DNA from: Octopus sinensis
Taxonomy: Eukaryota
NCBI RefSeq assembly: GCF_006345805.1
Contig: NC_043006.1
Span: forward strand, 102,734,001-102,798,000
Direction: 5' to 3'
Length of the DNA stretch: 64,000 nucleotides
Under the pieces are notes generated by a model that had not been told where the DNA came from, did no database searches, and worked only from the letters and a program-made list of their open reading frames with translations. Positions 1 through 64,000 of the stretch are shown here, piece by piece. Numbering within the stretch: position 1 is the first letter of the stretch; each line of letters opens with the position of its first letter. Both the position numbers and the translations under genes were made by a program.

Positions 1-77
<77 letters not shown>

Positions 78-175
78 CTCTCTATCTCTATGTAAATATA
101 TATAATATATATATATATATATATTATATATCTATATATATATATATATAGATATATATATATATATATATTTAT
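1..175. repeat. (CTAT)n followed by (AT)n microsatellites
   Basis: Direct reading of the sequence. Confidence 0.97.
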
Positions 176-737
176 AGTTGTATCTTTCTTTTTACATATA
201 CATCTTCAGTTGTTTTGTAATTCAGTTAGAACTAATTAGCATAATATTAATTTATATTATTCCAAACATTTCGTTCATTGATCTCTTTGGTCGATGCCTG
301 CATGAAATATATTCATGTATTGTACCCTGTGTTGTATTCTGAGAATTATTTATAATATCGGGTAAATTTTTACATGAAAATATATTCTTCTTGTATTTAT
401 AATTCACATTTCCAAACAGAGGTTGAATCTGAGATTGTCGATACATTTTGCTGTAGATTATCTGTGCACAATGAGATAAAGATTGGAATCATGAAATATT
501 TCAGCTGAACATTTACACATCGTGTTTAAGATATTTCGTCTCGTGAATGTATGTAACGTAGTTCAGCTCGAATATCTTTCTTTTTTTGTTTGGGTCCTCT
601 GATTAAAGAAGGTTCTAGTTGTGATTTATATTTTCCAGCTGCTAGAAATATAATCATATATACATAAATATGTATATATATATATAGTATATATTATATA
701 CATAAATATGTGTATATATATATATATATATGCATAT

Positions 738-922
738 GTACGGGTGAGTGCTGAAAAGTTCCTGGCTGTAAGAGCATCGCGAAAGGCCTGGTTGGAAGCT
801 CAACCTTTCGAGTTCTTTCACAGGACTTAGAAAAACTGTGTGAATCTGAGACGGGAAAATGGCGAATAAAATCATAACTAACTGATCTGCCTGTATTTTC
901 TTTTACCCAAAGCCAGGAACTT
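738..922. mobile_element. Small mariner-like MITE remnant
   Basis: Left end TA-CGGGTGAGTGCTGAAAAGTTCCTGGCT. AAGTTCCTGGCT (756-767) is the reverse complement of AGCCAGGAACTT (911-922). The right TIR is truncated. Confidence 0.5.
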
Positions 923-2020
923 CTCTGTCTGTCTGTCTCTTTCTCTGTCTCTCTGACTTGATCTCATATAAATAGGATCGAGGATTCAGATGCTTCCTCA
1001 CACCTTTCATTACCCTTTATCATTCCGCATTCAAAAGTCATCATCCGCATTTAAACGTCATATTTGTATGTCTGTCTGTTTTTGTCTGTATGTATGCATG
1101 CATGCACGTATGTTTGTGTGCATGCGTGTACGAATACACACACATTTGGAGTGATGATGTAACGACATATACAGATATCCAAGACCACAACAGAACAAAG
1201 GCCACTCTACTGTTTGAAATGAATTCAATCACAAACATACAGCAGCCTCTGGCCCGCAACTGTGCTGGGACCACTTCCTTAATTTTCTACTACTACTACA
1301 ATAGTCTCTACGCTTCAGAGAAGTCCTCCATCAGTCAATGCTAACCTCACATATACACACATATACGCAGACCTAAGCAACATATTTTTACCAACCCTGA
1401 CAGTTAATCGTGTACCCGAACCTCCCCTCTCCATGTCACTGATGTTTATCTAAGGGATAGATCGTTGACTGGGGCCAATATATCATGGCATCAGTGCTGT
1501 CTCAGACGTTGCGGTCAGAAAGTAAAGAAACGTAACAGATACCATAAAGCATCGTCTTACCCAACCCTAAATCAGTTCTATCATTCCACTGCACTTGTTG
1601 GTACCATGTTCACATAAACATGCATGCATGCATCCATCCATCCATCCATGCATAAATACATACATACATACATAGGTTCACTACAGCTGTTTCATAGTGT
1701 TCTTTATTGATAAGCAAAAGTGTTACATCGCGCGCAAACAAAGTCATATTCATCAGGTGAATTAAGAGTAAAATTTAACACTTAGGATCCCTCACAAAAA
1801 TAGAACATAGTGTAAGTTGACCCACCCATCCGGGGAGGGTCAACTTTACTAAGAACGTATGGTATTGTTAGTGCATTGGTGCGCTATCCCCGGCTCTACC
1901 TTGATGTTTCTACTATTTAAATACGTGATTCTATAAGATCGTGGAAACTTTATTATATATATATATATATACATATAGCGTCAAGGTAATATATTCTTTG
2001 TCAACGTTCTCTTTCTGTCC

Positions 2021-2324
2021 CGCGGTTTCGATTCCCAGACCGGGCGTTGTGAGTGTTTATTGAGCAAAATCACCTAAAGCTTCACGAGGATCCGACAGAA
2101 GGTGGTGGTGAATCCTGCTGTACTCTTTCACCACAACTTTCTCTCACTCTTTCTTCCTGTTTCTGCTGTTCACGTATTTCAAAGGGCCAGCCTTGTTACA
2201 CTCTGTGTCACGCTGAATCTCCTCGAGAACTACGTTAAGGGTACATGAGTCTGTGGAGTGATCAGCCACTTGCACGTTAATTTCACGAACAGGCCGATCC
2301 GTCGATCGGATCATCTGGAACCTC
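2021..2324 (+). mobile_element. tRNA-derived SINE family A, 5'-truncated, tail type 1
   Basis: B-box GGTTTCGATTCCC; colinear with the full copy at 31072-31463. Confidence 0.85.
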
Positions 2325-2479
2325 AATTAGGCAGTCCCTAAAAAATAGACGCCCTTAGGACATTTCCTGGGATTAAGGGAGTCGCTGGTTTGAGTTTCGT
2401 TGTCTTTGCACTAACGGTCAAAGAGGAGTTAACGAACATTAAAAACGCAACGGATAGAGAAACCTCACTCAAATTTATA

Positions 2480-2535
<56 letters not shown>

Positions 2536-2724
2536 TATACATATATGCAAATATGTACCTTATATATATGTGTGGGGGTGAATATGTGTGAATGTCTGTA
2601 TTTAATACAAATAACATTCTGTTAATAAAGCAGACATGTTTTTACGATGTCAGAAATGCGTGTAAAATGAGTTGCATTGTTGGCATAATTTCTCTGTGGA
2701 ATTTGATTTTTCGTAATTATTTCG

Positions 2725-2728
2725 TCTT

Positions 2729-2778
<50 letters not shown>

Positions 2779-2798
2779 TAATAATAATAATGATAATA

Positions 2799-2835
<37 letters not shown>

Positions 2836-2930
2836 TAACAATAACAATAATAATAATAATAATAACGGTAATAGTAGTGTAGTAGTAGTAGTAGTAGTAG
2901 TAATAGCACCAGTAGTAGTTGTAGTATTGA
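2725..2930. repeat. (ATA)n/(ATG)n/(GTA)n compound trinucleotide microsatellite
   Basis: Direct reading; source of the poly-I/Y/L ORFs. Confidence 0.97.
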
Positions 2931-3251
2931 ACAAAGAAAAGATAAACAAACAAATTAATACCACAAACAATGGAACTAATACATTAGTATCATTTGCTGT
3001 GTTTGCGTACGAATATAATGACTTGTCTGTATCTGCTGCTGTTGACATACATTCTGCAGACATTTTACGTACGTACGGCTGGCAATCCACCGTTCTTTCT
3101 CCTGCGCCCTCTCTAATCGTAAAAGCATAAATAAGATAAACAAAAACTAAAGCAAGAACATATTTGCCTCCCAGGCAAATATGACCTGATGTTCTTGTTA
3201 ATTGTAATTTTTTTTTAGATGCCCACGGAATAGTAAGCTGACATAGACACC

Positions 3252-3483
3252 TATTTCTTTACTGCCCACAAGGGGTTAAACACAGAAGGAACAAACAAGG
3301 ACAGACAAACGGATTAAGTCGATTATATCGACCCCAGTGCATAACTGGTACTTAATTTATCGACCCCGAAAGGATGAAAGGCAAAGTCGACCTCGGCGGA
3401 ATTTGAACTCAGAACGTAACGGCAGACAAAATACCGCTGAGCATTTCGTCCGGCACGCTAACGTTTCTGCCAGCTCGCCGCCT
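3252..3483 (-). mobile_element. tRNA-derived SINE family C
   Basis: Minus-strand head AAGGCGGCGAGCTGGCAGAAACGTTAG...GAGTTCAAATTCCGCC. Flanked by TGACATAGACACC at 3239-3251 and 3484-3496. Confidence 0.88.
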
Positions 3484-3563
3484 TGACATAGACACCGTCT
3501 AAGCTGACATAGACACCGTCTAAGCTGACATAGACACCGTCTAAGCTGACATAGACACCGTCT
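3484..3563. repeat. 21-bp minisatellite (CTAAGCTGACATAGACACCGT), ~3.8 copies
   Basis: Exact tandem copies. Confidence 0.95.
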
Positions 3564-3752
3564 CGGGCCTCTCACCCATTGACCAGTGGAACATCGTTAG
3601 TGTGACACATGGACAGAGAGGAATTGAACTCCTGACCTAAAAATTATCGTTAAGTCTAAGACCCTAAGCATTCGGCCTGGCACCTGAGGTAGTTATAAAA
3701 TCATGGTTATTTTTGCATAAATTCTTGTGGTTGTATGTCTACAATATATTCA

Positions 3753-4157
3753 TTACTCTTTTGCTTGTTTCAGTCATTTAACTGCAGCCATGCTGGAGCA
3801 CCGCCTTTAGTCAAGCAAATCGACCCCAGGACTTATTCTTTGTAAGCCTAGTACTTATTCTATCGGTCTCTTTTGCCGAACCGCTAAGATACGGAGATGT
3901 AAACACATCGGCATCGGTTGTCAAGCGATGTTGGGGGGACAAACACAAATACACAAACACACACACGCATACATGTACAATTACATATATACCACAGGCT
4001 TCTTTCAGTTTCCGTCTACCAGATTCACTCACAAGGCTTTGGTGGGCCCGAGGCTATAGTAGAAGACACTTGCCAAAGGTGCCACACAGTGGGACTGAAC
4101 CTGGGACCATGTGGACTGTAAGTAAGCTACTTACCACACAGCCACTCCTGCGCCTAT
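3753..4157 (-). mobile_element. tRNA-derived SINE family B, full length, with internal microsatellite
   Basis: Reverse complement of the copy at 41976-42410: head GGCGCAGGAGTGGCTGTGTGGTAAG, B-box GGTTCAGTCCC, 3' end AAATGACTGAAACAAG. Confidence 0.9.
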
Positions 4158-4734
4158 ACATTAGCATACTTCATACTCACCAATGTATTTCAGAAACAAG
4201 TGAGGAAAATAAACTAGCAAAAAACCATCATAGCTGTTGCCGCAAATATGTTTCTACAAGCCACTGGTACTATTTAGCTTTCATTAAACAGTTTTCATGT
4301 ATTTTGCGGAGAGCTTTAAAATTGCATCTTCTCAAGTCAGTAATATTGATCGCTTATTGATGTGCAAATCTCAGCACAACAAGTACAAAACTGTCCCACA
4401 AATTCTTGGTTTACACGTAACATTCCTCTCTCTCTCGCCCTCTCACACACATACGCACACAGACACAGACCGAGGCACACACACACATACACACACACAA
4501 CACACACACACATACACACATACACATATAATATCATCAACATTCTCGTATCTTCCATCTTCTGTCTCTCTCATCTCATTAACAATATATATATATATAT
4601 ATATATGTATCCCCTAGTTTCCTTCTCGTGTGTGACTCTTCTGTCCGAATCAGTTGCCATGATAGATCGTTAGCCACTACACACGTTTTTTTTCTCTCCT
4701 TGTTTTTCTCCTTGTTTTTTTCTGTGTCCCTTTC

Positions 4735-4842
4735 TATTCATCCGAAAGGATGAAAGGCAAAGTCAACCTCGGCGGAATTTGAACTCAGAACGTAAAGACA
4801 GACGAAATACCGCTAAGCATTTCGCCCGGCGTGCTAACGATT
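4735..4842 (-). mobile_element. SINE family C 5' half
   Basis: CCGAAAGGATGAAAGGCAAAGTC...GCTAAGCATTTCGCCCGGCGTGCTAACG. Confidence 0.8.
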
Positions 4843-5006
4843 GTTTTCTACTCTAGACACATATTCTCTAGGCAATATTCATCATCGACCTGTTGCAGTT
4901 GACGTTGATGAGACCTGGTAGAGAGACTTGGCCCTCATATATGTATACATACACATATACACATACACATCTACATACAACAGCCGACTAACTATTCTAT
5001 CTATTA

Positions 5007-5056
<50 letters not shown>

Positions 5057-5061
<5 letters not shown>

Positions 5062-5249
5062 TAACTAAATTAAGACGAACAAGGAGTTACATATAACATC
5101 AAATTGTTAGTTGTTACATAAACATAAATATAATCTTTTCTACTCTAGGTACAAGGCGCGAAATTTTTGGGGAGGGTTCCGTCGATGAAATCGATTCCAG
5201 TACACAACTTGATGTTATATGTAACTCATTGTTCGTCTTATTTTAGTTA

Positions 5250-5254
<5 letters not shown>
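5057..5254. repeat. 50-bp inverted repeat enclosing a SINE C 3' fragment
   Basis: Arm 5057-5106 versus arm 5205-5254, about 3 mismatches. Confidence 0.9.
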
Positions 5255-5288
<34 letters not shown>

Positions 5289-5291
5289 TGT

Positions 5292-5780
5292 GTGTATTTG
5301 CTTTAACTACAACATTAGACCATTTTAGCTCTTGTTTCTAGCAATGTAGGTGTTCTAACACCTTAGTCATATTTAGTGACAATTATAGCTTTCCTTTTTC
5401 GGTAATACATTGTACACGTCTGTTTGTATCAAGCTTTTGTATACACATTAGCGGTTCGCTAAGTCATCCATAAATTTTTATGGTGAATACGTATTTACTG
5501 ACAAAAAATTAAGTCCGGAATCAGCCGAATCGAGCAGTCCCTACTGATGAAGCTACGGTAATAGCCGAGACTGACCGATCAGTATAGGGATTACTCGACC
5601 GGTGTTTTCGGGTGATTACAGTCTCTGTCAGCATATATGTATACAATTATGTGCTTTAACTATAGTATGGGAGCATTTAGCTCTTATTTTTAGCAATGTA
5701 TGTGTTCTAACATCCTAGTCACATTTAGTAATAATTATATTTTTACTTTTGGTAGAACGTTGCACACGGCTGTCTATATA
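5292..5780 (+). mobile_element. HHR-bearing repeat with ~130-bp diverged direct repeats at a 353-bp period (retrozyme or Penelope pLTR-like)
   Basis: GCTTTAACTA...TTTAGCTCTT...TAGCAATGTA...GTGTTCTAACA at 5300 recurs at 5653; the HHR lies between the two copies. Confidence 0.65.
5532..5596 (+). ncRNA. Type I hammerhead ribozyme motif with two core-proximal substitutions
   Basis: Stem I GAGCAGTCCCTA/TAGGGATTACTC; core CTGATGA (5544-5550); stem II GCTA/TAGC with A10.1-C11.1 mismatch; GAGA instead of GAAA; stem III ACTGA-CCGA-TCAGT; GUA triplet (A17 = 5584). Confidence 0.8.
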
Positions 5781-5804
5781 ATTTATATATATATGTATAT
5801 ATAT

Positions 5805-5855
<51 letters not shown>

Positions 5856-5857
5856 AT

Positions 5858-5959
<102 letters not shown>

Positions 5960-7372
5960 CTGTAGTGCTAGAATGTTATTTTTACTGTCAGTAGTGGCTG
6001 CTAACTGCTGTTCTAGGTTTAAATAACATATTTAGTTTGAGATAGTGAAGCGGTAACTAGGATTAGTTTAGTGTGGCGGATTCGAACCTAGTATTCATTA
6101 GTTGCTCATTGACCGTATTAAGACTATACAGGAAGGACTATGTGTGCTCGAGGAGTCAATAAATCAGCGGATAAGCAGCCTTGCCTCAAGTTACCGTTAC
6201 TGTATATAAAATACTTTATTTCAAGTACTCAGTACACCTTTAATACATCTTTCAGCAGAGTAATTAAAAAAGCCGCGACAGCAGTAATGGCCTCAAATCG
6301 CTTTTTGAGATTTTAAAGTAAACATCAAGAATGTATTCCAGTATAAATCCTGTTTTCAGTCACTACATAAAATAGACGTCTTCAATGATGGCCGAGTATG
6401 CAAAACGGATTAAGAGATATTTAGGTTACTACTATTTCAAGCGCATATTTTTGTTATCTTATTATCAAAGTAATATCGACTGAATTATTAACAACAAAAC
6501 GTCTTAAGTTGCTAGCATCTTCGTAGGAATGTACTTTATCATCGCTAAAGAGTCATAGAATTACAAAAATTCCCATGTGATATGCAACATCCTGATGGCA
6601 AGACTTTACGAAATATTTGCAGACAATCTTCATGCGAGATAAAAATTCTTGAAAATCTATACTATTATATTATTAGTGTCAGTAAAAGAACAGGACTAAA
6701 ATGCAATATAATATTTTGTTAGCATCTTGATATTTTGCGTTTATATCTCAGTGGAATCAAATTTGCCTTTCAGTCTTTAAAAGTCGATAAAATAAATACC
6801 AGATACACATTAAATTGAATTCCATTAATTACATTCTCGTCATGTAACAATATATGCCGTCTTGTTGTAATGTAAGAGAACTCATTCAGAGTTAGAAACC
6901 TGCATAGTAGACAAATATAAGCCCCAGACGCCGAGAGTACTAACTGTTTTCGAATCCTGGTTGGGAAATATTTCGTAATTACTACAGTATATCTATCTGT
7001 TTGTCTGCCTCTCTATCCATTTGTTTATATCTCTGTAGACAAATATATATCATGTTGATTTTGATAAGAAAAATATGGCACTTAGTACATCTTTTTCTAT
7101 AGTATTGTTGTCGATCAAATGAAGGAGCGATTAAATGTGCACAATGCGATGTGCAACGTGCAACGGTTAGGTCGTGTCAGGCTATTCGAAATGCAAGAAA
7201 GCTAAATAAATCGTCAACAGTGCATCTTCGTTCTTTAAGTTTGTTCTAATAAACACTGCAAATTATACTCCGAATTTAATTGGTGTCCGACCTCGGATTT
7301 ACAAAAGCTCTTAATTATGTACAAACAAGTTGGGTTTTAAGAATATATACATACACTTATAAATACCCAATA

Positions 7373-7474
7373 GATTATGGGGCATATGAGTCTAATTACG
7401 TATAGGTAAGTATATATGTATATATATGCATATATACTTACCTATACGTAATTAGACTCATATGCCCCATAATC
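7373..7474. repeat. Perfect 46-bp inverted repeat with 10-bp spacer
   Basis: 7373-7418 is the exact reverse complement of 7429-7474. Confidence 0.97.
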
Positions 7475-8062
7475 CATGCATATATAAAGGTGAAGCGAAC
7501 AGGTAAAAATCAGGGAGTTAAAGAGACACTGAAGGAAAAATTTAAAAAATTGAAAAATTGACAACGTTTCTGTGCTTCACACTAACACATGTACTACCAC
7601 TCCATTACAACTGTGTTTCAATGAATCTGTTTTACCCCTGGAGGAACCTGACTGCTGGACTTTTTCAGGCATAATTCTGAAATGTGTGTGTGTGCGTGTG
7701 TGTGGTGTGCGTATATGTGTAGGTGTCTAGATAGTGTATGTAGATGGATAGAAAGCAAAGAATTTACAAGAAGATATACAAAAATAAATCAGGTGATTAA
7801 ACCATAAGGCTCGTCAAAAAGACATCTAAATAGACAGGGAAGGAGTCATACAGACTTACCAGATAAATATACAGAGACGTAGATAGACACGTAGATGAAA
7901 AGATAGATATGTAGATAGACAGACAGATACCACAAAATATCTCAACAACTTCCTGCCAGCAATATAGATTTATGTTGTCTTCGGGATATAATTTAGCAAC
8001 GGAAATGAAGTTGTAAAAATATTCTGTATTCTGATAGTTAACTGAAAGGAAATTCCAGTCCT

Positions 8063-8179
8063 TTATGTATGTATGTATGTATGTATGTATGTATGTATGC
8101 ATGCATGAATGTATGTATCCATGCATGTATGTATGCATCCATGCATGTATGTATGTATGCATGCATGCTTGCATGCATG

Positions 8180-8213
<34 letters not shown>

Positions 8214-8280
8214 TGTATGTATTCATGCATGCATGTATGTACGTATGTATGTATATATGTATTCATATACGTATGTATGC
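8063..8280. repeat. (TATG)n/(CATG)n tetranucleotide array
   Basis: Direct reading. Confidence 0.95.
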
Positions 8281-8459
8281 TTGAATGTTTTAAGGATGTT
8301 TGTTTTTTCTTACTCATTGGAATTTTAAGGTACATTCCGACGGGCTACCTGCTCGGTGGCAAGGTTGTAAACAAGTTATTTTGTTTGCAAAGGAAAATAA
8401 GTACTATTCTCTTCCTCTTCTTTAAAGAGTGAACTGTTACCTGCATAACAGTTCACCTT

Positions 8460-8760
8460 TTAAATTTGAAGATGTTGCGTATTTTTATAGACCCAAATAG
8501 CATGATCATTTGTAGCTCCCGCAATATCCTGGATGCGTTCAATCTCCAAGAATCCAAGTTTTCTACTACTCTGATCTTTGCGAGTTGGTGGTACATAGCC
8601 TGTTGTTGCAATAACAATGGGAATTAAGCTGAAAATGTGATTTGGTGTTGGATTTTCAGGTTCCTTATCAAAGCCCATAAATTTTTCTTTCGTAGTTTTC
8701 CTACTACATTGGTGTCAGTTGAATCACTGATTTCTTTCGTCATCCTGCATATTAAATGTC
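8460..8760 (-). pseudogene. Possible C-terminal remnant of a restriction-like-endonuclease LINE (R4/Dong/NeSL type)
   Basis: Frameshifted translation SDSTDTNVVGK/TKEKFMGF...FSLIPIVIATTGYVPPT...KLGFLEIERIQDIA resembles the RLE-LINE end (PxDxN..KExEK..KY...IIPIVIGxxGxIP...LG...IQK). Motif recognition from memory only. Confidence 0.35.
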
Positions 8761-9029
8761 ATGTCGGTTGTGTTTAATTAAATTCTTGTTTTTTTATTCT
8801 TAGCTACGACCAGTATGCTTTCCATCCATCGGTTTCAGCGCATTAATGTTTATTTGTCGTTATTTTTACCTTTCTCAGTTATTTTGAAAAACATAAAAAG
8901 CATATTAGAGTGTTGCTGCAAACAAACATCAAAACAAGTCTGTGTTAGCATAACTTCGTTTCTTTTCTTACCCCCGAGATTTGAACATTTCACCTTTAGC
9001 ACCAAGAAATTTAAAGTTAGTGACTTGGA

Positions 9030-9960
9030 TGTGCTTGTTTCTGGTTGCAGACTCTTGATATACGGAATTTTGGATTTTACATATAACCGTAAGACAGTCC
9101 CTATATTCAATTTATTTCTAAATTTGTTTTCTGTTATTTAATAAGGTTAAACTGTTCTTTCATTTGAGTATGTACTTCAATATCGTACGAATATTGTAAA
9201 AGATTTTGTGCTAAAATTTTATCAGTTGCACTTATTTTGATTTTAAGGTACGTTGCAATGTCTCTTTGCTGCTCTTTTTTATTCCCGTGGAATATTATCC
9301 AGTTTAAGTTTAATCCTGAAGTTTACTTTCGTTTTCACATGGAAAATGCCATAATTCAAATGTATCTGCCAACTATGACAAAATTGAATCTCTGAAAGTT
9401 TGCTTTGGCAAATTTTGGTTGGTAATAAAAAAAAATTATTAATGTTTTTAAAATACTTCTTTCTTAGCTACGTAGTCACTCTGGAGTTTCTACAGCCATG
9501 AACAATCATTTAGAAAAGATTTTGAATCATACCATATTGGCGACCAACATTGAAAGATTAATTTCATTCAAGTAAGTAAATATATCAGAATAAGACACCA
9601 TTTTTCTTCATCCAGCACTAATATTTTAATTTGGCTGGAAGTTCAAAGGATGTTCGCAAAGAAATAATCCAATTTCTTCACGCAGTTCGGAAAACTCCGC
9701 CAACACTTCCAAACAACAACCAGCACTCTTTGGTATGTAGTAAAGTTGTATACCAAGTGTTCATATTTTCATATAATAAATTGAGAATATCTGCATTTAG
9801 TGAATTTGATTTAATAAAAACTAACCAGAAACCTTTGAATATTTGATTTTGGCTTTTTTTATTCTTGCAACAGAACCAGAAAATTTCCTGACAACAGCTG
9901 CATCTTCATCAACTAAAATACTTTTTAACAAACTTACAACGAAATTTAATGTTTTTTTTC
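9030..9960 (-). pseudogene. Decayed hAT transposase, Buster/Charlie (ZBED5/ZBED8/SCAND3-like) type
   Basis: Minus-strand pieces FIKSNSLNADILNLLYENM...TLLHTKECWL, VLAEFSELREEIGLFL, SYSDIFTYLNEINLSM and LRLYVKSKIPYIKSL match the order of Buster motifs (NFIK..LN, LLHTEVRWLS, F.ELR.EI..FL, YL.DIF..LN.LNLS, LRL.LS.I.P.I..L). Multiple stops and frameshifts. Confidence 0.75.
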
Positions 9961-10763
9961 GTTAATGGTTTGCGTTAGGCTCACTATACTTGGGCAGCTT
10001 GACGTTATTTTCATAACCATAACGTACAAATGTACGAAAAACTACTAAATAAACGACATTTGTTTATGCCTCCATTTAAAGAGAGAAGGCTGAACACATT
10101 TTGATCCGTCTTATTAACTCAGTTTTTTTTTAAAAGTATTGCATAAATTCACTTTAAAAGTGCGTCATTAGAAAATGGTACGTTATCAATATTTCTGCTA
10201 TATTTACTTATCATGCATTTCACCAAATCTTTTGCGCAGGAATTTATTAAGTTTCTACATTCCTATATATTTCACCAACATTTTTCTAGCTGATAACCCA
10301 TATAATATGAAGCTAGTAAAGTTTATTTGTTTTTTTTTGAAATATATGACGAAAATATAGCTTTCTTTTGAGTCAATTCAAACGCTTTAAAATATTTTTC
10401 ACTGCGACTTTTCTAAATTGATGCATATTGCCTTTAAATGTCAATTTAGTTTATTTGTATGGAAGATGCTAAAGCTGAAAACTTTTCCATGTTCAATAAA
10501 CACTTCACTTGATTCGGTTTTATCATCAGTCCAATGTGACACAGTAAGCAAATAAAAGTATCATAATATTTTTTCCTTTTATTTATTTTGGTGACTTTGT
10601 TGTTTCGACGAGGACTTTGAAAATTGATGGCGGCTGAAGTTGAGTAACCGGTTTTTGCGCTCATTGCTTGGGTCCTGCCTATTAGCACGTGGCATTGATT
10701 TTGTAACGATTTAACTATTTGGGATTTAACTATTTATCTATTTGGGATATAAATAGAGTGATT

Positions 10764-11177
10764 GGATCTTTTCGGTTTCAACGGCAGTTTTTTAAAATAA
10801 TTTCCACGTAACTAAACACTTTTAAACTTCGTATACTGGTAGAATGTGTTTATAAAACATCTTTTTCTCTTGGTTTTATTGAGAAAATTCTATAGTTTGT
10901 AAGATATTTGTTGTTTTTTTCTTCCATTTCTGCAATTTCAACCAATCAAATACGTCTATTGAAGTAAAAAAAAACATTCTGTGCCGTATGTCCCTCGTTT
11001 AAGAAACAGATTGGGTATATCTACATTTGTGAAGAAAAAAAGATACCCTTCCCCACACCCCTAACCCTAACCCTAAAACAGATTGAAATGCAATAGATCG
11101 ATACTAGGGTCATAATTATGGGTGACAATTTCATATGACACCGCTAGAAAAAACTGCCGTTCAAACCGAAAAGATCC
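10764..11177. mobile_element. MITE with ~28-bp TIRs, 8-bp TSD and internal CCCTAA repeats
   Basis: GGATCTTTTCGGTTTCAACGGCAGTTTT...AAAACTGCCGTTCAAACCGAAAAGATCC; TSD GAGTGATT on both sides; second copy at 22778-23197. Confidence 0.9.
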
Positions 11178-11566
11178 GAGTGATTTACTGACGATGAGAA
11201 GTTATAATTACCCACAATAGTTATATTCACTACATTAAAAAAGTCACTAAAATTTTAACACTCATAGTGCGCATTAGTTTTAATAACCATTTAGCATAAA
11301 TTGTTGCCTAAACTGAAAGCAATTAAAGATTATTGCACCAAGTTAGCTTTGGTTTGTATAGTGCATTGGCATTATTTTCCTCCATCTGTGCATGCGGCTA
11401 TATACGTGTATATTATATATATGTATGAGTATGTGATGACTAAATATCTTCTGTTTGAGTGTAAAAGATTGGATGCGGTGGTGGCAGGAATTTGGAGAAA
11501 TAAAGAAAGAATTTTTGGAAGAGGCGAGAGTTATAGGGAGTAGCAAATGCACGTCTTATGTGAATG

Positions 11567-11910
<344 letters not shown>

Positions 11911-12355
11911 AATAAAAGGAACATCTCTTTGGAGTGGTATTGCAGAAAGAGAAACGTTTAATTTTCAAGGTTCTAAAATTTTGGGAATGCAGCACCAGAA
12001 CGGGATTATAATATTTTAAATACGTCATAGAAAAAGAAAAAAATTATGAAATAAAGTAATTTAACTCTATATTATATTTCAAAAATCCCCCGGCGCACAT
12101 TTGTGCATTCTTGTGTATCTAAATAAATACTTGGACAGCAGCCAAATCTTTATATATATATATATTTACTTTTATGCGTGCGCGTGTGTGTGTGTATATA
12201 TATATAGATAGATAGATATAGATATATATATGTAGATAATATATATATATATATATATATGAGCATATATATACTTATATATATATATACACACATAAAT
12301 ATATATAATTATATATATATATTATATATATATATTATATATATATATATATACG

Positions 12356-12470
12356 CGCATACACACGACGGTATGATATACATACCGTCGTGTGTATGCG
12401 TGCATATTACTCTACCACTGGTATTTGAGTACTCTTTTTTCCACCTTGTTTCACATTTATGTGTTTACTC
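12356..12470. repeat. 20-bp perfect hairpin followed by a 69-bp dispersed repeat shared with 40585-40652
   Basis: CGCATACACACGACGGTATG/CATACCGTCGTGTGTATGCG, then GCATATTACTCTACC..GGTATT.GAGTACT...CATTTATGTG.TTACTC. Confidence 0.85.
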
Positions 12471-12471
12471 C

Positions 12472-12554
<83 letters not shown>

Positions 12555-12587
12555 GTACGTGTGTGTATGTATGCATGTGTGCACGTA

Positions 12588-12630
<43 letters not shown>

Positions 12631-12977
12631 TTTGTCACAAATCTGCGATACCCTTCATTTTCTTAATGGAAATCACTGGAGGAATTCTCAGCAAACCTCA
12701 TTTCATCATACGTCTAATGCGCGCTTTGAAAAGGAAAGTAATTTTTTTCAGAAATTACACTTTTACAATATTACTATTTAAACTTCATTTATCTCACATT
12801 TGCATTTCCTTTAACGAGACACGATATTCAAAGCATGACCTCACCGTTTTGCAGAAAAAATCTCGATTTACTTGCGTGTACACACACACACGCGCACGGG
12901 TAATATTGGAACATGTGTAACACATTCACTAGTATATGTTTTACATTATCGTGTATATATATATATATATATACACG

Positions 12978-13017
<40 letters not shown>

Positions 13018-13210
13018 CACATAGACACACAAATATATGCCTGCATATGTATATATGTATAAATATATTACATGGTAAGGCTTCAACAAGTAGAAAAGCA
13101 CTCGAACTGCAAAGAGAATAATGATAATCTTATAATAAAAACCACAAATCTTGTTAAATGCAACTACCCAGGGTTTCTTGGTCGAAATACAAATTTAAGT
13201 TTATGTATAA

Positions 13211-13612
13211 ACTAGCAGTATCGCCCGGCGTTGCTCGGGTTTGTAAGGGAAATAACTATATAAGCATTTTTAGAGAGTTATAGCCAAAAAATAGCAAAAA
13301 ATGCATTAAAAATGGAAAAAAAAAAATGATGGTAATTATTTAAAAAAATCGTTGACTCATCGTAGACATTTTAGAGAGTTACTTTCCTTATTTAATATCG
13401 AAAAAAATGCATTAAAATGGAAAAAAATAATGGTAAATTTTTTTTAAAATCGTAGACTCATCGTAGACGCGCGCTAATACCCAGAAGGGCTCGATATGAA
13501 TCACGACTATAAGATACCCGGTTTTGGTTAAACTGCACCGCAAAATGTGGGAGTAGTTAGGAATCTAAATCGTAGGAGACAGACACACAACTTGACTTTT
13601 ATATATATAAAT
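13211..13612 (+). mobile_element. Non-autonomous Helitron/Helentron-like element
   Basis: 5' ACTAGCAGTATCGCCCGGCGTTGCTCGGGTTTGT shared with 42727; 3' CAGACACACAACTTGACTTTTATATATATA; no TIR/TSD. Termini resemble non-autonomous rolling-circle elements. Confidence 0.5.
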
Positions 13613-13922
13613 ATATGTTTATATATTAAAACCTAAAGATGAAGGGATCAGTTTCGCCATCAGATTGAAAATCCTCTCCGAAACCAGACCTTATATATTC
13701 TATATGCACAAGGCCCTGAAATTATGAGTGAAGTAGAGATAATCGATTATATAGATCCCTGTCCTTATCTGATACTCACTTCATCGAATCACAGAGGATG
13801 CAGAACTTGAACACAGAATGTAAAACATGTGCAAAACGGGCGTACTAACAATTCTGCCAGCTCCTAGCCTAATCGGCTCTCCACGCACATTTACACGCAC
13901 GCACGCACACACACACACACAC

Positions 13923-13977
<55 letters not shown>

Positions 13978-13987
13978 CATGTATATA

Positions 13988-14110
13988 TAGCTGAAATTTA
14001 CAGAAAAACATAAGACGATGACAGGTGTATAAACAACAAACAGGTGTATTAGTTTAACGCTCAGAAAGGTGACACAAGGAAATAAACAGAGAGAATTAAA
14101 AAAAACTTTT
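13988..14110. repeat. Dispersed repeat fragment (internally deleted relative of 28380-28560)
   Basis: GAAATTTACAGAAAAACATAAGACGATGACAGGTGTATAAACAACAAACAGGTGTATTAGTTTAACGCTC aligns with 28385-28455. Confidence 0.75.
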
Positions 14111-14143
14111 GGAGCTATCATGGCGGCTGGCTTGACAGAGGTG

Positions 14144-14183
14144 GAATCTAATTTTCATTGCCTAGGCAATGAAAATTAGATTC
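14144..14183. repeat. Perfect 40-bp palindrome without spacer
   Basis: GAATCTAATTTTCATTGCCT|AGGCAATGAAAATTAGATTC. Confidence 0.97.
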
Positions 14184-14594
14184 ACTTTTGACCATAGGCT
14201 GAAACAGCTGTAAGAAGTAATTTTAGGATTTCATTAATTTATAGTATGACTTTTAAAATCTGTATTTCTATTATTATCTTATCTATTGATTTATATAATA
14301 TTTTGTATGCTTTGATGTTCTCATTTGTAAAATGAATAAATAATCCAACATTATAATATCCGTAAGTTGATGAACAAATTAATTAGTTTTTCCATTTTCT
14401 TATTTGTATTATAAATTTACGGTAAAAATATTTCTTTACCTTCACCCGTTTAATACAATAAATGAATTGAATTTCAATTAAAAACATTTATGTATTAAGA
14501 ATTTGGGTACTTTACCAACAGTATATTGATAAATGATATTCCATAGTTGGTTACACCCATAAGCCCTATCTTACTTTGTACTATATATAAATAT

Positions 14595-14870
14595 GGAGGC
14601 GCAATGACCCAGTGGTTAGGGCAGCGGTCGTAGGATCGCGGTTTCGATTCCCAGACCGAGCGTTGTAAGTGTTTATTGAATGAAAACACCTAAAGCTGCA
14701 CGACGCTCCAGCAGGGGGTGGTGATGATCCTTGCTGTACTCTTTCGCCACAACTTTCTCTCACTCTTTCTTCTGTTGGCCAGCTCGCTTAGCCAAGCGGG
14801 GTGGCGTCATTTGAAGGCTAAAACAATGCAACATCTGAGAGCATGGTCGGTCATGGTGATCACAGTGATA
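14595..14870 (+). mobile_element. SINE family A with tail type 3
   Basis: Head GGAGGCGCAATGACCCAGTGGTTAGGGC and body as at 31072; diverges after CTCTTTCTTCTGTT into a different 3' region. Confidence 0.8.
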
Positions 14871-16022
14871 TATGTATATGTGTTTGTGCGTCTATACATT
14901 TACACATAATACATACATACAGTCATACATACATAAATATGTATTTCTATATGTATGTGTATAAAAGCATTTACAATCATTAATATGAAGGTCGAAGCAT
15001 ATTTGCAGTTAAACACTCACACATACATACGTTGATACGCCTGCGCAAGAACACATTGATATATATTTATGATATTATTAGTAATAATCTTTGTTTTTAA
15101 GTCAAAGAGGAAGGTAGTTGTTATCGCCTTTGCAGAACCTTCTAGATTGTGGAATTTGATATTTTTCCCTACATCGGCGTCAATCGTGACTTATGAATTC
15201 AAACATTCCGTTTATTATTGACTTGTTGCACAACTTACGATTCCACCGAACATTCACTGGCTAGGAGAACGATAACATCAAATACAATATAGAGACATTA
15301 TCCAACATGTCATCTTCCAAGAGAATTGTTTATGGTATTCGAGGGATATTTCACTTCTATGTCCAACAGGTCGAGCGATACATAGAGGTTCTGTTTTCAG
15401 TAAATGGCAACTTTCTGTTCAGATTGACTTTCAACAATATGGCGGAGAAAAACAGGTCCAGGGAGAAGTGAGCATGCAAAATGCAAATATGTGAGGATTT
15501 TACTTTATGTAGTATTGTAAACTGAAAAACTCGTAGGATCAACTCAGATTACCCAAGTAATCAGCAGATAAAACTTCCTCTGGTGATGTAACCCCTTCTG
15601 TAAACGCAAATAGGGGGTTTTTGTGCTATTTTAAAAATTCCTTTGATAAACTCAATTCAGGGACAGATTATCGGTTTATTATATTACAATGCACGCGCAT
15701 GACTGTGTAATTAAGAAATGCGTGTGTGCGTGTGTGTATGTATATGTATGTATAACACGCAAATCATACATATACTCGTAAACGTATAAAAGTCTGTGCG
15801 TGTGTATGCGTGTCTATGAGTTTCTGTGGTCAATACAATGGAAATTAAACTTACTTGATTAATATAGAAAGCCCGAATGATTTATTTATAAATGGAATCT
15901 GAAAGAAAATAAATTGAATACCAAAGTTTAGTGCTTATACATACATACATATATATATACATCTACATGTGTAGATGAAAATATTCATGCATGTATGTAT
16001 GTATGGACGTATGTATGTATGT

Positions 16023-16102
<80 letters not shown>

Positions 16103-16489
16103 ATATGTATGTATATGTATGTATTTGAATTAAAGATAAATCAAATTGACAATCGATGATATTTTGTTTCAAATACATTCGCTATAATTATATATATGCA
16201 TGTATATATGTATGTGTTTCTGCGTGCGTGCGTATGTGTGTGTGTGTGTGTATGTGTGTGTGTTTGTGTACTACAATCGGTGACGTTAAATGAAACTGAA
16301 AGGCTATATATATATATATATATATATATGGATGTATCTATGTACTTTTTTCTCTTCTCTCAGTTTCATTTAACGTCACCGACCGTTACACACTCCTTCC
16401 TCTTATCAATCTCCTACTTCCTGCGTGACTGCGAACGAAAACACATTACAAATTATTATTTCTGTACATATATAAATATATATTGTTTT

Positions 16490-16990
16490 CTACTCTAGGC
16501 ACAAAGCCCGAAATGTTTGGTGAAGGGGCCAGTCGGTTATATCGACTCCAGTACGCAACTGGTACTTATTTAATCGACTCCGAAAGGATGAAAGGCAAAG
16601 TCGACATCGGTGGAATTTGAGTGCAGAACGTAGCGGCAGACGAAATACCTATTTCTTTACTACCCACAAGGAGCTAAACATAGAGGGGACAAACAAGGAC
16701 AGACAAACGGATTAAGTCGATTATATCAACCCCAGTGCGTAACTGGTACTTAATTTATCGACTGCTAAAGGATGAAAGGCAAAGTCGACCTCGGCGGAAT
16801 TTGGCAACCGGTATTGTGTTTACTTCCACGTAACTTAGCGGTTCGGCAAAAGACATTAATAGAATTAATACTAGGCTTAAAAAGGGTAAGACTAAGTCCT
16901 GGGGTCGATTTCTTCGACTAAAAAAACCTTTAAGGCAGTGCTGCAGCATGGTCGCAGTCAAATGACTGAAACCAATAAAAGAATAAAAGA
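16490..16990. mobile_element. Dimeric SINE C fragment fused to a SINE B 3' half
   Basis: SINE C core repeated twice (16560 and 16740), then the SINE B tail from ~16805. Confidence 0.8.
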
Positions 16991-17442
16991 ATATATTTGT
17001 ATAGAACGGCGTTGAAGAAATTTGCTCAGAGGGTTTAGTCGCCAAGAGGCTAGAATGGACTACACTTGGCCAAGGTGCTACGCAGTGGGACTGAACCCGA
17101 ATCCATGTGGTTAAGATCCATGTACGCTAATAGGGGAGGGGGGTCTTGGTAAGTTGTGTGGTTCATTCTATAGAGGATCCGTGTTTGTTGTTCTGTCGTA
17201 CGTGTATGTGTGAATGTGTGTGAGTGAATGTCTGCTCCCCTGTGTGTTTGTGAGTGTACGAATAGGTGTATGCGTATGTGTGCGTGTTTGTGTGAATATG
17301 TGAGTGTATGTATCTGTGAGAAAGAGAGAGAAAGAGGGGGAGTGAATGAGGCATTGATTGGGTATGCGTGTATATGTGTCTGGACGCATGTGTGTGAGTG
17401 TAGTAGTGTGGGTATGAGCATATGTGTGTGTGTATGTGTGTT

Positions 17443-17483
<41 letters not shown>

Positions 17484-17530
17484 TTAATATCATTCGGTTT
17501 TGAAATATATATACCTTTCTTTAATTATTC

Positions 17531-17927
17531 TTTTCTACTCCAGGCACAAGGCCTGAAATTTTGAGAGAGGGGGCCAGTTGATTAGATCGACCCCAGTATG
17601 CAACTGGTACTTAGTTTATCGACCCCGAAAGGATGAAAGGCAAAGTCGACCTTGGCGGAATTTGAACTCAGAACGTAGGGGCAGACGAAATACCTATTTC
17701 TTTAATACCCACAAGTGGCTAAACATAGAGGGGACAAACAAGGACAGACAAACGGATTAAGTCGATTATATCGACCCCAGTGCATTACTGGTACTTTATT
17801 TATTGACCCTGAAAGGATGAAAGGCAAAGTCGACCTCGGCGGAATTTGAACTCAGAACGTAGCGGCAGATGAAATACTGCTAAGCATTTCGCCCGGCGTG
17901 CTAACGTTTCTGCCAGCTCGCCGCCTT
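17531..17927 (-). mobile_element. Dimeric SINE family C, full length
   Basis: Two tandem core modules with different tails; head at 17870-17927. Confidence 0.9.
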
Positions 17928-19009
17928 ACCTTGCTTCAATTATTGTTGTTACTTAGCCACAGGTCAGCTCTAATTAAACCGATTTATAAATCATTGCTGC
18001 AGCTATGACTGCTTTAATTATGCTGCAGACCTGCCAAAGGACGCTGGTGTTATTCCTTTCTCCACATCCAGAAAAAAGGAAGAGAAAGAAGAAAAAAGAA
18101 CGAAAGAAAATGAAACTGGTCCTACATTATCAATTGTCCCCATCTTATCCCTAATATTTAAATGGTAGAATTCAATTTCGGGGAGATTCAACTGGTCTTT
18201 TTAGGGGGCCGAGTGGCAGGACGTGGTCCGTACTTTAGTTCATGGTCGTTATAAGAGATTATCTAATGTCGGAAACCGCTAGTACACAGACATTCTGTCC
18301 TTATTTGTTGGTCATGTGTAATAGCTATGTATTGTCTATTTTCATAAATCCACAGTAAACTAAACTCCAGACATACCGTGGCTTCTGTAATGTTTGTTTA
18401 GGAGTGAACAAATAGCACCGAGATAACTGGTTGTGCGTTGCCATTCTAACTGGTTGTGTGTACGCAGGACTGAACGCCTGCCGTCGAGCGGTATTTCGTT
18501 GGAATGGATCGAATATCTCTCGATTGTTGGCATCGAATAATTGTGGACGTTTTATTGCCGCCATGAAACTGGTGGCTTTTTCTTCTTCTCAAGTAGATTG
18601 TTGACATTTCATTGGCACCAAGTGACTGTCGGTATTTCGCTGGCGTAAAACCGACTGTTTATTGGCACAGAACAAATGTCTTAGACATTTGTTCTGTGTA
18701 GAAGCATTGTTCTCCACTACTTCGTTAATATCAAACGGCTTCAGTTTATTTCAGTAAACTATTGGTTTTACCAACAGTGCAGAGCTATTTGTAGAAAAGT
18801 ACTCTACTCGACTGAATAATTTCACAATACATATATAATAACTATTTTATGCCAACATCAGCGGGATTCGAACTCAGCACCTAGAGAAAAAAAGAACATC
18901 AGGCGGCATTTAGTTCAGTGCTTTATCGCTTTCAGCATTTTGCTGCCCTTGTTTCCTGCGGCATCATTTTGGTTTTTCTCATATTGATTTCAAATTTTGG
19001 TACATAACC

Positions 19010-19172
19010 ATTAATTTCAGGGGAGATAAGTTGATTACATCGATCTCAGCTTTCAGTTGGTACTTATTGTATGGACCTCGAAAGGATGAAAGGCAAAGTC
19101 GATCTTGGCGGAATTTGAACTCAGAATATAAAGACGGACGAAATACCAATTTCTTTATTGCCCACAATGCAC
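19010..19172 (-). mobile_element. SINE C segment interrupted by the LINE; matching head at 22165-22222
   Basis: Core plus start of the second module at 19010-19172; GAAATAACGCTGAGCATTTTGCC...CGCCGCTT at 22165-22222. Confidence 0.7.
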
Positions 19173-19199
19173 AGAACAACTCATGAGATCAGTAAAGCG

Positions 19200-20466
19200 T
19201 TATGATTTTACATATAATGTGACTTGCCGAGAGACACGGCAACCCGGCATGAAAGTCCTCGAGGGCTTTCCCACCACCAAGGCAGCGTCACCCCCGAATA
19301 GCTCCCGAAAGGCCTCACATATGTTCTCGGGTTCGTTTACCAAGACACCATTTTGATTCGTCAAAGACTGAATAGTGGAACTATTTCTTTGCCGAGCTTC
19401 CACCACCCGGGCCCATCCAGCAGCCTTGATTCATTCACTTCCCATTGCACGTAACTTAGCATTGGCAATACTTCCCATGTGTTAGGCTTCAAGATGCTGG
19501 TTTAACTCCAGTTTTCACCCTCGCATTACCAGTCCTCCAGGCTTCTTCTAGTTCCTTAACTAGACCATCTCCTATTCTACGCCCCTTCTTAGCTAAACTT
19601 ATGCTAAACCTAATAGACTCATATTTGATGGCTTTTTTTTAGGGTGTACCACCATTTGTTATTAATGATGGTACCTGTTAATGCCCTCTATATTAACATC
19701 TTGATCCGTTTTCTGTACTCCTCAGTCGCCAAAAGGGACGTATTGAGTTTCCAGTAGCCAGATCCCTGACTATGCAACTTATCTACCGTCAGGTTACAAG
19801 TAACCATCTTGTGGTCAGTGTAGCAGACCAGAAAAAAACTGTGGACACTCGGCTATGGACTTATCTGTTTCTTTAATTAAAATCCTATCTAGATATATTC
19901 TGGAAGACCTGTCACTATTTGATCACGTCCACTGTGGAGTGTTCGGGTGTTCCAACCTATATGGATCGGCAAGCTGAAATTGACTTAGCAGATCCCGTAA
20001 GCCTGGGTTACAATCTGTATGTGCTTCACATATTGTATTAAAGTCTCCTAGCAATACTAGCGAATGCGACGTGGCTAGGAACTTGCCCAGGTCACGAAAA
20101 TATTCACTTTGCGGGCCCATAATTTTGGGTGCATAAATAGCAACTAGCTTGATTATCTTGCCACAACTGAATGTCAGGTCAAGAACGACCAACCTGCATT
20201 CTGGGTCAGAAAAAAAAACAACTTTTTCTCGGCTATCCGGTTTCTTTTTAGTAGGACCAACACCCCACCCCACCTCCCGCCCGACTCGGAGAAACGTATT
20301 TCTCGTAGCCGTTCAGGAGGGGGATCAGATCTCTTGGCCCCTTCACCCGGGTTTCTGTTGCAACAATTATATCCAAATTTCTCGACCTGATGTCATTTAG
20401 GAAGCGCCCTTGCTTCCAACTCCATATCAGGCCACGAACATTTACACAACCAATGTGAATAGACAT
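19200..20466 (-). pseudogene. Tx1/L1 ORF2 N-terminal APE endonuclease remnant
   Basis: ORFs 20248-20466, 19923-20273 and 19200-19406 carry canonical APE motifs. Confidence 0.88.
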
Positions 20467-20476
20467 GATTTACCTG

Positions 20477-21765
20477 TTAATCAGGACTGTGCGGTGAAGA
20501 GGATCCCTCCACCTTTTCTTGATACAGGGTCGGAGGTGGCCGGTCTTGGGAAATAGATTTGTTAAAATCCCATCTCATTATCGACACAGAATTATCAGGT
20601 GGAGGGGGAGTCTCCACCTTTTCCTTTTCTCGCGGGATCGGGGCTGGTAATCCATGAAATATAGAATTATTAAAGTCCAATCTCATTGATGATACTGTCT
20701 TACGGTATTTGTTCTGTAAAATTCTATGAGTCTTATTTGAGACTTCATACACGTCATAATTGGTAAATTTCTCCGAAGGGCTATTTATTTTTTTGCAGTT
20801 TAATCAAGTGAATGTCTCTCATTAGCTCAGTATCTTTAGTGTATACGGCTATTTTGCCTTTTTCCTCTTTTTCTCTTCTGGCAGTCTTTTTTGGTCGTTG
20901 TTCAGTAGTAGACGCCGCTCTCGGTTGAGTTGTTGATTGTATTTTCCTTTTGTTTTTTGTTTTCTTCTCATCTTTTTCTTCTTTTTCTTCTTCCTCCTTT
21001 TCATTTTTCTCCTCTTTCTCCTCTTCCTCATTTTCCTTGCAGTTACTTCGAATGTGGCCTAATTGACCACATAAAAAACATTCGGCCCTCAACAAATACC
21101 ATGAGGGTCTCTTCCCCTATCTCAATTGTCTCGGGAATTGCTTCAATTATTTTAGGGTCAGTCTGAATGAGGAGACTAACTGTTTGACCAGTCCAGTTAG
21201 CGTTTTCGGTAGCGGCAACCTGGAGGAGAGTCATTTTCTCTTCCTGTTTGATTAGGACTGCCGCCAACAACCACATAGGATCCACTTCCGGTGGGACCCT
21301 TGTGATTTTAATCCTGGATGTTCTCATCCTCATATAGGTGGGGATCAGCGATTCTACTGAATGTTTCTATGCAATTTCTTTGTTGGTAAACCTTACTTCC
21401 ACCGTTCCGAATTTCTTGCCTCTTGTCAGATAAACCACGTCGCTCCAGATTGGCTTCAGGCACTTCTCTATCTTCTCTTCTGTAATTTTCTCAATTTTTC
21501 TTTTTTGAAAACAGTAAGTTTTGAAAATTATCGTTTTCCGTTTTTCTTCTAATAGTAATTTCTCTGCTGGTTGAATTTTAACCACGTTATCATTTATTTG
21601 CATCATTTCACTGTATTTCATGAAATCACACTTATTCGTCGAAAGCAGCCGGGTTCCACCCCCAGCTGCCAACGCAAAACATTTTTTTTCTTTTTTCGGT
21701 TGTTCAGTTTGGATGCTAGGTGCATCAGTTACTCTTTTGGACACAATACCTTTGTTTTTTGGCAA
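20477..21765 (-). pseudogene. Tx1/L1 ORF1 remnant (CCHC knuckle, E/K-rich tract)
   Basis: ORF-track pieces 21367-21765, 21043-21333, 20781-21095 and 20477-20752 are colinear parts of one disrupted frame. Confidence 0.8.
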
Positions 21766-22777
21766 ACTCGGGAATTATTCTAGTAAAAGTTCTGATGAAC
21801 TTTCAGACATCTCCAAATAACTCATACATTTTGTCATTTTTTTGCAACGGGGGAATCCATTATTTCTTTGTTCGTAGTTGGCTCCTCGCCAGAAAACATG
21901 TAATTTTTCCTTTCAACAGGAGAAACAAACATTTCTGTTCCAACGGTGGGCTCCTCACAAGACGACATTCTTCCCTTCAACGGAGGAATGCTTTCTACAG
22001 GCACTTAGTATTTTCAAATGAAAACTCCAACGGTTAAGAAATTCAACAATTTAACAAGAAACAGCAATTATTAGAAACAACATTTATTAGCAATATTAAC
22101 ACCAAGAAACAGTAATTTTCACCACGAACACAAGTGTGACGCGTAAGAAACAAAAGAGATGAAGGAAATAACGCTGAGCATTTTGCCTGGTCTGCTAACG
22201 ATTCTGTCAGATCGCCGCTTTATGTTTTTTTTCTTATATTGACACAAAGTTTCATAGTGAAGTCGTTATTTAATTTGTTTAGTGAGGAAGAAAGGGCGTG
22301 CCCATCACCATTTACTGGACCATTGAAACTGGTGTAATAATTGGAGGAAGGTATTCGTAACCAGGCGAATTGTGCTGAATGCTTGCAAGGGAGTGCACTC
22401 TGCTAAAGACACTCAAGGACCAGGTAGTGGTGTTAAAGCGGGTCATGGACTAAGTCTAACGTCTTAAAAGGTATAATCAATTAAAACGAACCATGAAGAT
22501 TAATGGTGTTTAATTAATCAAGTGATGGCAGATATGCAAATACAAATAACTACAGTGAGTCTTGAACTCAGAACGCAAAGGGATACGATCAAATATTATA
22601 GAGTATTTTAGCTCAGTTCTCCACCCTTTACTGTTAACATATTTGTTTCTTCTCGCTGAATACGCCGTTTTATGTTTGTTTCCAATATGTAATTCCTAAA
22701 TAGTATTAACTGAAGTGGCAGTACCTGTAGATATTTCACGGTTATTTAAAACTGTTGGATGCTTATGGGGAATCATG

Positions 22778-23197
22778 GGATCTTTTCGGTTTGAACGGCA
22801 GTTTTTAACATAATTTCTAGGTAACTAAAACATTTAAAACTTCGTATACTGGTAGAATGTGTTTATAAAACATCTTTTTCTCTTGGCTTTATTGAAAAAC
22901 TTCTATAGTTTGTACGATATTTGTTGTTTTTTTCTTCAATTTCTGCAATTTCAACCAATCAGTGACGTCTATTGAGTTAAAAAGCATTCTGTGCCGTATG
23001 AATATGTCCCTCGTTTAAGAAACAGATTGGGTTTATTTACATTTGTGAAGAAAAAATATACCCTTCCCCCACCCCTAACTCTAACCCTAACCCTAAAAGA
23101 AATTGAAATGCAATAGATCGATACTAGGGTCATAATTATGGGTGACAATTTCATATAACACCGCTAGAAAAAACTGCCGTTCAAACCGAAAAGATCC
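22778..23197. mobile_element. Second copy of the GGATC-TIR MITE
   Basis: Colinear with 10764-11177, both TIRs present, no TSD visible. Confidence 0.9.
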
Positions 23198-23512
23198 TTC
23201 TTTGTCATCTACCTCGAGAAATGTTATTTATTATTTCTATTGATGCTTCAAGACAAAACTCATTATAGATAAAGCTACATACAATTGCCTGTGAAGAATA
23301 TTGTTTCACTGTTCTAAGTCTTCCCTTTGTCACCGTGTTATTAGAATTATTGAAAATCTCTTGAAAGATTATAGATGCACTGTCTTTGATATCTTTCCAT
23401 AGTTACGATTGCTTAAACTATTTGCTACAGCATATATCATTGTATGTAGCAAATATTTTAAACAATCTTAACTATGAAAAGAAACCACAAGCATAATGTT
23501 ATTACTATTATT

Positions 23513-23743
23513 AAGGCGGCGAGCAGGCAGAAACGTTAGCAAGCCGGGCGAAATGCGTAGCCGTATTTCGTCTGCCGTTACGTTCTGAGTTTCAAATATC
23601 GCCGAGGTCGACTTTGCCTTTCATCCTTTTGGGGTCGATAAATTAAGTACCAGCTACGCACTGGGATCGATATAATCGACTTAATCCCTTTGTCTGTCCT
23701 TGTTTATCCTCTGTGTTTAGCCCTTTGTGAGTAGTAAAGAAAT
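23513..23743 (+). mobile_element. SINE family C monomer
   Basis: AAGGCGGCGAGCAGGCAGAAACGTTAGC...GTAGTAAAGAAATA. Confidence 0.88.
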
Positions 23744-23815
23744 ATATATGTAACATGCTAATTATTTTCGGTGCTTATGTAGTCGCGAGCAGACAGTGAC
23801 CTTTCGGTGTGTGTA

Positions 23816-23868
<53 letters not shown>

Positions 23869-24314
23869 GAGTGTGTGTGAGAGAGAGAGATAAAAAGAAA
23901 GAGAGAGTGTGTGTGAGAGAGATAGTGAGAGAAACAAATAGAATATGTGTGCATGTGAAAGAGAGAGGGAGAGAGAGAAAGAAAGAGAAAGTGAGAAAGA
24001 TAGATAGATAGAAAGAGTGGGAAAGAATGCTACATCAGCATTTGGCTTCTACTCGTTTCCAACCGAGTCGACTGGTGGAACATGAGACGACGTTTCTCGA
24101 TCAAGGCCGTAATGCAACACACGATCCGGGAATCGAATAACCCAGCGTTTTCATGGTCTTGGGCCCAGCATTTTGACCAGAAAGCCACCAGTGTTTAGGT
24201 ACCCCGTTTCCCGAACGCCACAAAACCACCTGACTTACAGAACGGGGTATCTGGAGGGATTTGCGTGACTACGGAAGTTGTGCGAATACGGAAGATACGT
24301 ATTTTTAAAATTTT

Positions 24315-25180
24315 CACTTGTTTCAGTCATCAGACTGCGGCCGTGCTGGGGCACAAGTTTCACGGGATTAGTCCAAAAAATCGAACCTAGTGATTATCTT
24401 TTTCTAAATCTGGTACTTATTCTATCGGCCTCTTATTGCCGAACCGTTAAGTTACGGGGATGTAAACAAAATAACGACGGTTATCAATATGGAAGACAGA
24501 AACAAAAATCACACACACACACACAGAACGACAAGTTTCTTTCACTTTTCGTCTTTCAAATCCACTGACAAGGATTTGGTCGACCCGGAGCAATAGAAGA
24601 CACTTTGTCAAGGTGCCACGCAGGGAGACCGAACCTGGAAATATGCGGTTGAGGGAGCAATCTTCTTACCACACAGCTACATCTGTGCCTATATTGTTTG
24701 TGTTTCTTTTTCTTGTTTCAATCATTAGACTGCGGCGATGCTGGGGCACGACCTTGAAGAATTTTTGTTGAATGAATCGATCCGGTACTTATTTTCTTTG
24801 TAAAGACAGTACTTATTCTATCAGTCATTTTTGCCGGACCGCAAAGTTACGGAGACGTAAATACACCAGCGCCGGTTGTCAAGCGTTGGTGGGAGACAAA
24901 CACAAACAAAATTACACACGCACACGCAAAATGACACACACACATATATATGTACACACATATATGTATATATACACACACATATATATGTACACACATA
25001 TATGTATATACACACACACGATGGGTTTCTTTCTGTTTCCGTCTACCAAATACACTCAATGCTTTGGTTAGTCCGAGGCTATCATAGAAGATACCTGTGC
25101 AATGTGCTACACAGTAAGACTGAACCCGGAACAATACGGTTGGGGGGAACAAACTTCTAACCTCACCACAACACCTCTGC
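24315..25180 (-). mobile_element. Two tandem diverged SINE B copies
   Basis: Tail-to-head copies at ~24315-24690 and ~24705-25180, each with an internal CA/TA tract. Confidence 0.8.
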
Positions 25181-25517
25181 ACTTATTGTTAACATAATCT
25201 CAAGCTGATCAGATACATCCAAATAATATTTAATGTAAAATCTAGAGTTAGTTGGTAAAGCAGGCTGGAGATCACATCGGCTAAAATGGAAATACTTTAT
25301 TTCGGTTTCAATAATCTCTTGTAAAGACTTATCTGAGTTTAGTGAACGCCAATTTGAGAAACATAAATATCTCCAAGAGAATTCTCCACTGTCATCGATT
25401 GCAAACTTACAATTCCCGTGATTAACTTCTGGTTTATCAGGTTTTCATATCTTATTTTGTCTTTCTAGGTTATTAAAATACAAGCAGACACTCCTCCTGT
25501 CTTGCACACACAAATAC

Positions 25518-25680
<163 letters not shown>

Positions 25681-25878
25681 TTTCTCAATATATATACTTA
25701 CACTCATATGCGTGTGTATGCGATATATATGTACACACACACATATATATTTGCAGATATAATATATATATATATATAAATATATGACTATATGTATATA
25801 ACAATTTAACTATTTATTTGTGTATGCATATTTATATGTATCTATATTTACGTACATTTTTACTAATATGTGTGTGTG

Positions 25879-25943
<65 letters not shown>

Positions 25944-26201
25944 TATGTGTGCGTGCGTGTGCGTGCATGTGTGTGTGTACACGTATGTGTTATGTGTGCT
26001 GTATGTACGTATATATTCGCATATGCGTATTTATATGCGTATATATATATATATATCACACATATATATTATAGGAGAGTTATTTTAGACACTCAAGAAG
26101 AGACAAAAATCTATTAACATTATCTCTCTTATATTTCCTACTAGTAACTATGTACCATAAAATGTAAAAACATTAGTCGTTTTGCCACACTATTGGTATG
26201 T

Positions 26202-26519
26202 AAAACGATAAACTTCGCTCTTTTCAAGCCTAGCCAGGCTCATGAACCCAGTTTCCCGGTTTCTGTGGCGTATGTGTTCCCCCCAGCTGGATGGGACGCC
26301 AGTCCATCGCAGCGTTACTCAAGAAACAGGAAGAGAGAGAGAGTGAGAGAACGCTGGGGCGAAAGAGTACAACAGGGGTCGTCACCACCCCATGCCGGAG
26401 CCTCGTGGGAGCTTTTAAGTATTTTCGCTCAATAAACACACACAACGCCCGGTCTGGGAATCGAAACCGTGATCCTCCAACCGCGAGTCCGCTGCCCTTA
26501 CCACTGGGCCATTGCGCCT
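26202..26519 (-). mobile_element. SINE family A with tail type 2 and 17-bp TSD
   Basis: TSD CCACACTATTGGTATGT at 26185-26201 and 26520-26536; tail GCTGCGATGGACTGGCGTCCCATCCAG. Confidence 0.9.
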
Positions 26520-26589
26520 CCACACTATTGGTATGTTGTCACTAACAATTCCATTACATCTTAAATATTCACACGCATGCATACATAAA

Positions 26590-26900
26590 TAACCGGCACT
26601 CCGTCGGTTGCGGCGACGAGGATTCCAGTTGATCCGATCAACGGAACAGCCTGCTCGTGAAATTAAGGTGCAAGTGGCTGAACACTCCACAGACACGCGT
26701 GCCCTTAACGTAGTTCTTTGGGAGATTCAGCGTGGCATAAAATGTGACAGGCCTGGCCCTTTGAAATACAGGGACTACTCATTCTTGCCAGCTGAGTGGA
26801 CTGGAGCAACGTGAAATAAAGTGTCACCGCTTGGTATCGAACACCAAATTAATGATCTTGAACCGAATATCCTAACCACTTAACCACGCGACTTCACTGC
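26590..26900 (-). mobile_element. SINE carrying the tail-1 module on a different 5' region
   Basis: Reverse complement of the 31270-31450 tail, preceded by TTGCTCCAGTCCACTCAGCTGGCAAGAATGAGT. Confidence 0.7.
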
Positions 26901-26935
26901 ACACATACGTACACATACTCGCACAGTTACACACG

Positions 26936-26970
<35 letters not shown>

Positions 26971-27410
26971 GCATACATAAACAAACATGTAAATAATCGG
27001 TCAGTTGTCTGTGAGTCTGAAAAAAAAGACAAAAATAAAAAAAGTATACTCTAAAAAAATGTGAGCAGTTACATTTTATGTAGTCGGGTGGAATTTCTTT
27101 GGTAATGGCCTGTCAGAAAGTTAACCTCGGCTTCACCTTCTCTATTGCACTTGACTCCTCCGAGTCATAACCTAGGTTATACTATTTGTTTACATGTGTT
27201 TGTGTGTTTAAACACACACACACATGCATGTAACGCAGAATTATCAATGTTAACTTCTTTCGAGTCTAATAAATTCACGACCCCAAATAACATCTTCCTA
27301 TAACTTCCTTTCTATTTACCTTTGTCTTCCTAAACGCTAACATGAAAATATTTACCCTGTAATAGTCTCACCGAGTTATTAATGTAACCCACACTGAGAT
27401 GGTCATAAAG

Positions 27411-27644
27411 CAGTGGCTCTCAACCATGGTCCATCCGGCTCTTAGTCGAGAAAACCGACCCCAGGACTTATTCTTTGTAAGCCTAGTACTTATTTTATCA
27501 GGCTCTTTTGTCGAACCGCGAAGTTACGGGGACGTAAACACACCAGTATCGGTTGTCAAGCGATGTTGGGGGGACAAACACAGACACACAAGCATATACA
27601 CACACATACACACGCACACACACACACATCCACACACACACACG

Positions 27645-27675
<31 letters not shown>

Positions 27676-28088
27676 GCGTGCACACACACACGCGTGCACA
27701 CACACACACACACACACATATATATACATATATACGACGGGCTTCTTTCAGTTTCCGTTTAAAAAATCCACTCATAAGGCTTTGGTCGGCCCGAGGCTAT
27801 AGTAGAAGACACTTGCCCAAGTTGCCACGCAGTGGGACTGAATCCGGAACCATGTAGTTGGTAAGCAAGCTACTTACCACACAGCCACTCCTGCGCCTAT
27901 ATGCAATAAATTAGTAATATTTAAACAATACACAAAATATCTTAAGAAATTCTTTCATACAATTCCTAATAACATTTAATATTAAAAATGTAATAGGCTT
28001 TTTTAAAAACATCAAAAGGTCATGAAGGTCCATCCAAGTGAAACAGAAATCAAAGGGTCCCTAAAAAGAAAATGGTTGAGAACCACTG
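27411..28088. mobile_element. hAT (Charlie-like) MITE containing a nested SINE B (27431-27900)
   Basis: TIRs CAGTGGCTCTCAACC (27411) and GGTTGAGAACCACTG (28074-28088); 8-bp flanks only partly match. Confidence 0.7.
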
Positions 28089-28149
28089 GCCTAAATAGTC
28101 GACGTTCACATTTCTCTTCTTCATCTTTATATGGCTAAATTCTTTTATT

Positions 28150-28720
28150 ATTTTGCTTGTTTCAGTCATTTGACTGCAGCCATGCTGGAGCACCGCCTTG
28201 AAGGGCTTTAGTCGAACAAATCGACCCCAGGACTTATTTTTCTTAAAGCCTAGTACTTGTCGTACTTATTCTATCGGTTTCTTGAACTGCTGGGTTACGG
28301 AGACGTAAACACACCAACACCGGTTGTCAAGCAGTGATGGGTGGGGTGGAAACAGACACACACACACACACATGTATGTATTGTTGAAATTTATGGAAAA
28401 ACAGAAGACGAAGACAGGTGTATGAACAACAAGCAGGTGTATTAGTTTGACGCTCGGGAAAATGAGAAAGTCCTTTACGTTACGAGCCTGCGCTCTGCAA
28501 CAGAAAGGAACGAGAAAAAATAAACAGAGATTGAATAAAAAAAAACTTGTGAATTTAACGATCAAGCATGGACTTTCACTTTATGTTTACCAAGTTCACT
28601 CACAAGACTTTGGTTAGCCTGAGGCCATAATAGAAGGCACTTGCCCAAGGTGCCACACAGTGGGATTGAGCCCAGAATCATGTGGTTAAGAAGCAAGCGT
28701 CTTACCACACAGCCACACCT
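28150..28720 (-). mobile_element. SINE B split by a dispersed repeat (28380-28560) inserted at its internal microsatellite
   Basis: SINE B tail at 28150-28370 and head at 28570-28720. Confidence 0.75.
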
Positions 28721-31071
28721 CTAAATGGATCATCATTAGCTGCTTAACAAAACCACTATTTTAGTGTTTCAGTATTTTGTCAGTCATACCCTCGGGTTTG
28801 CAAAAGTACTAAAAACTGTGATACTAGAGTCAGTAGAATTGACCATAAACTGACCTTCTTCCTTATCAAAACAAATTATTATATGTCCTTGTAATTTTAT
28901 TGGTTAACTTATAAGAATATCCGTTATAAATGTCTATTTCGTTAAATTCATAAATATCTGCTTTGTTATATATTTGTTTTGATGTACAAAATACCGATAG
29001 AGTTAACTACCGCGTTTGATGTTTTAAGTATAGTCTAAATGACTTAAACCATATAATTCTCTCTGGACACCCATTCTTAACATTTTAAATATATTCATTT
29101 ATTAGAAGCTTTAGTCATATTTTGGTTATTATTGTTTTATCTATATGTACATAAAAAATATATTTTACCCTGTGCACTTAGTTCAAGTATAAATTTAAGT
29201 AGTGAAGTATTTTCCGATATTGTTTGAAATTTTGAAAAGGTCACATTTATTTTTCAGCGATAAAGAATATTGCATCTAAATAGCTCCAGCTAATATTTGA
29301 TTTCCATTTATTAATAGTAGTAGACAAATTATTACCAGGCATTCAGTGGCTGCAGGGTCTGGGAGTGACTCAATGCCTCTATTGTCATTTTAAAAATAGG
29401 TTCGTCTTTGGGGATACTGAATGGAATTTAAATGACACACCATAAATTTTAAAGTATTCTATGAAAGAACAGTCAATTTTTAAAAATATATTTTTCGCTT
29501 CTATTATTTGTTACATTATCTACTTTTTCTTTTGGTAGGTCAACAGCTTTAGTAAATGAAGGAGGTACACAGTCAATATATATGTATAAATTATCTAGAT
29601 TCGATTGTATGGTTGAATGACTGTTAAGATAAGCAAACTGGAAAAGAACAAATGAGTAAATTGTGTATTATTAAGAGACAAACATTTTGTAACAACAGAG
29701 TCCAAATCTAAAAATTTGGAACTAATTTTATATTCATTACATAATAATGCTTTCATGAACTCTGCAATAAAAAGAACAAATTGCTGTCTTTTAAAGAATT
29801 CGAGGTCAATCTTCAAATATTTCGCTGATAAAGTTTTGTCTAACCCAATAACTAAATAGCATTATCCAGTATGCCATGGAGGTAGGAGTGAACCCGAAAC
29901 GCGTATTTGCGAGGCGAAATTCTTAGATACACAGTGAAGCCTGTACCAAGCGTTATAACCGGTGACGAGAAACATAGTGGTAATTTAGATTTTGTTGAGG
30001 CCACATTTTTTCATTGTACGTCATTAGTGACGTAGGTTAAGACATGACTTCCTGTTCTATAATATTTGAAAGAATAAAACCCCTTTGTATTTAGTTCAAA
30101 CGATAATAATGTTTATTTAGCTAGGAGAAAGAAAAATTCATTTTTCTTTGATGAGAAAACAAATTCACTGAAATGATTTCAGGTATGCGCTTAAACTCGC
30201 GGTATGTGCTACACTTTCTATTGACGTTCTTATATAGAAATGGTCAAGGCTTCTTCGCAAAGAATATTTTACTCTTAACAAACTGCCAATATTCTATAAT
30301 ATATATTAAATTTAGGTGTTCATAACTGGAATGGTGCAGTTTTCGAACTCATAAAAACCGTGCGGTTTATCGGCAAAACTCCACATAATTCCTCATAGAG
30401 CCTCTTCTTATCAATTAGCAAACATCAGCCATAACCTAGTGCATCTGCCCCACCTTCTTCGGATTCTTCCCATTGTTGACTCATCTGTCCACAAATCTCA
30501 GTACGAAACATTTCCCAGTCCTTTCGACAATATAAAACAATAGTCTGTAATCAGTCATTCTTGCAAACCACATCTTTTCTACTTATATGTCCATCTTCAG
30601 AAGACGAAACTGAATATAAGGGCATGGGTACTCTCTACTATCGTCTTAATTTTTTAGATATTCTTAAAGGAACAAAATGTGTAATCATCACTGGGTGGGT
30701 TTTACCAGGTGTGCCAGGCTACTTCTAGATCTTTCGTCACCGTGTTTGCAGCTGAATAGGTAAAGACTTTGTAAACACCAAGGCAAGTCTCTTTCAATAA
30801 GTCTGCTTAGCTGTTAAGAATAGAAACAGCAATGCCGTAAAAGTCAGCACGAAGACAACATGGATGGTTTTTACGTCGTCTACCAGTTTGCTAGACATAA
30901 CAGTTGCATCTTTATTATTTATTGTGCCATGAGTTTGTCGTGCTAAATTGAAGTCCCTCTGCGCGTCCACAGGCCGTAGGCGGATTTAAAGTTACTTCCA
31001 AATACTCTTGTCATCACATTGAACGAGACACTGTCTTTTCTCTCCTTTGTTGAACTTGGTATTCTAACCGA

Positions 31072-31463
31072 GTGGAGGCGCAATGGCCCAGTGGTTAGGG
31101 CAGCGGACTCGCGGTCGTAGGTTCGCGGTTTCGATTCCCAGACCGGGCGTTGTGAGTGTTTATTGAGCGAAAACACCTAAAAGCTCCACGACGCTCCGGC
31201 AGGGGATGGTGGTGATCCCTGCTGTACTCTTTCACCACAACTTTCTCTCACTCTTACTTCCTGTTTCTGTTGTACCTGTATTTCAAAGGGCCGGCCTTGT
31301 CACTCTCTGTGTCACGCTGAATATCCCCGAGAACTACGTTAAGGGTGCACGTGTCTGTGGAGTGCTCAGCCACTTACACGTTAATTTCACGAGCAGGCTG
31401 TTCCGTTGATTCGGATCAACCGGAACCCTCATCGTCGTAACCGACGGAGTGCTTCCATCCACC
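31072..31463 (+). mobile_element. SINE family A, full length, tail type 1, 11-bp TSD
   Basis: A-box TGGCCCAGTGG, B-box GGTTTCGATTCCC; TSD ATTCTAACCGA at 31061-31071 and 31464-31474. Confidence 0.93.
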
Positions 31464-32399
31464 ATTCTAACCGAAAACATGCATATTTGGCAGGGCGTAG
31501 GATCAGCCTTTAGTAGTATTCCTGACCGTTAATTTACTACAAGCTTAAATGTGATTAAGATGCAGCACAGAGAATCGTTGAACTGGACGCCGTAAATACA
31601 TCTAAGCCAGTTTATCACTTACTGCATCAGCCTCACTCGTATTTTTAATTCTGAACAATTACAGGTTGTTACTTATGTATGAAATGTAAGTATTTGTATG
31701 GAAATGGAATTAAGAAATTATGAATTATTAATTTTCCTGAAAGATATTTTTATGAGTAAAAGAAAATAGTATCTTATGAGATGAGTTTATTTATCCGGTG
31801 TTTTGAATGCAGCTCAATTTGAGGGGACAAACATGGCCTTGTGGTTAAGAACTTTAGTTTGCAACCATCTGGCTCTGTGTTCGACTCTTTTGTAACAAAC
31901 CATTGCAAGTGCTATATACTATGGTTTAATCTAAGTCTTGTTAGAGAGTTAGGGCGGATAAAGACCCAACAGATATACTGTACTTGTTCTTGTTGGTAGT
32001 TTGTTCCCTCATCTAGTTTAACACAACCTCCTGGCTCTTGTGTGGGTTTATTAAACCTTAGTCGTACTGTCTCCTCTGACTTTTCTATTGCTACTACAAT
32101 GGCCTCTCTTCCTCCTATTTGGTAAGTCTAGTACTCTCTCTGTTTATGTACTTCCAATCTACGCTTCTGCTTACATCTCATTGTTGTTCTGTTTAACCTT
32201 TTTAGTTTTGCACTAACCAATATGTCCAGTTCTTCTTCCTTAAACATCAATTTTCCGGAATATCCTCACTTCTCATGCTTTCATGTCTTTCCTGCAGATA
32301 TTGGCTTACAAACGTTTAGAGTATGAACAGTATCAATTCACCCATTTCGGAAGGGCCTGCAACGATCACAAAGACTGCCCTTTCTTCCTGACACAGTAA

Positions 32400-33000
32400 A
32401 TAATAAAAAAGAGAAACTCTCTCTGTTGCAAACATTAAGGCCAGGTCTCTAGTCTGAAGATACTTCTAGTCCTTGATGGTTTGCTCGATACTGCAGCTGT
32501 GGTCTCTTCTCTCTTTTCTATCTCAAGTCTTTGAATTCCTGTAAAATCTCATGAACAGTTTCTCTCTTCTGATTAAACCAGAGCCACCAAGAGAGACGTT
32601 TCAATGTGAACTGTTTTCGGTCCTCAGAGACCATGAGTTTTTTGAGGGAGGAGATGTCAGAAATCCGGGATTCCTCTCTTGACACACTGATCCTTGACAC
32701 ACTGAGCCCAGGGTCAAATCATGATGATTTCATTAAACTCAACTGTTCTTTTGGCTCTTTCATATCTATCAAATATGGCGGCAGATTGTTAAAGCTGTTA
32801 GAATGTTGGGTAGATTATTTGGAGTAATCGTTCCAGTTCTCTACGTTCTGAATCCAAATCTTGCCGACATCAAATCTACTTGTCATCTTTTCGGAGATGA
32901 ATAGAGTTCGCGTTCCGTACTGGGAGCGATATTTCTCTTTTTCTTACGTTCTCTTTCTGTCTGGCGGTCTCTCTCTTCTGGAAAAAATTGGTTTTAATCA
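32400..33000 (+). pseudogene. Highly decayed APE-type LINE ORF2 fragment (CR1/L2/Jockey-like)
   Basis: LSVANIKARSL (NxRSL motif), a GDFN-like GAGACGTTTCAAT, LDTLIL and GSNHDDFIKL (SDH-like) in the expected order across frames. Confidence 0.4.
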
Positions 33001-33344
33001 TCCTTCCATACGGATAAGCCGCTAAGTCTGCAGATGCCAAAAAATACTTCATATATCCCAACGATTCCCCTAAAACTCAATGAAAGAGTTGAAGATCCAA
33101 GGCAAAATAAGGTAAGGCAAGGCAAAGGTATCAAATGCGATGGGAAAAAAATGAAAGGAAATATGCATTGTTCAAAAAGAAATGTTTTTGAGAATAAGGT
33201 AACTAGAATTTTCTGAGGTATCTCACATTTCTCAATGTATATGTTGTATATGTTCGTGCCACCGCCTAAAAGTGCCGCGATGATAACAGAAGCAAGAAAC
33301 ACATTGATTGACATTAAAATAAAAGATAGCTTTCAGAGAAAATA

Positions 33345-33700
33345 TCACATGGTTCTGGGTTCAGTTCCACTGCGTGGCACCTTGGTCAAGTGTCTTCTAC
33401 TATTGCCTCGGGCCCACCAAAGCTTTGTGAGTGGATTTGGTAGACGGAAACTGAAAGAAGCTCGTCGTATATATGTATATATATATGTGTGTGTATATGT
33501 TTGTGTGTCTGTGTTTGTCCCCCCAGCATCGCTTGACAACCGATACTGGTGTGTTTACGTCCCCGTAACTTGGCGGTTCGGCAAAAGAGTCCGATAGAAA
33601 TAGTACTGGGCTTACAAAGAATAAGTCCTGGGCTCGACTAAAGGCGGTGCTCCAGCATGGCTGCAGTCAAATGACTGAAACAAGTAAAAGAGTAAAAAGA
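33345..33700 (+). mobile_element. SINE family B
   Basis: Colinear with 41976-42410, missing the first ~30 nt. Confidence 0.88.
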
Positions 33701-34262
33701 CAGTAATTTCTGGGGATCATAAAACAATAAAACTAAATACATTCGTTACAACTTTGAATTGAAACAGTGTCACCGACTTGACTAAGCGAGTGATTTTTAG
33801 TTAAATGATGCTTTAGTATCTACAGCATCATTGTCATTACCTCCACCAACACAAGCACCATCTCCAGAACCGTCCAAACCATTACAAGCGACATCAACAC
33901 TGACACTAAAAGTGACTAACAACAAAACATTATAAACACATTTTGGTCAACGAAAAGATTAACAACAACAACAACAACAACAACAACATCTGAAACATTA
34001 ACAAAAATAAGAAAAACTTCTGTAAAATATATAACAAAAATAGAGAGAATCTAACGACGTTATGGAAAATAGAAGAAAACAAAAAACAAAATAAAACAGA
34101 GAACATACCAATCAATAACTATAAAATAAATTAATGATAACACATCCAAACACTGAAACGACAGCAAAAAAAAAAAAAAACCTAAAACAAAACAAGGAAG
34201 GGTATATACTAACATATATGTATATATACATATATATATATGTATGTGCGTATGTATATGTA

Positions 34263-34330
<68 letters not shown>

Positions 34331-34516
34331 CGTGTGTGTGTGTGCATGCATTTATACATACACACACACACATATATATATATATATACACTTGTATACC
34401 TCTATAAATATATATTTGTTTTTGTGCATAATTTATAAATTTATATATACAAATATGTTTGTGCGTATGTATGTCTGTGTACGCATGAGTGTGTGTGTAA
34501 GTATGTTGTGTATGTA

Positions 34517-34561
<45 letters not shown>

Positions 34562-34990
34562 GTCTAGACTCTGCGTGTACTTACACACACACACACACAC
34601 ATACACACACACGCACACACATTGAATGCCTTTATGTATTATGATTTTGTGACTACCAGCGAATTATACCGCCTTCGCAATTGGAACAAGATTAAGTTCC
34701 TTCTACTTTGTTGATGTCGCTAAAAGAATATAGTTAAAACCAAGTGCTAATGTAATACCAAACCGAGTACATTAACACCATAACGTGAAGGTCATACTTA
34801 TTCAAAGTTATAAATGTTGAAATCCCAATGGCCCTCGAAATTCCCCATTGAGCGAAAATTTTGAACTAAGTTAATGCCGTAGTCATTAGAGGATGACAAC
34901 AACCGTAAGCGACATAGGAAAAAATAAACTAAAAACAAAGCGACAGTTACGTACACACACACAAACACACGCACACACACACGTGTGTAC

Positions 34991-35057
<67 letters not shown>

Positions 35058-35227
35058 CAAATATATAAAGAACGACGAAAACACACACACATATTGCAAA
35101 CAATATTTCGTATGATAAATATTGCAGTCAACTGCACTCCCACAAGATTTACAACACACACACAGCGCATGCGCGCAGGCAAACATATCTATCCATTTTT
35201 CTCTCTCTATATATGTATGTTTTTTGT

Positions 35228-35520
35228 TCCTTCTCGAGCCATGCCTGGCTCATAAGGGCCGGTTTCCCGGCTTCCTTGGCGTATAGGTTCCCCACCTGGA
35301 CGGGATGCCGGTCGTCGCAGGTGAGCTGCAAGATGCAGGAAGAAAGAATGAGAGAAAGTTGTGGCGAAAGAGTCAGCAGAAGTTCGCCACTACTTTCTAC
35401 CGGAGCCGCGTGGAGCTTAGGTGTTTCGCTCATAAACACGCACATCACCTAGTCTGAGATTCGAACCCGCGATCCCTCGACTGCGATCCGCTGCTCTAAC
35501 CACTAGGCCATGTGCCTCCA
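35228..35520 (-). mobile_element. SINE family A with a tail-2 variant
   Basis: Head GGAGGCACATGGCCTAGTGGTTAGAGC; tail CCTGCGACGACCGGCATCCCGTCCAGG...GGGAAACCGGCCCTTATGAGCC. Confidence 0.85.
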
Positions 35521-35535
35521 CTATATATGTATGTA

Positions 35536-36150
35536 CAGGGAATGGGCAAGATAATGGAAACACCTAGCAGCATAGCATCATAATTTTGAAATATCTATAA
35601 ATCCGTCAAAAGCTTGTTTATTTTTATGTTTTTTGATTTATTATTAGTGTTGCTTAATATGTTTTGCTAAAATTTCTATTTCTTTTCAGATATCATCAGA
35701 AAAAGGTAATTAAAATTAATTAAAATTACAGATCTATCAAACTTTCAAAGAGGTCAAATCGTTGGTGCTCGTATGGCAGGTGCTAGCGTAAAGAAAACAG
35801 CCGAAATGTTTGGTGTATCACGAAGTACTGTTTCGAAAGTAATGGCAGCCTTTGAGAAAGAGGGAAAAACCTCCTCGGCGAAACAAAATTCTGGAAGAAA
35901 ATCAAAACTTTCAGATAGGGACCGTCGGATTCTTACGCAAATTGTTAGAAAGGATCACAAAAGTACAGCCCCCAAAATTACTGCAGAGCTTAATGACCAC
36001 CTCGAGAACTCAGTTTCCACAAAAAACTGTTCGCCGGGAGGTGCACAAAGCCGGATTTCACGGAAAGGCTGCAATCAGAAAACCACTATTTTCAAAAACA
36101 AACGTTGCAAAGCGTTTAGAGTGGAGTAAAAACATACAGAATTGGTCCCT
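35536..36150 (+). mobile_element. Tc1-like transposon 5' part (left TIR plus N-terminal DNA-binding domain; DDE domain missing)
   Basis: TA|CAGGG left end. TDLSNFQRGQIVGARMAGASVKKTAEMFGVSRSTVSKV...SGRKSKLSDRDRRIL then TVRREVHKAG..AIRKPLFSKTNVAKRLEWSK, with one frameshift at the A-run near 36020. Confidence 0.9.
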
Positions 36151-36255
36151 AAATGTTGCAATGAGTAGAGCAACGGATTCACCTAGTTTGGAAATTGGCA
36201 GTGGAGAAACGGAGAATATCGTTTATATTGTGTGTATATATATATATATACGGGC

Positions 36256-36302
<47 letters not shown>

Positions 36303-36399
36303 ACGCCTATTGCATACATATCTTTTTGTACGCATACATGTTCGTGTGTGTGTGACTGAAGCCATTCACAACAACCCTTCTCTGTATCTTTGTCTGTCA

Positions 36400-36469
36400 A
36401 TCACTCACTAAAAAGACGAAATTTTAAAAAATCTGTCATTTAAAAATTTTTTTAAAATCGCTCTTTCTC

Positions 36470-36512
<43 letters not shown>

Positions 36513-36648
36513 ACACATACTAACAAAACAACTTCTCATACGCACTACACGTTCTGTGTTACACACCCCATGTGTGTGTGAGTCTGTTTGATGGGGTATG
36601 CAACACAGAACGTGTAGTGCGTATGAGAAGTTGTTTTGTTAGTGTGTG

Positions 36649-36714
<66 letters not shown>

Positions 36715-37010
36715 ATAGATAACAGTAACTCGTCGCTAGAAGGGGACTTAACTCATATTTGTAAATAATGGTGGATTTCTCCGATTTGAAAATTGTTAGA
36801 CGTTATGGTTCAAAATTATTTTTGCCGCTATTCGCCTTGCTTCGGGGGAGAATAATTTCACCAAAATACAGCTAGGGTCCTGACGAATGTCCTCCTAAAA
36901 TTTGAGCGACATGCCTGCTAATTTGTGAACGTGCATAAATTACATTCACGTACACACGCATACACACAAACACACTCACATCCTGTCTTTTATATATATA
37001 CAGATATAAT
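36400..37010 (+). mobile_element. Possible Helitron-like element containing a large fold-back
   Basis: 3' end CACACTCACATCCTGTCTTTTATATATATACAGAT resembles the ends at 13600 and 43170; the 5' boundary is uncertain. Confidence 0.35.
36519..36643. repeat. Perfect 42-bp inverted repeat, extended by (TC)n/(GA)n arms
   Basis: 36519-36560 is the exact reverse complement of 36602-36643. Confidence 0.97.
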
Positions 37011-37180
37011 ACTATTTAGACAGAGAATTAAATCAAAGAGCAATGGAGTTGGCTAATAACTGTAGAGCCACAAATTGCAATACAACTGACATATTGACGC
37101 AATGTTTAACATAATGTATATGTTAATGTACTATCTTTGCGGACCCCAAGTGGGAAACCACTGTACTAGACTTATATTCT

Positions 37181-37575
37181 TTTCTACTGTAGGCACAAGG
37201 CCCGAAATTTTTTGGGGAGGGGGCCAGTCGATTAGATCGACGTCAGTACGGAACTGGTACTCAATTTATCGACCCGAAAGGATGAAAGTTAAAGTGGCCC
37301 TTGGCGGAATTTGAACTCAGAACATAAAGACAGAACAAAATATCTGTTTCTTTATTACCCACAAGGGGTTGAACATAGAAGGGACAAACAAGGACAGACA
37401 AACGGATTAAGTCGATCACATCGACCGCAGTGCGTAACTGGTACTTTATTTATCGACCCCGAAATGATGAAAGGCAAAGTCGACCTCGGCGGAATTTGAA
37501 CTCAGAACGTGACGGCAGACGAAATACGGCTACGCATTTCGCCGGCGTGCTAACGATTCTGCCAGTTCGCCGCCT
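37181..37575 (-). mobile_element. Dimeric SINE C with 17-bp TSD
   Basis: TACTAGACTTATATTCT at 37164-37180 and 37576-37592. Confidence 0.93.
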
Positions 37576-38126
37576 TACTAGACTTATATTCTGAAAGATT
37601 ACGGTAGTTAACAAACGAAATAATGGAAGGAGAAAAAAAAAACAAGCAAAAGAAATACACGATGAAAAAAAAATCATTAAAGGTCTGTAAAAAAGAACAA
37701 TTTGAAGCTAATTTTTAGCTGCTGCAGTGGAAGTTTATCAGTGACAAGGCTGTAAAAGTACGATGAAAGTTTTTGACATTTCATAGTAGATCGCACTATT
37801 GAGACGTAGACAGGAAAATGTAACGTTTATTTGTTTTTTTGATTTTGTATGGTTAAAGTGACTAATCTAATATGTAATTGCTTCAGTTTTAACTCTTAAT
37901 CTCGTATTACACATACGCGCATGCGTGCACAGAAACGTTCACACATACATACACCCACGAACACACGCACACAAGCACACACACACACACACACACACAC
38001 GCACATATATATAAACCTTTGATATATATACATATATATATATATGTGTACATGTGTTTCTGTGTGAGTGTACGTGTGTGTGTATATATATAGAGAGACA
38101 TATATATGATTATATATATATATTAT

Positions 38127-38160
<34 letters not shown>

Positions 38161-38299
38161 CATATATATAATTATATATATATAACATATATATATAATT
38201 ATGTATATATACATATACATATAAGTACATATATATAATTATATATATATATATGTATGTATAATGTATGTTATGCAGATACGTGTGAGAATGTACGTG

Positions 38300-38369
<70 letters not shown>

Positions 38370-38887
38370 CCTTACATACATACATGCGTACATACATAAT
38401 TCTCAGACACATAAACAGAGACTGACAAACACATTGTTATTAGCTCTTATTTAAGACATGTCAATGTTGAAAAACATGACAAACAAAAAAAAATGTAGCT
38501 GAACAATTTGTTATCGAGTTTTCCTCAGAAAAGCCTGAAGGCCAGTTTGCTTTTATTAGTCGGTAAATTAAAACTTTAAACAGACAACGTACTCGTTGTT
38601 CTGATGTTCCAACAGACTAATATCCGTTATTAAATGTGTTTGTCTTTTTATATTGAAGTTAAGTGTCGTCGGTGGACATAGCGCAAACAGCCCGGCGTCA
38701 CTGGTGGTAATATTTCTTTCGATATTTAGCGAGATATGTAATGTTTTTAAGTGCAAATCCTGACTGATTTCAAGTTTTGTTTTTAATTCCTCGGGAGCTG
38801 GGTGTGAATCAGTAAAATAAGAGCCTATAATGTTGTATATTTAGTGAGACAGTAACACAACGAATTTGAAATTAAATTTGTGAACAG

Positions 38888-39045
38888 AGGCACGGCTGTT
38901 TGGTAAGAAGCTTGCTTCCCAACCACGTGGTTCCAGCTTAAGTCCCACTGTGTGACACCTTGGGAAAGTGTCTTCTACCAAGCTTCGGGCCGACCAAAGC
39001 CTTGTGAGTGGATTTGGTGGACGGAAACTGAAAGAAGCCCGTCGT
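38888..39045 (+). mobile_element. SINE B 5' half ending at its internal (TA)n
   Basis: GGCACGGCTGTTTGGTAAGAAGCTTGC...GAAAGAAGCCCGTCGTA. Confidence 0.85.
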
Positions 39046-39070
39046 AAATATATATATATATATTTTTTTT

Positions 39071-39790
39071 AAACATATCAAAGGGAAATGGAAAATAAAT
39101 GAAAATTTTCACCTCCATGGCCAAACGTGTAAAAAAAGTTAGCCCCAAAAGACCATGAATTAGTCATAATATATAGTGTACATTTAAACATATAAGGAAT
39201 CCACTCGTGGGATTCAACACGCTAGAAAGAACAGCTAAGTTCCATAACCACAAAAATTAGGGATAAAATTCGACAGGAACGAAATGAAAAAATAAAATCA
39301 TTTTACCATCTAGTTTCCTGGACCAATTGGTTTCTGATTTTAGTTTAGCAAGAAAATAAATAATATTTGCTCACGAGGACGATTTCACCAATCGTCCTCA
39401 ACAAGTACACCTTGGGTTAAATATATAAACAACGAGGCAATCAAACTATATGCCTCCCGTTTATATAACCTAATTTTTCAAAATCTACTGCGCAGACGCA
39501 GCAGTTCGCAGGCAATAAAAAAATGCCAACTTTTAAAATCGAAAATTATCTAAGAAACTTACAATACTTAAACATATCAAAGGGAAATGGAAAATTAATT
39601 AAAATTTCCACTTCCAGTGGCCTAACGTGTAAAAAATTTAGCCCCAAAAGACTATGAATTAGTCATAATATATAGTGTACATTTAAATCCAACCATGGAA
39701 TTCAACATGCTAGAAAGAACAGCTAGGTTCCATAACCACAAAAATTAGGGATAAAATTCGACAGGAACGAAATGAAAAAATAAAAACATT
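39071..39790. repeat. ~499-bp tandem repeat, 1.45 copies
   Basis: AAACATATCAAAGGGAAATGGAAAAT at 39071 and 39570; the ~220-bp overlap is highly similar. Confidence 0.92.
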
Positions 39791-40429
39791 TGATCATCAT
39801 ATATATATATATAAATATGTGTGTGTGTGTGTATTTATATCTGTTTGAACTCCTCCACCAACGCTTGACAACCGGTGTTGGTGTGTTTAAACCCCCATAA
39901 CTTAGCGGTCCGGGAAAAGTAAGCGATAGAATAAGTACTAGGCTTTAAAAGAAAGCCCGGGTTCGATTTGTTCGACTAAAACCTCCAAGACAGTGCCCCA
40001 GCATGGCCGTAGTCAAATGAATGAAACAAGTAAAAGATAAAAGATTGTTACAACCATATGGATTGCGGTAGTTCAGGGGCACCGCCTTGAAGTGGATTTA
40101 TCGTTGAACGAATCGACTACAGTAGTTATTTTTAAAGGCTAGTACTTCTCTTGGGTTATTATGCCTAACCGCCAAGTTACGAGGACGTAAACAAACTAAC
40201 ACCAGCTGAAATGGTAGTGAGGAGAACAGAAGCGCAAACCTGTGTACATACACGCACCTGTATATAAAGGCGGGAAATTGTAAGGACGTCGACTGACGAG
40301 GAATTAGCCACGAATTTTCTGTTAGTTATGTTTTTGTAAAATTTTCCGTTTGGTGTGATTTTGTTAAGCTTTTGATATATATGTACACACAAACACACAC
40401 ACACACACACACATACATATATACATATG

Positions 40430-40565
40430 AAAACATCACAAAAACTGTGACTCAGAGTTTCACCTTTCCGTTCATCGGACAATTGCGATCAAGTCTGTCT
40501 TGATCACAACTGTTCGACGAACGGAAAGGTGAAACTCTGAGTCACAAATTTTTGCGAGGTTTTTT
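40430..40565. repeat. Long hairpin made of two opposed HHR-like motifs
   Basis: 28-bp perfect arms at 40446-40473 and 40519-40546, imperfect inner arms, 5-nt loop. Confidence 0.9.
40443..40484 (-). ncRNA. Minimal type I hammerhead-like motif with variant core (CCGATGA)
   Basis: AATTGT-CCGATGA-AC GGAAAG GT-GAA-ACT CTG AGT-C-ACAGTT: 6-bp stem I, 2-bp stem II, 3-bp stem III, GUC triplet; U4 replaced by C. Confidence 0.6.
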
Positions 40566-40764
40566 TTTCAGCTTTAATTAAAAAGCATATTACTCTACCT
40601 TCGGTATTCGAGTACTATTTTCCCATTTTGTTTTGCATTTATGTGCTTACTCGTGTAAAGCACCGAGCAGTGGAATTGAACGCGAAATAACGTGGTTGCA
40701 AAGCGAACTACTGATCCACACGGTCATGCCAACTTCCTTTTATTTAAATATCATAAACAACAGA

Positions 40765-40920
40765 GTGGCTGTGTAGTAAGTAGCTTGCTTCCCAACTACA
40801 TGGTTCCGGGTTCAGTCCCACTGCATGACACCTTGGGCAAGTGTCTTCTACTATAGCCTCGGGCCAACCGAAGCCTTGTGAGTGGATTTGGTTGACGGAA
40901 ACTGAAAGAAGCTTGTCGTA
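40765..40920 (+). mobile_element. SINE B 5' half
   Basis: GAGTGGCTGTGTAGTAAGTAGCTTGC...GAAAGAAGCTTGTCGTA. Confidence 0.85.
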
Positions 40921-41439
40921 TATATATATATATATAATTCCACGTACAAATAGTAATTTATTGCCAGAACACAAGATCTGTAAGCTCTTTTAATTTCTCC
41001 TTTAGTATTTGAACATCAACCGCGACTATTAACCATCACATGCCACGTTTTTCTTTAATTTCGAGAGGTTTGTAGCATTTAATACTAGTTAGTGAGGATA
41101 TAACTATGCAGTTTTTCGTTCGGGTTAATTAAATGGATTGGTTCTCTGCTTTTTATAGACACAGTTACCTACGATCGATTATCTCTTCATCCAAAAAAGT
41201 TCCATTTATCTTTTCCAGTTCAGATGCTTTCCACAAATGTCCCACAGTACATTTATGCACTGCATTTGGTCTGTAGACATGTGAGAAAGTGATTGAAAGA
41301 CGAATAAATACCTAGGTATATATGTTGTATGAAAATAGTAAAGTCTGCGTTAGCAGATGCAAAGAAGTGAACATAGAAAAATTGAATTGTAAATGAAATG
41401 TAAAACATGTTACCCTGATAATTAATTTTGGTATGAAAA

Positions 41440-41750
41440 GTCACAGGAGAGAAATACGTCTAGATATCTTTTAATGGTGGTTGGTGAAGGAAATTAGTTA
41501 AGTCACCTTAAGCTTCTGGAAGACAATTGTATAATTTCGGGCATTTAAATGCTAAACTGTTGCTATGTAGGTTCCTGATTGAAGAGTTTTAGCAGGGTAG
41601 TTTACATTTGTCTTTTAAATTAATTCAAGTTCTTTGCAGAATTGAAGCCGTCCACAAATAAATTCACAAGGCTTCTTTGAATCAGGATAATTCTATGGAT
41701 TATTGAGTAGTTTAGTAAATGTATGATTGCATGTCGGGGAATATATGGAT
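41440..41750 (-). pseudogene. Possible CR1-like LINE ORF2 C-terminal remnant
   Basis: SNSLAFKCPKLYNCLPEA...KDI*T resembles the NSF...GP.LYN.LP...FK..LD ending of CR1-type ORF2. Confidence 0.35.
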
Positions 41751-41975
41751 ATACTTGCAATCACGTACTGGTGTGATATATATGTCTTTAGTACATGAAT
41801 GTGTGACTGCTTTTTAGCTTGAGTGAAAGAGAAAGGGGTGGGCTTTATGCCGTATGTATATGCGAGTGTGTACTGGTGTTCATTGCACGAAACTCAAAAG
41901 GAGAATAACAAATAATGGAGAAGAAGAGCTTCTAACAGTGTGGAAAGGGAAAGTTTGGCAATTAAAATGGCAGTA

Positions 41976-42150
41976 TATAGGCGCAGGAGTGGCTGTGTGG
42001 TAAGTAGCTTGCTAACCAACCACATGGTTCCGGGTTCAGTCCCACTGCGTGGCATCTTGGGCAAGTGTCTTCTGCTATAGCCCCGGGTCGACCAATGCCT
42101 TGTGAGTGGATTTGGTAGATGGAAACTGAAAGAAGCCTGTCGTATATATG

Positions 42151-42185
<35 letters not shown>

Positions 42186-42410
42186 GTGTTTGTGTGTCTG
42201 TGTTTGTCCCCCTAGCATTGCTTGACAACCGATGCTGGTGTGTTTACGTCCCCGTCACTTAGCGGTTCGGCAAAAGAGAACGAAAGAATAAGTACTGGGC
42301 TTACAAAGAATAAGTCCCGGGGTCGATTTTCTCGACTAAAGGCGGTGCTCCAGCATGGCCGCAGTCAAATGACTGAAACAAGTAAAAGAGAGAGTAAAGA
42401 GTAAAGAGTA
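41976..42410 (+). mobile_element. SINE family B, full-length reference copy
   Basis: tRNA-like head with B-box GGTTCAGTCCC, internal (TA)n(TG)n, AAAGAGT tail repeats. Confidence 0.92.
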
Positions 42411-42726
42411 ATTAGAGAAATGAATATTTTAAATATTTTAAAGCTAAATGAATTCAAGTTATAAGAAAAAAATAATATTACTGGTCGATGGTACTAAGTA
42501 TCGAACTACATTAATACTTTTTCTTACATTGTTTTGGCTTTAAAAAAATATCTGAAGCATTTCTATAGGCGTGGCTGTGTGGTAGGAATCTTGCTTCTCA
42601 ACTACATGGTTTTGGGTTCAGTTCCACTGTGTGACATCTTGTGTCTCTTCTACTATAGACTCGAAACATTGTGAGTGGAGTTGGTAGAGGGAAACTGAAA
42701 GAAGCCAGTCGTATATTTATATAAAT

Positions 42727-43179
42727 ACTAGCAGTATAGCCCGGCGTTGCTCGGGTTTGTTTTTTAGTTGCGCTTAAAACGGCAGACTTTGATGTTGCGT
42801 TAATAAAGGTTTGGCATAGTTTCAGTCTTTTTTGAAAAGTAAAAATTTTGCATTATGTAGCTTGTTATTCTCTTTAAGTAAACATTTTTCTGGTTCAAAT
42901 ACACCGAAAAATGGCGACACAGCAGTCAAAAAATCGTAAAAAATAGGGATTTTCATAGAAAAAAAGCACCTTTTTGATGTAAATAATATTTGGTGTTAAC
43001 ATAGTCGGATTTGAATATTTTCTTCTACGGAATGAAGAGCAAGCCTTCTTCTATCATACTCTCAATTTTGGTCAACTTGCGCCGCAGGGTCTCGGAGGAG
43101 ATAGTGTTAGTTGAAGGCTACCAAACCTGCCACACACACACACACACACACAGACAACTTCAGCTTTATATGTATAGAT
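42727..43179 (+). mobile_element. Second Helitron/Helentron-like non-autonomous element
   Basis: Same 5' 34-mer as 13211 (1 mismatch) but an unrelated body; (CA)n then CAGACAACTTCAGCTTTATATGTATAGAT end. Confidence 0.5.
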
Positions 43180-43185
43180 GTGTGT

Positions 43186-43580
43186 CAAATTCCGCCGAGG
43201 TCGACTTTGCCTTTCATCCTTTCGGGGTCGATAAATTAAGTACCAGTTACGCACTGGGGTCATGTAATCGACTTAATCCCTTTGTCTGTCCCCTCTGTGT
43301 TTAGCCCCTTGTGGGTAGTAAAGAAATATATATGTATAGATGTGTGTATGTGTGTCTTTGTGTCAGTGTTTGTCCCCCCACTATCACTTGACAACTGGTG
43401 TTGTGTTTACATCCCCGTAACGTAGCAGTTCGACAAAATTGAACGAAAGAATAAGTACCAGGCTTAAAAAAACACAAACAAGAAACAGCAATAATTACTG
43501 GAATTGATTCCTTCGACTAAAACGCCTTCATGGTGGTGTCCAAGCATTGACCGCAGTCTAATGACTGAAACAATTAAAAG
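43186..43580 (+). mobile_element. SINE C 3' half followed by a SINE B 3' half
   Basis: CAAATTCCGCCGAGG...GTAAAGAAATA, then TGTGTCAGTGTTTGTCCCCC...AATGACTGAAAC. Confidence 0.8.
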
Positions 43581-46111
43581 ATAGATATTAGACAATACTT
43601 CAATTAAACAAATATTATCTTGAGTTGTTTATTGATTGATAATACATGACTTGTATACAATGGCATTTCAGGTATACGACATCAGGCAAAGCTAGCCGTC
43701 ACTCGCAAGTATTTGTACAGAAAGTACGGTTGAACGAATTAAATTTTTGTAAAATATTTCAGCACAAAAACTGTTTTGGGTTTCCTGGCGCCAGAAAGTT
43801 ATTCTATCTCTTTTTTACATCGTAGAACACTAGCTATTCAGTTTTTAAATTTTTTTTTATTTTATCTAGTTTCAGCTCACGAGCTGTGGCCATGCTGGGG
43901 CACCGCCATTTGTTCATTCCACTTTTATATTAAAACCCAAATAATAATATTGTTGATGAAACTTCTAGAAATCGCAGCCAAATATTCCTAAAATCATATA
44001 ACGTTAGGTATAGATTTGATCAGAGATCTGCTTGATCTGTGCAAACCTGGTACCAACAGCAACAACAACAACAACTGCAAAAATAATGATATTTCGAGCT
44101 ATATGTAGCTAAGATTATGTTATATTATTAGATCAGCCGTTGTTGTTATGCTGGTTATTTGAATATTATAATCAGCGTAATTGGATATTCTGCTCTGTAG
44201 GTCGGAACCAAGAAACCCAACAAGTTGATCAGATACTTCAGTATATTAGCAAATAACTCAAATTCCAGAACTCGGCACAAAGGTCATACTTTTTAAGTTG
44301 AAAATATAAGGAGCGCGACATATTTTTTTAATAGGACGAACAGCAGATATTCAAACCGCGTCGTGGTCTCAGCATTTATTTTGCTCCGTTGTGCTTCTAG
44401 GGAAGAAAAAGTGAGTGGTGGTCTTCATACCATTCTTTGCTTTTATTTCTGTTATTTAGCCTTGTGCCAACCTAGAAGAATCAGACCAATGATTTGATCT
44501 GACATTCCAGCTGTAACAATACCGTCTTTTACCAACTGTATCATTAGCTAGTGTATCCTTCCGCATTTTTGAGACGCTAAAGGAGACTCGGCAACTATTT
44601 CTAGCCAGTGTAGCAACTAAGTAGGGGCCCATATATTAGGGTCGTCATGATGAGGGTGTTGCTGCTGCTGCTAATTATAGTGTTGATGTTATATTGTTTT
44701 GTTTAAATCCAGATCATTCCTGATTGCTTAAGTCCAGATCATTCCACTCTAAGGTCAAAAGCATCTCAACTTAGGCCACCCCGTTTTTCAGACGTACAAT
44801 AAGCAGAAATGCTTTATCTATTTAAGGGAAAGTTGGGTGTTATATCCTGTAGATCATTTTGTTCAGTCAATTTGAGGATTAACGTGTTAGGGTTAGGGTT
44901 AAGGTTCTAGCTATGCAATGTTTATAAATATAAGAGGGATTACTGAAAGAGATATATTCCAAATGTTGTAAAGGGATTGAATATAATTGTTTATAGATGG
45001 TCGAAATTTTGTTTAATGGTCTACCCAAGAGGAAACGTCTTTGGCCATGGTTTTCACAAACTTTCAGAGCTTGGTGAGGTCAATGCAGTTGATATTCGCC
45101 GTGAATAAATACGAAAGACAGCTCTGTCTTGAGACCTAGGACTCATAAGGACGGAGCTAAACTCGGTATCCATGCAGTGTAAATGACTGAGATTACAACA
45201 CTTACGCCAGAACGGGACGCCAGTTCCTTATATAGTTAACTTCCCAGCTATTGTTGAAACTCATTTACAGCTGAGTGAACTGCAGCAACGGGAAATGAAG
45301 ATTTTTGTTTATAAAAAAAATCAAAAACAAAAAACAATGCACCGCTCGGTCCGGGAATTGAAACTACATTCTTACAATAGTAAGTATAACACCTTCTCTA
45401 GGCCATATACCTTCACTAACAGATACGGATAAAACAAAAGAAAGACAAAACATGGCGGTGGCTGAATTCCAGAGGATTGATGTTCAAACAAAGGAGAAAT
45501 GAAAATGGCGGATATTTTGAGACTTGGGAGGGGGGGGTATACACAATATGAGTAACGATAGGGTAAGAGAAAAGTGTGTCGGCAGATTTCGGTGGAGGTG
45601 ACCTGTTATTGTTAACTTCATTGTGGAAGTAGCATAAAATTGTAGATTGAAGAGACAGTGTCTCTCTGAGCAAATGTTGAAATATATTGGTGTGTGTGTG
45701 ACTCCATGCGAGTCAGTCTGCTGGCATTTTTAAAGGCGTGTGTCTTTGGTGATTGTGTATTTAGTAGCATCATAATCATCCCTTACATGAAAGCAAGTGT
45801 TCCATTGTGAGTCAAGGCTTAACTATGCTATCGTGGTTTTCAGATACGTTAAGGGAAAATAGTTTCTATGCTGTAAAGCTTTTACTGAGATATTTTGGTG
45901 AGAGTGAGTGATGGATGACAACAGCAAGTAGTTATCGGCGAAGAAAGTAATGAAAGGCAGTACAGAAACGATGATGGTATTTAGTAACGGATTCTGCCTT
46001 CGTTGAATCATACCGTCAGAATAATGCAGCAAATAGAAGAGTGGATGAGTACAGACAAGGTGAATAAATAAAGGTGTATATATATATATATATATAGGTA
46101 CATACTTACAT

Positions 46112-46169
<58 letters not shown>

Positions 46170-46227
46170 GTATATATATACGCATTCACGCACACGTACA
46201 TATATATATATATATTGTAACTGGGCT

Positions 46228-46575
46228 TCATGTACCTTTGCATGTCGTTTAAGTCCTCCTGCCGAATTACACTCTCTTCCACATGCCTGGCAGATATGAT
46301 TAGTATGGTGTGTAACACCACCACCAGTGGCCAGGTTGTCGCTCATCTGTCTCGCTTTATGACTACGAAGATGACTCTTGAGTCCAGCTTTACTGAGGCA
46401 GGGTCTTGCACAGACACTGCATGTCAGCATCATAGGAAGACCCTTCCCATCTGGAAGTGTAACAGCGATGCCCTTCCTGACATCCCTCCTTACTTTCTCA
46501 TGTGCAACTCGAGATTCACAGCACCAGTAACAGTTAAGCTTCGTGCAATGGCTATACTCGATAACGAGGGGGGCA
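46228..46575 (-). pseudogene. RTE-clade LINE ORF C-terminus with two C2H2 zinc fingers
   Basis: ESRVAHEKVRRDVRK...CSVCARPCLSKAGLKSHLRSH...CQACGRECNSAGGLKRHAKVH. The E..R......KR..RK plus CxxCxRxCxSxxGLxSHxRxH pattern is typical of RTE ORF ends. Bounded by microsatellites. Confidence 0.65.
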
Positions 46576-46578
46576 GCC

Positions 46579-46694
<116 letters not shown>

Positions 46695-46939
46695 TGTGTG
46701 TGCATCACAGTGACACCGTACTGATACGAAAATTACAGAGTATAACATGTATGCACATAGTAAATACCAACTCTATCACTAAGCGACCTCGACATATTTC
46801 AGTCGGTAACTTTAGACAGACATGTATATTGCATTTATTAAAATTTCACTACTTAACTGATGAATCAATTTCTTATTCTTTTATGAATTCTGGTAATGTG
46901 TTTCAAACTATGATAAAATCGTCAATGCATTAATTACAG

Positions 46940-47766
46940 TAGAGGGTGCAACGAAAATATCTTCCATATTTTACAGATTGACAAAAAAGTTAAAGTAAAT
47001 GGTATTCGACAAATATATAAATAACGTTAACATGAATGGACACAGCTTTTTTAGGCTTTGAAAGTGATATCCTACCAGTGGTTGCCTCTAATCGTGCTAC
47101 TCTGCTTTAGTAGATTTCGGACTTATTCCATTATTCAGCGAGTCATTTACGACAATTGATTAGCGTATGGTAACCTTCAGTTTATCAATGGTTGTTGGCC
47201 GATAACTGATGGTAACCCAGGAGAAAATAATCATTGGGTCGAGATAAGGTGAGCGTGCAGGCAAATCAACGTCACCACGTAAAGAGATAATATTTTTTGG
47301 AAACAGATCTTTCAAAACTTCCATTGATGTTCTCGATTGAGCAGAAACTCCATCCAGTGGAAAACACACATCCGGTTTATATAATTCTTCTGGGAGTTCG
47401 ATCAGACAATACCAAGGCAGAAGCATGTTTTCGGATTGAATGTTTAGGAGACAGCAAAAAAGATGTTACAGGCTTGGACATTTTCTGGAAATAGGGTCTT
47501 CGGTTTTCGGTTGCGCAAAAGCATCCTTTTGACCTATTCCTAAATGATTATGAAAATCTCTTTGTGTCGCAATAACAGATTTATAATTTTTGATGAGCGA
47601 TTTAACGGTAAACGCATGGTGTGCACCAGTCCAAACCATACGCATAACAAAAACCAAAAATATAAAATATTAGCTACATGAATGCATCATCAACCCTGCC
47701 CAACTTTATTAGCATCACAACAACGGCCGTGTAATTTACGCAAAGCATAAATCTGCACCCTGCATA
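46940..47766 (-). mobile_element. Internally deleted Tc1/mariner-superfamily element (DUF4817-type N-terminus)
   Basis: TIR-like AGGGTGCA (46943-46950) and TGCACCCT (47754-47761). N-terminal WTGAHHAFTVKSLIKNYKSVIATQRDF; catalytic-half DG..AQS...LKDLFPKNIISLRGDVDLPARSPYLDP...FSW. Confidence 0.85.
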
Positions 47767-48360
47767 ATAAGTGATGAGTTTTCTGGAGTTAAAATCTACA
47801 GGGCACACGGATCAGAATTAAATTCGTTATGAAGTTTTTTTAACTTTTAAAAAATAGATTGTAATGAACTTATTCTATGAATGTTATTGCTACGTTGTTT
47901 TGATTAATTATGCATAAATATATATGTTTCTTTATTACCAATAAGGGACTAAATATAGAGGGGACAAACAAGGACAGACAAAAGATATCGTATGACTGTT
48001 GTTTAATTCGATTCAGACGCTTTTGAATGAGCAAACATCTTTCTTTTGAGTTGAAGCATATCTCAGATCTCAGGTGTCTTTCCGAATCTGAATCCACTGT
48101 AAACCTTATGAATAAACGTTATTAGGAAATTAAATAGAATAGAAAGCATTTGACGTTAAATCCCTGTTGTAGTCCTTTCGAAATTGAATCCAGTGTAAAT
48201 TACATTAATAGTTCACTGAAGAATGGTTTTTGCAGCAAACTATTTAGATGAATGCGTGTGTTATTTAGTTTTTAAACCGCCGCCATCATCACCGTCCTTC
48301 TTTCTCTATTTTTCTCTTATGTGTCTCCATTCTGTATCTCTCTCTGTTTCAGGATTCCAG

Positions 48361-48395
<35 letters not shown>

Positions 48396-48599
48396 GTGGA
48401 GGGAAGGGAGAGAGACAGAGAGGGAGAAGTAGACAGAGAGGAAATGACAAATGTTTGCCATTATCACTCCATTTCAAGTTCGTTTTCCACTCCCCGCCTT
48501 TATTTGACTGGAAGTAGGCGTAGTTTGAGGGAGAATCAGCTGGTGTTTCTCAAAGTTTTGTTATGTAAAATGAGAAATAACAACAACAACAACAATAAA

Positions 48600-49200
48600 A
48601 ATAGAATGCCCTGATGCAATACCAAGTGCTGGCTCTCATGGTTTCTGATCTTAATTGATTTGTAGTGTTACCATGTACATGTTTTGTCTTGGTGTAAAAG
48701 ATGAGCTACAGCAAATATTCTGCTCAATACAACAGATTTGCTTGTCAGTCGTTTGACCATAACCGGTTGAGCATGTTCATGTCCCTTGGTGGCTGACGAT
48801 ATGTGCATCTCTGATCCCGAGCAGAAGTAGTGGGGGAGCATCATAGCCATGAATTGAAAGGTATTCTTTGAGGCTTGAATAATTCACCTCTGGAAACAGG
48901 TATTTCGTTCAATATCCTTAATCAACCCTTATTCAGGGACCTTTTGAACAGGATGGGCCACTCGACCTGAAGAGAATTCTTACTGGGCCCCATTTGGAAG
49001 GTCATCAGTGTTTATCTCGGTATAAGATCACCACGTTGCACACATAGGGTTGTGATGCATGTGCCTGGTGTACCTTTATCAGACGGGTAGTCATGGTAGA
49101 TATATTGGGCTTCGTATATTTGTACCTCTGTGTCACTTTGATGGCATGCGCTGCTCTCTCACTAACTCACTCAATAATAATAATGATGATGATTATGATG
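48600..49200 (+). mobile_element. 3' end of a non-LTR retroelement with an (AAT)n tail; shorter copy at 50880-50980
   Basis: Shared terminus TTCGTATATTTGTACC..GTGTC...GCTCTC.CACTCAATAATAAT in both copies, of different 5' lengths. Confidence 0.6.
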
Positions 49201-49649
49201 ATGATGATGATGATGTTAATAATAATAAAAATACAGGCACACCTACCCTACGTTGTTAATTGGTTCCAGGAGACACGACTTAAGTCGAATTAACTTGTCT
49301 CAAGGCTAAACTGATAATAACCATTCCCAGTTCTGTACTTTATCTATGAATGCATTTTCAATAATAAATGGTTAATAAAAGCCTGTTTTAAGCATAAAAA
49401 ACAAATAATTTTTATTTTTGGATACAGTACAGTAAACAAAAAATGTAATCTAAATTTACGAATACAATTCGGCGGTGTTTACCGTCCATGGCGGACGCTT
49501 TATTTATGAATGCGGTTTGCAATAAGAAATGGTAAAATAAATGCCTTTTCTAAGCTTAAAACACAAATTCAGCAATTATTATTAGTTTGAAATAGTAAAA
49601 ACGGTTAATTTATTTTAAATTTACCAATACGTACATAAAATTTGGTGGT

Positions 49650-50875
49650 TTACATCGAGGATGTAGATGGCTGTGTATCATCAACATCAATAGCTAGCTC
49701 TGGCTGTTCTTGTTGTTCGATGCACTAGACAGTTCCTTGAACCGTCTTTTTCATTTCCTCAAGGATTACATTATATGGAGCAAAAGCTTTGTGACAAGCC
49801 CCCATGCAAATGCTTGCTGCATTTTCTTAAAGTGACGTGGCTCTTTATTTTGCTGCTCGTGAAGCTCTATCAAATCGTCGTTCGTCAGGGGCTACTCGTC
49901 TTTTTCAATAAATCTGTGAAATCCTTCATCCCCATATCCATTTCCAGTTCTTTTCTCGTAGAGTCACCAACATTTTGTTGATGACAACATTATCAAACCC
50001 CTTAGAATCATTCATGAATTGCGGGCATAGCTTCTTCCATACACCATTCACAGCCGTGCTCTGTACATCATTCCATGCCGCTGCTATGTTCTGTTCAGCC
50101 TTGTAGATATCGTATCTCTTCCAAAAGTCACAAAGTGTGATGGGCTCATCAAGATCCGCTGCAGCTCCTGCTTGCTGCAGCGTACGCTTCATATAGTAAC
50201 GCTTGAAGATAGCAATTATTCCCTGATCCATTGGCTGCAGAAGAGACATGGAGTTCGGAGGGAATTATATGACGGTAACTTTGGGGTCAAAATCTTTTGC
50301 AAGTGGCCAGGAGCATAATCTATGTTATATAGAACCTTAAAATGAATCCCCTTCTCCTTACAGTACTTCTCTGCTGCTGGGATAACATGATTGAAGGACC
50401 AATCTTCAGAAACAACAACAGTAACCTATATTTTTGAATTAGCCATCCATACAACAGGGAGAAATGCCTTGGGTATGTTCTTCAGGGACAGAGGTTGTGT
50501 GCACGATTCACAAGCACGATTCACTTAAAATCTCCTGCACAATTACCGCTCAACATAATGGTCACACGTTCTTTGAGACCTTGTAGCCTGGAATAGCTTT
50601 CTCCTCCTTGGAAATGAATGAACGGTCTGGCAATTTTTTCTAATAAAATTCTGTTTCGTCTACGTTAAAAATCTCCTCAGGAAGAAAGCTGTTTTCTTCG
50701 ATGATTTTCTTTAATGCATTATGAAATTCTGCTGCTGCTTGTTCGTCAGCTGATGCACTTTCACCTTGCTTCTTAATGGAGTGATAACTTCTTTGCTCCT
50801 TAAATCTCATGAACCATCCTTGACTTGTCTTGAACTCTACATCTTTCTCATTTTTGATATTTTTGCTTCAAGTCT
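49650..50875 (-). pseudogene. Decayed Tigger/pogo (CENP-B-HTH, DDE_1) transposase
   Basis: FKTSQGWFMRFK, GESASADEQAA, EIFNVDET, KERVTIML.GN, PPNSMSLLQPMDQGIIAIFKRYY and IAAAWNDV in order; stops and frameshifts present. Confidence 0.9.
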
Positions 50876-50938
50876 ATTAGGTATATTGGTGTTCGTATAT
50901 TTGTACCCCAGTGTCTGGAATGCACTGCTCTCGCACTC

Positions 50939-50982
<44 letters not shown>

Positions 50983-51529
50983 TAACGCAAAATTATATTT
51001 GCTTTGAGAAGTTCTATGTGATGTATGGAGATAAGTCGGATATTAAAAACCATTTCCAATCTCAATCGTTCAAAGATGGTGATGTTTCGATTAGATACTT
51101 TTGTTTAAAGAAAAAAGAACCGAACCAAAACAAAAACAAACACAAATTTAGAACTAATCAAAATGGAGCTTCTATTTGTTACTAAAAAAGTCATTTTTCC
51201 ATCAAACCATGAATGACCATAAGTCAGAGTATCGGCTGTTTCATTTGGAATGGTTAGCATATCTAAAAATGTACTCATTAACGAGTAATGCATTGATTAA
51301 TGATATGACTGCTGTTCATCGACTTGAGCTGGCAGATATCCAATTGCTCTTCAATGTTGGTTTCAAAACATTCTTAAATCAACGTTTTGTTTAGCACCGA
51401 GAAAATATAGCCATAATTTTGAATTTAAATTTTCCAATGGCTAAACTCGAGCTTGCTAAGGATCTAGCAATTTAAATGGATACCTCATGGCCGATTGGTA
51501 CAATTCTTTAGCTGTTCTTTTATTCTTTC

Positions 51530-51772
51530 ACATGTTTTAGTCATTTGACTGTGACCATGCTGAAGCACCGCTTTAAAGGGTTTTAGTCGAAGAAATCGAC
51601 CCAAAGACTTATTCTTTGTAAGCCTAGTGCTTATTCTATCCCTCGCTTTTGGTGAATCGCTAGGTTACGGAGATATAAACACACACACTAGCATCTGTTG
51701 TCTAGCAATGGTGATGGGGAGAAACACAGACACAAAGACACGCACATAAATATACATACATACATACATACA

Positions 51773-51806
<34 letters not shown>

Positions 51807-51888
51807 CATACATACATATATATATATATATCAATATATATATATCAATATATATATACATACATACATACATACATACATACATACA

Positions 51889-51919
<31 letters not shown>

Positions 51920-52090
51920 GTATACGACAGACTTCTTTCAGTTTCCGTCTACAAAATTCATTCAGAAGGCTTTGGTCTGCTCGAGGCTATAGTAAAAGAG
52001 GTTTTCTGAGGTACCACACAGTAGGACTGAACCCGGGACCATGTGGTTGGGAAGTTTAGCTTCTTACCACACAGCCACGCCGGCGACTAT
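51530..52090 (-). mobile_element. SINE B with a long internal (CATA)n tract
   Basis: Tail at 51530-51730, microsatellite at 51745-51920, head at 51925-52090. Confidence 0.85.
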
Positions 52091-52199
52091 ATGCATACGA
52101 TTCCAGCTGAACTGGTCAACACCTTGAATAATGCCTTATTGACGTTCATTGTCTGGTAGAAAAAAGCTGTTAGAATTTATGAAGGCAACTGCAAAATAT

Positions 52200-52830
52200 C
52201 TTAATGGCGTCAAATAAAGGAGCAGGACCAATAGATTCAATGAACTAAATACAAAACTTGGAAGGGACCCTCGTAGCATTCTGTATACAACCGTTTTCAA
52301 ACAGCGGTTAATTCATTACCAGTTGACACTGAAAGACATTGTGAAAGTATTCAAATACTTTTACTTATACACAGTTCGTGTAACACAGCTAAAAGTATTT
52401 TATGAGTTTGTCAGCGTGGAATACAAAATGCTATTGCAACATGATAATACCAGAGTTTTGACAATACTACTAGCACTTAAAAGAATTCATTACATCTCAA
52501 CTGACTTGAAATCCCATTTTGTTCCCAACGTTGATAAAACAATTGTTTGAAAATAAATTTGAAGAAATGTATTTATGACTTCGACATGGAAAGTTTGCAT
52601 TCATAACAAAGCATTTCTGGCAACGGAGACGGATGATAACAACGAATAATATATCAAACTGGAAATGCAAATTTGGTTACAAATACAGATCAGTGACAAA
52701 ACTGAATTTGTACCTCAAGATGTAAAAGCCTAGCTCAGAAAAGTTGAAAACAGAGGAAGTATTGCAAAAGTGGAGAAAAAGTTTAAAAGTCCTTATGAGG
52801 AATGCCTCTCATACATAGACCTATGAAACT
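52200..52830 (+). pseudogene. Decayed hAT transposase (ZNF862-like type)
   Basis: LPVDTERH/DIVKVFKYFYLYTVRVTQLKVFYEFVSVEYKMLLQHDNTRVLTILLALKRI...LKSHF, and a later ECLSYIDL, match the hAT TRWLS region. Confidence 0.65.
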
Positions 52831-52964
52831 TTGAACAAGCGGAAAACATGGTTTGGCTACATTATGGAGATATATTTCGTAATCCAGTGATGAGTAGTTT
52901 GTAGTTAAGACGACCTCATGAATTTGAAGGTAAATAGTGGTTTCAAATTCTAGCACAAGACCAG

Positions 52965-53139
52965 AAGTTTTGGGAAAGGAAGTCGATTACGAAAGCCCCA
53001 GTACTTATTTTATCGACTGCGAAAGAGATAAGAGGCAGAAATCGACGTTGGCGGAATTTGAACTGAGAACATAAAGACCGACGAAATGCCGCTACGAATT
53101 TTGTCGGGTGTGCTAACGATTCTGCCAGCTCGCCGCCTT
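52965..53139 (-). mobile_element. SINE family C, diverged
   Basis: GCGGAATTTGAACTGAGAAC...TGCTAACGATTCTGCCAGCTCGCCGCCTT. Confidence 0.82.
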
Positions 53140-54200
53140 AAAAGTAAAGCTCAGCAGAAGCTTTAAGAATTCAGTGAGGTGGTTATAGCAAAAAAATTTG
53201 GGGGCTTCTAAAGCTAAGAGCAAGCAACATAAAACTTGATGTATGAAGGAAACTGGCGAAAAAAAAAAAAAGAATATGTATTTGGAAAAATAATTTTGGT
53301 GCTGTAGTGGAATGCATTCTTCGTCCTCCTTGTACCTCTGCCCATGTTGAACGAATATTTTCTGTAATAAATAGTTGTGCAGAAGGTATAGGCAATAAAG
53401 AAAGAGAAACTATAGCTAAAGGCTTTCTGATGACTAAAATAAACACCCGACCAAGTTTTCAGAAATTTTCGACAAAAGTATAAAGAACGAAATATTTCTC
53501 AGAAAAGAAGTTTCGAGTGATGACTGAATAAAAGAAACGATTTTGCGTGTAGTAGTAGTAGTAGTAGTAGTAGTAATCGAAGACAATCAAAATGTGTTTA
53601 TATAAATATATTTTTAAATGCCACTTTCCTTTTTGATAAAATTTTACATTCTTGTGTTGTTAAGTAAAGAGGAGATAGTTTATACAAATGTTACTCCACC
53701 TTTCTCTCTTTCTGACTCCTACCTCAACTCTCTGCCTTCTAACTGATAAAGACAAATCATAATTCTTGCCAGCTCACGTGTGCTACTGAAGTATTGCCAA
53801 GAACTGCCTTTATATAAAAACAACAATATATAATTATGTTAATATGTTTGCAGTAATAAATACCGACAAACCTCCTGGCAGGTGGAAAGAGAGAGTGCCT
53901 GCTCTTCTCTCGCACCCAAAACATACGCTGCCACTGTTTTAGAACGTGTTGTGACATTCGCAATGGTCCCAGTTTCCGCTTCCATGGTCGCGGTTTCAAC
54001 CGCCATTAGCGGTGGCTTTAGTTCTGAAAATTATGGTAAGCTTATGTATGTATGTATGCATGTATGTATATATGTATGCATGTATATATATATATATATA
54101 TATGTAACTGGATAATTTAAGATCCTGGATGTCTAGCTTTGCTTATGTATGCGTGTAACTTAGGATGTGCGTTTCCGATACAAAGTAAACGCATATAAGT

Positions 54201-54237
<37 letters not shown>

Positions 54238-54464
54238 TACACACGCACACACACACACACACCACACACACAACATCCATACACATATTAAAACGTTAGA
54301 ATATCTACAAGTGCCAGTTTCATGAGATTGCTGAAAGTAAGGAGAAGAAGACGACGACGACGACGACAACAAGAATAATAACATGGAATCATTGATAATA
54401 GAAATAATGGTAGAGGTAAGGTTAATGATAATGCTGATTGACATGGTGATGCGGGCACTCACGC

Positions 54465-55210
54465 AGACTATGATGACAACGAGGCGCTGCTGCTGTCAAT
54501 GACGGCAATGATGATGTTGATGATGATGGTGATGGCTTTGTGGTGATATTGATGATGTTGCTAATAAAGATGATAATTATAATGATGATGATGGTGGTGA
54601 TGGTGATGGTGACGATGGTGATGATGATGATGATGATGATGCTGCTGATGATGATGATGGTATCGATGGTGATGATGATGATGATGATGATGATGATGTG
54701 ATGATGACGATGACGATGATGATGATAATGATGATGATGTTGATGATGATGACGACGATGATGATGATGATGATGATGATGATGGGGATGATGATGATGA
54801 TGGTGGTGGTGGTGGTGGTGGTGATGGTGATGATGATGATGGTGATGATGATGATGAGGATGATGATGGGGATGATGATGATGATGATGATATTGATGAC
54901 GAGGTTGATGGTGATGATGATGATGATGATGGTGGTGGTGATGGTGATGATGATGATGGTGGTGGTGATGGTGATGATGATGATGGTGATGATGATGATG
55001 ATGGGGACGATGATGGTGATGATGATGATGGTGGTGGTGATGGTGATGATGATGATAAAATTTTGTAATCTTAGATTTCCGTGTTATTTCAATCCCATTA
55101 ACAGAAAATGTTAAAACAACAACAGCAGCATCAGCCGCAGCAGCAGCAGCAGCGACACTAACAATAACAACAATAACAACAGCAACAATTCCAACAAAAA
55201 CACTAATAGC
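54465..55210. repeat. ~570-bp (GAT)n/(GGT)n compound tract followed by (CAA/CAG)n
   Basis: Direct reading; gives the poly-Met ORF artefact. Confidence 0.97.
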
Positions 55211-55410
55211 AATAACGAAGTTATTTCAGATTATATATTGAAATCACAAACACACACACACACACACACACACACATATGTGTGTAAACATACACGCATA
55301 TATATATAGAGAAGCATTCATGCATACAAGCATTCATATATATATATGTGTATGTGAGTATATATCTATACCTACATACGTACATATATATATATATATA
55401 TATATATCAT

Positions 55411-58400
55411 CATCACAATCAAGGAACGGCCATAATAGGCCATTCACCCACTAGAAATAACAGCCAAAGCTTCAACCGCAAAATAACATTAATTCCGTAA
55501 CCAGGAGAAAATTAAAAAACATTTACCCTGTAATTTCTTATACGATGCACCGTTTCATCTACTGTTTAATGGTAAACTAACCTGATTAAATTAAATCAAG
55601 CCAATCTTCCATAGGCCCTAGAATCGTCAGTAAGAAATAGCCAGATCGGAACAGATATTTTCACGAGGCATTTCTGTCCCTGCCTCGGCAATATCTGACC
55701 TAAAATTTTCAAATCATCGCACTCGCGCCAAATTTATCGGCAGCAAATAATATAAGCCGCCGATTCCATTACGGAACTAACCAGAAAATTCATAATTAAT
55801 CAATATAGGGTGGCAAAAAATTTTGTAGAATTTTTTTGCCACCAGCGGCCTAGTGGGAAAAAATTAAATAGTCATAGACAATTTTTAAGTTCAACATCAC
55901 AATCAAGGAACGGCCATAATAGGCCATTCACCCACTAGAAATAACAGCCAAAGCTTCAACCGCAAAATAACATTAATTCCGTAAACCAGGAGAAAATTAA
56001 AAAACATTTACCCTGTAATTCTTATACGATGCACCGTTTCATCTACTGTTTAATGGTAAACTAACCTGATTAAATTAATCAAGCCAATCTTCCATAGACC
56101 CTTAGAATCGTCAGTAAGAAATAGCCAGATCGGAACAGATATTTTCACGAGGCATTTCTGTCCCTGCCTCGGCATATCTGACCTAAAATTTTCAAATCAT
56201 CGCACTCGCGCCAAATTTATCGGCAGCAAATAAATATAAGCCGCCGATTCCATTACGGAACTAACCAGAAAATTCATAATTAATCAATATAGGGTGGCAA
56301 AAAATTTTGTAGAATTTTTTTGCCACCAGCGGCCTAGTGGGAAAAAATAAATAGTCATAGACAATTTTTAAGTTCAACATCACAATCAAGGAACGGCCAT
56401 AATAGGCCATTCACCACTAGAAATAACAGCCAAAGCTTCAACCGCAAAATAACATTAATTCCGTAACCAGGAGAAAATTAAAAAACATTTACCTGTAATT
56501 TCTTATACGATGCACCGTTTCATCTACTGTTTAATGGTAAACTAACCTGATTAAATTAAATCAAGCCAATCTTCCATAGGCCCTTAGAATCGTCAGTAAG
56601 AAATAGCCAGATCGGAACAGATATTTTCACGAGGCATTTCTGTCCCTGCCTCGGCAATATCTGACCTAAATTTTCAAATCATCGCACTCGCGCCAAATTT
56701 ATCGGCAGCAAATAAATATAAGCCGCCGATTCCATTACGGAATTAACCAGAAAATTCATAATTAATCAATATAGGGTGGCAAAAAATTTTGTAGAATTTT
56801 TTTGCCACCAGCGGCCTAGTGGGAAAAAATAAATAGTCATAGACCATTTTTAAGTTCAACATCACAATCAAGGAACGGCCATAATAGGCCATTCACCCAC
56901 TAGAAAAACAGCCAAAGCTTCAACCGCAAAATAACATTAATTCCGTAAACCAGGAGAAAATTAAAAAACATTTACCCTGTAATTTCTTATACGATGCACC
57001 GTTTCATCTACTGTTTAATGGTAAACTAACCTGATTAAATTAAATCAAGCCAATCTTCCATAGGCCCTTAGAATCGTCAGTAAGAATAGCCAGATCGGAA
57101 CAGATATTTTCACGAGGCATTCTGTCCCTGCCTCGGCAATATCTGACCTAAAATTTTCAAATCATCGCACTCGCGCCAAATTTATCGGCAGCAAATAAAT
57201 ATAAGCCGCCGATTCCATTACGGAATTAACCAGAAAATTCATAATTAATCAATATAGGGTGCCAAAAAATTTTGTAGAATTTTTTTGGCACCAGCGGCCT
57301 AGTGGGAAAAAATTAAATAGTCATAGACCATTTTTAAGTTCAACATCACAATCAAGGAACGGCCATAATAGGCCATTCACCACTAGAAATAACAGCCAAA
57401 GCTTCAACCGCAAAATAACATTAATTCCGTAAACCAGAGAAAATTAAAAAACATTTACCCTGTATTTCTTATACGATGCACCGTTTCATCTACTGTTTAA
57501 TGGTAAACTAACCTGATTAAATTAAATCAAGCCAATCTTCCATAGGCCCTTAGAATCGTCAGTAAGAAATAGCCAGATCGGAACAGATATTTTCACGAGG
57601 CATTTCTGTCCCTGCCTCGGCAATATCTGACCTAAAATCTTCAAATCATCGCACTCGCGCCAAATTTATCGGCAGCAAATAAATATAAGCCGCCGATTCC
57701 ATTACGGAATTAACCAGAAAATTCATAATTAATCAATATAGGGTGGCAAAAAATTTTGTAGAATTTTTTTGCCACCAGCGGCCTAGTGGGAAAAAATTAA
57801 ATAGTCATAGACCATTTTTAAGTTCAACATCACAATCAAGGAACGGCCATAATAGGCCATTCATCCACTAGAAATAACAGCCAAAGCTTCAACCGCAAAA
57901 TAACATTAATTCGTAAACCAGGAGAAAATTAAAAAACATTTACCCTGTAATTTCTTACACGATGCACCGTTTCATCTACTGTTTAATGGTAAACTAACCT
58001 GATTAATTAAATCAAGCCAATCTTCCATAGGCCCTTAGAATCGTCAGTAAGAAATAGCCAGATCGGAACAGATATTTTCACGAGGCATTCTGTCCCTGCC
58101 TCGGCAATATCTGACCTAAAATTTTCAAATCATCGCACTCGCGCCAAATTTATCGGCAGCAAATAAATATAAGCCGCCGATTCCATTACGGAATTAACCA
58201 GAAAATTCATAATAATCAATATAGGGTGGCAAAAAATTTTGTAGAATTTTTTGGCACCAGCGGCCTAGTGGGAAAAAATTAAATAGTCATAGACCATTTT
58301 TAAGTTCAACATCACAATCAAGGAACGGCCATAATAGGCCATTCACCCACTAGAAATAACAGCCAAAGCTTCAACCGCAAAATAACATTAATTCCGTAAA

Positions 58401-61400
58401 CCAGGAGAAAATTAAAACACATTTACCCTGTAATTTCTTATACGATGCACCGTTTCATCTACTGTTTAATGGTAAACTAACCTGATCAAATTAAATCAAG
58501 CCAATCTTCCATAGGCCCTTAGAATCGTCAGTAAGAAATAGCCAGATCGGAACAGATATTTTCACGAGGCATTTCTGTCCCTGCCTCGGCAATATCTGAC
58601 CTAAAATTTTCAAATCATCGCACTCGCGCCAAATTTATCGGCAGCAAATAAATATAAGCCGCCGATTCCATTACGGAATTAACCAGAAAATTCATAATTA
58701 ATCAATATAGGGTGGCAAAAAATTTTGTAGAATTTTTTTGCCACCAGCGGCCTAGTGGGAAAAAATTAAATAGTCATAGACCATTTTTAAGTTCAACATC
58801 ACAATCAAGGAACGGCCATAATAGGCCATTCACCCCCTAGAAATAACAGCCAAAGCTTCAACCGCAAAATAACATTAATTCCGTAAACCAGAGAAAATTA
58901 AAAAACATTTACCCTGTAATTTCTTATACGATGCACCGTTTCATCTACTGTTTAATGTAAACTAACCTGATTAAATTAAATCAAGCCAATCTTCCATAGG
59001 CCCTTAGAATCGTCAGTAAGAAATAGCCAGATCGGAACAGATATTTTCACGAGGCATTTCTGTCCCTGCCTCGGAAATATCTGACCTAAAATTTTCAAAT
59101 CATCGCACTCGCGCCAAATTTATCGGCAGCAAATAAATATAAGCCGCCGATTCCATTACGGAATTACCAGAAAAATTCATAATTAATCAATATAGGGTGC
59201 CAAAAAATTTTGTAGAATTTTTTTGCCACCAGCGGCCTAGTGGGAAAAAATTAAATAGTCATAGACCATTTTTAAGTTCAACATCACAATCAAGGAACGG
59301 CATAATAGGCCATTCACCCACTAGAAATAACAGCCAACTTCATCAACCGAAAAATAACATTAATTCCGTAAACCAGGAGAAAATTAAAAAACATTTACCC
59401 TGTAATTTCTTATACGACATGCCACCGTTATCTTCTACTGTTTAATGGTAAACTAACCTGATTAAATTAAATCAAGCCAATCTTCCATAGGCCCTTAGAA
59501 TCGTCAGTAAGAATAGCCAGATCGGAACAGATATTTTCACGAGGCATTTCTGTCCCTGCCTCGGCAATATCTGACCTAAAATTTTCAAATCATCGCACTC
59601 GCGCCAATTTATCGGCAGCAAATAAATATAAGCCGCCGATTCCATTACGGAATTAACCAGAAAATTCATAATTAATCAATATAGGGTGGCAAAAAATTTT
59701 GTAGAATTTTTTTGCCACCAGCGGCCTAGTGGGAAAAAATTAAATAGTCATAGACCATTTTTAAGTTCAACATCACAATCAAGGAACGGCCATAATAGGC
59801 CATTCACCCACTAGAAAACAGCCAAAGCTTCAACCGCAAAATAACATTAATTCCGTAAACCAGAGAAAATTAAAAAACATTTACCCTGTAATTTCTTATA
59901 CGATGCACCGTTTCATCTACTGTTTAATGGTAAACTAACCTGATTAAATTAAATCAAGCCAATCTTCCATAGGCCCTTAGAATCGTCAGTAAGAAATAGC
60001 CAGATCGGAACAGATATTTTCACGAGGCATTTCTGTCCCTGCCTCGGCAATATCTGACCTAAAATTTTCAAATCATCGCACTCGCGCCAAATTTATCGGC
60101 AGCAAATAAATATAAGCCGCCGATTCCATTACGGAATTAACCAGAAAATTCATAATTAATCAATATAGGGTGCCAAAAAATTTTGTAGAATTTTTTTGCA
60201 CCAGCGGCCTAGTGGGAAAAAATTAAATAGTCATAGACCATTTTTAAGTTCACATCACAATCAAGGAACGGCCATAATAGGCCATTCACCCACTAAAATA
60301 ACAGCCAAAGCTTCAACCGCCAAATAACATTAATTCCGTAAACCAGGAGAAAATTAAAAAACATTTACCCTGTAATTTCTTATACGATGCACCGTTTCAT
60401 CTACTGTTTAATGGTAAACTAACCTGATTAAATTAAATCAAGCCAATCTTCCATAGGCCCTTAGAATCGTCAGTAAGAAATAGCCAGATCGGAACAGATA
60501 TTTTCACGAGGCATTTCTGTCCCTGCCTCGGCAATATCTGACCTAAAATTTTCAATCATCGCACTCGCGCCAAATTTATCGGCAGCAAATAAATATAAGC
60601 CGCCGATTCCATTACGGAATTAACCAGAAAATTCATAATTATCAATATAGGGTGCCAAAAAATTTTGTAGAATTTTTTTGCCACCAGCGGCCTAGTGGGA
60701 AAAAATTAAATAGTCATAGACCATTTTAATTTCAACATCACAATCAAGGAACGGGCATAATAGGCCATTCACCACTAGAAATAACATCCAAAGCTTCAAC
60801 CGCAAAATAACATTAATTCCGTAAACCAGGAGAAAATTAAAAAACATTTACCCTGTAATTTCTTATACGATGCACCGTTTCATCTACTGTTAATGGTAAC
60901 TAACCTGATTAAATTAAATCAAGCCATCTTCCATAGGCCCTTAGAATCGTCAGTAAGAAATAGCCAGATCGGAACAGATATTTTCACGAGCATTTCTGTC
61001 CCTGCCTCGGCAATATCTGACCTAAAATTTTCAAATCATCGCACTCGCGCCAAATTTATATCGGCAGCAAATAAATATAAGCCGCCGATTCCATTACGGA
61101 ATTAACCAGAAAATTCATAATTAATCAATCATATAGGGTGGCAAAAAATTTTGTAGAATTTTTTTGCCACCAGCGGCCTAGTGGGAAAAAATTAAATAGT
61201 CATAGACCATTTTTAAGTTCAACATCACAATCAAGGAACGGCCATAATAGGCCTTCACCCACTAGAAATAACAGCCAAAGCTTCAACCGCAAAATAACAT
61301 TAATTCCGTAAACCAGGAGAAAATTAAAAAACATTTACCCTGTAATCTTATACGATGCACCGTTTCATCTACTGTTTAATGGTAACTAACCTGATTAAAT

Positions 61401-62414
61401 TAAATCAAGCCAATCTTCCATAGGCCCTTAGAATCGTCAGTAAGAAATAGCCAGATCGGAACAGATTTTCACGAGGCATTTCTGTCCCCTGCTCGGCATA
61501 TCTGACCTAAAATTTTCAAATCATCGCACTCGCGCCAAATTTATCGGCAGCAAATAAATATAAGCCGCCGATTCCATTACGGAATTAACTAGAAAATTCA
61601 TAATTAATCAATATAGGTGGCAAAAAATTTTGTAAATTTTTTTGCCACCAGCAGCCTAGTGGGAAAAAATTAAATAGTCATAGACCATTTTTAAGTTCAA
61701 CATCACAATCAAGGAACAGCCTAAAAGGCCATTCACCCACTAGAAATAACAGCCAAAGCTTCCAATCACCCGCAAAATAACATTAATTCCGTACCAGAGA
61801 AAATTAAAAAACATTTACCCTGTAATTTCTTATACGATGCAACCGTCATCTCTACTGTTTAATGGTAAACTAACCTGATTAAATTAATCAAGCCAATCTT
61901 CCATAGGCCCTTAGAATCGTCAGTAAGAAATTGCCAGATCGAAACAGATATTTTCACGAGGCATTTCTGTCCCTGCCTCGGCAATATCTGACCTAAAATT
62001 TTCAAATCATCGCACTCGCCGCCAATTTTATCGGCAGCAAATAATATAAGCCCCGATTCCATTACGGAATTAACCAAGAAAATTCATAATTAATCAATAT
62101 AGGGTGGCAAAAAACTTTGTAGAATTTTTTTGCCACCAGCGGCCTAGTGGGAAAAAATTAAATAGTCATAGACCATTTTTGTTTAAGTTCAACATCACAA
62201 TCAAGGAACGGCCATAATAGGCCATTCACCCACTAGAAATAACAGCCAAAGCTTCAACCGCAAAATAACATTAATTCCGTTAAAAACCAGGAGAAAATTA
62301 AAAAACAATTACCCTGTAATTTCTTATACGATGCACCGTTTCATCTACTGTTTAATGGTAAACTAACCTGATTAAATTAAATCAAGCCAATCTTCCATAG
62401 GCCCTTAGAATCGT
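55411..62414. repeat. Tandem array of ~485-bp units (14 complete plus one 222-bp partial)
   Basis: CATCACAATCAAGG unit starts at 55411, 55895, 56378, 56860, 57344, 57828, 58310, 58797, 59282, 59771, 60253, 60736, 61223, 61701 and 62193. Differences are mostly single-base indels. Confidence 0.98.
55533..55638 (-). ncRNA. Type I hammerhead ribozyme motif with long stem II insert (first copy; one per array unit)
   Basis: Minus strand: ATTTCTTA-CTGACGA-[67-68 nt]-GAA-ACGG TGCA TCGT-A-TAAGAAAT, i.e. 8-bp stem I, intact core, 4-bp stem III with palindromic loop, GUA triplet. Confidence 0.8.
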
Positions 62415-62562
62415 GTGGCAAAAAAATTCTACAAAATTTTTTGCCACCCTATATTGATTAATTATGAATTATCTGGTTAATTCCGTAATGGAATCGGCGG
62501 CTTATATTTATTTGCTGCCGATAAATTTGGCGCGAGTGCGATGATTTGAAAATTTTAGGTCA
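62415..62562 (-). repeat. Inverted 148-bp piece of the array unit
   Basis: Reverse complement of unit segment TGACCTAAAATTTTCAAATC...TTTTGCCAC. Confidence 0.95.
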
Positions 62563-62883
62563 TTGGCTTTTACGAATTGCATTTCGGGAAAGGAAAAGTT
62601 TTTTGGGAATAAAAAGTTAGCAATTAAGGACAACTACTTAATAAGGAAAACTTAACAAGAAATTGTCAGGTAGATAGCGTGAAAGACCTCATAAGAGAAA
62701 AAATTTCGAAAATATTTATTTCTTATTGAACATATTAATTTATATATAGAGGGCATTATACATACATGCCAGAGGGCATTATACATACATGCCACACGCT
62801 AAAAGGGACAATTAGTCATTTCTACCAAAAATTTTACTAATCCCCCCGAATGCAATTTTTCAAAGTAAGACATTTAAAAATAT

Positions 62884-62931
62884 AGACTTGTATCACTGTG
62901 ATTTCATACCTCTGTATTCATCAGCAAGCCT
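62884..62931 (-). ncRNA. Minimal type I hammerhead ribozyme, intact core
   Basis: Exact reverse complement of 63089-63136. Confidence 0.85.
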
Positions 62932-63088
62932 GGACATATCATAAATAAACGACCTTACGAAATGCAATTCGTAAAAGTCTGCCATTTACCGGATGTAATA
63001 TATGTAAACTCACACATGTGCTTCGTTGATGTTGACCAGTTAGCTGCTCGGCTTAAGCGAGGCAGGGTCGTTTATTTATGATATGTCC

Positions 63089-63136
63089 AGGCTTGCTGAT
63101 GAATACAGAGGTATGAAATCACAGTGATACAAGTCT
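63089..63136 (+). ncRNA. Minimal type I hammerhead ribozyme, intact core
   Basis: AGGCTTG-CTGATGA-ATAC AGAG GTAT-GAA-ATCA CAG TGAT-A-CAAGTCT: 7-bp stem I (one G-U), 4-bp stem II, 4-bp stem III, AUA triplet (A17 = 63129). Confidence 0.85.
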
Positions 63137-63271
63137 ATATTTTTAAATGTCTTACTTTGAAAAATTGCATTCGGGGGGATTAGTAAAATTTTTGGTAGAA
63201 ATGACTAATTGTCCCTCTTAGCGTGTGGCATGTATGTATAATGCCCTCTGGCATGTATGTATAATGCCCTC

Positions 63272-63303
<32 letters not shown>

Positions 63304-63818
63304 GTTATATATATATACGTACATATATGTATATATATATGTACATATATGTATATATGTAAATGTATGTGTGCCTGTTCATGAATATGTGTGTGTGTGG
63401 GCGCGTGCGCGTGTGCGTGTATACAAGGGATATATGTATGTGTAAGGAAAACTAAAACTGTAATCATTATCAACATAGCAACAACAACAAGAACAACATT
63501 AGCAATGCATTAACTTCGGAATTATGATAAATCGTCACTACCGGCCTCCATTCAAACTCTATCAACTCCATCCTCATCACATTTCTCCCCCTCGCCACCA
63601 TTACTACCACGTACAACCTCATTTCTGTACTTCTTTTCCTCCCCCTTCTCTTCATTGAAGCTAACTTAGTAAATCAATGACGCTGCGATGGTAGAAATGT
63701 TTTTTGTAGAATTTCGTTGTGTTCCTTTATGATTTGAATTCATATCCTACGCGGGTCGACTTTGCCCTTCACTATATTGCCCTTAATTCCCCATTAATAT
63801 CAATAAAGAATGCAATTT

Positions 63819-64000
63819 AAGACGGCGAGCTGGCAGACACATTAGCACGCCGGGCGAGATGCTTAGCGGTATTTCGTCTGCCGCTACGTTATGAGTTCAA
63901 ATTCCGTCGAGGTCGGCTTTGCCTTTCATCCTTTCGAGATCGATAAATTAAGTACCAGTTACGCACTGGGGTCGATATAATCGACTTAATCCGTTTGTCT
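63819..64000 (+). mobile_element. SINE family C, runs off the window end
   Basis: AAGACGGCGAGCTGGCAGACACATTAGC...GAGTTCAAATTCCG. Confidence 0.9.

What the first reader, a model, noticed from the sequence alone, without database searches (positions are those of the whole stretch)
55411..62414. 7-kb satellite whose ~485-bp unit carries a hammerhead ribozyme: candidate retrozyme / circular-RNA array
Seen: on the minus strand every unit reads ATTTCTTA-CTGACGA-(68 nt)-GAAACGGTGCATCGT-A-TAAGAAAT. This places all conserved hammerhead core nucleotides (C3-A9, G12-A14, A15.1-U16.1, H17=A) between a perfect 8-bp stem I and a 4-bp stem III with a self-complementary TGCA loop. By my reading about 11 of 14 complete units keep both core halves; unit 6 has H17=G and units 9 and 14 are garbled. 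Known: tandem satellites with one type I HHR per unit exist (newt satellite 2, schistosome Sm-alpha, cave-cricket pDo500), and metazoan non-LTR retrozymes self-cleave to monomers that circularise; palindromic loop III is typical of HHRs acting as dimers. Inference: a minus-strand transcript would be cut every ~485 nt into monomers, possibly circRNA, and the array may be a non-autonomous retroelement family. I cannot check whether it has been described in this lineage.
Basis: partly seen in the sequence, partly recalled or inferred. Interest (0 to 1): 0.95.

Follow-up and report, generated by a model that had tools for sequence, protein, structure and literature searches.

The report
Octopus satellite repeat carrying hammerhead ribozyme
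A 7-kb tandem repeat in the Octopus sinensis genome carries, in each 484-bp unit, a motif that fits a self-cutting hammerhead ribozyme; it looks like an undescribed octopus member of a known class of ribozyme-bearing repeats (animal retrozymes), but cutting has not been tested.

Summary
Window 55407-62414 is a 484-bp tandem array of 14.5 copies. On the minus strand each unit reads ATTTCTTA-CTGACGA-(68 nt)-GAAACGGTGCATCGT-A-TAAGAAAT. Eleven of 14 complete units fit a type I hammerhead (HHR) descriptor that gave only one comparable hit in 67 Mb of random sequence.

The window is Octopus sinensis chromosome CM016868.1. Units differ mostly by homopolymer indels that look like long-read errors, so no covariation test is possible.

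Three atypical features:
- Helix II is 68 nt long.
- A U.U mismatch closes helix II.
- The monomer prefers an inactive fold that sequesters the core.

In a two-copy transcript, however, the unconstrained minimum-energy fold is a double hammerhead, with a 12-bp helix III and both cores free. This is the mechanism shown for newt and axolotl satellites.

Rfam finds no hammerhead here. A control showed that Rfam's HHR models also score consensus-like motifs below threshold, so this negative is weak.

No relatives, transcripts or cleavage data could be obtained.

A second, compact HHR-like motif lies in a foldback 500 bp to the right of the array.

Verdict: probably a real retrozyme-like HHR satellite, a new member of a known kind with a variant helix II. 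Interest is moderate, not 0.95.

The parts
55407..62414 (-). Tandem array of a 484-bp unit: 14 complete units plus one unit truncated at the 5' end inside the HHR core. GC is about 37%. The HHR-sense strand is the minus strand.
   Evidence: TRF. blastn of the consensus gave 94.9-99.4% identity for every unit. Unit lengths are 480-491 bp.
55533..55638 (-). Representative hammerhead domain (unit 1).
- Stem I 5' strand: 55638-55631
- Core C3-A9 (CTGACGA): 55630-55624
- Helix II: 55623-55557
- G12-A14: 55556-55554
- Helix III plus TGCA loop: 55553-55542
- H17 = A: 55541
- Stem I 3' strand: 55540-55533
The predicted cut lies between 55541 and 55540.
   Evidence: Sequence, descriptor hit, folds.
56498..56604 (-). 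Hammerhead domain of unit 3, with an intact 8-bp stem I.

Equivalent domains with an intact 8-bp (or 9-bp) stem I start at 57570, 58539, 59024, 59997, 60481 and 60961.

Domains with stem I shortened to 5-6 bp start at 56122, 57088 and 61448.
57941..58055 (-). Unit 6 hammerhead domain with G at position 17 (GTG instead of GTA). It is predicted to be uncleavable if the base call is right.
59400..59515 (-). Unit 9 hammerhead domain. The 3' half reads AGATAACGGTGGCATGTCGTA, so the GAAA box and helix III are disrupted by indels.
61820..61931 (-). Unit 14 hammerhead domain. The 3' half reads GAGATGACGGTTGCATCGTA, so the GAAA box is lost.
56506..56989 (-). One predicted monomer RNA, from cleavage site to cleavage site (484 nt). 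It is branched and about 60% paired.
   Evidence: MFE -147.7 kcal/mol, z = -6.1 against dinucleotide shuffles. There are 17 G.U pairs, against 2 on the opposite strand.
62415..62562 (+). Inverted partial unit (consensus positions 281-428, 99% identity), joined head-to-head to the 5' end of the array.
   Evidence: blastn of the consensus; sequence.

Best explanation
The array is a retrozyme-like satellite of Octopus sinensis. Each 484-bp unit encodes, on the minus strand, a type I hammerhead ribozyme.

Proposed mechanism (all steps inferred from the fold predictions and from how known relatives work):
1. The array is transcribed as a multimeric minus-strand RNA.
2. Neighbouring ribozyme copies pair through their self-complementary helix III segment (ACGGUGCAUCGU). 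This forms a 12-bp helix and two composite active sites, a 'double hammerhead'.
3. The RNA is cut 3' of GUA every 484 nt.
4. The released monomer refolds so that core residues A6-U10.1 pair with the 3' strand of helix III. This switches the ribozyme off.
5. By analogy with coral, mussel and axolotl retrozymes, the monomer would then be circularised by an RtcB-type tRNA ligase. It may be copied back into DNA by a retroelement reverse transcriptase, generating tandem arrays.

What is shown here: the sequence motif, its improbability by chance, and the monomer and dimer fold predictions. What is inferred: transcription, cleavage, circularisation and mobility.
For: - **Core and helices.** All invariant core positions are in the correct order for type I, flanked by an 8-bp Watson-Crick stem I and a 4-bp stem III with C15.2-G16.2.
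- **Chance.** The descriptor passes in 11 of 14 units and gave 0 hits with stem I >=6 bp in 67 Mb of random sequence.
- **Dimer fold.** An 847-nt transcript with two copies has the double hammerhead as its unconstrained MFE (-253.4 kcal/mol). Helix III forms in trans over 12 bp, both stems I and II form, and all 14 core C3-A9 nucleotides are unpaired. Two isolated helix III segments dimerise at -19.5 kcal/mol.
- **Monomer fold.** The catalytic fold (-25.8) loses to an inactive fold (-29.3), and P(helix III) is below 1%. The literature reports poor monomer and efficient dimer cleavage for newt and axolotl HHRs.
- **Published precedents.** Animal type I HHRs lie in 150-450-bp low-GC tandem repeats, including mussel repeats of 350-390 bp. 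The axolotl HHR_Amex2 has the same U.U mismatch at the base of helix II and cleaves better as a dimer (PMC7229834). The dimeric mechanism is reviewed in PMC6155905.
- **Structured monomer.** z = -6.1, with 17 G.U pairs on the HHR strand against 2 on the other. Helix II contains 5 G.U pairs in its 14-bp upper stem, so it exists only in this polarity.
- **A second motif nearby.** An unrelated compact HHR-like motif lies 500 bp from the array.
- **Lineage.** The giant squid genome paper (PMC6962438) lists 235 Rfam Hammerhead_1 matches, and octopus genomes carry families of Naiad-clade Penelope-like elements, reported as old remnants in cephalopods (PMC8557442).
Against: - No Rfam hammerhead model matches at gathering score, nor at E<=10 even on a 121-nt slice. 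This is weakened by the control: phage-contig motifs with consensus stem II score only 23-35 bits, all below gathering.
- Positions 10.1/11.1 are U.U instead of the usual G-C.
- Helix II (68 nt, about 22 bp) has no described counterpart among retrozyme HHRs in the papers read, so the usual loop 1-loop 2 contact cannot form as known.
- There is no covariation support, because units differ only by error-like indels.
- No related sequence was found in any searchable collection.
- Both strands are more structured than their own shuffles (z = -6.1 and -5.7), so overall stability is not strand-specific evidence.
- There are no data on transcription or cleavage.
- The unit (484 bp) is above the reported 150-450 bp range.
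Confidence: 0.6

Rival explanations
1. It is an ordinary satellite DNA whose unit happens to contain, or has kept as a dead relic, a hammerhead-like motif. The RNA, if made at all, does not self-cleave, and the array grew by unequal crossing-over only.
For: - No Rfam hit at any threshold.
- A U.U mismatch at 10.1/11.1, an over-long helix II without a canonical loop-loop contact, and a monomer fold that is inactive.
- No covariation.
- The HHR region is no less variable than the rest of the unit: 33 variants in 107 nt against 90 in 380 nt.
- The HHR review warns that descriptor searches give many false positives (PMC6155905).
- A 2.7-Gb genome is expected to contain a few such motifs by chance.
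Against: - The chance of the full motif in one 484-bp unit is about 1e-6.
- The palindromic helix III that makes the double hammerhead the MFE of a dimer is an extra, specific feature not required by the descriptor.
- A second independent HHR-like motif lies within 1 kb.
- The U.U mismatch has an active precedent in axolotl HHR_Amex2 (PMC7229834).
Confidence: 0.3
2. The repeat is not an independent retrozyme. It is an amplified terminal (pseudo-LTR) portion of a Penelope-like element (PLE), and the tandem plus inverted arrangement is the footprint of a PLE insertion.
For: - An inverted, truncated copy is joined head-to-head to the upstream end of the array (62415-62562).
- The downstream end runs into a (TA)n microsatellite.
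- PLE insertions are described as partial tandems with an adjacent inverted 5'-truncated copy and a bias for microsatellites (PMC8557442).
- Xenopus retrozymes are related to PLE pLTRs (preprint 10.64898/2026.07.22.740005).
Against: - No PLE reverse transcriptase or GIY-YIG piece was seen in the window. The ORF fragments give DDE_1 and Tc3-HTH matches in Pfam or look LINE-like by eye.
- PLE hammerheads are minimal variants lacking helix III, whereas this one has a 4-bp helix III.
- This genome is so rich in microsatellites that adjacency to one means little.
- The inverted junction could be a rearrangement or a long-read assembly artefact.
Confidence: 0.1
3. It is an assembly artefact: the array, or the motif within it, is mis-assembled or mis-called in a long-read-only assembly.
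For: Error-like homopolymer indels are frequent (55 of 70 indel cells), and there is an odd inverted junction at 62414/62415.
Against: The motif is in the majority consensus of 14 units and is identical in 8 of them. Random errors degrade a motif rather than create one.
Confidence: 0.03

Closest known systems
Animal non-LTR retrozymes (Cervera & de la Pena 2020, PMC7229834), e.g. Mytilus galloprovincialis 350-390-bp repeats and Acropora 220-240-bp repeats
   Same: - Head-to-tail repeats of a few hundred bp with low GC.
- No ORF, LTR, PBS or PPT.
- One type I hammerhead per unit.
- The monomer is predicted to be highly self-paired.
- The host is a mollusc.
   Different: - The unit is longer (484 bp, against the 150-450 bp reported).
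- Helix II is 68 nt instead of a short hairpin.
- Most invertebrate HHRs are reported to cleave efficiently as monomers, whereas this one is predicted to need a dimer.
- Expression and circularity are not shown here.
Newt satellite 2 and axolotl retrozymes (HHR_Amex1 and HHR_Amex2)
   Same: - Type I HHR in a 330-350-bp satellite.
- Palindromic loop III and a weak monomeric fold.
- Efficient action only as a double hammerhead.
- HHR_Amex2 shares the U.U mismatch at the base of helix II.
   Different: - Those have a 1-2-bp helix III and a short helix II with conserved loop 1-loop 2 contacts.
- Here helix III has 4 bp and helix II is a long imperfect rod.
- No sequence similarity outside the core is expected, and none was tested.
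Rfam Hammerhead_1 (RF00163)
   Same: - Same order of elements.
- Same N7 = C (CUGAcGA).
- Same ACG...CGU helix III as the model consensus shown.
   Different: - The model expects GUCC/GGAC in helix II and C at position 17.
- The octopus motif gets no reportable score.
Minimal hammerheads of Penelope-like elements
   Same: - Type I topology.
- They act as dimers.
- They are associated with tandem and inverted insertions.
   Different: - PLE hammerheads essentially lack helix III and sit in the pseudo-LTRs of an RT-encoding element.
- No PLE coding sequence was seen in this window.

Membership tests
Hammerhead ribozyme (type I) | Invariant core: C3 U4 G5 A6 N7 G8 A9, G12 A13 A14, A15.1-U16.1, and H17 not G | tested here: met
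   Met in the consensus and in 11 of 14 units. One unit has G17 and two have a disrupted GAAA box.
Hammerhead ribozyme (type I) | Three helices around the core, with helix I open-ended | tested here: met
   - Helix I has 8 bp.
- Helix III has 4 bp plus a UGCA loop.
- Helix II has 4 + 4 + 14 bp.
- The closing 10.1/11.1 pair is U.U rather than G-C.
Hammerhead ribozyme (type I) | Match to the curated covariance models (Rfam RF00163 and its clan) | tested here: not met
   No hit at gathering score or at E<=10. In the control, consensus-like phage motifs also stay below gathering at 23-35 bits, so the test has low power.
Hammerhead ribozyme (type I) | Helices supported by compensatory changes among relatives | tested here: inconclusive
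   Units are about 99% identical and differ by error-like indels. No relatives could be retrieved.
Hammerhead ribozyme (type I) | Loop 1-loop 2 tertiary contact typical of natural type I HHRs | not testable with these tools
   Helix II has no short loop 2. An internal loop 4 bp from the core could substitute for it, but this is speculation.
Hammerhead ribozyme (type I) | Site-specific self-cleavage | not testable with these tools
   Needs in vitro transcription of monomeric and dimeric constructs.
Animal non-LTR retrozyme | Tandem repeat with complete type I HHRs in at least two consecutive units and HHR MFE below -5 kcal/mol (criteria of 10.64898/2026.07.22.740005) | tested here: met
   TRF array. 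Runs of up to 5 consecutive intact units. HHR fold of -25.8 to -29.3 kcal/mol.
Animal non-LTR retrozyme | Unit of 150-450 bp, GC below 50%, no LTR/PBS/PPT, non-coding | tested here: met
   GC is 37%. The longest ORFs in the consensus are 47-60 codons, and a 60-aa ORF query found nothing. The unit of 484 bp lies slightly above the published range.
Animal non-LTR retrozyme | Expressed as linear and circular monomer RNA | not testable with these tools
   No transcriptome could be searched by nucleotide sequence.
Animal non-LTR retrozyme | Dispersed copies with target-site duplications; co-occurrence with PLEs | tested here: inconclusive
   - Only one array lies in the window.
- The flanks are a microsatellite and an inverted copy, so no TSD can be read.
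- Naiad-clade PLE families, described as old remnants in cephalopods, are reported for Octopus spp. in PMC8557442.
- None was seen in the window.

The most novel reading that the evidence does not exclude
The octopus repeat defines a structurally new subclass of type I hammerhead:
- Helix II is extended into a 22-bp rod, and an internal loop takes over the role of loop 2.
- Helix II is closed by U.U.
- It is an obligate double hammerhead.

Such a subclass escapes Rfam and possibly also descriptor searches that expect a short helix II. It would drive production of a 484-nt circular RNA, the largest animal non-LTR retrozyme. Together with the neighbouring compact hammerhead foldback, this would mark an unrecognised reservoir of ribozyme-bearing retroelements in cephalopod genomes.
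Probability: 0.3. Interest if true: 0.6.

Novelty: new member of a known kind. Interest (0 to 1): 0.45.

Why it matters
If active, this would extend ribozyme-made circular RNAs (retrozymes) to cephalopods. I found no paper describing them in that lineage.

It would also give a natural hammerhead with an unusually long helix II that switches between an inactive monomer fold and an active dimer fold.

On the practical side, Rfam's hammerhead models did not report this motif. Descriptors limited to a short helix II may miss it as well, so counts of animal hammerheads may be underestimates.

It would not change the general picture, which has been established since the newt satellite (1987) and the 2020 retrozyme work.

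Tried and rejected
- **Rfam at gathering score and at E<=10.** I scanned the whole window, the array, and 76- and 121-nt slices. No hammerhead was reported. A positive control on phage contigs carrying CTGATGAGTCC..GGACGAAAC gave only sub-threshold scores, so I treat the negative as weak evidence rather than a refutation.\n- **Searching for relatives.**\n - A 60-aa ORF from the satellite found nothing in the 5.8-billion protein set.\n - An exact 40-aa ORF look-up found nothing.\n - One gapped and one 18-mer DNA pattern in JGI metagenomes gave nothing, or four chance matches without HHR context.\n - GTDB genomes and IMG/VR gave nothing.\n - The available collections do not allow a nucleotide search of octopus genomes or transcriptomes.\n- **Strand asymmetry.** I first thought the HHR strand alone was unusually structured. 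That was an artefact of comparing the antisense strand with shuffles of the sense composition. With each strand's own dinucleotide shuffles both are structured, at z = -6.1 and -5.7. Only the G.U count (17 against 2) remains as a weak strand-specific signal, and it is confounded by G+U-rich composition.\n- **Selection within the array.** Variation is not lower in the HHR than elsewhere in the unit. The test is uninformative because the variation is error-like.\n- **A motif at about 50689 (minus strand).** TTTCTTCCTGAGGAG..GACGAAAC lies inside a Tigger transposase fragment and has no helices, so I rejected it as chance.\n- **An autonomous partner.** I looked for a PLE reverse transcriptase or GIY-YIG domain in the window and found none.
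Full report
**1. Observation**

Tandem Repeats Finder reports a single array at 55407..62414 with period 484, 14.5 copies and 96% matches. On the minus strand every complete unit contains CTGACGA preceded by ATTTCTTA. This is exact in 12 of 14 units; two units read TATTCTTA.

After 68 nt (67 in unit 1), 11 units have GAAACGGTGCATCGT-A-TAAGAAAT.
- Unit 6 has G at position 17.
- Units 9 and 14 have a disrupted 3' half.

A fifteenth, 5'-truncated copy begins at 62414 inside the core.

**2. Where the sequence comes from**

The window is eukaryotic. GC is about 36%, it is crowded with microsatellites, and it holds transposon fragments.

A 132-aa ORF at 21367-21765 is 100% identical to Octopus sinensis LOC118765212. 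The 20,566-bp locus fetched around that gene is 100% identical to window 11367-31932.

The window is therefore GCA_006345805.1 chromosome CM016868.1, with record coordinate = window coordinate + 102,734,000.

Differences between units are mainly 1-nt indels in homopolymers (55 of 70 indel cells). The 'substitutions' are clustered pseudo-substitutions. This is what uncorrected long-read errors look like. The true units are probably almost identical, so the array gives no covariation information.

**3. Is it more than chance?**

I wrote a type I descriptor with these requirements:
- stem I adjacent to CUGANGA;
- helix II of 8-100 nt with a closing stem, allowing one mismatch at its base;
- GAA;
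- an A...U-closed helix III of at least 3 bp;
- H17 not G;
- the 3' strand of stem I.

It picks 11 of the 14 units. In 67 Mb of first-order Markov sequence modelled on this window it gave 6, 3, 1 and 0 hits with stem I of 3, 4, 5 and 6 or more bp.

That is roughly 1e-9 per nt for an 8-bp stem I, or about 1e-6 for one 484-bp unit on both strands. A 2.7-Gb genome would still contain a few isolated chance motifs, so the satellite context matters for the argument.

**4. Anatomy and folding**

The core is C3-U-G-A-C-G-A9, G12-A-A14, A15.1...U16.1, A17.
- Stem I has 8 Watson-Crick pairs.
- Helix III is ACGG/UCGU with a UGCA loop.
- Helix II is atypical. A U.U mismatch sits at 10.1/11.1. It is followed by 4 bp, a 7x7 internal loop, 4 bp, a 1x1 loop, and a 14-bp stem with five G.U pairs and a hexaloop.

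As an isolated 107-nt domain, the catalytic fold (-25.8 kcal/mol) loses to a fold (-29.3) in which A6-U10.1 pair with the 3' strand of helix III. The probability of helix III in the ensemble is below 1%.

The 12-nt helix III segment is self-complementary, and two copies dimerise at -19.5 kcal/mol.

In an 847-nt transcript containing two neighbouring copies, the unconstrained minimum-energy structure is the double hammerhead:
- a 12-bp helix III between the copies;
- each stem I formed between the 5' strand of one copy and the 3' strand of the other;
- both helices II formed;
- both CUGACGA cores unpaired.

This is the arrangement shown experimentally for newt satellite 2, and for axolotl retrozymes that cleave poorly as monomers and well as dimers (PMC6155905; PMC7229834). 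Axolotl HHR_Amex2 also has the U.U mismatch at the base of helix II.

The 484-nt monomer is strongly structured (-147.7 kcal/mol, z = -6.1). The opposite strand is also more structured than its own shuffles (z = -5.7), so my earlier impression of strand-specific stability was wrong. The HHR strand does use 17 G.U pairs against 2 on the other strand. This is consistent with structure maintained at the RNA level, but it is confounded by composition.

**5. Rfam**

No hammerhead family matches at gathering score or at E<=10, even when only 121 nt are searched.

As a control I fetched phage contigs carrying CTGATGAGTCC-N(4-12)-GGACGAAAC. None reached gathering. With the E-value threshold they scored 35 bits on Hammerhead_3 (gathering 48.5) and 23-24 bits on Hammerhead_1 (gathering 34).

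The type I model is short (45 positions) and expects GUCC/GGAC in helix II. A motif with a different, 68-nt helix II must therefore fall below any reportable score. The Rfam test is formally not met, but it carries little weight.

**6. Surroundings**

The downstream end of the array, in HHR sense, runs into a (TA)n microsatellite at 55336-55407.

The upstream end is joined head-to-head to an inverted 148-bp piece of the unit (62415-62562, 99% identical).

Further right lies a foldback with 223-nt arms that are 99% complementary (62732-62954 and 63066-63288). Each arm carries a compact motif: AGGCTTG-CTGATGA-ATAC AGAG GTAT-GAAA-TCA CAG TGAT-A-CAAGTCT. It has all hammerhead core positions, a 7-bp stem I, a 4-bp helix II and a 4-bp helix III. 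It is unrelated in sequence to the satellite ribozyme. A looser descriptor gives 1 hit per 5 Mb of random sequence.

Two independent hammerhead-like motifs within 1 kb argue that this is a spot where ribozyme-bearing elements have inserted. Tandem plus inverted truncated copies and a microsatellite preference are described for Penelope-like elements (PMC8557442). Even so, no PLE coding sequence was seen in the window, and an assembly artefact cannot be excluded.

**7. Comparison with what is known**

Type I hammerheads in tandem repeats of 150-450 bp, with GC below 50% and no LTR, PBS or PPT, are known as animal non-LTR retrozymes. [quoted passage not shown] A 2026 preprint relates vertebrate retrozymes to PLE pseudo-LTRs and gives operational criteria: a TRF repeat, a type I HHR in at least 2 consecutive units, and HHR MFE below -5 kcal/mol. 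This array meets those criteria.

Full-text searches found no paper on hammerhead satellites or retrozymes in octopus or other cephalopods. The only related item is a count of 235 Rfam Hammerhead_1 hits in the giant squid genome (PMC6962438).

**8. Verdict**

The motif is real and very unlikely to be chance. It is most probably a hammerhead of the satellite or retrozyme kind that works as a double hammerhead.

It is a new member of a known kind. Its variant features are a long helix II, the U.U mismatch and the 484-nt unit. Activity, transcription, circularisation and mobility remain to be shown.

No relatives could be retrieved with the collections at hand.

Interest is moderate at 0.45.

Noticed in passing
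window 62732-63288 (arms 62732-62954 and 63066-63288); motifs at 63089-63136 (+) and 62931-62884 (-): A foldback with 223-nt arms (99% complementary, 111-nt spacer), flanked by TA repeats. Each arm carries a compact hammerhead-like motif: CTGATGA, 4-bp helix II, GAAA, 4-bp helix III, A17 and a 7-bp stem I. It is unrelated in sequence to the satellite ribozyme. Rfam does not report it. As a perfect foldback, the two arms would pair with each other in a read-through transcript.
   Followed up: partly
window 62415-62562 (+): An inverted 148-bp piece of the satellite unit (consensus 281-428, 99% identity) joined head-to-head to the truncated 5' end of the array. It could be a PLE-like insertion footprint, a rearrangement or an assembly artefact.
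   Followed up: partly
window 62567-62586 and 62958-62977: A 20-nt exact inverted match (CTTTTACGAATTGCATTTCG) lies between the sequence just after the inverted satellite piece and the start of the foldback spacer. This hints that the two belong to one composite element.
   Followed up: no
whole window: The window is Octopus sinensis GCA_006345805.1 CM016868.1, positions 102,734,001-102,798,000 (100% identity over the 20.5 kb that could be compared). The array lies about 3.1 Mb from the end of the 105.9-Mb record.
   Followed up: yes
window 21367-21765 (-): The annotated protein LOC118765212 (156 aa, no Pfam domain) lies among what look like LINE remnants; by eye, a fragment at 20251-20469 resembles an AP-endonuclease. 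It is probably a transposon ORF1-like fragment rather than a host gene.
   Followed up: partly
window 49929-50867 (-), 35852-36226 (+), 53247-53480 (+): Decayed DNA-transposon fragments:
- Tigger/pogo DDE_1, 81% identical to an O. sinensis tigger-like protein.
- A Tc1/Tc3 HTH.
- A fragment that looks by eye like a hAT dimerisation domain (no Pfam match).

No host gene is evident anywhere in the 64 kb.
   Followed up: partly
window 54508-55056 and throughout: An (ATG)n run of about 184 copies lies just left of the array. The microsatellite load across the window is extreme: (TA)n, (CA)n, (ATAC)n. These runs give spurious miRNA-family matches in Rfam, e.g. mir-297 at 55333-55401.
   Followed up: no
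L067 (IMGVR_UViG_3300041956_000313) 1892-6179: A viral contig fetched as an Rfam control carries five hammerhead-consensus motifs. Three of them are spaced about 480-500 nt apart, and all score below Rfam gathering thresholds.
   Followed up: no
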